From Massalongia carnosa (Eukaryota), in assembly GCA_965645245.1 (NCBI GenBank), contig OZ287087.1, positions 744,001 through 808,000 of the forward strand: a stretch of 64,000 bases of DNA, written 5' to 3'. Shown one piece after another: positions 1-64,000 of the stretch. The position numbers were made by a program, and so were the translations under genes. The notes under the pieces are model-generated. The model was given only the letters and a program-made list of their open reading frames with translations. It was not told where the DNA came from and searched no databases. Each line of letters opens with the position of its first letter. Within the stretch, counting starts at the first letter, position 1.

Positions 1-1013
1 TGTTTGAAGCTTAACCTCTAACCCTAAGCCTCAATAGAGTGTGTCCAGGCACGCGGGGAACAAAAAAAAACTACCCCAAAATTTAACCGGGCTCAACTCC
101 CCACCAAAACACAAGCAATTTACATACGATTTTGATGGGATAATCATCATTATTATGAATTATAAACATATCGACACTCCTACCAAAGCTAAATTTCAGG
201 GAGCCGTTGAATTTTGCGAAAAGCAAGGCATTTCTTATCACAAAGAGGATGTTTTTCGCATATTTGATGTGGAACGTACGAAGGGCTATGCATACCTGCG
301 TGAAGGAGCCTCATCACACCGTCATCATAATAATTCCGATGTTTCTGAAGCTCGTGGGCGTCACAAAATTGTTACACCCAAATTGATTAGAGAAATGGAA
401 TGGCTATTGGAAGAAGAAGGTATGGAGGCGCGCCCTCTTACATGGGAGCAATTGGGCTTCGAAGTAGGCCTAGACTGCAGTGGCAAAACCATTCAACGAA
501 TAATGGGCACCATGGACTATCACAAATGCATTGCGTGCAGAAAGGGACGGGCGAACGAGAAGACAAGAAAGCCTCGTATGAAGTGGTCAGATGCTATGCT
601 TTCTAGATATCTAAATGCAGAAGACTGGAAACAAGTTCGATTTAGCGACGAAGTGCACTTTGTATGGGGACCTCAGGGCAAACTACGCATCAATACGAAG
701 ATTAGGTGAACGTTATTGTCATGATTGTATTCAAGAAGCAGATGAACCAGACGAGGCCGTCAAGAAGAGACATCATTGTTGGGCTGCTGCAGGTCATGAC
801 TTCAAGTCAGGTATCTACTTTTACAAAGTTCCTGGAAACTTCAATGGAAAGATGAGTCAACGAGTCTATATCGACTCTATATTGGAGCCTACTGTGAAGC
901 CCTGGATTGAAGCAAAACACGATTTCGTCTTAGAAGAAGACGGTGATTCTGGACATGGACTAGGCAAATCAAACATTGTACGCACTTGGAAGCAGAACAA
1001 CGATCTGAAGCAC

Positions 1014-2616
1014 CGAGATGCTTAGGAACAGTCCCTCCCGACCGTCCCCCTGTGTAAATCTTTGCTAGTGAACAGCCATTTCACTGCTCATCCAGGGTGC
1101 GTACAAGCTAGTAATGCAACTGCCAACAGCACGTGTTTATTGCTACTAATAATTACCCTACTCGGTCTGATAAAGCATACCCTCACCCTCACCGTCACCC
1201 TCACTTACCATTTGCCCTTGCCCTTGCTCTAACCCTTTGCCCTCTCTAAATCTCTCTCCTTCCACTTATGCTATACCTCATATTATATAATTTACTACTT
1301 CTCATCGCGATGAAGTTCGATTCCACTTCTTTGGATGCACGAAAGCAACATGCTATTGCCCTTCTATCCTCACCTCACCTTCTTCTTCTGCAAGAGAATG
1401 AGTTATTTTCGTCTTGGAAGGAGGCAAAGACTCGTCTTCAAGACTATGCCTTCATTCAAGGCTTCGCGTTGATCACAGAAACGCACGATAAGAAAAACCA
1501 TTTAGTCGTATTAGACTACACACGCCACCACAAAAGAGTTAGAAACACTAGAAAAGTAAGGGAGGAAGACCGGATGCGAGCCAATATCAAAATTTCGTTC
1601 AATGAGTGCCCTTATCGCCTCCGTCTCAAAAAAAAAAACAAAGACAATGCATGGAGACTAATAGTTACTAACTCCGAGCACAATCATGAAATGGTCACTG
1701 ATCCCTTTGCATTCAGAGAACATCATAGTAGGGACCCTGATCGAACAGATGCCCTAGATCAAGGGAAGAGTCTCCGTGCATCGTCAACCCAATATGGCCA
1801 AGCAGCGAGAATATTAGGAATCCAAGGACTCCGTCTGTCGAGGAGCGATTATTATAATCTCGCTCATTCGGAGGGAGCTCACACGCCTGAAGAAGAGCTT
1901 CTTTTTGCCTTGGGCTCGTTGAAAGACAGGGGCTTTCATGTACGGTGTAAGGAAAAATATCTTGTTAAGAATAATGTGTGTGAGAGACGGGTGATAGAAC
2001 ATTTTTTTTTGCAATGCGGAGCAAATTAGGCTGGCTCGACGTTTTCGTGGTGGGTTTCTATTAGAAACGGATGCAACGTTCAATACTAATAAATTGAACT
2101 TGCCTTTATCCGTTTTGGTTGGAATCACTAACACCGACCTTTCGTTTCCCGTCACTTATTGCTATATAACTTAATCCTACCTCAGGCAGCGCCGCCTCCA
2201 TCTCTTTATAGTCTTAGCCAAAACGTGCGCGTCAGTCAAATTCTCTCTACTTCCTCTGCAACAACGCGATGGTCTCGGGGTGTGGCGAAGAAATCAAAGG
2301 CTCAGTTGGAGTTGAGATCTCAGCAAAAAGTCGAGAAATCAGTCAAACAGGCTAGGGCTCAAGCGAGAAAGGAAACGGCGATGAGAAAGGTGGCTAAAAC
2401 CATGAAGCTTAGAAAAGATGATGTATCGCAATTGGCTGACGAGTTTTTGGAGTTGAAGTCATCGCAATAGGTAGATTTGTAGATGTTGAATACACTTAGT
2501 CAGTAACAGCAACATTATTAATACGTAGTGTAACTGGATGAGCAGTGAAATGGCTGTTTACTAGCAAAGATTTACACAGGGGGACGCTCGGGGGGGGACT
2601 GTCCCTAAGCATCTCG
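1014..2616 (+). mobile_element. Mutator-like element, internally deleted
   Basis: ~80-bp TIRs (cgagatgcttagg... / ...cctaagcatctcg); perfect 9-bp TSD ctgaagcac at 1005-1013 and 2617-2625. Confidence 0.92.
1268..2470 (+). pseudogene. MULE transposase remnant
   Basis: FAR1/WRKY-like CPYRL...HNHE region; start of the MULE domain (LETDATFNTNKLNLPL) after a frameshift near 2030, then a deletion. Confidence 0.75.
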
Positions 2617-3339
2617 CTGAAGCACTATTTCAACTGTCCATGTTCACCTGATTTGGCCCCCATAGAAAATTGCTGGTAGGCCCCGAAGTAATATTTAAAA
2701 AAATATCCTCATTGGGATGAAAGTACGACCAAGGGGCAAATTTATGAGGGGTGGGCGAACGTTTCTCAGGCATTTATCAATGAACGGGTGTCTACTATGC
2801 CAGATAGATTGAGAGCCGTTTTGCATGGTGAGGGTAAAATGACTAGTTATTGAATAAATTGAATGAATTGGATGACTGATTGTTGAAATGGTGATTATCC
2901 CATCAAAATTGTATTGCTTGTATTTTGGTGGGGGGTTGAATCCGGTTAAATTTTGGTGTAGTTTTTTTTTTGTACCCCGCGTGGTTGTGTATCGGATAAA
3001 CGAAGAACCGTATCCGGCAAAACTGACATTTGATCGAATGGTTCATTTTCCCCGCAATAGGCCTTCTGATCCATCTTTGTACCGCTTATCTTATCAATTA
3101 AAATTTGGAATATCAAGTATCGTATCTCCAGCCATCTTCAGCCGTCTTCAATCCAACTATGGATGTAAGCCATCTCTAGCTAGATTACCCGTGGCTAACG
3201 CACAGTAAAAAATTCAGGCCTTCAGCCTTCAGCCTACACCTATTTGAATTCCATCCAACGCTCAATTCTCGCGCTTCGAAGACCTTTCGGTTGAGACCTA
3301 CCGCTTTCCGTAGTATTCCCCCCATATCCGCTATGTGCA

Positions 3340-4275
3340 ATGACGTTAAAGGTGTTCTTTTCTCTAATTGTATTGCGATTTAGGACTCCATTTTCGATCA
3401 AAACCGCTAACCACCATTGTCTGGCAATGAAGATGGAACAGGCTGTCAGAACACGAAGTGGAAGCCAGGATATGAAACCAGTGCCCATTTGTCAGCTTGG
3501 TTTGAATAAAGTCGCGAGCGAAGTCGACACGTATCAGCTATATTTTGAGGAGATAAAAAGGTCAAATCCAGCTTGGATTATTTTAGACTCCCCTAGACGC
3601 AAAATCTTTCGAATGTACAATTCTGTTGTCAAATTTGGGGCTGGTGTAGATGTTCGAGAAGCTCAAACACTGCAATTCATCAGAGAATCAACAACAATTC
3701 CAGTTCCTGCTGTCACCAGTGCTCGGTCAAATACGATAGTGATGAATTATGTTGATGGCTGCAATCTTCAAGACTGTTGGACGCAACTGTCGTATGAAGA
3801 AAAGCAAGGCATTGCCAAGCAGATGTGCGACATTATTCAACAATTACGGGGGCTTGAAGGCAACTACATTGGTGCAGTGAATAGAGGGCCTGCCGTGGAC
3901 ACGCGAAAGTCTACTTACATCGGTGGCCCATTTGACTCGGAAAAAGATTTTAATGAGTTTCTTCTAAGCAACATGATCTCCTCCACTCCGTCATTATATG
4001 TTACGGCGATACAGCAAAAAATGAGGAGAGATCATGAACTTGTTTTCAGTCATGGGGATTTAAGTTTGCACAACATTATTGTGAAAAATGGGATCATCGT
4101 GGCTCTTCTGGACTGGGAATATGCTGGATGGTACCCGGAATATTGGGAATATGTCAAATTCTGTGCTGCTTCATGCCACGAACCAGAATGGCATAACTTT
4201 GGCCCAACCATTTTCCCAATCACTTATCACGATCAATTGATCAATGATCAATTTTATGCTCTGTTCGTTTTTTAA
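3340..4275 (+). CDS. APH/choline-kinase-like phosphotransferase
   Basis: Intact ORF with VVKFG, EAQTL...IPVP, HGDLSLHNIIV and LLDWEYAGWYPEYWEY; the true start may be a downstream Met. Confidence 0.9.
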   Translation: MTLKVFFSLIVLRFRTPFSIKTANHHCLAMKMEQAVRTRSGSQDMKPVPICQLGLNKVASEVDTYQLYFEEIKRSNPAWIILDSPRRKIFRMYNSVVKFGAGVDVREAQTLQFIRESTTIPVPAVTSARSNTIVMNYVDGCNLQDCWTQLSYEEKQGIAKQMCDIIQQLRGLEGNYIGAVNRGPAVDTRKSTYIGGPFDSEKDFNEFLLSNMISSTPSLYVTAIQQKMRRDHELVFSHGDLSLHNIIVKNGIIVALLDWEYAGWYPEYWEYVKFCAASCHEPEWHNFGPTIFPITYHDQLINDQFYALFVF

Positions 4276-4362
4276 AGAAGCTAGTGATGAGATGCTTGAA
4301 CTATTTCCTTATCAACAAGAGTCAGATGTCTTTGAATTGAAAACGTACTCCGTATAAAATCA

Positions 4363-4779
4363 TTACGAGTCGTCCGGCGCTTCGACGATAACTTCGGCCA
4401 TAGCATCGATTGCTTTGGAATGTGCATCACTAGTGATCCATTGCCGATCACTGAGCTTTTTCAATGCATCATCAATCCAATTTTGGCAATTCCAGGAGCA
4501 GTCTGAGTTATTGACTGGGGTTGATATGATTGTCGATTCAATGCCTACCTTTTCATGTTTTTGGATTTCTCCTACCAGTATCTTCTGAACGAATTTTTTA
4601 CTCTTCGATGGGTCTTCGTCTGACTTGACTTCAGCTTGGAAGAAGCCGCTTGCCCCGGTGACATGCAACAGCAGTGTGGTGGTATCGGGGAATTCGAGGA
4701 AAAGAGCAGTGTGTCTGTATTTAGAGGCATCGATGGGGCTTCCTTTGTAAACAATAATACTGAGAGAAGCAGTCATCAT
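4363..4779 (-). CDS. Small permuted papain/NlpC-P60-like protein (DUF6540-like)
   Basis: Intact 138-aa ORF from ATG 4779; His motifs RHTAL and LHVTG precede WNCQNW. Confidence 0.65.
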   Translation of the reverse strand: MMTASLSIIVYKGSPIDASKYRHTALFLEFPDTTTLLLHVTGASGFFQAEVKSDEDPSKSKKFVQKILVGEIQKHEKVGIESTIISTPVNNSDCSWNCQNWIDDALKKLSDRQWITSDAHSKAIDAMAEVIVEAPDDS

Positions 4780-5226
4780 TGAAGGAATTGCTGGATAAAG
4801 TGAAGTGAAAATCAACAAGAGATTGTGAGAATCTAGTTACTTTATAACTGTATGTCCTTGTCAAATGCACCGTAAAGCTGTTGCCTAATACTGAATCTAA
4901 AGGCAGAGTCTTGGTTGGCGCTAATATGTAGGATCACAAATTATGCAGAAGTGAAAGTTATTTTAACTCGTTCACTTCAGTACAAGTTCTAAGAAGCGAG
5001 ATCAATAATCAGATAATAGGCAACGCTTTATCACTAGAAGTCCGATATACTTGCCGTTATTGGATACACCACTTAGATCAAAGTAGAGGCTGTATCCGTG
5101 CCGGAGATTTAGTTCACGCTTTTCTATAAAAGTACTTCCTTTACTGGCTAGAAGCTATGAGTCTTATGAAGGAGGCATCCGAGAGCATTCGTAAAATTAA
5201 GTAGCCTGCAACCACTTTCAGATGTA

Positions 5227-6562
5227 CAGTACTAGGTCAAAAGTTTCCGACAGCCCCACCATCAACTTTTCACCTCCCCACTGCTTTTAATTATCAACTA
5301 TCAAGTTGTTATTTTGATGTCTTGAAACTTCGTACGATGATTACATACATTATAGCAAGCACATTGGGCTGAGAAATATATTTTTAATATTTCGTATACC
5401 ATCCTTTTGACTGGATGCAAGCTTCAATCCTCCTTTCCATGCTGTCTACTAAACTCTTCAGCATTTCCTTATCTATCAAGGCCCATGCTTCTTCCAAAGC
5501 TTTCCAAAGTACCTCGCGGACCCTATCATTACCACCAGTCACCGAGTCGATGTCCGGATTGACCTGGTAGACGAGCTTTTTGAGCACGTACCAAACGTGC
5601 TCGATGGGATTCAAATCAGGAGAATAAGGGGGCCAATCGATGACTGTTATACCGTTTTCATCGAACCATTTCTTCACCTTTTTGGCAGTGTGAATGAGGG
5701 CATTATCCTGCATGAAAATGAGACCTGTTTCCCAAATTCTAAGCAGATTATCGTTCAATAATTCCAAATATGAATTCGCGGAGTACCCCATCTTCTTTGC
5801 CTCGAAATCGCGGGCCAATTTGTAAAGATCCGACCTCCCCCCCCCCAAAAAGCCCCCCATAACATGACCTTGACCTCTTTTCCTTTGCCGTACGGTTGTA
5901 TCATAGGTTTTTCCATTTTTCGTCCGGAAACCTGAACACCCATTGACGCTGTTTTCCCGACCCCTTTTCCACCGAGCACTCGTCTGACCATATTATTTTG
6001 ACCACTGCTCAAAAGTCCACTCACGCCGAAGAAAGCACCAGTCCAGTCTCTTCTTTGCCACCTCGGGCGTCAATAAAGGTCGCTTTTTAGCCAGCCAGTT
6101 TGTTAGACCATAGTCTTTGAGCGTCCGAATAGAGAGTGGATCGACTACATTGCACCTCAACCTCCGTACGCAGCTGCGCGTAGGTGATGCGTGGATTGAT
6201 TCGTGCAAGTTTGATGATACGTCTTCGATCGCGGTTCGAAAATATTCCAGGCCAACCCGATCGCGATTTGGACTTTTCGTTGTTGCGTTCTGGGTGCTTT
6301 TGAAGAGTGTAAATGACGGTGGTTCGAGGCACATTTAATGTCTTTGCAATTTCGGCCGGTGCATGCCCCAACGCCTGGGCTCCAATAATCATACCTTTTT
6401 GACATTGATTCAATTCGGTATTACAAGGCTTATTACCAGAAATTGAAGTCAACGGAGTGCGTGGCATGGTGAAATGATGAGGTCAAAGTTGATGGGTTGG
6501 TAGGTTAAAACGCGAAATCACGAAAATCGAGGGTAGAGTCGGAAACTTTTGACACGGGACTG
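5227..6562 (-). mobile_element. Tc1-like transposon (DD34E), frameshifted copy
   Basis: TA flanks at 5225-5226 and 6563-6564; TIRs cagt.....gtcaaaagtttccgac; homologous to 21727-23072. Confidence 0.92.
5384..6467 (-). pseudogene. Tc1 transposase split over several frames
   Basis: Pieces match the intact 361-aa copy: MQDNA, WPPYSPDLNPIE, GWYTKY. Confidence 0.9.
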
Positions 6563-7274
6563 TAAGGTATTTTTAGGCTTGCGATATTCTTTCCCCCTTC
6601 CTCCGAAAAAGAGCCTCGGGAATTTTCCCGTTGATCGCAGCATATCTTGCGATAATTGTGTCCTTTTTCCCCCCACCGCGCGCAGCTGCCTTTCCGCTCC
6701 CCTCCGCGCATGCGTTCTCGGCGGGGGCACCCCGCCGGGGAAAGATCATCATCTCATTAGTCCCCCGCCCGCAAAATCCGAGGGTTTGCCCCATCATCCT
6801 GCTTACATGACTACGGCAGCTACTTGGTAATGCTTACCGAGTTGGTGGCGGTATAGCTTGCAATGCTTGCCCAAAAAGATAGCTGGGATAGTCGGTGCGG
6901 AATCCCCCTTCCCCCCCCCCCTAATTATTCAATAGTTCGCTCATGCTGCATGCTGATGAGAACAGTAGAAAAGAGGCGGTATGCCGCGCGCTCCTGCTCT
7001 CAGCGAGTACAGAGGATGAAAATCGGCAGGCGGCCGAGAAATTGGTACTGGACGTCGCCATCGATGTTTGGGCTTTTCGACGGTCACTCTCTCAGCTCGG
7101 GAAGTGCCACACCAACACAGCAGACAGCTCTCCAGGTGGAGTTAGCGATGACGATGGCTCTACCACTATTCTTTTAGGCGCTCTTTGGGACACGGAGAAT
7201 TTTTCAAATTATGATGGTAATATTGGGTGCCTGTTTGGGATCTTAGCGTTTCTTGCGTATTCAGGCACGGCCTC

Positions 7275-9353
7275 TTAATCCACTTCGCTACCTGAGCTCA
7301 AATCATTGCCAGAAGGGCCAATAGAACTGCATTGGATGGAAATTATTTGCTGTTTCCAACGAATATAGAATTTCGTTCGAGGGTCATTTCTGACTTTTTT
7401 AACCTCTTCCTCAGCATCTTGTCGAATGTTCTTCAGAGATATCAAGTTTTCACTTTTGCCCCTAAGCCTTGACTGCTCTGCAAGACTCAGCAATCCAACA
7501 CGCACCCACGATGTAGCGTACGTCATACCATTAAGGTTTTGTGGAACGCTAAATGATACAACGGCGTACAATTCGTGAAATTCGACAGTGAAGGACTTTT
7601 AATTTCCTACTAGTCGTCCCCATATATGCTTGCCACAACTCAATTTTTCGTACTGCGGGAATTCTGTTGAATTTCGAATTGGAGTCAATGGAGATGTTGG
7701 AACTAGAATAGTAGAAGAGGATGACGGTGAGTTAGATGGCTTCTATATTTCAAAACAGGCTATCAGTAACTATGTTGAGGGCTTATAAGTTGACAGATCA
7801 AGGCTGACTTACAGATGGGTTAGGATCTAGCTTTGAACCTGCTATGGAAGAGACAAGGCCATATTGTGCTAGAGATGTGCCGACACAAGGGTCACTATCC
7901 ATAACAGAACTCGACCACTGGGCAGATAAGCCGACAGCGCTCTCGAATGGATCAGGCAGGCGCTTAATACTCTTCAAGGCCAATCCAATTTCCGAATCTA
8001 GGATCGTACTAAATTGCTCTATAGTATTTCTCAGAGGGCGAACCCGGTCTGAGGGAATATTATCTAGCCAATCGGGCAAGATCCATCTCTCGTTGAACTT
8101 TCCAAAAGTTCTTGGTGTTTGGAATTCACCTTGAACTCTGATAAAAAGATCGCACAAGTAACAGGCACTCTTACTGGCACATATCACCCTCGGTCTTGCA
8201 TTCTCTGGATGTGTTGCGTAGAAAAACAGAAGCTTGATTTCGGCATGCACTTTGATACCAGACCTGGGATTGTTTAGGCGGCGAAGAATGGTAGCATCGG
8301 CGAAATGATCCGAGTCGCGATACCGTCCTAATAATTTGGAAGTGTCTGGCGAATTGAGCAGATGGTTGATCAGAGGGAGTGCAGATCCCGGCTCAGATTG
8401 TTTTTTGATGTTATCTGGAACACCGGTCTGAAATCCCTCCACACGAATTCTTTGGAAAATTTGACATCTCCAACGTCTTGCTGCCAACACAAGCTCTGAG
8501 CTCGCCTTAAAAAATTGGCCAAGCTTGGTTATTGCATCTTCAAGAGAGGCTAGTTGCTTAGAGTCAAGTTTTGAGGACGTTCTTAGCGCAACAGTGAAGT
8601 CAGGCGACTGGATCAAATTATGAGCTAGTGTAACTATTTGCTCCGTTAACTCAGAAGCCGCAGGATTCCGCCGAGGCAATGGTGAGCTTTTTAATTGCTG
8701 GAAGAGCTCCAGTAGAGCCTTGGACTTTGCTTGGAGAGCTTCTGTCTTTTGACTTTCAACGCCCAAAATGAAACTGTCATGGAGGACTCGATATAGTAGC
8801 GTGATGTGGGATGCTACAATATCGTATCTCGTCCCCAATTCAGGCACTTGAAAATACAGGGAAAGTCTCCTATGACGACCAGCTGAAGCAACATTGTTAT
8901 ATCTTTTGCCTCTGATTGCTCTATTAAAGATTAATTATACGTATACATCGACAGACTGCACCCTACCCTGTCGTGAAGCCTGCTCCAGTATTCTACTTAT
9001 CTGTACTAATCATTCCTTGGTGTGCGATATATCCTTATCACCGCCGTTAACAGCCATGCGAATGACCATTCCTTGCCCATCGTGATCCTCTTCGATGCCT
9101 ATTGCGACCACCCTCTTAGAGTTCTTAGAGCGAGAGGAGAGGAACGCCAAGTTGCTAATGATCTCTCGCTCTTGCTCGATGGTCAGGCTAGATCTCCAAC
9201 CCGATGGTGAGACTAACATATACTGCTTGGGACGATCCCGGACGGACTCCAGCATGGCGAGAAGACTGATCTTCTGTAGCAAATGTTCTCTAGTTAACAC
9301 TACTACCCCACATTCTGATGGGGATATACTTTGCTTTGATCAAGTCCTCGCAT
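7275..9353 (-). pseudogene. OTT_1508-like nucleic-acid deaminase, multi-exon, disrupted
   Basis: VHAEIKLL...ASKSACYLCDLF Zn-deaminase motifs; N-terminal LAFLS...VVAIGIEE; probable introns near 8965 and 7812; in-frame stops near 9010 and 7600 plus apparent frameshifts. Confidence 0.8.
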
Positions 9354-9439
9354 TGTCACGATCAAATGTAGAGGTTTACCCCACATTTTGTGGCTTGCGG
9401 CGTTAGCCTTCAATTCCCATCTCAACCCACGACTACTGT

Positions 9440-10211
9440 ATAGTATTTTGCTGAAGACAGTGAGCTGGACTCGGTTGTCCTTCAAAAAGTCTTTCCGCTT
9501 GTATGGCTGGGATTTTTTTAGACATGGGAGTTCCTCCTTGCACTTTAGCACAACGCCCCACGGCAGCCGATTACGAGCAGTCCCCATCTCCACTCCTGCT
9601 AGAAAGACACCATCCACGGCAATACCTTTGTGGCGACCAGCCTTAGTACTGGTCAAGACTTTCAGCTCGTCTCGTATATCGGCCAGCATATCCTCACCAA
9701 GAAGTCGGAACTGATTATCAAGGTGGATGCCGTGGCGGGAGGATAAAATTTTCGGGTCATCGATAAAATCGGCAGTTCGGAAGAAAGGACGGTCCTTTGA
9801 TAGAAGCTCATCCGCTGTAGGCATGATCGAAATCTCTCTGTGATCCACATGATCGTTGTCATGCCTGCCCCCAGGTTTCGCTTCTGCATCATTATAGAGT
9901 CCTGATGCATCCAAGGGTAAGGCATGTTCGATCTTCTAACCCAGAATCCGAGTTTCTCCGTTAGGGGATTTTAAGATTGCGTTCAGGATGTTCGAAGAAT
10001 GTGCTACCGCCAGGTAAGGTGATGATGATTTGCCAGGCAAGGAGACAAGCTGTAGCAGCAGCCATGCGAAGGCCTGAGAAGCGCCTTGATTCAAGAGACC
10101 GTCTGTGAATGACTTTGTGAGAGCTTCCCAGAAGAACGGCGGTTCCACCATGCTGAATAGCAGCTGTGCAAGAACTGTCAGATGGTAAGGACTACCATCA
10201 TGGGCATTCAT
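9440..10211 (-). pseudogene. N-terminal fragment of a fungal ZNFX1/NFX1-type helicase-like gene
   Basis: PGGRHDNDH...ISIMPTADEL...HLDNQFRLL.EDML motif; stop at 9936; truncated at both ends, no P-loop present. Confidence 0.7.
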
Positions 10212-10214
10212 CTA

Positions 10215-13200
10215 GTGCTTATCTTCGGCGACTCTACTGAGGTGACCTCCGGGGACCGAGATTCAGTGGACCGGCTTGCTCCTTATGAAAAGGGTCACCG
10301 AAAGATCTCCAATGTGACTGCTATATAATGAAGTAGATAGCTCACATATAATCCACACCTTCAATGACAATCATGCTATTATACCTACAAAATGAATCAA
10401 TATTTCAAAGGTTATGAGCCCGGCTTACCTCTGCTACGTCTGAAAAGCCTCCACATTGATTGTCAACCAACTTACCTCCTTCCCTCCATCTACTCCATTC
10501 TATACTATATATATTCCCTACCTCCGTCCGCGCCAAAGTCAAAGCATCAGTCCATTCCACAGGGTCACTGCCATATTCCTTCATTTCGTCTTCCTTGTAG
10601 CGTCATGGCTAAAGGGGAGAGCCTATGCACGTTCCCCAAACTGATGGGGAGCGGGAACTATAAGAAATGGTCCAGAGACATGGCCTTCGCCCTGCAGGAA
10701 GCGGAACTTTGGAGTTATGTTACTGGGGCCCGGAAAATGCCTCGAGAGATTCCCTTTCCATCAAAGAGTTCTGATGATGACGAAGTCTCTCTGGAAGAAA
10801 CACCGGACCAGCTCGATAAGCGGGATCAACGGGACCTTGAACGACTGGAGTCGAGGAAAGCAAAGAAGAGTAGTAGGAAAGATAGGCAAGATGTGCACGG
10901 ACGACGTGCAGCAAGAATACTTGTCGATGAGGGACCCAGCCAACGGTGAGATCTGGAATCCCAAGGACCTTTGGGAGCATTTGAAGACCCGTTATACCTT
11001 GAAGAATTGGAGTGCTAAATGGAGCACCTTCAACCGGCTAGAGGAGATCAATTATGAAAAGTGCAAGACCATTGAGGAGTACGGTAGCCTGGTCAGAGAT
11101 ATCAAAGGCTGAAATCACCGACATTTCCCTCTCTGTCGAGCAAATAGTGGTGCTAAGCTTCTCAACGAACTCGGTAGTTCATTCAGCACCTACTGACCAT
11201 CCTGAACGAACAGGCTCGGCGGGAAGATAAATTCCCTGCGCTGAATGGACTACTGAAGAACCTGGAGGACGAAGAAGCTCGTATGCGCCAGGACCCTGTT
11301 GTCATAGCTAACAGGCTGAAGGCAAAGAAGAATAAGAATCCCACCGAAGAGGGTAAGAGCAAATGTAAATATTGTGGTTATAATCACTTTGGGAAATGCA
11401 GGCATAGCAACGCCACATGTAGGAAATGTGGTAAGACCGGCCACCTGGAACGCGTTTGCGAAGACAAAGGAGGTAATGAAACCTCGAAGCCCCAAATAGT
11501 TTGTACAGTAAGGGAATTTTCCGGGAAAAGAACCCAGGAAACACCGCTTATTTGTATGGCAAATCTGTACCAAGGCCCCAAGAATGCCCACGATCTATTA
11601 ATCGACTCCGGTGCCGCCGCGCACATTATATGCAATAAAGATCTCTTTCAAGAAGTGACTTTTCGGAGCGAAAATAGCTGTTTAGAAACTAGTTCCGGAG
11701 AGGTGTTATCGACAGAGGGAAAAGGCTCTCTGCTCGTACCACTGGACAATGGAAATAGAGGTGCAACGAACCTCATTTTGACCAACGCCCCCGACCTAAA
11801 ATTCAACCTCATTAGCACAATACAACTCGGCAAAAAGGGCATATCTACGTACCTGATGGCGGATGACAAGCCCGCTCAACTGGTGCATAAAGGAAAGGTG
11901 GTTGGACTAGCCAAAACAATCAATAATCAATATTTTTTGCAGACAACCACTATGTATCAGTCCTATCGAAGCACGGGCCCTCACCACCACAAACGGTGCA
12001 AAGGCCCCTATCCAAACATGGCACGAACGACTCGGCCATCTCAGCTACCCAAACCTCCTAAAACTAAATCATTTAGCCAATGGAGTCACCATCGAAGGAC
12101 ACATACCAGAAGAAGTATGTGGCTCATGCATGATGGGAAGACAACAGCGAAAAATAAATCGCACTCCACGAACCCGAGCAACAGAATTTCTCGGAATAGT
12201 GCATAGCGACTTAGGGGGACCATTTCCACTGACAAGGTTCGGTGAGCGTTTTTATGCTACGATGAAAGACGACTTCTCCGGGGTAGTGTGGATCTACCTA
12301 CTGAAAACATAGGGTCAAACCTTCGAATGTTTCAAGCAGTTCAAGAAATGGATAGAAAATCAATCGGGAAAGAAAATAAAGAGACTCCGAGCTGATGGAG
12401 GAGGGGAGTACATCAGTGGTGACTTCCAGGAATTCCTAAAGAGTGAAGGCATCCAGTGGGAGGCCCGGGCACCAAAAGTGCCAGAAGAGAATGGGAAGGC
12501 CGAAAGGCAAAATTATACCCTCATGATTCCCACTCGGTCCATGATGAAGGCTAAAAAGCTCCCAAAGTCCCTTTGGGGGGAGGTCCTGAAGACGGCCAGG
12601 TACATCAAGAATAGAAGTCCCGGGGTTGACGAGGTCACTCCATATGAACGCATGAATAATGCGAAACCCTTCCTCGGCCACATGAGAACGGTCGGGGCTA
12701 GGACGTGGGCACATACCCCAAAAGAGAAGCGCAAGAAGCTGGACGATCGGTCCTGGCAGGGGATATTTGTTGGGTATGAAGGAAACAATCAGTATCGAAT
12801 TTACGATCCTCTCACTGGAAAAGTCCATGTTTGTCGCGATATCACCGTCGACGAAGGCAATATATATGATTCCAAGGACAAAAAGGCCTGGGACCTAGCC
12901 GACATTCCATGGGAGGGAGACGATGATGCTTTGTTTGATGACCCAGATAATTTGGTTGATGAAAACAAAAGTCATAATCCGCCATCTTCGTTGTCTCCGA
13001 AAACTCCGAGCTCTGAAATATCGAGAAGTTCGGAATTTCAAAATGAAACGGCCCCAACAGCACCACGGATAGTGCTACATCTAATGGGAGTAAATGCTTC
13101 GGGGGGAGGCCGAGAAGAGGAGAATGGGGGGGAGAGTGACTCCGATGAAGTGGAGGATATTCCTCGCCAGCCCATCGAACCTCGAAGATCTGGACGAATA

Positions 13201-13530
13201 AGGGTCCCCAGTCAAAGAGCACTGGAGAACATTCGTCCCAGCATCAACACCGTATTCAGTTCAAACCAGGTCCCGAAATCCCATGAGCACATGGTGCAAG
13301 TGCTAGCAACCCTGGCAGGAGGCGAGGACAATTAGGGCCTCCCTGATCCTTTGACACTGAAAGAGGCTATGTCCTCACTCCACTGGGATCAATGGAGAAA
13401 GGCCATGGAGACCGAGTATCAATCGCTAGTGGAGAATGAAACTTGGACACTAGAAAGGGCACCGACTGATCGAAAGGTGATCACCGGTCGCTGGGTGTTC
13501 AAAATAAGAAAGATAAATGAGATGGTTCTA
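10215..13530 (+). mobile_element. Ty1/Copia retrotransposon, degenerate, 3'-truncated
   Basis: Partial 5' LTR, PBS, gag from ATG 10606, zinc knuckle CRKCGKTGHLERVC, protease IDSGA, WHERLGH, integrase, RT start RWVFK; cut by the Gypsy LTR at 13531. Confidence 0.9.
10410..10421 (+). promoter_or_regulatory. Copia primer-binding site ggttatgagccc
   Basis: Directly follows the LTR end; identical motif at 31178-31189; complementary to the tRNA-Met anticodon region, as usual for fungal Copia. Confidence 0.75.
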
Positions 13531-14142
13531 TGTCACGTGAGGCCCCTGAGTCAAAGTAAATTAAGAATCACCCTCTGAAAATTCTTTCCTCATTCACTTC
13601 TTCTCACTCGGCCTCATCCATCTCACTGACTCGTCGTCGACCCCACGTTGTCTCGGTGCCCCTACCTCGCTGTCAGTGCTTGCTGCTTTTCCCCACCCTC
13701 GGCCACCCGAGATTCATAGCTAGTTAGAAGCCACCTTAAGTGAGCGATGGGCGTACAGGTCAACCAGGGCATCGATCCGGAGCGCCGCCGGGCACCTCCA
13801 TCTAGATCATCGCCGTTGGGCACTGCCGTCGGGCATCATCTATCGGATCGTTGAGCGTCAGCAGACGCCTCGGGCCTAGAAGATGAGGTTCTCACCTCAG
13901 CACCGACCCCGAGTCACGTGCCTAGGCCTGCCCGGGCTGACCTGTGTCGTTCCATGCCCAATCAAATTCAAGCATTCAAATCAATTCATCCAATTAAAAG
14001 CCCCCCCCAGCGCAAGCGAAGGTAACGGCACCGATAAGGGTCATAGAACCAACTCCCGAACCGCTAGCAATTTGAATTTTGAGCATCACCGCTCCACTCC
14101 CCTACATAGTTCCCCTCTCTCTTTAGGTGTCGACCCCTGACA
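13531..14142 (-). repeat. Gypsy 3' LTR (~612 bp)
   Basis: tgtca...tgaca termini; preceded on the minus strand by purine-rich ggaatagtgatagg. Confidence 0.8.
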
Positions 14143-14155
14143 CCTATCACTATTC

Positions 14156-14671
14156 CTACTCCACCGTTCGCTTCATTCCGGCCTCAGCAAACTCTAACAC
14201 CTCCTCATCCAGCTCGGGTCCCGGAGTCGTATCAATGTCATCAGGTATGTGAGGAATGGGCCTACCATGTGACTCTCGCTTCAACCGGAAATATGACCTA
14301 GCCCCAAAGCCCTCTTCCTCTGCTTTCTTCACATGCTGAAACATAGTAATGGCTTCCTTGAGTGCCCGATTCCTCCATTCTTCAACTGCCCGTGACAGTT
14401 GGGCCATATCCACCTCCTCAATAACATCGTCCCATTGAGCTTTGAACTCTTCTTCTTTCATCATCGATGCCCAGGCATCATTCTGCATGACATAGTCATA
14501 GTAGTCCATTATGGTATCCTCTAGCATATGCTGAAACTCTATTAGCTGCGATGCTATAGTTCTCTGCCTCTCGTATCGGTCTGCTGGGGTCAATGTCTCA
14601 AGAAAAGCTAGTGCATCTGTCATGCGGTGAAAGCGGTCATTCCCTAGGACAATGACTGCTTGGGAAGACAT
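14156..14671 (-). CDS. Accessory ORF of the Gypsy element (171 aa, unknown function)
   Basis: ATG-initiated, stop-free, same strand as pol, ends 13 bp before the 3' LTR. Confidence 0.6.
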   Translation of the reverse strand: MSSQAVIVLGNDRFHRMTDALAFLETLTPADRYERQRTIASQLIEFQHMLEDTIMDYYDYVMQNDAWASMMKEEEFKAQWDDVIEEVDMAQLSRAVEEWRNRALKEAITMFQHVKKAEEEGFGARSYFRLKRESHGRPIPHIPDDIDTTPGPELDEEVLEFAEAGMKRTVE

Positions 14672-15024
14672 GTCAAAAGATGTAAGGTAAGTTAAGATAA
14701 AATGTTTCGAGTTCCCGAGTAGCTTGCTGACTTTCGCTTAGATAAGAAGTTGAGCTTAGCAGAGATGTTTGCTGATAGGAAGATCGTAGATGTGCTGATC
14801 AGGTAGGTAGTAAAAGCTAGATAATTTGCTGAGTTCTGGTAGTATGGAAAGGGTAAAAAATGGAGGTGAGGATTCGGAAGATGGCACTTTTGACTATGGT
14901 TGGTGAAGTTTTCGGTGAATTTTGGTAAATGTGAAATGAAACTATTCCGAAGGTTCGTGTGCTTCCTCCGCTGACAATATGCATTTTACTAAGGAAATTC
15001 GTTCGATATAGATAGTCGGATATG

Positions 15025-18000
15025 TCAATTTTCCACCGTCTCCATCGCATCAGCACGTCTGCTAGGAATCACTACTGCCATTGGCCAGCCAGGTGGAATC
15101 ATGGACTGTCGGTCGTCCTCGTCCCCCCCATGGTTTATAGTCGGCCCCTGACTATTATGTTGCTCAGGTTCTTCTATCGGAGGTAAGTTAATATTTTGCC
15201 AAGCATGAAATGGTTTCAGTCGATTTCCTGCGAAGGTTCTAGCTAATAGGGTGCCGTCTAGTTCACATAGTTTGTAAGTTCCCTTATCAACAATTGCTTG
15301 TTGAATTTTATATGGTCCCAACCACCTGAACGTTAGTTTGGCTGTGTGCTGTATCAAAAGGCAGTATAGTAGATAGAGGATAGAACGCTTGCTTTTGTTC
15401 TATATGGTGGGAATAGCTAGATTTATAGACAATGTACGGTATGCTAGTATTAGACTAGCGATACGTCTAGCCATTAGCGTGCGCCATACTTGTGCGGTAG
15501 TAACTAGGTGAGTGCGGCTGAAATGAAGTGGCCTGATTTGTACATTCTAATATGCTGATTGTCTAATTTAGGGTCGTGCAAAAGAATTAATTGACCCTCG
15601 GTGAGTTCAATGGATCTCAGATTGTTCAGAGTGTCAAAGGTCTCCTTGCCTTCAATTCTTTGTCTTTGCAGAAATAAAGCTGTCTCTTCAATGTCTTCGT
15701 CCCTTCGCTGTATTTGTCTCGCACGCATAGCTAGCAATTCGTCTGTTATATGAACTTCATTCCATGGTAATATTCTCCATGTTGGAATTTCCAGTTCGAT
15801 TGGTAGAACAGCCTCATTGCCGCTATTCAGATAGAAAGGTGTGTTGCCGGTGCTAGCACGAACTGTTGTACGGTTGGCCCATAGTACTGTAGGAAGATTA
15901 TCAACCCATTTGCCCATGCCTCCATTTGTCATTTTGGATAATGCTTGAACAACTGGCCGATGTCCACGTTCTATCATGCCATTGGCTTGTGGATGATATG
16001 CAGAAACAACTACTCTTTTGATACCATATCGATTTGCTAATTCGATAACAGCATCTTTGTTTTCTGGTCCACCATCAACAATCAGTTTTCCGAAGCACCT
16101 ATGTCTGCATATAACATCTTCCCACACGAATCTCGCGACATTCTGAGCGGTAGCTTTTCCTAGTGCTCTACCCTCGACCCATCCGGAAAAGTCATCCCTG
16201 GCCATAACAATATAGTGCTTGCCTCGATAAGCTGGCATGTGTACCACGTATAAGCCAACCTTCTGCCACATGAAGGTAACCCATGTCGGATGAAGTGCTT
16301 CCTCGAGCCTAGTGGGGTCACGTTTCTGACATTCCTCGCAGGACCGAACATAGCCTTTTATATCATCGTGCAATTGTTCCCACCAGTACCTGTTTGCTAT
16401 GCGTCTGTATGTGCCCTCTCTGCCTCTATGTCCACTTTCGTCATGTAGCTGTTTCAATATTTCCAACTTCCGCTCATCGGAGTCTATCACTCGCCTGGAA
16501 GGTACGTTCTTGCTGTTTCGTCTATAAAGTTGGCCATCTTGTACTTGATAGCGCAAGGCCTCGCTCTTAAATGCCCTAAACTCTTTGCGATTTAGTCCAA
16601 CCGGTTTTTGTAGTGACGTTAGAAATGCTGCGATTCTTTCGGACTTATCACTATATCCATCCTTTAACACTTTTTCGTCTAGCACCTCGTCTGCGGAGTT
16701 AACAGAAATTGGACAGGCCCTTAGTGAATTCAGTTCGGCGTCTATGAAGTCGTCTATGTCTTGCTCCTGCTGTTCGGCCCGAATTTCTTCCTCAGTATGA
16801 GGTCGTCTAGACAGTCCATCTGCTGCCGTATGTTTCGGCCAGCAACATGTTTGACCTCGAAGTCAAACAGTCGTATCCATGCTATCCATCGGATTATCAG
16901 AGCACCAGGCAAATCAGTACAAGCTCCATTCAATTGCGCCACTAGGACGTTGGCGTCTGTCTCCAACACAAAGTGAACTACATATAGCCAGTGCCTTGTC
17001 TTTTTCAATGCCTTCAGAACGCCTCGACACTCTCGCTTGGTTGCATCATATCGCTGTTCCACCTCGCTTCATACTCCGCTTTCGTACCGAATCGGGTGAC
17101 GCTTGCCATCAAAGATTTGCATCAGTAAAGCGCCCAATCCTTTCAAACTCGCATCCACAGCCAATATGATAAGTCCAGCTAGCTCGCTATAGTCAATGGT
17201 CTTTAGTGCTGGCGGAGATGTCAGAGCTATCTTCAGCAAGTCCATTGCCTCGGTTTGTTCCATGCCCCATACAAAAGCAGCATCTTTCTTCAGCAGACGA
17301 TATATTGGTTCAGCAAAAATGGCAAAGTTCAATATCCATATGCGATAGTACACACACACACCTATAAAAGCACGAGCGGAAGAAGCGTCGGTGCATATCG
17401 GCCACTCTAGAATTTTGATGACCTTAGCGGTGTCCGGATGTCTACCATCGGAGTGGGTCACAAATCCTACTATCTTCAGACCGGCCATGCAAAATTGCGA
17501 CTTTTCTCCGGAGATAGTGCATCCAGCCCTTTCTATGTCCGCGAGTACCCCATCTAGCCACATGAGATGTTCAAGCACGTAATTTCTGATGCCCGGTGGC
17601 ACTTCTTCACCACCATAGTCAGTCTTCGGCCCCTTCACTCCGATGTCATCAAGGAAAGGTTTAGCACGGTTCGGAATGTGGTCCTGCAGTATCTTTATCA
17701 CTACCCGTAGGAACTGTGCAACCGAACTGGTAGCTCCCATTGGTATAGATGTCATTCGCAATAGTCCTATTGGTGTCATGAAGGCGGTCATGTCTCGACT
17801 TTGAACATCAAGTTCCATTTGGTCATATCCTGAAAACAAGTCGATCAAGGAAGCGATGTGGCAGCCAGCAAAGTCCTCTGAGAATTCGTCTACCCAACGT
17901 GGCAGATTTGCGTCTCGGATGGTCACTTTGTTCATGTCTAGGGCCGCATTAACTAATCGGTACTTATTTTTCTCTTTCTTCTTCACTATGAACCATGGAT

Positions 18001-21000
18001 TTCGATAGGGACCATGACGAGGTTCCAACGTTCCTCGCTGCAGTCGGTCCTTCAGCAGCTCTATCACCATCGGTACCAGGGCCCTTGGCAATGGGAATGA
18101 TGGGGGTTGCCATGCCTCGTGTGGAATGGTGTTGATTTTACATGGTGGAGACACCTCAGGTTTGACTCTGCCCATCTCGGAAAACTCCCATGACAGCGCT
18201 GCTTCTCGGTTGTATAACATCTGGGTCAACACTTCTTTCTCAGCAGTCATACTGTCGCCCACTGTCATTCGCTGCAGCCGTTCCGGTGTCAATCGTGAAC
18301 CTTTGAATATTGTCGAGAACTTTGGAATTAGCCAATCAGGAAACTTTTCTGACTTTGGTAGACCTCTCTCTTTCTCTAGCGCCTTCGCCTTTCAATCTGC
18401 TATTCCACCAGGTATGGTGCCATCCGACTGGTCAGAATTCACTAGTCGAACCTTGACTGCCTTCCGTTTGTATGCCGTATCAACTCTCACACTACTCAGT
18501 CGCCCGAACACCCTGTTCTGATTGATCGTGTATGTACATGTCGAATTTCCGAAGAAAACCTCAGAGCCGAAAGTCCGACCGAGCCAATTGCACGCGACGG
18601 TGTGAAGGCGCGAACATAGTGGTCCATCGCTGCCTCTTCCGCACTAGTCGCTGTTGGAGTTGGGGCTATTTGATTTAACAGGCCGGGCCTGTTAAATGGA
18701 ATGGAATATTTATTCTCCGATAGTCCAACCCTAAAACTCCACACTTTCGATCTCTCCAGGTTTTTATTACTGCTACCAACCATGGACCTGTTCGGCACAT
18801 GGTGGCTGGCTAGTTTAAATTCTCGTCTCGGTCCTCCGGAAACAGGTCCTCTGCTGTATGGAGTTTGCTACCAGGATCGGAAGTCACTGTAAACTTAGCA
18901 GTTCGTTTCCCATCTTCAGCATGTATGTGCATTCTACCTCGTTGTTACGGTAGTCCAAGCCTACACGCATCTGGTGAAGATAAAGCACTAGTTGATGGAC
19001 CGCAGCATCAATGACAAATATGTGGTTGAGCGACGCTACTCCACCAATATCAACCTCCACGTTTTCACACACCCCGAGGAATTCCTTTCTATGTCCGGTA
19101 TGGGAAATAAGATTGATATTTGGGTAAGGTCGCATGGCCAGACCCTCGCGCTTAGCGACATCATATGTCATCACATTCACTTCGGCACCTGAGTCAAGAA
19201 GAGACTTATATCGGCCTTCATCACCAACTCGCACTTTGACCTTGAGTGTCGACCTTGTATATGCTCTGCGGAGTAGTGGATCTCAAATGCCGATAGAGCC
19301 GATTTTCACCGTTGGACCGTCCTGTCTTTCTGCTTCCGTATTTCGTGTCAATTTGTTAACTATCGATTTTAACATGAGTAACATGGCTATGATATTGCCA
19401 TTGATCAGTCCTCCAGTACCAGCTGCTAGCGATTGCAGATAGCGGCCCTGTATCAAGTCCACGTTGAACTCTCGTCTCGCTATTTTCAGGAATTCTTCTG
19501 CACCCATCTTTTCTATGGCGTCTCGAACTTCTCCACGAATAGGTGCCCTCAGCATTCCGGTACCTGGCTTCTTCTTTCCGCCGCCTTTCCCAGCTAGACC
19601 TGCCTCTGTCATTTCCACATCTTCTTCTATAGGGTCGGCAAATGTTACCCGAGGTTCTGCCGCGGAAGTTCTGTCGGTCGGTTTTGATTGATCGATACTA
19701 TCACTCCGACGTTCTACCGAAGTAGGAAGAGGACTCCAATTCCCATATCTAGGTGCTTTTGGTACTGCGAAACGGTCCTCGCGCTCAGCCCTGCGTTTCA
19801 GAATTCGTTTAGTTGGCTCTTTCCAGTTCTCTTCAGCAGGTTTATTGTTTTCGGTCCTAGCTGAGTTGATAGAAGTGGTATGTTCGATAATAGTCACCTC
19901 CGGATCCCATTTTTCGTCAGAAGAAAAGTCATCTGCACTATCCTCGACTATTCGAACCGTGTGCACTTCGGCATTTTGTCCCGCTTGACTAAATTGATTG
20001 GCCAACATCTTCGCACGTCTAATGGACTCTTTTTGTGCCACACCCGGTAAATGCCGAATGGGATTGGAATATGTACCCATCGGTCCCAAACAGAGCAGGC
20101 CTTTCTCATTCAGATGAATAACACCATTCCTTTAGTCTACGTCGAATTCTAGACAGTCCATTCGCCTATCATACAGTACCTTCTCTCCGCAATAGTTGCA
20201 GCTTTCGTCGCTACCATATTGATGGTCATGCTGTTGTCTCTGACCGTTATAGAATGATTGTCTATGTGGTGACTGGGAACGGTTCCGACTCTGTTGACTT
20301 TACTGACTATTCTGATTGACCGGTCGCATTTGAGCTCCGGTGGCTAGGACTAATGCATCGAACTTATTGGTCAGGTCCATGATAGTCTTCTCCGTGGACT
20401 TCGATAGGCTAACAGTAGTCGAGTCTACTACTGGTGGACTAAGCGAGTTCATAATATTTTCATGACCGTCTAGCACAATCTTTTTGTCGAACTGGTCGGC
20501 TAGAGCACTATATTTATCAGTAACGCTCTTTTTGGTCCGCATCACCTCCTTATATTTCATTCTCGCATCTACTAGTGTCAGAGTCTTTTTCACTAGTCCA
20601 TCAAAGTCCTTCATCACATTATCGTCCGAATTAACACCTCGGCGAAAGAACAACTCTTCGCGTATGTCGGCAGAAAGACCTTGCATGAATCACTGAATTC
20701 GTGTGTAAATGTCTAGCTTCTCTTGACTAATTAGGGCTTTGGATATGGCACCGAACTTCCGACAGAAGTTCCGCACATCATCGTTGCTAATGCGTACTTT
20801 GTCCTTGTACGACTCCAGAAATGGCCGAGAATTCACCTGCTGAATGCTATCGCCAGCCTTGTACTCTTTCTTCATCACCTTGCTCAGCTATGGCCATCTT
20901 CTCTCCACAAAGTCCGGAAGCGACTCAATGGTCTGGCAAATTAGCATGTCACAATAGCGGGGCAACCTACGAATTTTCTCATCGTTTCCGACATGACAAT

Positions 21001-21172
21001 CCTCACACATATCCTCGTACCGACTCAGCAACTCCGATACATTTTTACCTTGAAAGAATGGAGTGCCAGGAGTGCCTGGTTGAGGCATGGTCATCACAAA
21101 TCCAAAGGGTCCAGCGGACATGGCTGGCCTATTTCCAAAGGACTCGGGGCTTGTCGACGATGGTGTAGCCAT
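15025..21172 (-). pseudogene. Gypsy gag-pol, multiple frameshifts and stops
   Basis: gag PFFQGKNVSE, protease LLDSGAEVN, RT FLDD, RNase H VDAS and ETDA, integrase H2C2 and core, RWLGPY. Confidence 0.92.
15352..15552. mobile_element. Solo LTR inserted in Gypsy integrase
   Basis: 5-bp TSD tgctg (15347-15351, 15553-15557); removal restores DNQH-TAKLTFRW; both termini read TA instead of TG/CA. Confidence 0.8.
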
Positions 21173-21659
21173 AGTGCTCTCTGTCTCGTGGATAGGTTGA
21201 ACTTCGGTTGTAGGTATGATAGTCGATGGAATATCTCGGCTCGCAGGTGGAATAGAACTATCAATTCGCGTGTGTGCCTCGTTAGTGCTTCGAACGCTAA
21301 TGACAAGTAGAGGCCACCTATTATCTTTGAAACATCAAAACTTTTGTATCACCGCTTCGTTTTCGATGATTTTTACTACAGTCGAGTCTGCTGAGTAACA
21401 TCTATCAGCTGGTAAATTATGAGCAAACGGTAGTAGCTAGATGATGATTGTGAGGCAGATGGGGGAGAAGTATCGTTAGATTTTCGAGCAACTTCCGCTC
21501 CTTTGGGCGCAATATTTTCGACCTTTTGACCTTTCAATCATCATATCATCATCAAAAGCGATTCGATTTTCGATATTTTTGCATCATCTGAATGCGCTGA
21601 CCGAGGTCTATAATTCAGTGAATTATGCATTTCAGGTAGACAGTAGGTGATGATACATA

Positions 21660-21712
21660 CGCCGCGCAACGGGTTGGGTTTTCAGTAGAGAAACCCAACC
21701 CGTTGCGCGGCG
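21660..21712. mobile_element. 53-bp micro-MITE or perfect hairpin
   Basis: Perfect 22-bp inverted repeat cgccgcgcaacgggttgggttt with a 9-nt spacer, TA on both sides. Confidence 0.65.
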
Positions 21713-21726
21713 TAGTGATAGTTATA

Positions 21727-23072
21727 CAGTACTAACTAGTTAGGCCAAATGTCTGCGGCCCCGCACCCCACCAACATTTCAATCATTCTATTCAATCAAC
21801 AATCAACCACGTCACGATTGCTGAAATGTCTTGAAACTTTACATAATGATTACATACATACTAAACAAGAATTCCCCCAAAAATTAATTTTTAATATTTA
21901 GTATACCATCCTTCCGACGCTATACACGCTTTTATCCTCCTATTCATGCTCTCTATTAACCTCCTCATCATTTTCACATCTATCAACGTCCAGGCTTCTT
22001 CTAACGCTTTCCAAAGTACCTCACGAACAGTTTCATCACTGCCGATCACCAAATCTATGTTCTGGTTGACTTGATAGACGAGCTTTTTGAGCACATACCA
22101 AACGTGCTCGATGGGATTTAAATCAGGTGAATAGGGGGGCCAATCGATGACCTCTATGCCGTTCTCATTGAACCATTCCATCACCTTTTTAGCCTTATGT
22201 ATAGGTGCGTTATCCTGCATGAAAATGAGGCCCGGTTGCCAAATTCCAAGCAGATTATCGTTCAATAATTCCATATATGAGTTCGCCGAGTACCCCATCT
22301 TCTTCGCCGTAAAATCACGAGCCAATTTGTAAAGATCTGATCTGTCATCTCCCCAAAAAGCTGCCCAGACCATGACACTGACTCCTTTGCCTTTGGGGAC
22401 AGGTTGTATCATCTCTTTATTCCATTTTTCTTTCGGCAATCTGAACACCCACTGACGCTGTTTTCCTGACCCCTTTTCCACCGAGCACTCATCTGACCAT
22501 ATAACTCTTGACCACTGCTCCAAAGTCCACTCACGCCGCAGCAAGCACCAATCCAATCGTTTCTTGGCCACCTCAGGCGTCAATAAAGGTCGGTTTTTAG
22601 CCACCCAGTTGGTTAAACCATACAGTTTGAGTGCCCGATAAATAGTCGTACGACTGCAGCCGAGCCCCACTTCTAGTTTGATTTGTGCATAAGTGATTCG
22701 TGGATTGATTCGTGCATGCTTGATGATATAACGTCGATCGCGTTCTGACAGCCCTTCAGGCCGTCCAGAACGTGATTTAGACACGCCGTCGTTGCGAATT
22801 GAGTGCTTCTGAATGCTGCTCTGCACGGTCGATTTAGTGAAATTAAGAGTCTTCCCAATCTCGGTCGGTATGTGCCCCAACGCCTGGGCCCCAACAATCA
22901 TACCACGTTGATATGGCGTCAATTCGGTGTTACGAGGCCGATTACCACTTTTGGGGGTCAAAGAAGCACGAAGCATGGTGAAATGATGAGATGGAAGATG
23001 AGGGGTTGATGAGTTGAAAACGCGAAATCACGAAAATTACGGGTTGGGCCGCAGACTTTTGGCACGGGACTG
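21727..23072 (-). mobile_element. Tc1-like transposon (DD34E), full length
   Basis: TA flanks; imperfect TIRs cagt...gccaaa.gtctgcggccc. Confidence 0.93.
21891..22976 (-). CDS. Intact Tc1 transposase, 361 aa
   Basis: HTH region, WSDE, MQDNAP, SPDLNPIE with D-34-E spacing; no stops. Confidence 0.93.
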   Translation of the reverse strand: MLRASLTPKSGNRPRNTELTPYQRGMIVGAQALGHIPTEIGKTLNFTKSTVQSSIQKHSIRNDGVSKSRSGRPEGLSERDRRYIIKHARINPRITYAQIKLEVGLGCSRTTIYRALKLYGLTNWVAKNRPLLTPEVAKKRLDWCLLRREWTLEQWSRVIWSDECSVEKGSGKQRQWVFRLPKEKWNKEMIQPVPKGKGVSVMVWAAFWGDDRSDLYKLARDFTAKKMGYSANSYMELLNDNLLGIWQPGLIFMQDNAPIHKAKKVMEWFNENGIEVIDWPPYSPDLNPIEHVWYVLKKLVYQVNQNIDLVIGSDETVREVLWKALEEAWTLIDVKMMRRLIESMNRRIKACIASEGWYTKY

Positions 23073-23428
23073 TAGGTAAAGATGCAGGTGATAAACTGTT
23101 TGATTTTCTAAAAAAATATTTTATTTTATCTCTAGTGAAACGCAGCCACCTTGTGTTTATTGCTAATCTAGTGTTCGGGCAAAGTCCTGACCCTAGGGTG
23201 TGGCATGACACCGTTCGTGCGCCGTCCGCGCCGGGTACGGAGCCGCAACGGGTAGGCTATGGGGTCCATGGACGCTGTAGATGCGAACCCTGGGGTCAAG
23301 AAATACTCCCAAAACCCCAAAACCGTGTTTCTCGCAGAGGTATGGTTTAGAGCGTGCGAAGTCTCGCGATGGTGCGGGTGCGGTGTGAATGTGGTGAGGG
23401 TTCGGGTGAGGTGCGGGACATGTGGTAT

Positions 23429-24330
23429 TCAGCCTCTTTGATGTCGTCTCGAAGCATTCCATATGATTGAGGGGTTTGTGTGTATGTATAATCGGTAGGC
23501 GTCTGATTTCCAGCGTCCTAGCAGCTTGATTTCATCCTCGTTTAGGCCGGCGTTTTTCGCGGAGGTGGCGGCCCCTCTCCGAAAGGAGTGACCTGAATAA
23601 TTTCCCTGACATCCCTTGTCTTTTAGAACGTCTCGTAATGCTTTAGTGACAAAGTTTCGTGTGAAAGCCTTTTTTGGATAGAACAGAGGTTGGGTGAGAT
23701 CTATTGGAAAACGTTCGATCAGATTTCTCAATGATCGGACTAGGCAGGCTTCGTCGTTGACGGCCGCTACTGTAACTGTGACCCCTTGTCGGAAGGGATC
23801 CGTCTTGGAGGCGGGAAGGGTCAGCTGTAATCTGTCCTCGCTCAGTGAACCTCTGGTTATGTGCCACTGGGCAAAGTCGTCTCCCTACATGTTTTCTTCC
23901 CATGTGAATTCTCCGATACGTAAGAAGGCCGCGAAGGCTAAACAGAAGGCCGCGTGCAGTGTGGCTCCCCTTAAGGAATTTTGATCAAAAGTACTAACGA
24001 TCTCTTTTAGGATGGATCGGGTTATAGGACGTTCTCGCGGCTGGGCGGCGGGACGGAGCCGGCGTATGCCTGCCACGATTTTCTCTAGTTGGGGATGATG
24101 GAAAATGTCTAATTCGGCCTTCGACGCGCCTCGGTCGACTTGATAAGATCTGATGCCGCTTAAGTATTGTTTTATGGTTTTTGGGTTAATTCCCTTGTCG
24201 CCTAAATGAGCTGCCCAGTCGCATAATAAGCGAATGGACGGAGGAAAGGGGACGTGATTCCATATCACGCAGTATTCGGTGTAGCTTCGTCGTGCCTGCT
24301 CGTACGATGTTCTAGTCCCTACAGCTAGGC
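23429..24330 (-). pseudogene. Tyrosine recombinase of the YR retrotransposon
   Basis: AFAAFLRIGEFT, SKTDPFR, GHSFRRGAAT, LGRWKSDAYRLY; one in-frame stop at 23885. Confidence 0.9.
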
Positions 24331-26590
24331 CCCACCATAGATATCTCGCTGCTGAGTTTGACAGATCTTGGTTTTGGAACCAGTGTTCCGGTGGTTCACC
24401 GATTGTGCCCCGTGGGCTAATGTCAAGTCCTGTAGTAAAGGATAGTTGTCAGCAATTTTGTTCCATTGACCGCGGGAAAGCATATTTGCCAGAGTATTCT
24501 CTCTTGATGAGATCCAGTGTGATTCAATGACGATGTCATGTAATGCTAGTAGCATGGCAATATCCCGTAGGGGTTTCATGGCCGGGCCGCGTATGGAGCC
24601 GTTGCGTAGTCCATTTACGACCGCTTGATTGTCGCCATATATGACGAGTTTGCATCCTTTAAAAATAGATAACCGTTTGCGCAGTGCGTGTAATACAGCC
24701 ATCATTTCTTTGACATTGATATGTTTCTTCATGTCTCTGGACGAGGTCCTTATCGAGAATACTTCGGCGGACGAGACTAGAGATTCCTTTGAATGTCCTT
24801 CATCGATCGTTCCGACTATTTCGCTATGCGCCATGCGTGACGCGGCATGTTCCCGGACGAGGTCCGGTGAACCTTTGATACCTCGAGCAGATGCAGCGAG
24901 AAATTCTTTGGAATTTTCTTCGTCTGTCATCCCGGCCATCCGCATCGAAGACACTTCGGCAGATACCTCCAGAAAGTCGCTGTAATTTCCTTCTTCGGTT
25001 ATCTCGGTTGTCTCGGACTTAAAGGTGCGCATTGCGATGTCCCGGGACGAGGTCCGTATGGCTGACCTCTCGGCAGGTGTGACTAGGAATTCGTTGAAAT
25101 TCTCGTCGTCTATCACCCCGACTATCCTCTGAGACTGCGAGACCCGGACATCTTGTATCCTTAACTCGTTGTCTGAAGACGTCTCGAAAGAGATTGAGTT
25201 CTTCTTCTTTGAAGGCATCCAATGCGAGGGTCTCGTGAGAACACCTCGTCTTGGGAGAGATACCTCGGCAAACGCACGCTGTGTTTCGGTTGTCTCTAGT
25301 GTTTGTGTATTTGAATGACGAGAAAGCGTGCCCGCTTCGGTGGAGTGTGGGGTTCGGTACACCGAATAGTACCCGCCCATTCCCCATGTTCCCGAAGCGT
25401 CTGTCCATAGACGAATTTCCTCTCTATTCAGCGATCGTAAGATTTGAACGCCGTTCTATCGGGGCAAGAAGTATTGCCACCATAATAGATCTAGCATGTC
25501 GCCGGCTATGCGGATCCGACCCGTGTCTTCGCCGAGGGCGGTAAATAGGCGGCGTAAAAAGGCTCTGCCTGGTTTGACCACTTTGGCCGCAAATGATAGA
25601 AACCCCAGAAGGGAACGTAGTTCGTCTTTGGACATATAGTCTTGCGTCAATGCGCTGTTGACCCATTCGATGGCCTTTTTTAATTTGTCGGGAGGTAGGC
25701 GGGCTTCCATGCGTTGGGTGTCTAGTGTTAACCCGAGAAAATCGCAGATTTGCCCCGTCTCTCCCTTTGATGCGTTTATACGCATGCCCAACTCGTCGCA
25801 CAACGTGTCGAACGCGGACTCGTAACAGGATTCCTCCTCGTTCGTCTTGACAATCGCGAGGAAGTCATCTAAATAATGTAGGACTAGCCAATTCTGAACG
25901 ACTAATATCCAGTTTATTCCCTTCGCGAAGAGATCGAAGATAAATTGGGAGGTACGAAGACCAAATGGGAGGAAGATGTCCATCCAATAAGAATTGTTCC
26001 ACTGAAAACCCAGTAGCCACCAGTCCGCTCTTGCGACGGGTATGTGCCGGAAGGCGTCCGCGAGGTCGCGTTTTATGAGGTATGCTCCTCGTCCGACGTC
26101 AAGAAGAGCTTCTAGTGCTTCGTCAAATGATGTATACTCTAGGGAGCCCCATTCAGCGGGAATGTGATAATTGACCGAGCCCTTGCGTGGATGAGACAGA
26201 TAATGAATTCTTCGCTATTTGCCATTGGTCTTGGGGACGAGACCTAGTGGGGAGGAATACAGTGAGGCGGTGGTTCCCGTACGGGTACTAAACGGTGATG
26301 TTGAATCTGTTCGTCCAGATCTTTGGACAACACCTCGGGTGCATCTTTGGCAGAAGATAGGTTCGGGCTTACGATACGCTGTTTTGGCCCTGTGTAGCCA
26401 ATCCTTGCCCCACATCGAATGATGTTAAGAATTGTCCTTCTATAGACACACTCTGGATGTTTCTCCAATCGTCGTTTCCATCCCGCTGACTTAAGTGGGC
26501 ATCGTACCTCGTCCGCATCCGCGTCGGTGTCTATCCGATATGGAAAACCCTCGGAAATGAACGAGAGAGCGCTTGAGACGGATAGTCAAC
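24325..26590 (-). pseudogene. RT-RNase H of the YR retrotransposon
   Basis: SPLGLVPK, LPFGLRTS, LHYLDDFL, WTDASG, HINVKEM, YGDNQAV; some frameshifts and stops. Confidence 0.88.
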
Positions 26591-27553
26591 TGGGCTTGCT
26601 TTGCTGTGGAGGATATGGATTGACGCGCATGCGACAATCGCGTTGCGTATGCTGGCGTCCGCATGACGCGCAAACGTGACGAAATGCGCAGTTGCTTGGA
26701 CAATCGCCGCCGTTGTTGTATCGTCTGCACGCTGCTATGCCGCGTTGATCGTCTTGACTTGACATGCGTTGAACGAGCGAATTCGTGCTCTGTGTTCGAC
26801 GAAGATTGGGGCCAGCGTTGTAATCGATTTTTCGACTGAGATTTCGTTCTACTAAACCTCTGTTCGGGGTCCGCCAACCGCGCGGGTCGTCCACGCCCTC
26901 GACGAGGCGGGCTTTATGAAAGCCGAAGTGGAATTGACGAATTGATTCGAACGTGTATAGAAGAGACCATCCTAGCAATTGATCGATGTAGACGTGCATT
27001 GCCGCTTGTAGTTCCATTTGTGTGCCCGCGTGAGCGATGTGAATGACGATTTGACAGTATATGAGAAACGCGCGAAGAAGATGTGTGATTCCTCGTGCGT
27101 CTGAGGCCAGGGCGTCCTCTTCCCGATATTCCACCTCAGTCGACCCGATTCTTAGATATTTGTTTTTGGGCTGAACCGACTCGTATTTGGTCGACAGCTT
27201 CATAATATTCTCCACTTTGAACTTGTTGTCACGGATGTTTTTGAAGTGCTCCGTGTCTACCATTGGAAATCGAGCTATCAGAGAATGAAACATAGGAGAC
27301 GCACCCTCAGCATGAAATGTCGCGAACGCGCTCGGTCTCGCTGGTAGTATTAAAGAATTTGTGGGTGGTGCGGATTCTGTGCGTGACGGCACCGCTTCGT
27401 CTCTGAGACGCTGTATCTCGCGTTCGAGCTCTGCCTCCTCTTGCTCGATTTCTCTGGCTTTTGCTTCGGCTCGTAGTCTTTCGGCTTCCGCCCTGAGGGC
27501 CGCGCGACGGTCTGGAGGCGGGATTGCCTCGGGGGAGGAGTGGCGTGACTCAA
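26586..27553 (-). CDS. Gag-like ORF with C-terminal Cys/His finger
   Basis: CRRYNNGGDCPSNCAFRHVCASCGRQH; start position uncertain. Confidence 0.7.
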
Positions 27554-27732
27554 TTTTCTATTGTGGCCTCTCTAGAGTCTGATTGAGGTGAGACTCGGGC
27601 TCCCCGGCCGCGTGTGCCTCTGCCTCGACCCCGACTGCCGGTCGCACCACGGGGAGGAATCGTCTGGCGATTCTCTCGCCCGCTTTGACTGCGTGTAATC
27701 ATGATGTGAATAGAATATGAATAATATGTTTG

Positions 27733-27757
27733 CGTGTGTGTGAGTGTGTGTGTGTGT
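27733..27757. repeat. (GT)n microsatellite in the YR element leader
   Basis: Visible dinucleotide run with one interruption. Confidence 0.8.
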
Positions 27758-28141
27758 AGAAACAGCGAAACACGATTTTTGATGAGTGTTGATAAGGAAA
27801 GAGAGAAGAGATGAGGGGATGGAGGAGGTGAAGAGTTTTATACCTCCCTGCTAGCGTCAGGCCCTATCCCGCTTACACTCCTGGTGCCGTCCGTCACGGT
27901 AACAACTTCACTAGCCCCCAGCAAGCTGGTGCGTTTTAGTGTCGTGCTACGCCAGATCAGATTCGAGTGTCGAACACGCGATCAATTCGAATTGCCCGAT
28001 CGAACAAGCGTCATATTCAAAAACGTTCGATGTGATCGAATCGAGAGCTCGAGCCAAATTCAAATCCAATTCTTCGATTATTTTAATTGCGCTCGTTGAT
28101 TAACAGTATTTAATATCGCTGTAACATTATGCTTTGAATTA

Positions 28142-28258
28142 TTTTATGATATTTTTGAAAATTAGTCATAAAAACTCTATAAACGAATACAATAAAGATA
28201 AAGAGAAATAAAAACAATCGACAATCAGAATCTGCTTTTATATATCTTCTGCTGCTTT
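28142..28258. repeat. AT-shifted remnant of the LTR family at 49771-50026
   Basis: Shares aaacgaatacaataaagat...gacaa...gaa.ctgc...tatatatc with many G>A and C>T differences. Confidence 0.6.
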
Positions 28259-28278
28259 TGTTGAATATCCAACTCATA

Positions 28279-30304
28279 CAGTGAACCCTGGTTAAAACGA
28301 ACCTTTTTCCAACGAATTCGGCTTATAACAAATTTTTTTCATGGATGAGCGATTCTTGTAAGTAAAATAACGAATGTCGGCCTATTGCGAATTCGTAAGC
28401 AATTTTAGAAAGTTTCTTAGTGATTCGCTATAACTAGACCTCGGCAATTACCCTTTTAGGATTAGCTGATAAAAATTCTTGATACGTAGTACTACATGCT
28501 GCGCATCCTATCGATAGATAACATATCCTTTTAATAACCAACAACTTATCATGAATTCTTCCTCCAAAAAACGTCGTCGACCTATCACAGATGCAGAAAA
28601 ACACGCGCTTCGTCAGTATGTTCAGAATAATTTCGTTAAAAGACCTTTCGGCAAAGCTCTTCAAGTCTGGTTTGAAGCTGAATTCGGTCATACACCTTCG
28701 GAATCTACAATATCGGATATTCTTTTCTCGAAAATACGATCGTTTAAATGAGAAGGAGACATTTCAACCTGATATCAAAAGATTGAAAGCTTCTTTTTGG
28801 CCGGATCTTGAAGCGGCTTTTTTCGAATGGCAACAACGAATGCAGACAAAGCAGGCGACTGTGACGGGAGAGTTATTGAAGGAGATGGCAAAGAAAATCT
28901 GGACAAGACTTCCTCAATACTCTCATGAAGAAATGCCCAAATTTTCTAACGGTTGGCTAGATGCTTTTAAAGCTCGTCATTCCATCTCCTTTCGTATTCG
29001 ACATGGAGAAGCGGCATCAGTTGACAAGGAGACAGTGGAAGAAGAATTGAGGGACTTGAGAATTAAGTTGGCTCCGTACGATCAAGACGATATATACAAC
29101 ATGGATGAGGCTGCCTTGTATTGGAAGATGAATCCAAATGGAACGTTGGCTACAGCTTCATCTGTTGGATTGAAGCTTGAGAAAGCTAGAATAACCGTTA
29201 ATTTTTGCGTTAATGCAACGGGCACTCATAAACTTCCACTTTTGTTCATTGGTACGGCAAAAACACCTCGCTGTTTTACGCGTGAGAGGATCAACGTTAG
29301 CAACCTGAATATGCTATGGCGAAGCAATAGAAAGGCATGGATGACGGGAGTATTATTTCAAGAGTATTTGCAATGGTTTAGTCGTCAAACAAATCGCAAA
29401 GTAGTCTTGCTAGTCGATAGATTTTCAGCTCATATTGCTGGCTATCGTCAGTATTCAGAATCAAATCCTGAATCAAACGTTAAAGTGATATTTCTTCCTG
29501 CCAATGCTACAAGCATCTGTCAACCATTGGATCAAGGCATCATCAAGACGTTTAAGGCTCACTACAAGCGAAAATGAAAAGCCTTTTTATGTGATCATAT
29601 GATGCGGATAAAGATCCTTTTAAGAACATGCATATTTGCAAGCTATTCATTGGTCAATGACTGCTTGGAAGTATGACGTCAAACCCGCTACTATCGTCAA
29701 CTGCTGGATTAAGTCTTTGGTATTCTCAGCAAATTACGGACCTACTACGCAATTGCAAGCGAAGAAAATAGGCTGGACGAAAGAAAAGGGTTGGTCGAAG
29801 GCAGTTGATCAAGAGACGGAAGACTACAATCAACTAGTAAAAGAGATGAGCACTACATTGCAGCAGTTGAAGAAGAATGATCGCATTCAAGACGTCATAA
29901 GTATTGAACGATGTCTCAATCCCGCGGAAGAAATCATTGAGGATGATGATGATGACATTCTTGATACTATTGTGGATACATACGCCGAGGGTCAAATTGA
30001 AGAATCGGATGAAGATGAGATCGTCAAACCTACAGTGAAATACTCTGAAGCTATTCAAGCTTTGAGAATACTACGTACATTTCATGAGCAACAGGAAGAT
30101 GACGACATCGATCTGATTCAACGTTTGAATGCTTCGGAGCAGGTTATGCTAAATGGGGAAATCAATACTAGAAAGCAGATGACCATTACCAGCTATTTTA
30201 GGTAGAAAATGAGATGTTTTCGTAGAAATTAAGGTTATAACGAAAACTGGTTATAACGAATTTTTTTCATGGAATCATCGATTCGCTATAGCCAGGGTTC
30301 ACTG
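28279..30304 (+). mobile_element. pogo/Tigger-like DNA transposon
   Basis: TA TSD; TIRs cagtgaaccctgg; subterminal ttataacgaa repeats. Confidence 0.92.
28551..30205 (+). pseudogene. CENP-B-like transposase, frameshifted
   Basis: FSNGWLDAFKARH, YNMDE, LLVDRFSAH, QPLDQGII. Confidence 0.9.
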
Positions 30305-30481
30305 TATCAGTACAATAAACATAGCATTTAGTAAACCGTAGAAGCCGCATTAGGCCTAGTCCCAAGATGAGATAAAGTTTTCCTCGCTTAACATAAGGTG
30401 ACCAGTAATAGGATAAGGACTGCTGAAAAGCACCCTTTATGATTAATATCCCGGTTATATATACACTTATTATTATATATT

Positions 30482-31189
30482 TGTTGAATATCCAATTCCT
30501 ACAAGCACAATGAACACCTATCAGTACGATGAACATAGCATCTACTGCTGCCCTAGCACGCGGGTGAAAAAAAAAGATGCAACGTGGGCCGAGGTTACCC
30601 CATGATCACCCCACCAAAAACCCTTCCAATCCCCCCTAAATTCCATCTAAAAATTACTAATTTACACAGTTATTGCACCGTGACTGTCAATGACAGCTTT
30701 ATTTGCGACCTCGAGTGTCATTTATTTCTAACCCTTTATATTCTGCTCTTTCAGATCTAACATCAAATTCTTTGAAAATATCGCGCACGTCGTATGAAAT
30801 ATCTTTAGAAGAAAGATATTAATGCGCGCCTTGCAATTTAGCCTTCAGAGGAGTATCATAATGTAGCATCACGTTTGAAAAGATGGGATTTTGTTTGATT
30901 ATTTAGAAGATTTCGGTGGGGTGGTCTGGGGTTAACCTCGGCCCACGTTGCATCTTTTTTTTTCACCCGCGTGCCTAGATGGGCAGATCATCTACGGAAA
31001 CCGTAGATGCCGCATCAGGCTTAGTCCCAACATAAGATAAGATCACCTCGCTTAGAAGGGGGTGACCAGTAATAGGAAAAGATTGCTGACTAGCAACTCT
31101 TCATCCTTAACATCACGGTCATACATACCTTTATTATTATATAGCCATATAGCCATAGTCATATACCTATTTCAACAGGTTATGAGCCC
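30482..31189 (+). repeat. Copia 5' LTR copy b plus PBS
   Basis: tgttgaa...ttcaaca termini (30482-31177) followed by ggttatgagccc; no gag follows. Confidence 0.85.
30557..30973. mobile_element. MITE of the CACGCG-terminus family
   Basis: TIRs with ~40 bp near-perfect match (cacgcgggtgaaaaaaaaagatgcaacgtgggccgaggtta); cctag on both sides; AT-rich non-coding core. Confidence 0.88.
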
Positions 31190-31430
31190 GGAAGGGTGCT
31201 ATCAATTTAAAAGAATCGAAGCTTTTAATCCGCAGCATCGCAGTTCAATCAGCTAAGCATCGTTCCTATGCAATGAATCGTAGACACATGACTAAAATCT
31301 TTCTGTGTCTTTAGAAACGATCCCTTAAATCACATCAATCAGTTCTCTCTTCTGTACACTGCGATTTCTTGTCGGAAGCACAAAAACTGCGTGTTAGAAA
31401 GAGCATGAACACATTGAGCGTACTACACCG

Positions 31431-31729
31431 AAGCCCTCGGACACCAAAGAGCTTGCTAAGCTCGATGGTCGAAGGCACTCAAGTCCTCGGACACCAAAAG
31501 AGCATGCAATGCTCAATGGTCGAAGGCTCTCAAGTCCTCGGACACCAAAGAGCTTGCTAAGCTCGATGGTCGAAGGCAATCAAGTCCTCGGACACCAAAG
31601 AGTTTGCTAAGCCCGATGGTCGAAGGCACTCAAGTCCTCGGACACCAAAGAGCTCGCTAAGCTCGATGGTCGAAGGCACCGAAGTCCTCGGACACCAAAA
31701 GAGCTCGCTAAGCTCGATGGTCGAAGGCA
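31431..31729 (+). repeat. Tandem array, about 6 copies of a 50-bp unit
   Basis: Unit aagtcctcggacaccaaagagcttgctaagctcgatggtcgaaggcactc; a further degenerate copy near 31830-31876. Confidence 0.92.
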
Positions 31730-32629
31730 AAAAAATTATATTGCTGGCCCTGAGCGCCCCATTGGTTCAAAAATCATCAAAGCGTCAGTTTCACCCATGG
31801 TTGAGTTCTGGACACGCAAAAAATACAAAATCCCTCGGACATCAAAGAGCTTAGTAAACTCATTGATCGAAGGCATAAAGACCTTTCTTTTTGGCAATTA
31901 TGCCTCCTTAAGGCACTAGATGAGATTGTGCGGCAGTTGCCTCTTATTATTTAACCGGCCTAAGGCCGGTGGATACATGTCAAGTTAACTAAAAACGTTG
32001 CGTTTTCACCACCCCTGTGTGTAGCGCGCTAACCAAAAACCTGCCGGATATCACAGCAGTGCCGGCCCCGGCGGGGGCGTGTAGGTGAGTTCTTCTAGGT
32101 CCATTTTGGCACAACGGCTAGCAATTCAAAGGTGGAAAATTGAAATCACCATGAGACCTGTTTAGCTTGAAACCTGGGAATCTTTTCAGTGTCAAAAATA
32201 GGCTCCTGTGCGATCCTGTGGAGCCTTCGCGCATCAAAGACAAGAAGAGGGCATCGCTAAGGGTACCGAACCAACTTTATTACCCGAATAATACCTGAAT
32301 TATACCCGAGCACGAGTATTAGTTTTCGAATACCTAGAGCCGAAGGGAGCTCGTGGTACTTGACAGTCAACAATTGACCTATCTCATTCATTGGTCAAAT
32401 CCCTCTAAGGATTTTTCGGGTGCTGAGTAACGAGACCAATCACTTATCATTCGACCCACGCTAGCGGGAATGGGGACACGCGTCTTGACCCCAATCATCT
32501 TTGCTTCAATCACAACCTTCAACCTTTTCTTAAGTATATCTGTCTGGAACTGAATGCTCATATGTGTAAGAGAGATTAGAAAACAGTCTCGCTCTCGCAC
32601 TTGGTCTCTTATCATTAGATATTGTTCAT

Positions 32630-34609
32630 ATGTCGACCTCTCTAGACGATGAGCCACCAAGCCTTGAAGAGAACGATCACCTTCTCGCTTCCTCCAGCTA
32701 TCCTATGGATATTCTGAAAGGCGCAACTGCGCGATATCGTGATGGAATCGAAGATGCAAATCGTCGAATCTCGCAAGCTCAGGAGGAATGTTTTCCCACT
32801 GCCCGCCCGAACATTATAGATTCTCGTCATGGTGGACCAAAGAAGTCAGCAGTGCGTATCTTTTACGCTCTTTGCAGGTGGGTAAAAGGCCCTCGACCAC
32901 CTCGACCATTCAAAATAAAACCCATCTTGCCACAGCTTCAGAACGTCCCTCTAGCCTTTCTTCAGAGTTATTTCCCTGGGCGACAACAGAAATTCTGGCT
33001 ACTTACAATATCTTATCTCTTATGGGTAAGTTTATTCTTGGGCGTCTTGTCTATCTCGATATCTGGATGTCAAGTCCCTGGATACAGAACCCCAGTTCGA
33101 CTTTCTTGTGTCTCAAGATTCTGGTAAGCGCGTCACCGCACTTCTATCCTCGCGCTGGCTGACTTTCTCAGGCGCAGTAGCACCTTTTGCGGTGTAGACG
33201 CATCCAATTGTCGCCCGTTCCATAACGTAACGTTTGCTTTTCGCTGCCCAGCTGATTGCCGAGGAACTATAATTTCTTCTCCGGAAACGATTGGTGACAA
33301 GGAATACAACTATCGGAGCATCGTTGTTGGTGGTTCAACACTAGCAGCGAATTCGAGTCTGCCAATCTATCGTGGGGATTCTTTCATCTGCGGAGCAGCA
33401 ATTCACGCTGGGATCTACAGCAATCACGATGGCGGAAGTGGTATTGTGTCCCTGGTTGGAGAACATAATGACTTCCCAGCTATTGAAGCGAACGGCATAT
33501 CGAGCCTTAATTTCACCCCTAGCTTTCCCCTGTCGTTCACCTTCTTGAATAACGCTGGTGGGAATACAGCTCAATGCAACGACCCTCGGTGGAGGCTGCT
33601 TGTTATCACAGTGCTCTTCACGGTCACGGTATCCATATTTACCACGTCACCGTCAGTGTTCTTTGGTTCTTCGTTTGTCAGTATATACTTCTACGTTGCG
33701 CTAGCATCAGATCCTCCTGACTTTGAAGATTACATGTCCGTCTTCTCATGGGCCTTTCGTGGATTCCTCCCTGCAGTATTCGTTGGACTCGTCATTTATC
33801 ATTTTTGCATCCACCACAGCCTCAACCGCTTGACCGCACAAATTGAGAAGACTATTCTATGGCTTGGAGGTTGCTGGCTTGGCGCGTCCAGTAACCTCAC
33901 CTTTGAGAGGCTGCCTATCCAGCGTCTGACGCTCCACGACCTTCAGCAACCGGGGGCAATACCTACCGTGGTAATAATTGTCCTCGCTGTCCTTTTCATT
34001 GCGATCTTCCAGGCCTGGGCGTTTAGGATTGAAGGTAGAATGCCTCGATACCTAACTTTCTACGCCGGGCTTGGCCTGCTGATTCTAGCGCTGGTGGCAA
34101 TCCCGCACACGAACGTTCGAATCCATCACTATATCTTGGCACTGTTACTTCTCCCGGGCACAACACTGCAGACCCGCCCAAGTCTTTTATACCAAGGCCT
34201 CCTCGTGGGCTTGTTCATCAACGGAATCGCGCGCTGGGGCTTCGATAGCATCCTGCAAACACCCAGAGAATTGTTCGGGGACGACTTCAACAGCCCGATC
34301 CCCCAAATTGCTATGCCCATTGTCGATAGCATTAACAATAGCATCACCTTCTCATGGAGTAATATGCAAAGCGGACACGATGGCATGAGCGTCTTAGTTA
34401 ACGATATCGAACGCTTCCGTGCCTCCGAAGATTATGACGAAGATTCATTTACATGGACATGATATAAAGAGGCGGATCCCGAGTACTTCCGTTTCGCTTA
34501 TGTGAAATACGAGCCTTTAGTCGAAAGTTCCGTGGGAAAGTTCACGAAGCCTGGAACTTGGGAATCGGACGGCACTTGGATTCCTCCTAAGCTCGGACCG
34601 GTTGGGTAG
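32630..34609 (+). CDS. LCCL-domain multi-pass membrane protein with a premature stop near the C-terminus
   Basis: Exon 32630-33123, intron 33124-33171 (gtaagc...gctgac...cag), exon 2 with FRCPADC and YRGDSFICGAAIHAG, several hydrophobic helices; TGA at 34460 with the frame continuing to TAG 34609. Confidence 0.85.
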
Positions 34610-35289
34610 ACAACGTCTCTGAATTTCACAACTTGATAATCATGGATCAGGCTTCGAATATAGGGGCCACAAGTGGCTTAGTGCTGTCCTCGATAGCCTA
34701 TCACGGCCACCTACCGTTGGTATTAGCTTCACTACATACATGGGCCTCCAACCATTTATGGTTTAGTTAGCGTCTGCTGTCATCAACCAAGCGTGAATAG
34801 GTCATCGAGATGACTGAGCGGAAGGACTTTCGCCTCTCCAAATGAATTGCTTCAGCCTATACAAACCCTCACTCTTGCAGTCAACCACTGACAGACTCGA
34901 TCATTCATACGATGATCATCACAGTCGCTGAGGCGCGAGACCAGAAGCAGAAAGCATCAACTTTCCATGAACGGCAAGTATGAAGATTTTTCTTTGAAGT
35001 TAAAGCACAAGCACAAGCACTACTTAATCGTACGAGATGTGTACAATATCTGAACAAGACTTGCACTTCTACGCAGTGTTCAGGACAAGTCTCTTGTATG
35101 AAGACTGAAATCAAACAAGTAAATTAGATTAAAACAAGCAACGGGAGTGTAATATAATATGAAATTCTATAATGAATCGTACGGGTGAATAACGCAAGCT
35201 CGTGTTGTGACAGTGAATATCATCGAGTGCAGTCTTCAAGCTCACTTATTTTTTTCTCCTTTCTTTCTTTCATCAGCGTCCTCATCACT

Positions 35290-37138
35290 ATGTCTTCCGG
35301 TATGTGGTATTATTTATCCATTTAACAGTAAGAGACTCGTACGAACTGGTATATTATTATGTCCATTGTCGTCTTTGCCTTCTGCCGCTGGCCTTCTTAC
35401 TCAGTCTATGATGGTGCGGACTGCAGCTCTTGAGGTAATTTCTTGTCTCATGTTGTTATCTATGTTTCTAATTTGATTTAGTTACTTCCGTACGCCTTGT
35501 ACGAAGAAATGCGTGTCGTCTTATTGCGACTTCCTGCGGGTCGCAGTGTGCAATTAAGGCATGCGGAAGGGATCAAGGCACATCAGATTGAACGAGCCCG
35601 GTCTTCTTATATTCAAGCTCTAATCATAGCATCTCGAGGAGCTTTTCGTCATCTTCCGTGCGAGCGCTGCGTACGAGGATTGGGGGCCTTCATTGGATGT
35701 TATGGTTTAGATGTCTTGAGAGAAGGCGCGTGTGCCAATTGCGTTTGGGGAGATGATTCGGCTCAATGCCGATATCGTAAGTAATGTCTAAAATATGTGA
35801 GAATCTCATTGCTTTATTTAATTGTGTTATAGACGGGGTGTACGCGGTCGTCAGGCCTGTCCCCTCCTCAACGCAACAGTTCTCTCATGTGGCAATCCCT
35901 CTTTCGTTGTCTGCGTCTGCGTCAGAGCCTCGTACGACTGAGACAATCGTCCCGTCGTCTTCTGCAGAAGGCAACGCTGACGTCCAACTGTTTCGAGAGT
36001 TAGCGGCAGCGCAGGTTGACGCTTTAAGCATATCAGACAAGATTGAAGAGTATGTTTCAGATCGTACGAAGTCTCATCACTGAACTATAGTGACTTTATA
36101 TAATAGAGAGTAAAGAAATGGGAAGAGAAGAAAGCGTGGAATTATAAATGTACGTTCTTATTTTGTCGCAATGTCACAATTCGAAACTCAAGAATTTCGT
36201 TATGGTGGTTTGGTATTTATCGTCCGCCGTAGAAGAGGCTTCGTCAGAATCTATCAATACTTGAAGGGCTGAGGTGAAGAGAGTATATAAACTTCGCAAA
36301 ATCGAGAAAAGTAAAGAAGACGCAGTCGTTGAAAACCCAACTCTTGTGGTAGAAGCCGAAAATACCAATAGTATGGGGAGTTTCTTTCGCTTTGATTCTA
36401 GACGCGGACTGGTACAAGGACAAATCGTTGTTCAGAAACGTTCTTGAACAGCTTGCGCTAGCCGCGAGTAGATTGGGTCTCGAAAGAGCAAGAGAACTTC
36501 TTCAGGTTATAGTAAATCAACGAATAGGCAATCCACATCGGCGTGTAGGCCAGAGCAATAAGAAGAAACTGACCTTGGCGGACGTGAAAGCATTGAATGA
36601 CAAACTTAAACAGGAGCAACGTCAGACCAAAATCCTTGAAGATGTCAAAGAGCATGGCGATGTCTCCGCAAATATCCTAGTCATCTAGACCTCTGGGAAG
36701 GTCGCAAGATCATACAAGAAACGTAAACGAAGTGCCTCGGTGGGAATACCCAAACAAGATTTCATGAACGAAACCCTGTTCTGGAAGATTTTTTGAAGTC
36801 AATGTCTCATAGTGTAAGTTCTCTTACTTAATCTTTTTAATATCGCTCATGTTGCTCGGAGTAGAGAGCAATTTTGAACTGCTGTTGGACCGTCAAAATC
36901 CAATTATTCCAATCTAGAATGCTCCCTTATTCAGGATCAGGACATGTTGAAGATGGAGAAAACCTAAAAACACTCTGAAGGCCTTTTGTCTCCTTCAGAG
37001 AAAATATCCGAAAGTCTTGAACGAATGCCGAAGCTTTTGTCTCGAAATCTCTGATGACGCCAGCACTCTGCAAACTCTGAAAGACGCAAAATCTATTGAG
37101 ACCGATTCCCTGATAAAAGCGCACTCGAGTTGGATGAA
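35290..37138 (+). pseudogene. Multi-exon gene with a DUF3716-like Cys-rich domain, disrupted
   Basis: ASRG...PCERCVRGLGAFIGC...GACANCVW...C; several GT-AG introns; later exons contain stops; boundaries approximate. Confidence 0.55.
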
Positions 37139-38529
37139 CGGCAAATTACTGAGATGACCCCCAAATAACCCCCCCATCTTGCCTGGGGGTTATTTGGGGG
37201 TCAATTACCGTAATATACACGTAATTTTGCTTCTGGCGCTGTCACGATGACCCCCAAGAACTGTAATTAATTGAAAGAGGTCATTTGAGGTCATTTGGAA
37301 TATTGCGACCGCACGATTAAATGACAAGCACGAGGAAAAGCGACTAGATACCTATACAAAATTATACGGAAAACATCACAATACAATATCATGATCTAAT
37401 TTTCCATCCCAGATTGCCATGTTTCGATATGTCATTCCTTCACCAAAAAAATCGCCTCCGAAGAAGTGGCACATGAAACACCGGCAAATGCTCTGTCACT
37501 TCATGACAGAAAACACGATTGCTTATCCTTTCTCTCTGTAAGGATAATCTCTAGACCCATCTATTGACTCGGCTTTGTCCCTCGCCTTTGTCATTTTTGA
37601 GGAGGTGACTTGTTTATTAAGTCAGTCAATGACACTTCTCTAGAGCTTTCTAAAGCTGCCTTCGCTAATTTGGCATGCTTTGTGTGTAAAGCTTCTTGCG
37701 CTCTCAAAGTAGGTTTTAATATCCGTCCAGATCTAGATTTACGAGGTGAGATCAGTGCCCGGTCACGTTCTTTACCTTTCTCTAGCATGCTCCAAATTTG
37801 CTCCTTCACTAGCATATTATCAGCTTCCTGTCGCTCTTCCGCTAATGTATTCTTGACTTCCTCTTTCTCTTTCGATAATGCATCGTCTTTTTCTTACGGA
37901 AAGTCATCAGAAGCACAGCCCACTGGTGTTCTCCCCTTCCGAAAGTGGTGTTGGCTCTCCTAATGGAATGCGTAGAGGAAGAGGACATCGTCTTTGAGGA
38001 TACGTCCATAATGGGCGGGTGAACAACTTTCTAAGAACTGAAGTATGCGACGATGGAGCTGGAGCAATATGCTCCGAATGGGGAACGATAAGTTGATACT
38101 GTCGCTCTGTCAGATATCTTCGACCCTGCTTTCAATTATTAGCCATGAATTAATCATAAGGTGAGTACGTGCTGTTTAGCATAAAGTATTCGTTTTTTGC
38201 GAGCTTCTTCTTCGGCCACCTCTGGAAAGCGACGTTTGCAATTTCTATGTTGCTGTAGTGTTCCAGCAAACGTCTGATTCATATCAAACCTTTGAAATTG
38301 TTGTAACTGTGCCTCGTCCATGTCTAGCCATCCAATAGGCCAACGAGCATAGTTCTTCTGCTCTTCCTTAGTCTCCTCTGATGAGTCTGTTACAATTGAC
38401 GACGATTGAGATCGAGATGAGGAATCCATTTCACTCTCGAGGATAATATTTTTGTCGCGATGAGATGTAAAACTCTTGTCACTCTCGGTCGCAATATCTT
38501 CATCGTTTTGAGTCGAAAATCTGCGAGAC

Positions 38530-41050
38530 TCATATTGTCGCTCTCGCCGTCATGATTGCTGTCGCTATTATTGTCATTAGAGTCATTGTCATTCTCTTTA
38601 TCAACTTCATCTTCGTTGTGACTAGATTGAGAGACAGAAGCAGTTTTGGATCTACTACTTGCAGTACTAGCAGAAACGTCACTCGCGCGGAAGGTCCCGA
38701 GTGATCACATGTACGCCTGTTATGCTTGAAACTCTTGCAGATTGAGCATCTCATCCTCTGCTTTGATAAATCAAATCGTTTTCTTCTCTCACGTCTGATT
38801 TTTGGGCGACCAGCCTGGACTACAAATTCTGGTGGTTTCACATCGGCCGCTGCGAGAACATTGAGATCAATAGGATGTAAAAATGACTGGTATGTTGCCT
38901 TGTACTCAGCGATTGTAATGATGGGACTGACAAATTCCTCTGGTTCTCTTTCTTGCTTCATACATAACGCAACGGCATGATCACATAGCATCTCATAATC
39001 CTGAAAATCATGACAAGTACACGTCTTGGCTTCCAGATCCACGATGTGATGACTTCCAGTACCAGTAGTGACGATACCGCAGAAAGGACGAGAATTTTGA
39101 ACAGTATTTTTTTTTTTTTATTAATTCATTAAGCGTATGCATCCTAAGGATATGACGCTGTGACTGCTATTTATGTACATAAACAACAGTCAGGAAGTGG
39201 AAACCTGGCCCCCAGGGTCAAACCACTCCCTTGTTCCATGTTGAACGCAACGAGACCGTCCTTCTACCACGCGGTGCATACACCCAGATCTTCAAGCGCT
39301 AGGAATCCTATAGACTCGATGAACTAGACAGTGTATTTCCACACGTTCGACGAACGTTCTCTCTCTTTAAACGTTTTGATTCAATGGAGAAAAGACTGGC
39401 CGTGATCGAGGGCAGATCGTGGTGTCGTATAAATGAAGGTGTGTAAGTGTGGCCATTCTAAATGAATGGGCTTTTTCGATGAGGTGAAAGGCTTCCGCCT
39501 GAGGGGTGTGGCCATTCCGAATGAATGGGCTTTGTATGTGTGCCTTCGAGGTGACGAATGATCAGTAGAGACGTTGATCGTTCAAATGGCCACCGAGGTG
39601 GACTTCCGCGTTGGCGATGATCAGATATTGGCCACCTCCGAGGAGGTGTTGATAGCCTGCACCACGTAGAGGTTTCTGACCCAGCAGGCCTTTTGAACAG
39701 TATACTCGGCCGATTGTTTCCGTCCATCTTGAATCCATCTCCAGGCATAATCAGTGACTCTATCTGTCTTGTGTTCAAGCTTGTGCCGTTCATAAAGTTT
39801 GTCCATGCATTGGTTCCAAATCTGATGGAGACAAAGCAATGCGGGCATGTGACGTGCCTCCGGCCAAATATTATTTTGCGACTCTTGAGCATTAGAACAT
39901 AATTGACCATATCGAGGACGAGGAAAAGCATATACAGCCCACTGCTCTGGAGGTATATCTTCAATATAGCCTGCGCAATTAGGTCTCGTCGCTCTAATTC
40001 TGTTGAGTATAGTGTTGAATTTTGCCTGTGTTTTAGCTTTGGCCGCATCCCAGAAAAGATTCCGATATGTCTTCTTCCATTTTTTATCGACATTGTCTCC
40101 GAGATGTTTGCAACAATGAGCACTTAAAGCGACAGGAAAATGATCAGATACTGCATGTTTGATACCTTTGTTGCGATCACTAATAATCACCGCTTGTCGT
40201 CCCGAGCGAAATCGAATATATAATGCCATTGCCCGTAAAAAATATATCCAGTTATCTTTTTTCTCGATTGGGACCAATGCCCACGCCAGTTCCAATACCT
40301 GGTTGTTACCGTCTTGAGTAACAAGAGACAAGATCACAAGCCCGTCCGATGTCTTGCAAGCGGTACCATCACACTGAAGCACCGAACGACAATGACGAAA
40401 AGCACGCTCAGTCGCCTTTGGCAGTACCCAACATCATTTGAAACAACCATTCTCATCTAGCTCTAGATCTGTCCATGCTGTTCATGTATTATTTTGTTCT
40501 TCGCATGCTGACAAGAATGCAGGTATATATTGAAAGCTTTGTTTAATATTGCCAAACCGCTTAATCTTGAGAAACTCTTTTGTGCGTCACATCGTCATAT
40601 AGTTTGTGTTGTTTCCTCGACTGGAAGTCTCGACGGTCATTAAATGCCTCGACTTAACCCGATGATCAGATTGCACAAGCGCTTTATTTGTCTCGTTGGT
40701 GGCTAAATACTGAACAGCATTGCTACCTGAATGGCCGGAGTGGTTCGATATGGCACAGGTATGAGGGATCATTTTAGTGAGTTTCCCTGATCTAATGTCA
40801 GTATTTCTTTGTCTTAGCTCTTATACATTTAAGTATTACATCTCTCAGTTTTGTTGGACAAGCTGGCTCTAATTCGAAAGTCTCAATGATCGCACTTAAC
40901 TAGATATCTATTCTTCTCGGCCTTCTCAGCACGTTATGACTCGCCCTTGCTTGCAAGCCAATTAGTGATCGCCTGTCTTGTCTCATATTTATCGTCCCAC
41001 TCTTGACCGACATAAAGCGACATTATTGATGATTCGACCATATTGAGATT
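38530..41050 (-). pseudogene. MULE transposase, degenerate
   Basis: CDGT...DGNNQ...ISDRNKG...HCCKH, SWIM CTC...CDH, knuckle CSICKSFKHNRRTC; split by a SINE-like insert. Confidence 0.88.
39107..39690 (-). mobile_element. SINE-like non-LTR retroposon (~580 bp)
   Basis: 3' poly(A) (T-run at 39107), 12-13-bp TSD ttttgaacagta(t), no recognisable ORF. Confidence 0.85.
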
Positions 41051-41989
41051 GAACGAGACATAAGTATGCAGAAATGATGGACGAAGATATGCACAAATAA
41101 GTCTCGAATTAATGCTAGATAGCCCGAGTGCCACGTAGTCCAAATGCCTTGTTTAAGCATTCTATGGAGTTTCATTGACCTATAGCACTTAAAGCAGAAA
41201 GTTATAGAGCTGTAATTGATAGGTTCAGTCACTTCACCTATGATTGACCCCCCGATATCGCACGATCATCGGGCTACAGATATCTAGTCGCTCGTTTTTA
41301 TCGCCGTAATCATATCTTCTTTCTTGGAATAGCAAGTCTTTTATCGGGTAGCCGATGCTCAATGGACTTTTCCTCGTGCGTGTCATTTAACTGTGCGGTC
41401 GCAATATTCCAAATGACCCCCAAATGACCCCCTTCAATTAATTACAGTTCTTGGGGGTCATCGTGACAGCGCCAGAAGCAAAATTACGTGTATATTACGG
41501 TAATTGACCCCCAAATAACCCCCAGGCAAGATGGGGGGTTATTTGGGGGTCATCTCAGTAATTTGCCGTTGGATGAATTCACTTCAGGTGCGGCTCGACC
41601 TATATCGATGCCAAATACTTGAAGCCTCCCAAGCAATATCGCCAGCATAAGATGACTTTGAAACGTCCCACCGAGTCTTTGAGGATGCAAGAACAAGAGT
41701 CGAAACAAACAAAAACATATTGAAGAATGCGCAAGACTACTTATCGGCTGCAGAGATGGCCGTGGAGGACAATGATGCGTTCAGTCATTGCCCTTCTGTT
41801 GGAGAGAAAACAAATCCTGCCATTCGGGCAACTATAGAGGCTATACGGTCCAAGTTATAGCAGTTGCAAACAGACATGAACGAGTTGACTCAATAGGTCG
41901 AAACCTTAGATACCAGATGAACCATAGCTTAATTGAACTCGGCAGACCAGAACAATACCGCGAGAGCGCTCGATCCTGCCTGGAAAGTT

Positions 41990-42410
41990 GTCGACTTTGG
42001 CTTTTCATGCTGAGACGCGAGTGCAATATGCTGCAGGATTGGCTATTGAACGAAACCGAAAGGAGGGAAGCGTTTTTTCAGACCCCTCCCGATCAAGATA
42101 CTCCTTAGTCTCGGCAAATCCAGCCACTCCATTCCGATCGGTATTCTACCTAACCTACAACCGCCAAACCAGTTGGGTGGGACGACAGGACCTGGATAGA
42201 CTGCGTGATAATCGATGTCTGAATGACGATCTGATCAACCTCTATCTCTCCTACATGCGAATCGAATACAAGCGTCAGAGTTCGGTGTATGTTTGCAACA
42301 GCTATTTCTTCGATCGAGTTCAAAGTCAGCAGCATATCAACAACTCCTCTTTGAGAAAGGAAATTGCTTGTATCATTGACTACAATTATGCTATAGTGCC
42401 TGTCAATTAT
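41990..42410 (+). pseudogene. Ulp1/C48 SUMO-protease-like fragment
   Basis: DLDRL...CLNDDLINLYL...CNSYFF...IVPVN; cut by Copia before the catalytic HW. Confidence 0.7.
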
Positions 42411-45134
42411 CGTCGAGAGAATAGCAAAAGATCTCGATGAATTTGCTTTAACGGCATGCATGCATCATGGCATTGCCCTTTCAAGCAAAGAGAATCACCA
42501 GGTACCATTATCTTCCTCAGAAAGGGCAAAGCCGCGCGGCACGGATTTGCCAGCTTTCATGAACATCGAAACAACGTCAACGCCCACCTCCAACAAGACT
42601 TCCGAAACATACAGACTATGGCATCGAAGATTCGCTCATCTGGGTCGAGAAAAGCTGCGCAATCTGCACAAGGTAATCACTCTAGAAAAGCCGATTCCAA
42701 TTAGCAACAAGGAATATGTCTGCGAGGTATGCGCTATCACCAAACTCATCAATAGGAAAGGCAAGGCAATCGAGCGAAAGACTTCTTTACTGGCGTTGAT
42801 CTCGATTGACATCTGCGGTCCCCTACCTGCCTCTCGAGAAGAATACACCTACTTCCTGAAAATCGTAGACAACTACTTCAGAAATATATGATCCATCCCG
42901 CTTAAGAAACGAGAAGAACACCAGGAGATTACGGAAGTGAAGACTGAGGGTCGAGCTGCAAAGTGCGCAAAGATTGCGGACCGTGCGAAGCGATAATGCC
43001 ACCCAATTGAAGACCACATTGGACGAATGATGTGCCTCAATTGGTATCATTCCACAATACACCGTACCTCAAATGTCCATTCAAAATGGAGTCGCTGAGC
43101 GTGCCATACGCACCACCGAGAACTCAGTGCGAGCCATGACAAAAGACGCAGGGCTCCCTATCGAGTTCTGGAAGGAGGCTATGGAGACGGACGCATATTT
43201 TCGTAATCGCACAGGATGTGGACCAATCATTGATGAAAATGCAAGCACCCCCGAGGAGGCCTTTACCGGCATCAAACCTTCCATCGATCACATCCGCGTC
43301 TGGGGCTGCAAATGCTACTCGTACGTCGATCCCAAATCACTGCCTGCAGAAGGAAGACGGGATAAGTTCATGGATAAAGGAAGGGTGGGAGTATTCATGG
43401 GATACGTAGAAGAGACTACCAAGCAATATCGTCTTTGGGCGCCCGATCTGCGCAGAGTTATCAGAAGCCATGTGGTAAGATTCGACGAGAGCCTAAAAGG
43501 AGGCGACATGGATCTGAATCTGCGAAAGCAAACCCCCAATGTGCTACCTGAAAGACGTCCAGTAGGAAGACCACAAAAGGAAACGAAAATCAGCGAACCC
43601 GCTGCCAAAATCGTGGAAAGATTTTAACATGTGGATATTCCTAGCAAAGAAAGCGATAGTTGCAATCAAGTTGACCACAGTAAAGTCTCATCCAATTTGA
43701 CTGCAACTCCTGATCAGCCAAAGCCAAATGATGTCATCCAAGACATGCAGCCAATACCAATTCCTGACCCCTCTCCCACCACGAATGCACCTAAAGCTAC
43801 CATGTTTTCGCATGTGACGATCCTTAAACGCAAACGATCCAATGAGGAGGATGCAGCTCACGAGGAACCGGCTTTCAAAATACCTCGCGCCTTCCTAGCA
43901 TGGTACGCACACGATGACGATGAAGACGGGCAGCTCAAATGAGAGTCAGCCATGTCAGCGGAGGCGCCACCGTCAGGGAAAGACATACCGACACCTAGAT
44001 CTTATCGCGAAGCGGTGAATGATCCGGTTTGAGGGGAATTATGGAAGGAAGCGGTAGACACCGAGATCAACGCGCTGATTGGCAATAAGATCTGGAAAGA
44101 AGTCTTCCCACCACCGAAAACGAACATCGTCACTTGCAAATGGGTATTCAAGGTCAAACTGAATATCGACGGCTCGTTGGAGAAATTAAAAGCAAGGTTA
44201 GTCGCTCGCGGATTCACCCAGAAATACGGCATCGACTAAGAGGACACTTTCGCTCCTACGGTGAGATTAGATACCTTGCGTGCAGTACTCGCCATAGTAG
44301 CCTTAAAAGATTTGGAATGCCATCAGGTAGTCGTGAACAATGCATTCACCCAATAATCTCTAAATGATACTATCTACATGACTGCACTAGAAGGAGTCAG
44401 GGTCGCTCCTGGCAGAGCTCTTCAGATACTGCAAAGCTTGTATGGTCTCAAGCAATCCGCCTGAGAGTGGCATAATCGTTGCACTAATGAACTGATCAAA
44501 CTGGGATTCGAACAATGTTCATCCGACCCATGCCGCTTCACTCACTTCACCAGAAATATCATTATATTCATTCACGTAGATGACTTAGCGATAGCCGCCA
44601 AGAAAATGAAAGAGATCGACTGGTTCAAAAGGGAGTTCAACAATGCCGTCAGCATTAAGGATTTGGGAGAAGCCTCAAAGATTCTCGGCATTCGAGTCAC
44701 CCGCGACCGCAAGAATCGCACACTGCGATTGAATCAAACGCACTACCTCAAAGATGTGATGGAGCGAACACACATGAGCGCTGACAAGCATAGGCCTACC
44801 GAAATTCCCATGAACGACTACGATTCGCTACGACCAGCTGGACAAGACGACGAGCGCATAGATCAAAGAAAGTATCAACAGATCGTTGAAAGCCTCATGT
44901 ATGCAGCAGTTCATACGCGTCCGGATAGAGCGTTTGCTCTCGGGAAACTAAGCCAATATCTGAGCGATCCTGCCATCCATCACGGTCACGCTCTCAAAAC
45001 GCTCCTTAGATGCGTACGATCCACCATCGATCTCGGCATACTATACGGGACTAGGGGGAATCAGAACCTCGTCGAATACTCCGACTCAGACTATGCGGCC
45101 AACAGACTAGAAAGGAAATCGATCCTGGGATACG

Positions 45135-45297
45135 TGTAGAAGTATGAGGTTATTCATTGTTGTTATATTAATGATTCTATGACTCTACTTCTAAGGTCTG
45201 AAATCCTCCTAGTCCAGGATGCGTGCCGCATACCGGAATAGGTCTACTGTTACACGTGACCATAATAATGTCTAGCGCCATAGGTTGGTATCCAACA
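45135..45297. mobile_element. Solo LTR (163 bp)
   Basis: TG...CA termini, 5-bp TSD atacg. Confidence 0.88.
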
Positions 45298-45735
45298 ATA
45301 CGTGTACATGTTAGAGGGAGGGCCTATATCATGAATGAGCAGAAAGCAGAAATCGGTCGCAACCTCAACAACGGAGGCTGAATATATGACTCTTTCAACA
45401 CGCGCTAAAGAGGGTCTTTGACTCGTTCAGCTAATGAAGGATTTAGGTTTCACCAAATACTTCAATCCCAGTGTGAACATCCGCGAGAGCGACAAGAATG
45501 AAGTTGACTCTCCAATGCAGCTGAAAGGACAGGCTTCCATTCAACTGACTAAAGACGCTCACATTCATGGAAGGTCCAAGCACATAGATGTGACTTATCA
45601 TCATATTCGAGACCTACACAAACGCAATCGAATTCAGGTGGACTACGTGCCAAGCGAGGAAATGATCGCCGATGGTTTAACCAAGCCTTTGAACAAGCCT
45701 CTCTTCAAACGCTTCATTGATCAGTTGAAACTTGT

Positions 45736-46068
45736 TGTAATGTGCAAAGTCACCCGGCTGATGCCTAGTAAAGTGTTCAGAGTCACATGGTACCGCATTG
45801 GGATTAGTGCGTTGGTAAGAACATTAGGCAACACAAAACGACCTCGAGAAGCACCGCAAAACTTCTATGTACATTCCCATCGAGTCATAAATTGGATATG
45901 AGTCAATCACCAATCTTAGATTTCTAGGAAGCAGGAAGGTGAGTCATAGGAAGAACGGTTTTCGGCATGTTTTTCTATCTATATAAACACGGTCCTTAGA
46001 TAGGTAGATAGAAACATCAATCGTTTCAAAAGTGAGCTTTTTACTATGCCAGCAGAGCTTCTATTACA
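45736..46068. repeat. LTR-like insert
   Basis: tgtaat...attaca termini; no matching TSD. Confidence 0.5.
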
Positions 46069-46718
46069 ATAAAACTGCAGAAGGCTTAGGATGAAAAGGG
46101 TAAATGATATCGCGCCACAGGGGAAGTGTTAAATGGCGGCTGCTCATTGATATCCCGACATTTAGCGTCACGGGGGGTATCGCTTAATCGGCGCTAAGCC
46201 GGTTCATTGAACACGGAGAGAAATTTTCAATGAACCCCTTACTGTAACTAGACAATATAGTCAATGCGATCACCTGCGATAAGATACTCCTTCTTACTAA
46301 AACAATCAATTCTCTACCTATAAAAGTCGAAACATTTACAATCGAAGTTGTTTTAATGACGTTATGACGGTTCAGGATGTGGAATTGACTATCTACAAAG
46401 AAGCTATTGAAACGGGGAGACATTCTCCCAGCAGGCATTCACTACTGGAAGACGGGATCCACAGGGGTTACACAACGTGATGGTCACAATAGAGGTATAA
46501 AATAGGTTTGGTCGGGTCAAAGGGTAGACTAAATGCTACCATTTTGAAGTGCTTGATCATTGATTGATCTATGTAGGATAGGACAATCCACAACCTAAGC
46601 TCCTCTTCCATACCTTGCCCATACTACCTGGTATTTTCGGTCACCTAAACACTTGGGTAGATGAGACTAGGCAGGCGAGCTAGGGGAGGTGAGGCGAAGC
46701 GAGGGGATACTTCGTGTA

Positions 46719-48052
46719 CAAGGTCGGGTGACATTTGTCCGTGCCCCCCCCCTAAATTTCGAAAAACAGTCACAAAACAACAACAAAACATCTTCATTTC
46801 TATCATTTTGCTGCGTTACCTTCTCTATCTTTACATTGCTTTATACGAGAAGGCATTGTAGCTACCAAATTGTCAATTTACTCTTGTTTTACCTCGTTCC
46901 ATTCGTGCTAAACGGCCTTCTTCATGTCATCCAGAGTAGTGATAACCATGTCATAACTTCCGATTCGTTGCTTGATTATCCACCAAACATTCTCGATTAT
47001 GTTGAGCTCTGGTGAGCATGGAGGCCATGCTCCATCATTAAACAAAGGAATTTTGAATGAGTCTTTCAGTTGTGAAAGATTTCGCTTTCCAAACCCCAAA
47101 CCATGGGCTCAATTTCCATCCTCCTGAAAGAGAATTTCACCGAACTCTCGGGCATGAAGGGAATGCTCAGTACGTTCATAAGGAGAAATATAATTGCTCT
47201 CCTGAAAGTACGGAGAAACGACAGGTAGTAGCACCTGTTTTATATAGTCTTCTTTGGTCATTCCCCCCTTGGCCCCGGAGAGATTCTGCAAAAATACCAG
47301 TTTTGATTTATACCCCCACCCCACCATTCCCCATACTGAAAACGACGTTCTACCACTCCGAAAACGAGTCTGAATGCAATCAAGACAGTATCGTTCATCC
47401 GCCTTGCGAAGAATTTGATCCTTTTTATGTTTGCCCGTGTAAAACGTGCTCTCATCACTGAATCGAAGTCGTTTCCAGGCATAAGTCCAGTTCTCGAACT
47501 TTACAGAGAAAGCGAGTCGAATTTTTCGATTCTTTTTATTGATGAGAGGTTTCGGGCATGCAGTGCATTTGCGATAGCCCAATTGAGCTAAAAGTCGTGC
47601 GAGAGTTCGAGGATGAATTGGTAAATTGTGACGTTTGCATAACTGAGCAAATGACATACGTCTTCCAAAGTATTTCTCCTTTAGCACCCAATTGAGCACC
47701 TTTTTGATTTCCTAATCGGACACTTTTCGTGCTTTTCCAGCCCGTTCAGCACCTTTTCTTCTGACTGTGTTTCCAATATCGCGCTGTTTTCGCCATTTAC
47801 GAAGAGCGTCCCGATGCACCCCTGTGACGGCATGAATTCTATGCAGTGATTGCCCTGCGTCTATGCGACCGTAGCGTTGATATTTAATGGGCGTACCCTA
47901 TTCTAAACCATGATAGCTACCTCGTTTACGGGGACTTCAAAAACTGCGTGTAATAGCCATGTGATTGACGAATGATCAATGTAAAATGGTGGTAGAAGGG
48001 GCAGTTTTTCGAATTTTAGGGGGGGGGCACGGACCAATGTCACCCAACCTTG
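46719..48052 (-). mobile_element. Tc1-like transposon with degenerate transposase
   Basis: TA TSD; ~50-bp TIRs caaggt.gggtgacatt.gtccgtgccccc; RFSDES, FQEDGN, WPPCSPELNIIE. Confidence 0.9.
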
Positions 48053-48146
48053 TACTACGAAAACACCTCTATAATAAGTTAAGTCCCCACACTATGCCTA
48101 ACTGGGTTAGGCGGGACCTTATTGTCTTGATGGTTTTTTGGCTGTA

Positions 48147-50113
48147 CGAAGGATGACGCCGAAAGTCCTTGCTAACGCTAAATATGCAGCTAAAAAAGCC
48201 ACTTTACATGGGTATATTTGTATTGATAGATATTTATTAAATATTAATCCTTCGAATAATCACATGAAGCTATTCAGAATTATTACCATAATCATCTTTA
48301 TCACTTACACTCGTCGCTGTCAGTGCTTTCTCGTTTGAGATAAGCGCGATGATATCGAACACGGCGATCTTCTTTATTATACGGTCGTACGACTCCGATC
48401 TCTCTACCTTCTCTATACTCGTTACCTCCGTCCAACAATATCACCTCGTCAACATGTCGCTTTATACGTTTAATCAAGGACTAAATTCTTTTCTGCGTCG
48501 ACTCCTCCGTCCAGCATTTTGTCTAGGCCTTTTCAGCCTCAAAACGAGTCCGCAGAGCACGTACTCGAGTGGTTCTTCGCTTCATCTAGAACCAGCAAGG
48601 CTCGATCATGTTCAGATCAGGAGAATTTCCAGGCCATAAAAGACGCATGACGTTGAAATCTATAAAGATCAGATTTTGATTTTTGGATGCGTGACTAATG
48701 GCCTTGTCTTCCTGTACGATAGTGTTTAGTCGATCTATCATACATTATTTTGCAAAGGGAAGAAGCTTTGGAATTAAGACGAGTTTTTCATAACGATACT
48801 AGTCTACTCCTCCCTTGCCATCTCGAACGACTCTACCGTGTATTTTATTCCATTTCCAGATAGGTTTTCGACCTCCTTGATTACGTAGCGTCATTCGTCT
48901 TATGCTTGTTTCTAACTCCCAATTCTCTTAGCTCCTGATTCTAAACTCTTATTGAGTTTATCTAACTCAATTTGAGCCTCTCTTTTCTCTTTTGCGGCCT
49001 CTGTTTTTCAGATTTGAAAAGGTCATTTCTTATCGTACGAAAAACAGCCCCAAAACAAAAACTCGGAGCATCCTTTCTATCTACGTTCGAATATACGTTT
49101 TACCATAAATTTTTTTCGAGGTACGCCACTGAAGTCTTCTTCCACGTCTAGAACCGAATAAAATACTTGTTTTGTCAGTCTATATAACGTTTTTCCAATT
49201 ATCAATAGTCCAGTGCTGATATTGCAAACAAATTAGCAGACGAGCCTCTTTTATGATCGAATCTAGACCTGGCTTTTTCGTGCTTTTACAGGGGCGAAAC
49301 CCATTCTGTTTAAGCGTACGAAGTATAGTAGTGGAGGAGAGTTCATGATCAAAGCCAATTATACCTGATGATTTTTCTCCGCAATTTCAATCTTACACTA
49401 CATTATTCAATATAGCTTGCTCTACCTCCAGTGTAACCTTTTTAGGTCGTCCTGAACGAGGTGCATCTTCTATATATTCTACTTTTAAAATACAAGATAT
49501 AGCTGGATCCTATCCACGCTGTCGTGCTTTGATTTTGAGAGCTGAAATCGATCTTGTGGAGACTCAAGTCACTGCTTGTACGGTTTTCGCAGCAATTCCA
49601 TGTTCTACAAGTGCTAAACCCCGTATTATTTGTGCAATCGTGAGACTATTGCTCTGTATATTGGGCATGATAATGATGATGATTAAAACTTTCTACTGAA
49701 TATCAGATGTAGTATTACAGTCTTTTGGACGACGGGAACAGAAGTAATTCGAGATTTTCTCGACTATTTTTGTTATGATCTACCTAGAGACAAGTCATAG
49801 GGACGCTAGAAACGAATACAATAAAGATGAAGAAGGAAAAAGACAACTGACAACCCGAACCTGCCTCTATATATCCACTATTGCGCTAGTACCCATGTGG
49901 TATTAGCGCGGTAGAATCTTCTAGTGACTGCAGGAACAAAAGTTCCTGCGCGTTCCATCTACGGATTGCCCTAGGCGGTGCCGAGTTTAACCGAGTACCG
50001 AGGTCGTGCCGAGTAGAATCGTGACAATTTTAGTACTATATTCCCCTTGTAAGCTAATAAATACTAATATACGTCTCATGTACGCTAGCAAGGACTTTCA
50101 GCGTTATCCTTCG
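48147..50113 (-). mobile_element. Heavily decayed Tc1-like transposon
   Basis: TA flanks; TIRs cgaaggat.acgc.gaaagtccttgcta; relic motifs DAPRSGRP, KKPGL, EFLFWGCFSY. Confidence 0.8.
49771..50026. mobile_element. Solo LTR (256 bp)
   Basis: tgttatgat...atcgtgaca termini, TSD atttt. Confidence 0.82.
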
Positions 50114-50641
50114 TACGTATCCCACATAGCCACATAGGCCAGTCTTACGTTTAACGAATGCATACTAGGCCTACCCTATTACAGCTATGCACTAGAAAAT
50201 ATCAAAGATACAGAAAAAAACTCGAAAAAGATGCCTTTTATAGGGATCGATATAGATAATCGCTTAGCCCAATCCAGCTGCTTATGTCTTTATCAATAAG
50301 TAAACAGTTTGATTAAACAGACTTTCTACCCTTTGTCCATTTCATTTATTTGTGTTTTCTTTAGAAGGCCAATCCGATGCGTCTCTTGTGGTTATTTCTG
50401 ACCTTCATTAATTGCTCCTATATTTGCTTGATGATAATCGGCCGTCTACGGTTTCCGTAGAGGGAAATAAGATTTAGCGTCTCGAAACTTTTGATTTCTA
50501 TAATCGTTCCATTCACCGTAAAAAGGATTGAGTAACGGAAGCGATTAATGCGCAGACAGATGCCGTACTTTTCTTTGATTGACCTTGAATAAATGTGGTT
50601 AAATCGTGACAGACGTGATAAAGTGTTTGATAAATAAACAA

Positions 50642-51433
50642 TATATTTATCAGTAACACTTTTTTTCGATCCGCATCACCTCCTTATATTTCATTCTCGC
50701 CTCTACTGGTGTCAGAGTCTTTTTCATTAGTCTATCAAAGTCCTTCATCACATTATCGTCGAAATCAACACCTCGGCGAAAGAACAACTCTTCGCGTATG
50801 TCGGCAGAAAGAACTTGCATGAATTACTGAATTCGTGTGTAAGTGTCTAGCTTCTCTTGACTAATTAGGGCTTTGGATATGGCACCAAACTTCCGACAGA
50901 AGTTCCGCACATCATCGTCGCTAGTGCGTACTTTGTCCTTATATGACTCCAGAAACGGTCGAGAATTCACCTGCTGAATGCTATCGCCAGCCTTGTACTC
51001 TTTCTTCATCACCTTGCTCAGCTATGGCTATCTTCTCTCCACAAAGTCCGGAAGCGACCCAATGGTCTGGCCAATTAGCATTTCACAATAGCGGGGCAAC
51101 CTACAAATTTTCTCATTGTTTCCGACATGATAATCCTCACACATATCCTCGTACCGACTCAGGAACTCCGATATATTTTTACCTTGAAAGAATGGAGTGC
51201 CAGGAGTGCCTGGTTGAGGTATGGTCATCACAAATCCAAAGTATCCAGTGGACATAGCTGGGCTATTTTCAAAGGACTAGAGGCTTGTCGACGATGGTGT
51301 AGCCATAGTGCTCTCTGTCTCGTTGCTAGGTTGAACTTCGGTTGTAGGTATGATAGTCGATGGAATATCTCGGCTCGCAGGTGGAATAGAACTATCAATT
51401 CGCGTGTGTACCTCATTAGTACTTCGAACGCTA
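50642..51433 (-). pseudogene. Gypsy gag fragment, second copy
   Basis: High nucleotide similarity to 20509-21299. Confidence 0.9.
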
Positions 51434-51434
51434 G

Positions 51435-51702
51435 TTAGCACGGTTTTCGAGAACATCAAATCATGAAAAACGCGAACAACGACCACCTTTCACGGCTCAC
51501 AGCGGGCATAAAAGAAATGTAGTTTTCGCGATACGAACTGATATCAACAGGATCAGTTGATCTTTGAAGCTTGACGAAGTGAAACGGTCCGGTACGGTCG
51601 AGGCAAGCGAGGAGTTTTTGGTCCTGTCCGCACGACGTCCTCTCCACAATAAAAGTAAATTCAGTTCAATATAGACGAGTACGTGCCATCTCAGAACTGA
51701 GA
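51435..51702. repeat. ~270-bp direct repeat R1 at the Helitron 3' side
   Basis: Aligns at roughly 90% by eye with 59652-59700 joined to 61336-61555. Confidence 0.9.
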
Positions 51703-51808
51703 TTTTCGAACCTATTTCAAGTTTTTACGATCGATACAATTCGTAAAAGTTTGTAATATTAAAACCACGAATGCAATACAAAATTATCTATTTACTTAGC
51801 GAAAAATG

Positions 51809-52203
51809 ACGTACCAGCTTGCTGGGGGCTAGTGAAGTTGTCACCGTGACGGACGGCACCAGGCGTGTAAGCGGGATAGGGCCGGACGCTAGCAGGGAGG
51901 TGAAAATCTCTTCACCTCCTCCATCCCCCATCTCTTCTCTCTTTCCTCATCAACACTCATCAAAAATCGTGTTTCGCTGTTTCTCCCACCCGCCCTCTTT
52001 TACACAGTCTGTCGCTTAGAAAGATGGAGTATGTCTTGACCCCAGGGTTCGCATCTACAGCGTTCATGGACCCCGTAGCCTACCCGTTGCGGCTCCGTAC
52101 CCGGCGCGGACGGCGCACGAACGGTGTCATGCACCGCCCAAGGGTCAGGACTTTGCCTAAAAACTAGAATAGCAATAAACACAAGGTGGCTGCCTTTCAC
52201 TAG
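51809..52203 (+). mobile_element. Non-autonomous miniature relative of the YR retrotransposon
   Basis: 51809-51983 matches the 5' end and 52026-52203 the 3' end of 23132-27934; no coding region; no TSD. Confidence 0.9.
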
Positions 52204-53835
52204 TCAATAAATTTTTGATATCCGCAAAATAAAGTTGCTGTTTATTTTGCAATTGAATACAATTTCTAAGTGACATGATACGTACATCATTATAAACTTA
52301 CAGCAGGATTCGGAGGAATATGAGTTATTATGTCGTGTTGCGATCGCAGAATTACTTCGGGATATACAATGTTATCCGTTTTTCCGTCATTTCGTTCCGG
52401 AAACAACACACAAAATCGAGACACATCCGTAACTCGAGATGATGCCACATATAACTGACCATGAGTAAAAGGAGGAGCTAGCAAATCGACTCCTACCGTG
52501 TCTAATGATTGACCTTGCGACTTTTTGACAGTGATAGCAAAGCACAATCATATTGGAAATTATTTGCGACTTATGATCTAGGGAAACTCGCCTTCCGTGG
52601 TATTAAGAAAAATCCGGGGAATCAATCATGTTTCACCGTTGAATTCTCCTCCCAAAATCTTTCCCTCTAGACAGGTCCGCGAAATATGAGTAAGACGTAA
52701 TCGGTTGCCGTTACAGGGACCAAGTTTGAGATATAAATTCCGCAACAAAATAATCGGAGCTCCAAGTTTCAGTTGCGATTGTGAAGGAGGTAAATACGAT
52801 TTTTATAAGGTTATAAAAACTCGGGAGGAAGAAAGGCTCCTCGTTCCTGCGCCGTATCGTTCTCTATTTGATCAACGGAATTCAAGGTATGCGAATCACC
52901 CTGCAATTTCATCAGTATTTCACCGTTTAACTCCGCGACGACATCATTTCGCAAGGTCAAAATTGCTCGAATTGCGAAAAAATCCGCATCCAGATGAGCT
53001 TGCCGCATGCGATCTGAAGGAAAAACGGTGTCCACGAAACTGTCTAAGTTGTTCAATTGATTGACTTGTTCCGGTAGCTGAACACGACCGTAAATAGCAG
53101 GATCATAAGACATTTTCCCGATCCAGTCCGCAAACGCTTCATTGGCGACTCAGTTACGAATTCGCGTGTATTGACGCAAAAACAGTTTTTGAAATCGCGG
53201 CCACAGAAAGGTATTTTGAATATTTGCCGCAACGATGGCTTCCCGCTTTCCGTGGGAACAACGGGCAAAATTTGAGCGAAATTTCCGCCTAACTCTATCG
53301 GAATATCTCCAAAAAGATCGTCATTGTCTAAAAGGTCCGTAAAAGTGCAATGTACGGCTATGAAACATTATTTGTGTTGCATCGGCACCTCATCTCAAAT
53401 GATTAATAATGTGCGTTGCAAAAGAACGTGTAAATGCGTGTTGCGGGTAATATTACACATGCTGTCATATAAATTCAAAGGAATTTTAAAACGGGGATGC
53501 AAAGTCTGTCCGCCAGGAAGAAGTAAACCCGCAATGCCGGAAGACGCAACGCAAAGAACGATTTTATTCTCCGCCCGAAAATGATTGCAAAGAGTCTTAT
53601 ATAAAAAAGTCAAACCTGTTCCTACAGGTCCGTGAACAAAAAAATGCGCAGTTCTCGGATGATCTCTAACTCCCGCAACAATGGTATCAAAACCGTGTTT
53701 CTGATCCGCATTCAGTTGAGTATATCTTTCATTTCTTAACGTCGTTTCTTCATTGAAATCGTAAGTCATTTCACCCGCAATTAAAGGATTTCTAGTACTC
53801 CGACCCCAATCGTGTATAAATAAAGGTATATTAAA

Positions 53836-56534
53836 GGGTTCGGATACGGGGACACCGGGTAGGATGCATGTACACCGGGCACTTGATGCATGTATACCGG
53901 GCACTTGATACATATACACCCTCTTCCCAAAATGTAAAAGGGCCGGCACATTTCGCACCACTTTACCTTTCTTGGTTAGCAGATGAAAAATCAGATGAGA
54001 TCTTGAAATTTTCAATTGATGCATCATCTTTCTCAATCATTCTCAAAATATGCCTCTGGCTCCTCCTCACGATGACCAGGGTTTTTCCACCTTGGAAGAA
54101 CTCATTCTCAGCGTCAATACTCACGCCGGCTCAGAAGGATACGCGGTGGTCACAGCTAGATCAAAGAAATCAGATCTTGGCATCAAGAGAAAAGTCTGGT
54201 TGCGCTGCGACAGGGGAGGTAGCAATCGAATACTTCGAGGCAGAGATAGACGTCATACCAATACTCGAATCAGCGATTGTCAGTTCAAGGTCACGGCGGT
54301 GCGAACAGAGTGGATGGAACCTGGTTATTGGAAGTAATCAACCCATTCCATAATCATGAAGCTACAATTGCTGGATCGCATCCAACGTTACGCAAAATGG
54401 CTATGACTGAAGAGATTAAGAACGACATCTCTAGACAATTGACTGTGCAAACAGCTCCTTGTAAGATTCTCTCCACCCTTCGTATTGACACCGATAACAA
54501 CAATCCGTTATTCAAGCCTCGAGATATCTACAACATCAAGGCATAGCTGAGACGAGATACTCTAGGTCCTTTAACCCCGGTTCAGGCATTGATGCAGGAA
54601 CTTGATCAAAACGACTGGACGTACAACTATCAAAAGACATTCGCAAACAGATTACCCACTTATTCTTCGTGAGAGGAACATCCCAAACTCTACTGAAGGT
54701 CAATCATGAAGTTCTGGTCATGGATTGCACCTAGAAAACCAACAGATATAAATTTCCGTTGCTGATCATCAGCGGGCAAACGGCCCTACATACTAATTTC
54801 AATGTCGCGTTTTGCTTCATGGCAAAGGAGAAGCAGGTAGATTATGAGTGGACATTGGGACAATTGAAGTCGTTGTATGCGCAGTTGCAACTTCCAGATC
54901 CGGTGGTTGTTGTGACCGACATGGAGCGTGGGTTGATGAATGCCGTGCGATTGATCTTTCCCAATACGAATCATCTGCTCTGTTTTTGGCATAAACAAGA
55001 ATGTGACAGCAAATTGCAAGAAGGACTTCAATACCAAAGAAGAATTGGATGACTTCATATCCGCCTAGACTTCTGTTGTATACGCCACTTCCAGAGTTGA
55101 TTACGAGCCGGCGTGGCAGGGAATGAATGACACCTACTATCTAACGCAAGGAGAATGTTTGGATTATCTGCGAGAAACGTACATCATGTCCTTTCATCGT
55201 CGCTTCGTGAAATTTCAAACCGATCAGGTGTTACATTTCGGAACCACAACTACTTCTAGAGGTGAGGGGGGGCACGCAGCTCTTTAACGTCATCTCGGAG
55301 TATCAACAGGTAATGAGTACAACCCTAAGAAACAATCAATACTGACTGAGCTGTAGGAGATTTGAAAACAGTTGTAGATGGCATCAACCTACTTCTAATC
55401 AACGAGCGACAAAATTACATGATAGCCTTTGACGAAGCGAAGATGCGATACCCTATGAATCTTCGAAAACCAGTTTTCAATCGCATCGCGGCGTTCGTAA
55501 CCCCATACGCATTGAGAAAAATGGATGATCAATACAGACTGTTGACGGACCAAGCAACGGCAGTCAATCGTTGCACTGGAAGCTTTACAACTACTACCGG
55601 ATTACCATGCAGTTACAAAATGCAGGAACGTTTATTCGGACCTGAGGGATTTCTGATTTTGGAAGATGTCCATCCTCATTGGAGGTTTGAAAGATCTTCC
55701 TTACCTGATCCAATCAATGATCCAGCTCTCGATCCGCTACTTCAGGTGGAAGAACCAGCAGTTGTCCAACCTCGAGGACGTCCTACAGGGGCGGAGAATC
55801 GTAGACAAGCATTGGACAACTCCACCTATTGGAATCCATCTCAATTCGAAATCGTTGAAGGTGAAATAGCAGAGCAACATGGGAATGAACTGCCAGCGGA
55901 TATCGAACGAGTTCTGGCAAGAGCCGAGGTTACACCAGCGGGACGCGGGCGCGGGCGCGGGCGCGAGCGACGACGAAATGAAGGTGAGGTGGCAGGCACT
56001 CGTGCCTCATCCAGGCCTGCGACTCAAGCAGCAACTAGGGCGGGCAGGGCGGGCAGGGCGGGCAGGGCGGGCAGGGCGGGCAGGGCGGGCAGGGCGGGCA
56101 GGGCGGGCAGGGCGGGCAGGGCGGGCAGGGCGGGCAGGGCGGGCAGGGCGGGCAGGGCGGACAGGGCGGACAAGGCGGACAAGGCGAAAAAGGTCGGCGA
56201 GGCGGGCAGGGGGGGCAGGGGGGGCAGGGGGGGCAGGGGGGGCAGGGGAAGAAGGGGTAGGACTGATGAGGCAATTGCGACCGAGTAGCTAGAAGATGTC
56301 ATCTTATCAATCTTGATGAGATGCAACAGATCAATACTGAAAACTTCATTGCCGCATAGTTTTCAAATCACCATCTGATTTTTCATCTGCTGACCAAGAA
56401 AGGTAAAGTGGTGCGAAATGTGCCGGCCCTTTACCTTTTTGGGAAGAGGGTGTATATGTATCAAGTGCCCCGGTGTATATGCATCAAGTGCCCGGTGTAC
56501 ATGCATCCTACCCGGTGTCCCCGTATCCGAACCC
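53836..56534 (+). mobile_element. Mutator-like element in the Helitron
   Basis: ~160-bp TIRs gggttcggatacggggacaccggg; 8-bp TSD atattaaa; degenerate transposase 54050-56288 (CDRGG, HNHE, MDCT, VTDME). Confidence 0.92.
56037..56250 (+). repeat. GC-rich 9-bp tandem repeat (agggcgggc)n
   Basis: About 13 perfect units plus variants, encoding RAG/RGG repeats in the transposase tail. Confidence 0.95.
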
Positions 56535-59500
56535 ATATTAAAATCCTGCAGGAATTTCCCCAAATCCGAAAGAACTTCGTTTAATAAATACAGTCCGTAA
56601 CCAAATGCGGAGTCGTTAAATCGTCAGGGATATCAATCATAAACCGTAATCGATGCGGCAAATCGTCATATATATCGTTTGCGTATCGAACCCACGTTGT
56701 CGAGGTTGCCAACATTTTTTCTTGGGTTCCCAAACGAAATGATTCGGAAAATCTTGATACAACAACTCGCGACCGTCGTCATAAAGTCTGTTATACTCGA
56801 AAAATGCCATTAATTTTGAAACGGATCTGTTCAACGTGTTATGCAGATCAATAAGATCCGCATCCGCATTGAAATATACGGACTGTTGGTCCGGCAAGTG
56901 AATAGGGAGATGATAAACTACAGGAAATTCCTCGTGTGTAGGGTATTCCCATAATTGCCATGCGGCTTGAGTAGGACCGATATAACGACCGTTTAAATGT
57001 CTTGCGATTTCGTCGTCAAATCCGTCAATCTGTACAGTAGCTCGATCCGCGCCTTTGTAAATGTATTTGTGAATTTATTTGACGGCCTTAACGGTCGCGC
57101 ATACTTCTACATTGATATGAGCTTCGTACCTGCGAGAAAGATACGGATTATATAGAACAATCCAACGATTGTCGTAAAGAAAAACACGACCACCTCCTAA
57201 CGGAATTTCCCAGGTACGACCGTCATTACGGCGACGATATATCGGATATCCATTTTCTTCCACAACGGTTGTTTCCTGAAACGGGCGAGGATAACGCTTG
57301 GAACAGGTAGGAGATCCGGAATCACTTTGCATAAAGGGCGCGGTAGGCATTGCAGCTCCGCAAGGACTGTGAGTCATTTGTTTAATGATGATTTCCTTTA
57401 AACTTCCGTCCGTATCAAGAGCCGGATCTGGCAATTCAGCGGAGATTATTAGATAAATGCGATCCGCGTCCATAAAACGATCGTCCGGATGCAAGAACAA
57501 CAGCAGATGCATGTGCGGCAATCCTGATTTTTGATATTCGATAGTCCAAACGCATCCACGAAAACGGCCGAATATGTTACTCTTTTTCAATTCTTGCAAC
57601 AAACTACTCTGCCGTAAACGAAAAGCGCGGGCCACGATATCAGGACGATCCGTTGCGGTTTGTCCGGGATAGTCTTTCAAGGCTTCTTTGATTTCCGACC
57701 AGTTGGGATTTGCGGTAAAAGTGATAAGTAAATCCGGCCGTCCGAAATGACGAACCAAGGCCATGCTGTCCTGAAATAATTGTTGCATAAACCGATCACC
57801 ACCTGTATATATGGAAGGCAGAATAAACCGCTTTCCTAAAGTTGCCGCAGAATTAACTTCATCCCGTCGCAAGCTGTCCGCAAGTCCGCTATATAATTCC
57901 GCTCTAATAACTGTTTGATTTTCTCGTAACTATTGCAGTTTGTTAAGATCGCAACTGGCCCACGCGTCAACCAAACACTGCTGAAACAATCGCTGACAAT
58001 GATGCATGGTAGAAAATTCATTTCGACGGGTGTGTAAACGAAACCTGTAATACACCCGTTGACATAAACGACCTCGTTCCCTCTGTCTTCCATTAGATCG
58101 AATCCGCAAATTCCAATGCCAGCCACGTTCGCCATGCGGGAATAGAAGAACATAATGAAAAGGCATATAGGCCGCATGATTTTGATCAATTCGTTTCAGA
58201 GATGTCCCCGTAACTCCCGCAACACGTTCCGTCAAGACAATATCACGCTTGCAAGGCTCGCCGTATTCATCGGGAATAATTCCAGCAATTTCATCGCTGG
58301 TGGGAATGTTACTGCGTCATCGATCCACACGCGCTTACATGATCAATCGCATTTGCGGATTGAGAATAATTCGCAAGTCATCGGTGGTGGCCGCATTTTC
58401 TCGCAAGGCCTCGCTGGCGGTCTTATAGAGTCCGATAAAGGAGTTCAAATCCTGTAACATTTCTGTCAATCGTCGCACAATATCCGGATCCAATTCTGCG
58501 TATTGTCGAGTACGAATGCGGTTGCTTCGGCGGGATCGTAAAAAAATAATAAAGCAAAGCGAGGAGAATCATCAACGGGGTCAAGAGGACCTTGCAAATA
58601 ATATAATTCTCCGTGAATTTGAAAACATATCGGACTGCGTCGATTGTGGGGAAGTCGACGATTAGGCTTATAATTTACGGAGGTAAAAGTCAACGCGGAG
58701 TTGTATTTCCGTAGGCTTTTGCGAAAGGCACGACTTCTAGAATCTTCTCCGATTAACAGTTGTCGCAAAAAATCCGGAGGAGGCTGAAACGGTGATAATA
58801 CAACATTACCTCGCTTGCAACAGGACTCCTATTCTCGCTCGCGTCTTCTGTAACCACGCGGAGCTTCGTCTTTCCAATGCCAGGCACCGCAATGTCTACA
58901 ATGATGATTCATGTGTTGAATCTGTCGCATAGCGGACCTTAAAGTATACTGACTTTTAAATGCCGCAGGTAAGTCACGATTGGCAACAACACGCTCACGA
59001 CGGATTTGACGATTTATATTTCACGACTCCAGACGATTAACAGATGAAGAAACGGATCTAAGACTCGCATTGTGAAGGAGATACATGTCTGGAAAACGAT
59101 CTTACGGAATCATTATTACGATTACGAATGTTCTCGTTCTCTTCTGCTTTATTGAGTAGCATTTCTTCCAAAATATTTAGATTGGCCTGTTCGGAACGAC
59201 CTCGAGACAATGAACTCGGTGACAAAAAAGCGGACGATACGGGAGAAGAACTCGCAGCAGAATCATGAAGCGAAAGTTGCGAAGACGCAGAAGATACAAC
59301 AGGATTTTTGGGAGGCGCAGGCGGACGCAAATAAAGACGAATGGGAGGTTTTAGAGGCCGTAAAATCAGACGGACGCGTTTCGCAGGTGGATTTTCTGGT
59401 TCAATCAAATTACTAAGCGGACTGCTAGGAGAACCCGATTGTCGTATAGGAATGGGAAGTCGAGAAGTGATCTCTAGTCGTGGAGAAGAAACTGATTGGT

Positions 59501-59700
59501 AAAGATATGACTGTAATAAGTGTAGATAATACATGAAGTCGTAAGAGGAAAACAGACACGAAACGAAATATCACGTCTCGAAAGCTAAGCTTAATGAAGA
59601 CTCGAGTTAAACCGAATCAAGGTTGTTTTCAGATTCGTTGAACGGACGGATTTAGCGCGGTTTTCGGGAACATCAAAACATGAAATACGCTATTAACGAC

Positions 59701-61335
59701 CGGGTGACAAAAAAATTTTTACTCACAAATTTTGACGCCACCAAACCATCGAATTTTGACCCCTATTTGCATCGTGGCACCACACTATTATTATTGCTAC
59801 TCCTACTACTATCAATAACCTCTAATCGCACCGTCACCGTATATCACCGCTTGTAGCCGTTTCGGCATCTCAGCCACCTTGCTATTAATGAAATTTTGCG
59901 AAACATTAGACCACCCCTCATGAATCAGTCCTACCGTGGTGGCCTCATCATAATGAGGGAATTTGCGAATATACTGCTTGGGTTGCTGACAGCAATTTTC
60001 AATAAGTGAGAGATCAGGAGACGAAGCACAGTTGAAATAGCTTTTCAACCTATTTTCTTCCTTCCATTTGCGTACGATATTGTTTTTACTAGTACCGTGC
60101 CCTGAATCACAATCATCTTCAGACAGAAATCATCACCTCTGTCAAGCCACGGCTTGACGACGGGCTTCAAAACCTGATCAATATAGACCCTTTGACTCGT
60201 CTTTCCATTAGAGTTGCCCGGAACGTCCTACAAATGAATGTCTGACTTGAAATTGTGGCCCACAGCAGCCCAAGCATGCTTTTTTTTCAAGTCTTTTTCA
60301 GTTGATTCGTCCGTTTCTTGAAGACAATCTTGACAGTATCGTTAACCCGGCTTGCGAATGATGCGAATTTTCCCTTGATGCCCATAGCTATAATGCACCT
60401 CATCGCTGAATCGTAAAGAAAACCAGTCTTCATCATCAGGATATCTTTCTTTCATGACGATAGCCCATTCAAAACGACGTTTAGCCGTCGATTCGCTGAC
60501 CCAGCCCTTTCTACATGCAATGCATTTCTGATAATTTATCGTACCTTGTTAACCGATTAGACCACACTAATTGGTAGGTGGCCTGCCAATATCACCACTA
60601 ATAGAAGTGTTACTCGGTTAGCAAGTGTTGCACTTAGTGAATAGCTGGCTACCGAATACACACAAAATGTAATGGGATAAGATAAAATAGATATTTAGCT
60701 AGAGATGATTTCTATCATCAATAAGCATCCTAAATAAACCAGATTAATTTATCAAATCCAAAACGGGTCTCTTTTAGAACGTAAACCTACCTAACAGATA
60801 AGCTGGAAAGCTTACGCATATCTAAGCGATAACCAGCTTGATATACCTATAACTCTCTGAATTATACGACTACTGCACTCCAGTCCTACCTCGTAGCCCC
60901 ATTGAACCTACGTTAATCCGAGAGCCTCCATGCCTTCTGTCTCTAAAATACGCTCCATCTCTCGTATGTGTCTCGGGGTCACAATTGAATAACGTCCACG
61001 TGTTTCAGGAACGTCGGCATTGTGTCTAGTACGACTGAAATTTTCTCTTGTCAACATTTTCCAGCCAGTTTGTTTTGAAGTGCCGAAAACACGAAAAACA
61101 TCTTCTTTGAGATAAGGAATCTTCATCGCATCGCAAAACTCCACTGCACCCTGAATTTTGGCCCGTGTAGGGGTAGGATAATGGGTCTAACCCTTATGCG
61201 ACTCTAAAACAGGTGTGGTAGCTTTATTTATGGCTAAATGATGTTGTATAAAATGTGGTAATTGAAAAGGGGTTAAAATTTGATAGTTTGGTGGGGTCAG
61301 AATTTGTGAGTAAAATTTTTTTGGTCACCCGCGTG
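59701..61335 (-). mobile_element. Tc1-like transposon of the CACGCG family, decayed
   Basis: TIR cacgcgggtgac.aaaaaa; left TIR lacks its first ~4-5 bp; transposase relic homologous to 155-2853 (YFNCASSPDLSLIENC). Confidence 0.88.
60547..60843. mobile_element. Solo LTR (297 bp)
   Basis: TSD tacct; tgttaa...ttgata termini (CA>TA). Confidence 0.82.
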
Positions 61336-61748
61336 CCACTTTTCACGGCCCACAACGGGCGTAAAAGAAACGTAGTTTTCGCGATACGAACTGATATCAA
61401 CAGGATCAGTTGATCTCCGAAGTTTGACGAAGTGCAAAGGTCTGGTACGGTCGAGGCAAGCGAGGAGTTTTTGGTCCTGTCCGCACGACGTCCTCTCCGC
61501 ATTAAACGTAAATTCAGTTCAATATAGACGAGACTGTGCCATCTCAGACCTGAGATTAATTTGCTACTACTTTTCATTTGCTTACTATTTGGCTTGCTAT
61601 TTTTTCATGCGAATCTTAAAATATCTCGGATTTCTGCTCCGGAACTGCTCTGCTTCGCTTTGTACCGGCCCTGCGCCATCTCCTTGCCATCCGTCAAGGC
61701 ATCTGTCAAAGTATCATTCAAATAGTCTCCCAGATAGCCTCCTCTGAT

Positions 61749-62349
61749 TGTAATAAGGCCCCACATCTAGCTCCTAAATAACCTTCAAATAGTCCCTCCC
61801 GCTTTTCAAATAGCTACCTTTTTTCCCTGAAAATTCCACCCCGACATTTTTTTGTCTGCTACCCAGAACACCGTTTATCTACAATCTAGACAACCTTTTG
61901 TCAATCATCCAAACCATCTCTTGATCACCGTCCTGACCATCTTTTGATCACAACCCTGATCACACTTTGATCGTCACCCGTATTAATTTTTGTTCACCCT
62001 CCAGACTATCTTCTGTCAATCGTCCAGATCAACCGACAGATTATCGTCTAGGCCACCTTTTAATTATTACCCAGATCACCTTCTGCCAATCACTCAGACC
62101 CTCTTTGACTACTATTTATATCATCTTTTGTCCATCACTCATTGTCAGGCAGCTTGCCCTGATATTATTCAGTAGCTATGAACTAGAATTTAACTACAAG
62201 GAAGGAAAGAAAAGAATAATCATCGCTGAACTCCTAAACATAATCTACCGTGGGTGCGCTAGCCAGTCAAGCGACGCGCGCTACTGCTTAGGCGAGTCAC
62301 GCTGTCCCGTGACCACCAGAGCATGTCGGGCCAGGCCAGGACCCTGACA
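61749..62349 (-). repeat. Gypsy 3' LTR
   Basis: Purine tract aaggggggtag then tgtca on the minus strand at 62349; distal end at 61749 tentative. Confidence 0.65.
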
Positions 62350-62445
62350 CTACCCCCCTTCTATGGACGACGTCTCGGAGTCGTGAATAATCCGCTCCGT
62401 TCAACCAATTCTTGACTAAAGAAACGAATAATCCCTTTTTCAAAG

Positions 62446-64000
62446 CTAAGCCTCATCGGGTCCATCTACGGTTTCCGTAGATGGTCTGACGTTATCGATC
62501 GTCTGATCCATCCCTGTGATGTCCTCTGGCGCCTTCGGTTTTCGAGGATGTTCTCTATGATATTGCAGAACCTTTTCGATAGACTTTCTGAAGTCGGTCC
62601 ATGGTTGCCAAGGTGGGTCAGCGTTCCATTCGTCCCAATTTCCAATATATGTAGCCTTATACTGTACCCCAAATTTCCTTGTCTCTCGACAGTCCACTAT
62701 CTCTAAGATTTCCCACTCTTCATGTGTTGCCTCCTTATCGTTCTCGGTGATCAAGACAGGTGGGCCGGGAGGCAGTACTTGCCCTGAGAACGGATTGGAC
62801 GGAGCAAGATGCAACTTCCATGGATGAAATATTGGGGTGAGTCCCACATTCTTTAAATGCTGTGGTATGTCAAGCTCATATGCCTTGTTATCGATTATCC
62901 TAACAATTTTCCAGGGACCAACGTTTTTAAACCCGAGGGAACGACTTGGACGCTCTGATGCGAAATGTTTAGCATTAACGTACACTAAATCGCCCACTTT
63001 GTATTCTGGGTGCGGTTGACGATCTTTGTTAGCATGTCGTGTTTGTTCTTCCTGGGCCCATGTTAGCTGATTTCTTAACCATTCTCGCATTGCTTCCTGG
63101 CGAGCGACTATTTTGTCAGCATGAAGTATCTCGGCTTTTCCCTTTTCTTCATATGTTCCTGGAGGCTCTATTCCCGAACGAGGATGAAAGCCGTGATCTG
63201 CGAAAAATGGTGTCATTCCTGTCGAAACGTTAACATGATTGTTGACGGCGAACTCGGCATCTGAAAGATAGTCGACCCAGTTGTCCTGAGCATAATTGAT
63301 GTATGATCGAAGGTAGTTCTTAATTACTTTATTTGCATTCTCAGTTTGACCATCCGTTTCTGGATGATGCGCTGAAGAGAACTTTATCTTTACTCCGTAT
63401 CTTTCACAAATTCTTTTCCACAGATGAGCAGTCAGCTGACTGCCTCGATGGTTTACCGTTGACAATGGAAAGCCATACAAGGAGAAGAGTCGTCGAGACA
63501 TGGCGTCCATTAATTCGTCGGTGGAGAGTGACGTAAGCGGTTCGTATAATCGTCTTTTTGTTAGACGGTCTACTATCACTAATATGTGTTGATACACTCT
63601 ATTCCTTCGCCGACATTCCGGCAAAAACTCCACAAAATCTAAAGAGACGTCTGTCCATTTTCTGTTCGGTATGGGTAGAGGATTCAGTAAGCCCTGTTTC
63701 TTGACATTGTATGATTTTGACCTTCGACAAATGGAGCAGTTCACTGCGTATCTTTTGCAGTGATCCTTCATGTCGAACCAGAAGTAGTTTTCCATCAGTG
63801 ACTGATACATGCTTTTATATCCCGGGTGTCCTTGCAGAGGAGGTTCGTGATGTTTCTGCAACAGGCATAATTGAAGGGGTTCATGATCTGGGACATACAG
63901 CCTATCTTTGACATATAGTCTTTCATCTTTCACTTTGAGATCTCCCATGGCTAATTTGATCCCTTTCTTTATAAGATGCGATGGAAGCTTGCGAAGTTCT
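62446..64000 (-). CDS. Gypsy pol C-terminus (integrase + chromodomain-like), partial
   Basis: H2C2, SLDFV, HPETDGQTE, GPW, FHPWKL, EEWEILEIVD; open to the window edge. Confidence 0.92.
   Translation of the reverse strand, partial: ELRKLPSHLIKKGIKLAMGDLKVKDERLYVKDRLYVPDHEPLQLCLLQKHHEPPLQGHPGYKSMYQSLMENYFWFDMKDHCKRYAVNCSICRRSKSYNVKKQGLLNPLPIPNRKWTDVSLDFVEFLPECRRRNRVYQHILVIVDRLTKRRLYEPLTSLSTDELMDAMSRRLFSLYGFPLSTVNHRGSQLTAHLWKRICERYGVKIKFSSAHHPETDGQTENANKVIKNYLRSYINYAQDNWVDYLSDAEFAVNNHVNVSTGMTPFFADHGFHPRSGIEPPGTYEEKGKAEILHADKIVARQEAMREWLRNQLTWAQEEQTRHANKDRQPHPEYKVGDLVYVNAKHFASERPSRSLGFKNVGPWKIVRIIDNKAYELDIPQHLKNVGLTPIFHPWKLHLAPSNPFSGQVLPPGPPVLITENDKEATHEEWEILEIVDCRETRKFGVQYKATYIGNWDEWNADPPWQPWTDFRKSIEKVLQYHREHPRKPKAPEDITGMDQTIDNVRPSTETVDGPDEA

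Follow-up and report, generated by a model that had tools for sequence, protein, structure and literature searches.

The window, by which we mean the whole 64,000-nucleotide stretch of DNA that was analysed, contains two copies of one tyrosine-recombinase (YR) element family: a free-standing, non-coding unit of 395 bp on the plus strand and a degenerate copy of 4.8 kb on the minus strand. The features of the 395-bp unit are as follows.

51809–52203, plus strand: free-standing A-linker-B unit ('solo AB repeat'), 395 bp, non-coding
51809–51984, plus strand: A module, corresponding to the first 176 bp of the 4.8-kb copy, 94.9% identity
51814–51825, plus strand: inner palindrome CCAGC-TT-GCTGG, within the 20-nt spacer that opens A; an equivalent hairpin occurs in related families
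51829–51836, plus strand: inverted-repeat arm X′, CTAGTGAA, A positions 21–28; covaries with arm X across families
51985–52025, plus strand: linker L, between A and B; homologue of the A2-B2 linker of canonical relatives
51985–51993, plus strand: CCCACCCGC motif, starting at the first base of the linker; single occurrence in the window
52026–52203, plus strand: B module, corresponding to the last 178 bp of the 4.8-kb copy, 93.3% identity
52174–52179, plus strand: AATAAA, 24 nt upstream of the 3′ end; putative polyadenylation signal (inferred function)
52196–52203, plus strand: inverted-repeat arm X, TTCACTAG, the last 8 nt of B

In a self-comparison of the window, 51809–51984 aligned with the reverse complement of 27934–27758 (94.9% over 177 positions) and 52026–52203 with that of 23309–23132 (93.3% over 178 positions). 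Apart from the unit and the 4.8-kb copy, the 64 kb hold no further copies of the A and B parts. The end points of the two copies are identical, with ACGYACCAGC at the start and TTTCACTAG at the finish, and their flanks are dissimilar and A/T-rich. The 8-bp inverted repeat CTAGTGAA/TTCACTAG, the CCAGC-TT-GCTGG palindrome and the AATAAA are common to both. A sequence-only reading of this DNA had described a non-coding unit made from both ends of a YR element, lying in different flanks but with the same end points, and retaining the hairpin, the 8-bp inverted repeat and the AATAAA; the self-comparison confirms this description. The unit has what characterizes a solo AB repeat, namely A followed by B as in the 3′ module of the element, the exact element ends and no coding part.

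The joint between A and B measures 41 bp (51985–52025). Under permissive scoring, the 5′ similarity to the 4.8-kb copy extends via a C/A-rich stretch to unit position 198, leaving 19 bp of the joint without a counterpart there. Splicing was ruled out as the origin of the joint, since the break points lack GT..AG. Scans of the unit gave no tRNA, no Rfam match above noise and a longest ORF of at most 87 codons. Target-site duplications are absent, both around the two window copies and around the related loci described below.

The 4.8-kb copy is read from the minus strand.

23132–27934, minus strand: A-internal-B 'short form', 4803 bp, same family as the unit; degenerate, with no A2-linker-B2 after B
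26586–27557, minus strand: gag-like ORF
25456–26214, minus strand: RT (RVT_1, E 1.6e-10)
24325–25455, minus strand: RNase H (RNase_H/RVT_3, E about 1e-3, below the curated cut-off)
23429–24448, minus strand: YR (Phage_integrase, E 6e-4, below the cut-off)

The order gag-RT/RH-YR is the DIRS order found in Ngaro-like elements, and the coding content is likewise Ngaro-like, with RT, RNase H and YR encoded and neither a DDE integrase nor a protease. No scanned ORF matched a methyltransferase Pfam, and the interval from RNase H to YR leaves little space for such a domain. Because of several stops and frameshifts, the copy is a dead one. Its YR pieces align with intact relatives of 270–340 aa, and the catalytic R, K, HxxR, W and Y are kept. 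There are 467 homologues for its YR and 14402 for its RT; one cluster of RT fragments, 93% identical, has six members on Mb-scale contigs. A 20-nt motif occurs three times at 24731–25056 (in the minus-strand ORF 24325–25455), spaced 116 and 190 nt, and gives repeated peptide stretches. This internal repeat expansion sits between the RT and RNase H domains and is not seen in relatives of 535–556 aa.

Neither inverted nor split direct repeats were found in the 4.8-kb copy. No repeat of at least 14 nt is shared between its ends and its interior, and the best local scores of either end against the rest, 21–25, compare with top scores of 26–30 for the shuffled 5′ end. This absence is odd for an element of DIRS order, and relatives were therefore fetched via their YR proteins. 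An alignment of YR proteins (10 closer sequences) yielded 371 candidate stretches, of which 302 were confirmed; 79 loci, thus selected for a YR gene, were kept. The DNA of these 79 loci gave no alignment with A or B of the window. Canonical elements with the structure A1-internal-B1-A2-linker-B2 are present in five related families, the modules of which are listed here with those of the unit.

L041: A 253 bp, linker 50 bp, B 208 bp; repeats 100% identical
L060: A 270 bp, linker 50 bp, B 206 bp
L021: A 439 bp, linker 88 bp, B 184 bp
L005: A 196 bp, linker 39 bp, B 126 bp; A1 seen in L001
L056: canonical, B1 and B2 of 158 bp each; A plus linker 232 bp, undivided
Window unit: A 176 bp, linker 41 bp, B 178 bp

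The anatomy of the unit is that of the 3′ module A2-linker-B2 in these canonical relatives. CCCACCCGC, with which the joint of the unit begins, is found at the A2-to-linker boundary in six records of two families (L020, L021, L027, L032, L034 and L041). The total count of this motif in the 722 kb of loci, 11 occurrences, is about that expected by chance, and it is the position that counts, 6 of the 11 lying at the boundary. In a third family, a 17-nt stretch of the joint is identical to the L005 linker at 15 of 17 positions, a match equalled by 1 of 2000 shuffles. The 41-bp joint is thus homologous to the A2-B2 linker, the comparison being with related families and not with a canonical copy of the same family. 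The motif that opens the linker is conserved between families, although their A and B modules can no longer be aligned. The sequence-only reading had seen about 42 bp of unrelated sequence at this place and had taken the unit for a TRIM/MITE-like miniature. A joint is indeed present, of 41 bp, but 'unrelated' does not hold, and by its linker homology the unit is the element's own A2-linker-B2 module standing alone rather than an internal-deletion derivative of the 4.8-kb copy.

The five related families are represented by 29 records, of which 13 contain the B1|A2 junction. Sixteen of the 29 (12 distinct loci, as told by their flanks) end exactly at the B terminus and pass into unrelated DNA, so the A-internal-B short form is about as common as the canonical form in these families. 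The 4.8-kb copy ends at the B terminus like these 16 short-form records. Permuted A-L-B-A-internal-B insertions were not found among the 29 related records, nor were solo units in the related loci, a set chosen for holding a YR gene. An AT-rich stretch lies 25–40 nt upstream of the B end in the related families, comparable to the AATAAA of the unit. A further family, L018/L019, has inverted rather than direct repeats around its YR gene (4019–4222 versus 6864–7059, and 2653–2798 versus 4261–4407), an organisation that may be either DIRS-like, with inverted repeats, or a nested pair.

Copies of the unit were also sought in contigs of four public sequencing runs (X1, X2, X4 and X5, from three studies, one labelled lichen metagenome), which were placed on 51600–52400 at no less than 85% identity, giving 773 contig pieces in all. 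None of the four runs is the source of the window, the best containing 0.37 of the sampled words. The samples are possibly mixed, and absence in such contigs is weak evidence. The linker (51999, 52000 and 52021) is covered by 11–14 contigs in X1, 2–3 in X2, 4 in X4 and 6–7 in X5. Two X4 records bridge A, linker and B, one over 51872–52191 (record 19, about 87% identity) and the other over 51892–52203 (record 21, about 90%); in the latter, the similarity stops exactly at 52203 and is followed by 38 unlike letters. In three further contigs, from X1, X2 and X5, 51906 is joined to 52006 over a diverged middle. Long-form contigs are also present, with loose ends past 51984 or before 52026 that carry sequence of the 4.8-kb copy. 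Just upstream of 51809, seven X1 contigs diverge into mutually unlike flanks (agreement 0.52), and just downstream of 52203 three X2 contigs do so (agreement 0.58). The contigs of other runs thus lose similarity exactly at 51809 and 52203, which confirms from outside the window that the unit fixes the ends of the element.

Because several diverged linker-bearing copies with other flanks occur in the four runs, the linker-bearing unit is, by these contigs, a multi-copy family and not a one-off deletion. Copies sharing the junction in different flanks had been put forward as a sign of mobility; several were found among the contigs of the four runs, but they do not discriminate mobility from solo formation. 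The opposite case, a single copy with a unique junction left by a deletion, is contradicted by the linker in diverged contigs of all four runs. The summed contig depth of the linker relative to A is very roughly 0.2–0.7, depth being no measure of copy number. A B|A junction, leading from 52203 back to 51809, is not listed among the 773 contig pieces of the four runs, and an exact 21-nt pattern from the A terminus had 0 matches in metagenome_contigs and 0 in viral_contigs. An empty site of the unit was not found in the window: the left-flank repeat 51483–51706 stops 102 bp short of the unit, and the right flank has no other copy there. One X4 contig joins 51706 to 52239 (side 25), a weak joint that removes 532 bp instead of the 395-bp unit and mismatches the ends of the unit.

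Compared with nearly all placed contigs, the commonest difference of the unit is T here for C elsewhere, at 8 places, while the reverse change, C here for T elsewhere, is seen at 1–4 places depending on the run. This excess of T suggests that the unit has decayed from C to T, either through deamination or through a RIP-like process. About 100 nt into A, the 4.8-kb copy has a TATA-like GGTATAAAAC (27833–27839), opposite which the unit reads GGTGAAAATC (51901–51907). Most contigs of the four runs appear to read GGTGAAAAAC there, 51907 being the only listed difference from the unit. The TATA box looks private to one copy, the 4.8-kb one, and a TATA-based start site was rejected, as neither the unit nor most contigs contain the TATAAAA of that copy.

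Through a comparison of module termini, it was found that B closes, in six families including that of the window, with 6–8 nt whose exact reverse complement lies at A positions 21–31. The arms read as follows.

Window: B arm TTCACTAG, A arm CTAGTGAA
L021: B arm TCCACTAG, A arm CTAGTGGA
L005: B arm TCGATAG, A arm CTATCGA
L041 and L060: B arm AATTGG, A arm CCAATT
L056: B arm GATTGG, A arm CCAATC

For the window, 6–9 of 5000 shuffles (6 of 5000 being the figure for the 395-bp unit) reproduced an exact match of 8 nt linking the end of B to the opening 45 nt of A, and per family the arms were matched in 6 to 172 of 5000. Relative to the window arms, L021 shows one compensatory double change and L005 two. 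The arms are separated by a spacer of 20–25 nt with a short hairpin or palindrome, whose sequence is CCAGC-TT-GCTGG for the window, GGGTTG-GAA-CAACCC for L060 and AGCATG-CACA-CATGCT for L056. When the natural B1|A2 junctions were folded as single strands, an outer stem with an inner hairpin was obtained in four of the five families, the z-scores of the five folds, −1.45 to −2.88, being modest for such short sequences. In the unit and in the short form, the two halves of this B|A palindrome lie at opposite ends. The covariation of the arms would fit either a symmetric protein-binding site or a nucleic-acid structure. Compensatory changes with complementarity kept indicate a conserved site at the circle junction, and the B|A inverted repeat is, on these alignments, a candidate recombination or circularisation site of these elements. 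To our knowledge, the integration step of this retroelement class has never been reconstituted, and the conserved inverted repeat offers a candidate site for it.

DNA resembling the B terminus is also seen upstream of A. In the 4.8-kb copy (27935–27944, minus-strand reading), CACTAAA stands before ACGC, and in L020, at about 2552–2557, CATTAG stands before ATGG, to be compared with CACTAG|A at the junction. This may reflect a preference of the recombinase for target sites resembling its own junction. The unit does not display such DNA at 51809.

What, then, left an A-linker-B unit at this site? A solo LTR is a non-coding relic that arises by recombination between the direct repeats of one insertion and keeps the exact ends. 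We propose that the unit is probably a comparable relic, namely of homologous recombination between A1 and A2 in a complete Ngaro-type insertion at the same site. The ancestor there would have been a canonical Ngaro-type (DIRS order) tyrosine-recombinase retrotransposon, A1-internal-B1-A2-linker-B2. Recombination between A1 and A2 would remove its coding part and leave A-linker-B. The 4.8-kb copy would represent the other dead end, in which recombination between B1 and B2 loses A2 and the linker and leaves A-internal-B. It is here that the split repeats differ from an LTR, as they give two dead ends instead of one; moreover, the unit has no target-site duplication to prove its insertion history. 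Both products are stable, since no repeat is left in them. Both also lack the internal B1|A2 junction, which in the accepted model serves as the template for rebuilding the missing ends of the transcript, joined into the circle that YR integrates, and the unit would be inert for retrotransposition because this junction is missing. An old family, with copies 5–13% diverged and broken ORFs, could consist of A-linker-B and A-internal-B forms only, and this would explain the missing B|A joint in the contigs. Canonical copies of the same family were presumably once present, although none is seen in the window or in the contigs of the four runs, which can miss variants. Recombination rather than transposition would accordingly have generated this copy. 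One point counts against our explanation: the linker has a sizeable share of the depth of A, more than would be expected if B1×B2 events usually came first.

Several known systems bear on this proposal. Ngaro-like elements carry A1 at the 5′ end and B1-A2-B2 at the 3′ end and encode RT/RH and YR but no methyltransferase (PMC9210276, PMC3783388, PMC8969392). A close parallel comes from the Ngaro elements of Cafeteria burkhardae, where isolated A+B units are explained, in the manner of solo LTRs, as leftovers of recombination (Hackl et al. 2021, PMC8547959). There, too, the A+B repeats are scattered, and they occur beside A1-[ORFs]-B1A2B2 elements encoding RT, RNase H and YR (PMC8547959). The host is a different one, however, the sequences are unrelated, and no canonical copy of the same family was seen in our case. 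In Trypanosoma cruzi, SIRE consists of the first 185 bp of VIPER, about 30 bp exclusive to SIRE and the last 220 bp of VIPER; today it is understood to be the A2+B2 region of the VIPER split direct repeats, and it is left open there whether it is mobile or a remnant (Vazquez et al. 1999/2000, as summarised in PMC6681497 and PMC12278014). The anatomy is nearly the same as that of the unit (185 + ~30 + 220 bp versus 176 + 41 + 178 bp). In contrast, VIPER has the order gag-YR-RT/RH and is confined to kinetoplastids, whereas the order here is gag-RT/RH-YR, and SIRE is very abundant, while the abundance of the unit is gauged only roughly.

TRIM and MITE families are defined by their own transposition, as seen from target-site duplications, insertion polymorphism and subfamily structure. 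The unit resembles them in being short, non-coding, multi-copy and composed of both ends of an autonomous partner, but it lacks the internal junction required by the model for YR retroelements. The sequence-only reading had placed it among such miniatures, mobilised in trans. In such a SIRE-like non-autonomous family, transcription of the unit would start from A and polyadenylation would take place in B, and autonomous copies would supply the proteins for reverse transcription and integration. Several diverged copies in the four runs that share the internal structure in different flanks speak for this, as do the two conserved termini, the AATAAA and the linker motif kept in the unit, and a linker depth that is a sizeable fraction of the A depth (again no copy number); SIRE itself is counted with VIPER as a short version of uncertain mobility (PMC6681497, PMC12278014). 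The same copy pattern is equally expected from A1×A2 recombination at many sites. Recombination and the insertion of a mini-unit leave the same sequence, so the pattern separates neither, and it fits solo formation just as well. No promoter is evident, given the absence of the long copy's TATAAAA from the unit and most contigs. The unit also lacks the B1|A2 junction that the split-repeat/ICR model needs, and the analogous junction of DIRS-1, the internal complementary region (ICR), is reported from experiments to be essential for retrotransposition (PMC7192593). We give mobilisation in trans a minor chance. Most probably the stretch is an ordinary remnant rather than a mobile miniature of a new type.

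An alternative interpretation might be that the unit is a by-product at the DNA level, namely a 395-bp circle of A, linker and B that retains its B|A site intact and is integrated elsewhere by YR. Such a circle would be freed either by B1×B2 recombination within a chromosomal copy or by YR acting on the cDNA circle, whose two B|A sites it would resolve; the short long-form copies would derive from the reciprocal circle, A-internal-B. This would agree with the two window forms ending at exactly the same nucleotides, with short forms being as common as canonical ones in the five related families, and with the conserved, covarying bipartite palindrome at B|A, which suits a recombinase site. The reading is purely inferential, though, neither a circle nor a B|A joint being among the contigs for this family, and chromosomal recombination alone accounts for both forms. 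Free use of either junction by YR also predicts permuted insertions, which the 29 related records do not contain. Its chance is a slim one. A bolder version, in which the unit is a minimal recombinase substrate whose A-linker-B circles re-integrate via the B|A palindrome, so that a SIRE-like family spreads independently of RT, has a small chance of being right; if it were true, the CCCACCCGC linker motif would be a cis signal of replication or recombination. Finally, a full-length copy might have suffered a deletion private to this locus after its insertion, the break being closed with filler DNA; this would suit the presence of a single such unit in the 64-kb window and the 19 bp of joint that have no counterpart in the 4.8-kb copy. 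Such an origin is very improbable in view of the homology of the joint to the linkers of canonical relatives and its presence in several diverged contigs of the four runs with other flanks.

The unit is a new A-linker-B case of an already described kind, in a fungus-like genome; in the open-access literature we found no description of solo AB units in fungi. For annotation, such units are best recorded under solo AB repeats of a Ngaro-type element and not as a new miniature transposon, and the 4.8-kb copy should be treated as the complementary short form, not as a complete element. The window is rich in transposons and fungus-like, with Tc1/mariner, pogo, Copia, Gypsy, MULE and Helitron ORFs. 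An LCCL-domain gene at 33128–34462 resembles ascomycete protein clusters, which is weak evidence, and the host is on that footing probably an ascomycete. Sequence related to the window is also present in a run that carries the label lichen metagenome. For Ascomycota, a 2013 survey records a single Ngaro element, a remnant; should the host belong to this phylum, a multi-copy Ngaro-like family would extend that record (PMC3783388).

Both flanks of the unit are themselves multi-copy in public runs. Dispersed repeats lie around it, 50639–51433 corresponding to 20506–21299 (94%) and 51483–51706 to 61336–61557 (92%). The left-flank family diverges after 51794 in three runs, and since it continues differently from there, the immediate surroundings of the unit are a patchwork. 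Downstream lies a Helitron-like region with a PIF1 ORF (53395–54036, minus strand) and a Helitron_like_N ORF (57075–57929, minus strand). Inside it, a 9-bp tandem repeat of about 23 or more copies (55983–56288, in ORF 55350–56288), with a weak collagen-repeat match, is flanked by the inverted repeats 53824–54008 and 56361–56547. Two diverged Tc1/mariner copies (73–91% identity) are found at 5374–6569 and 21881–23078, the latter ending about 53 bp from the 3′ end of the 4.8-kb YR element.
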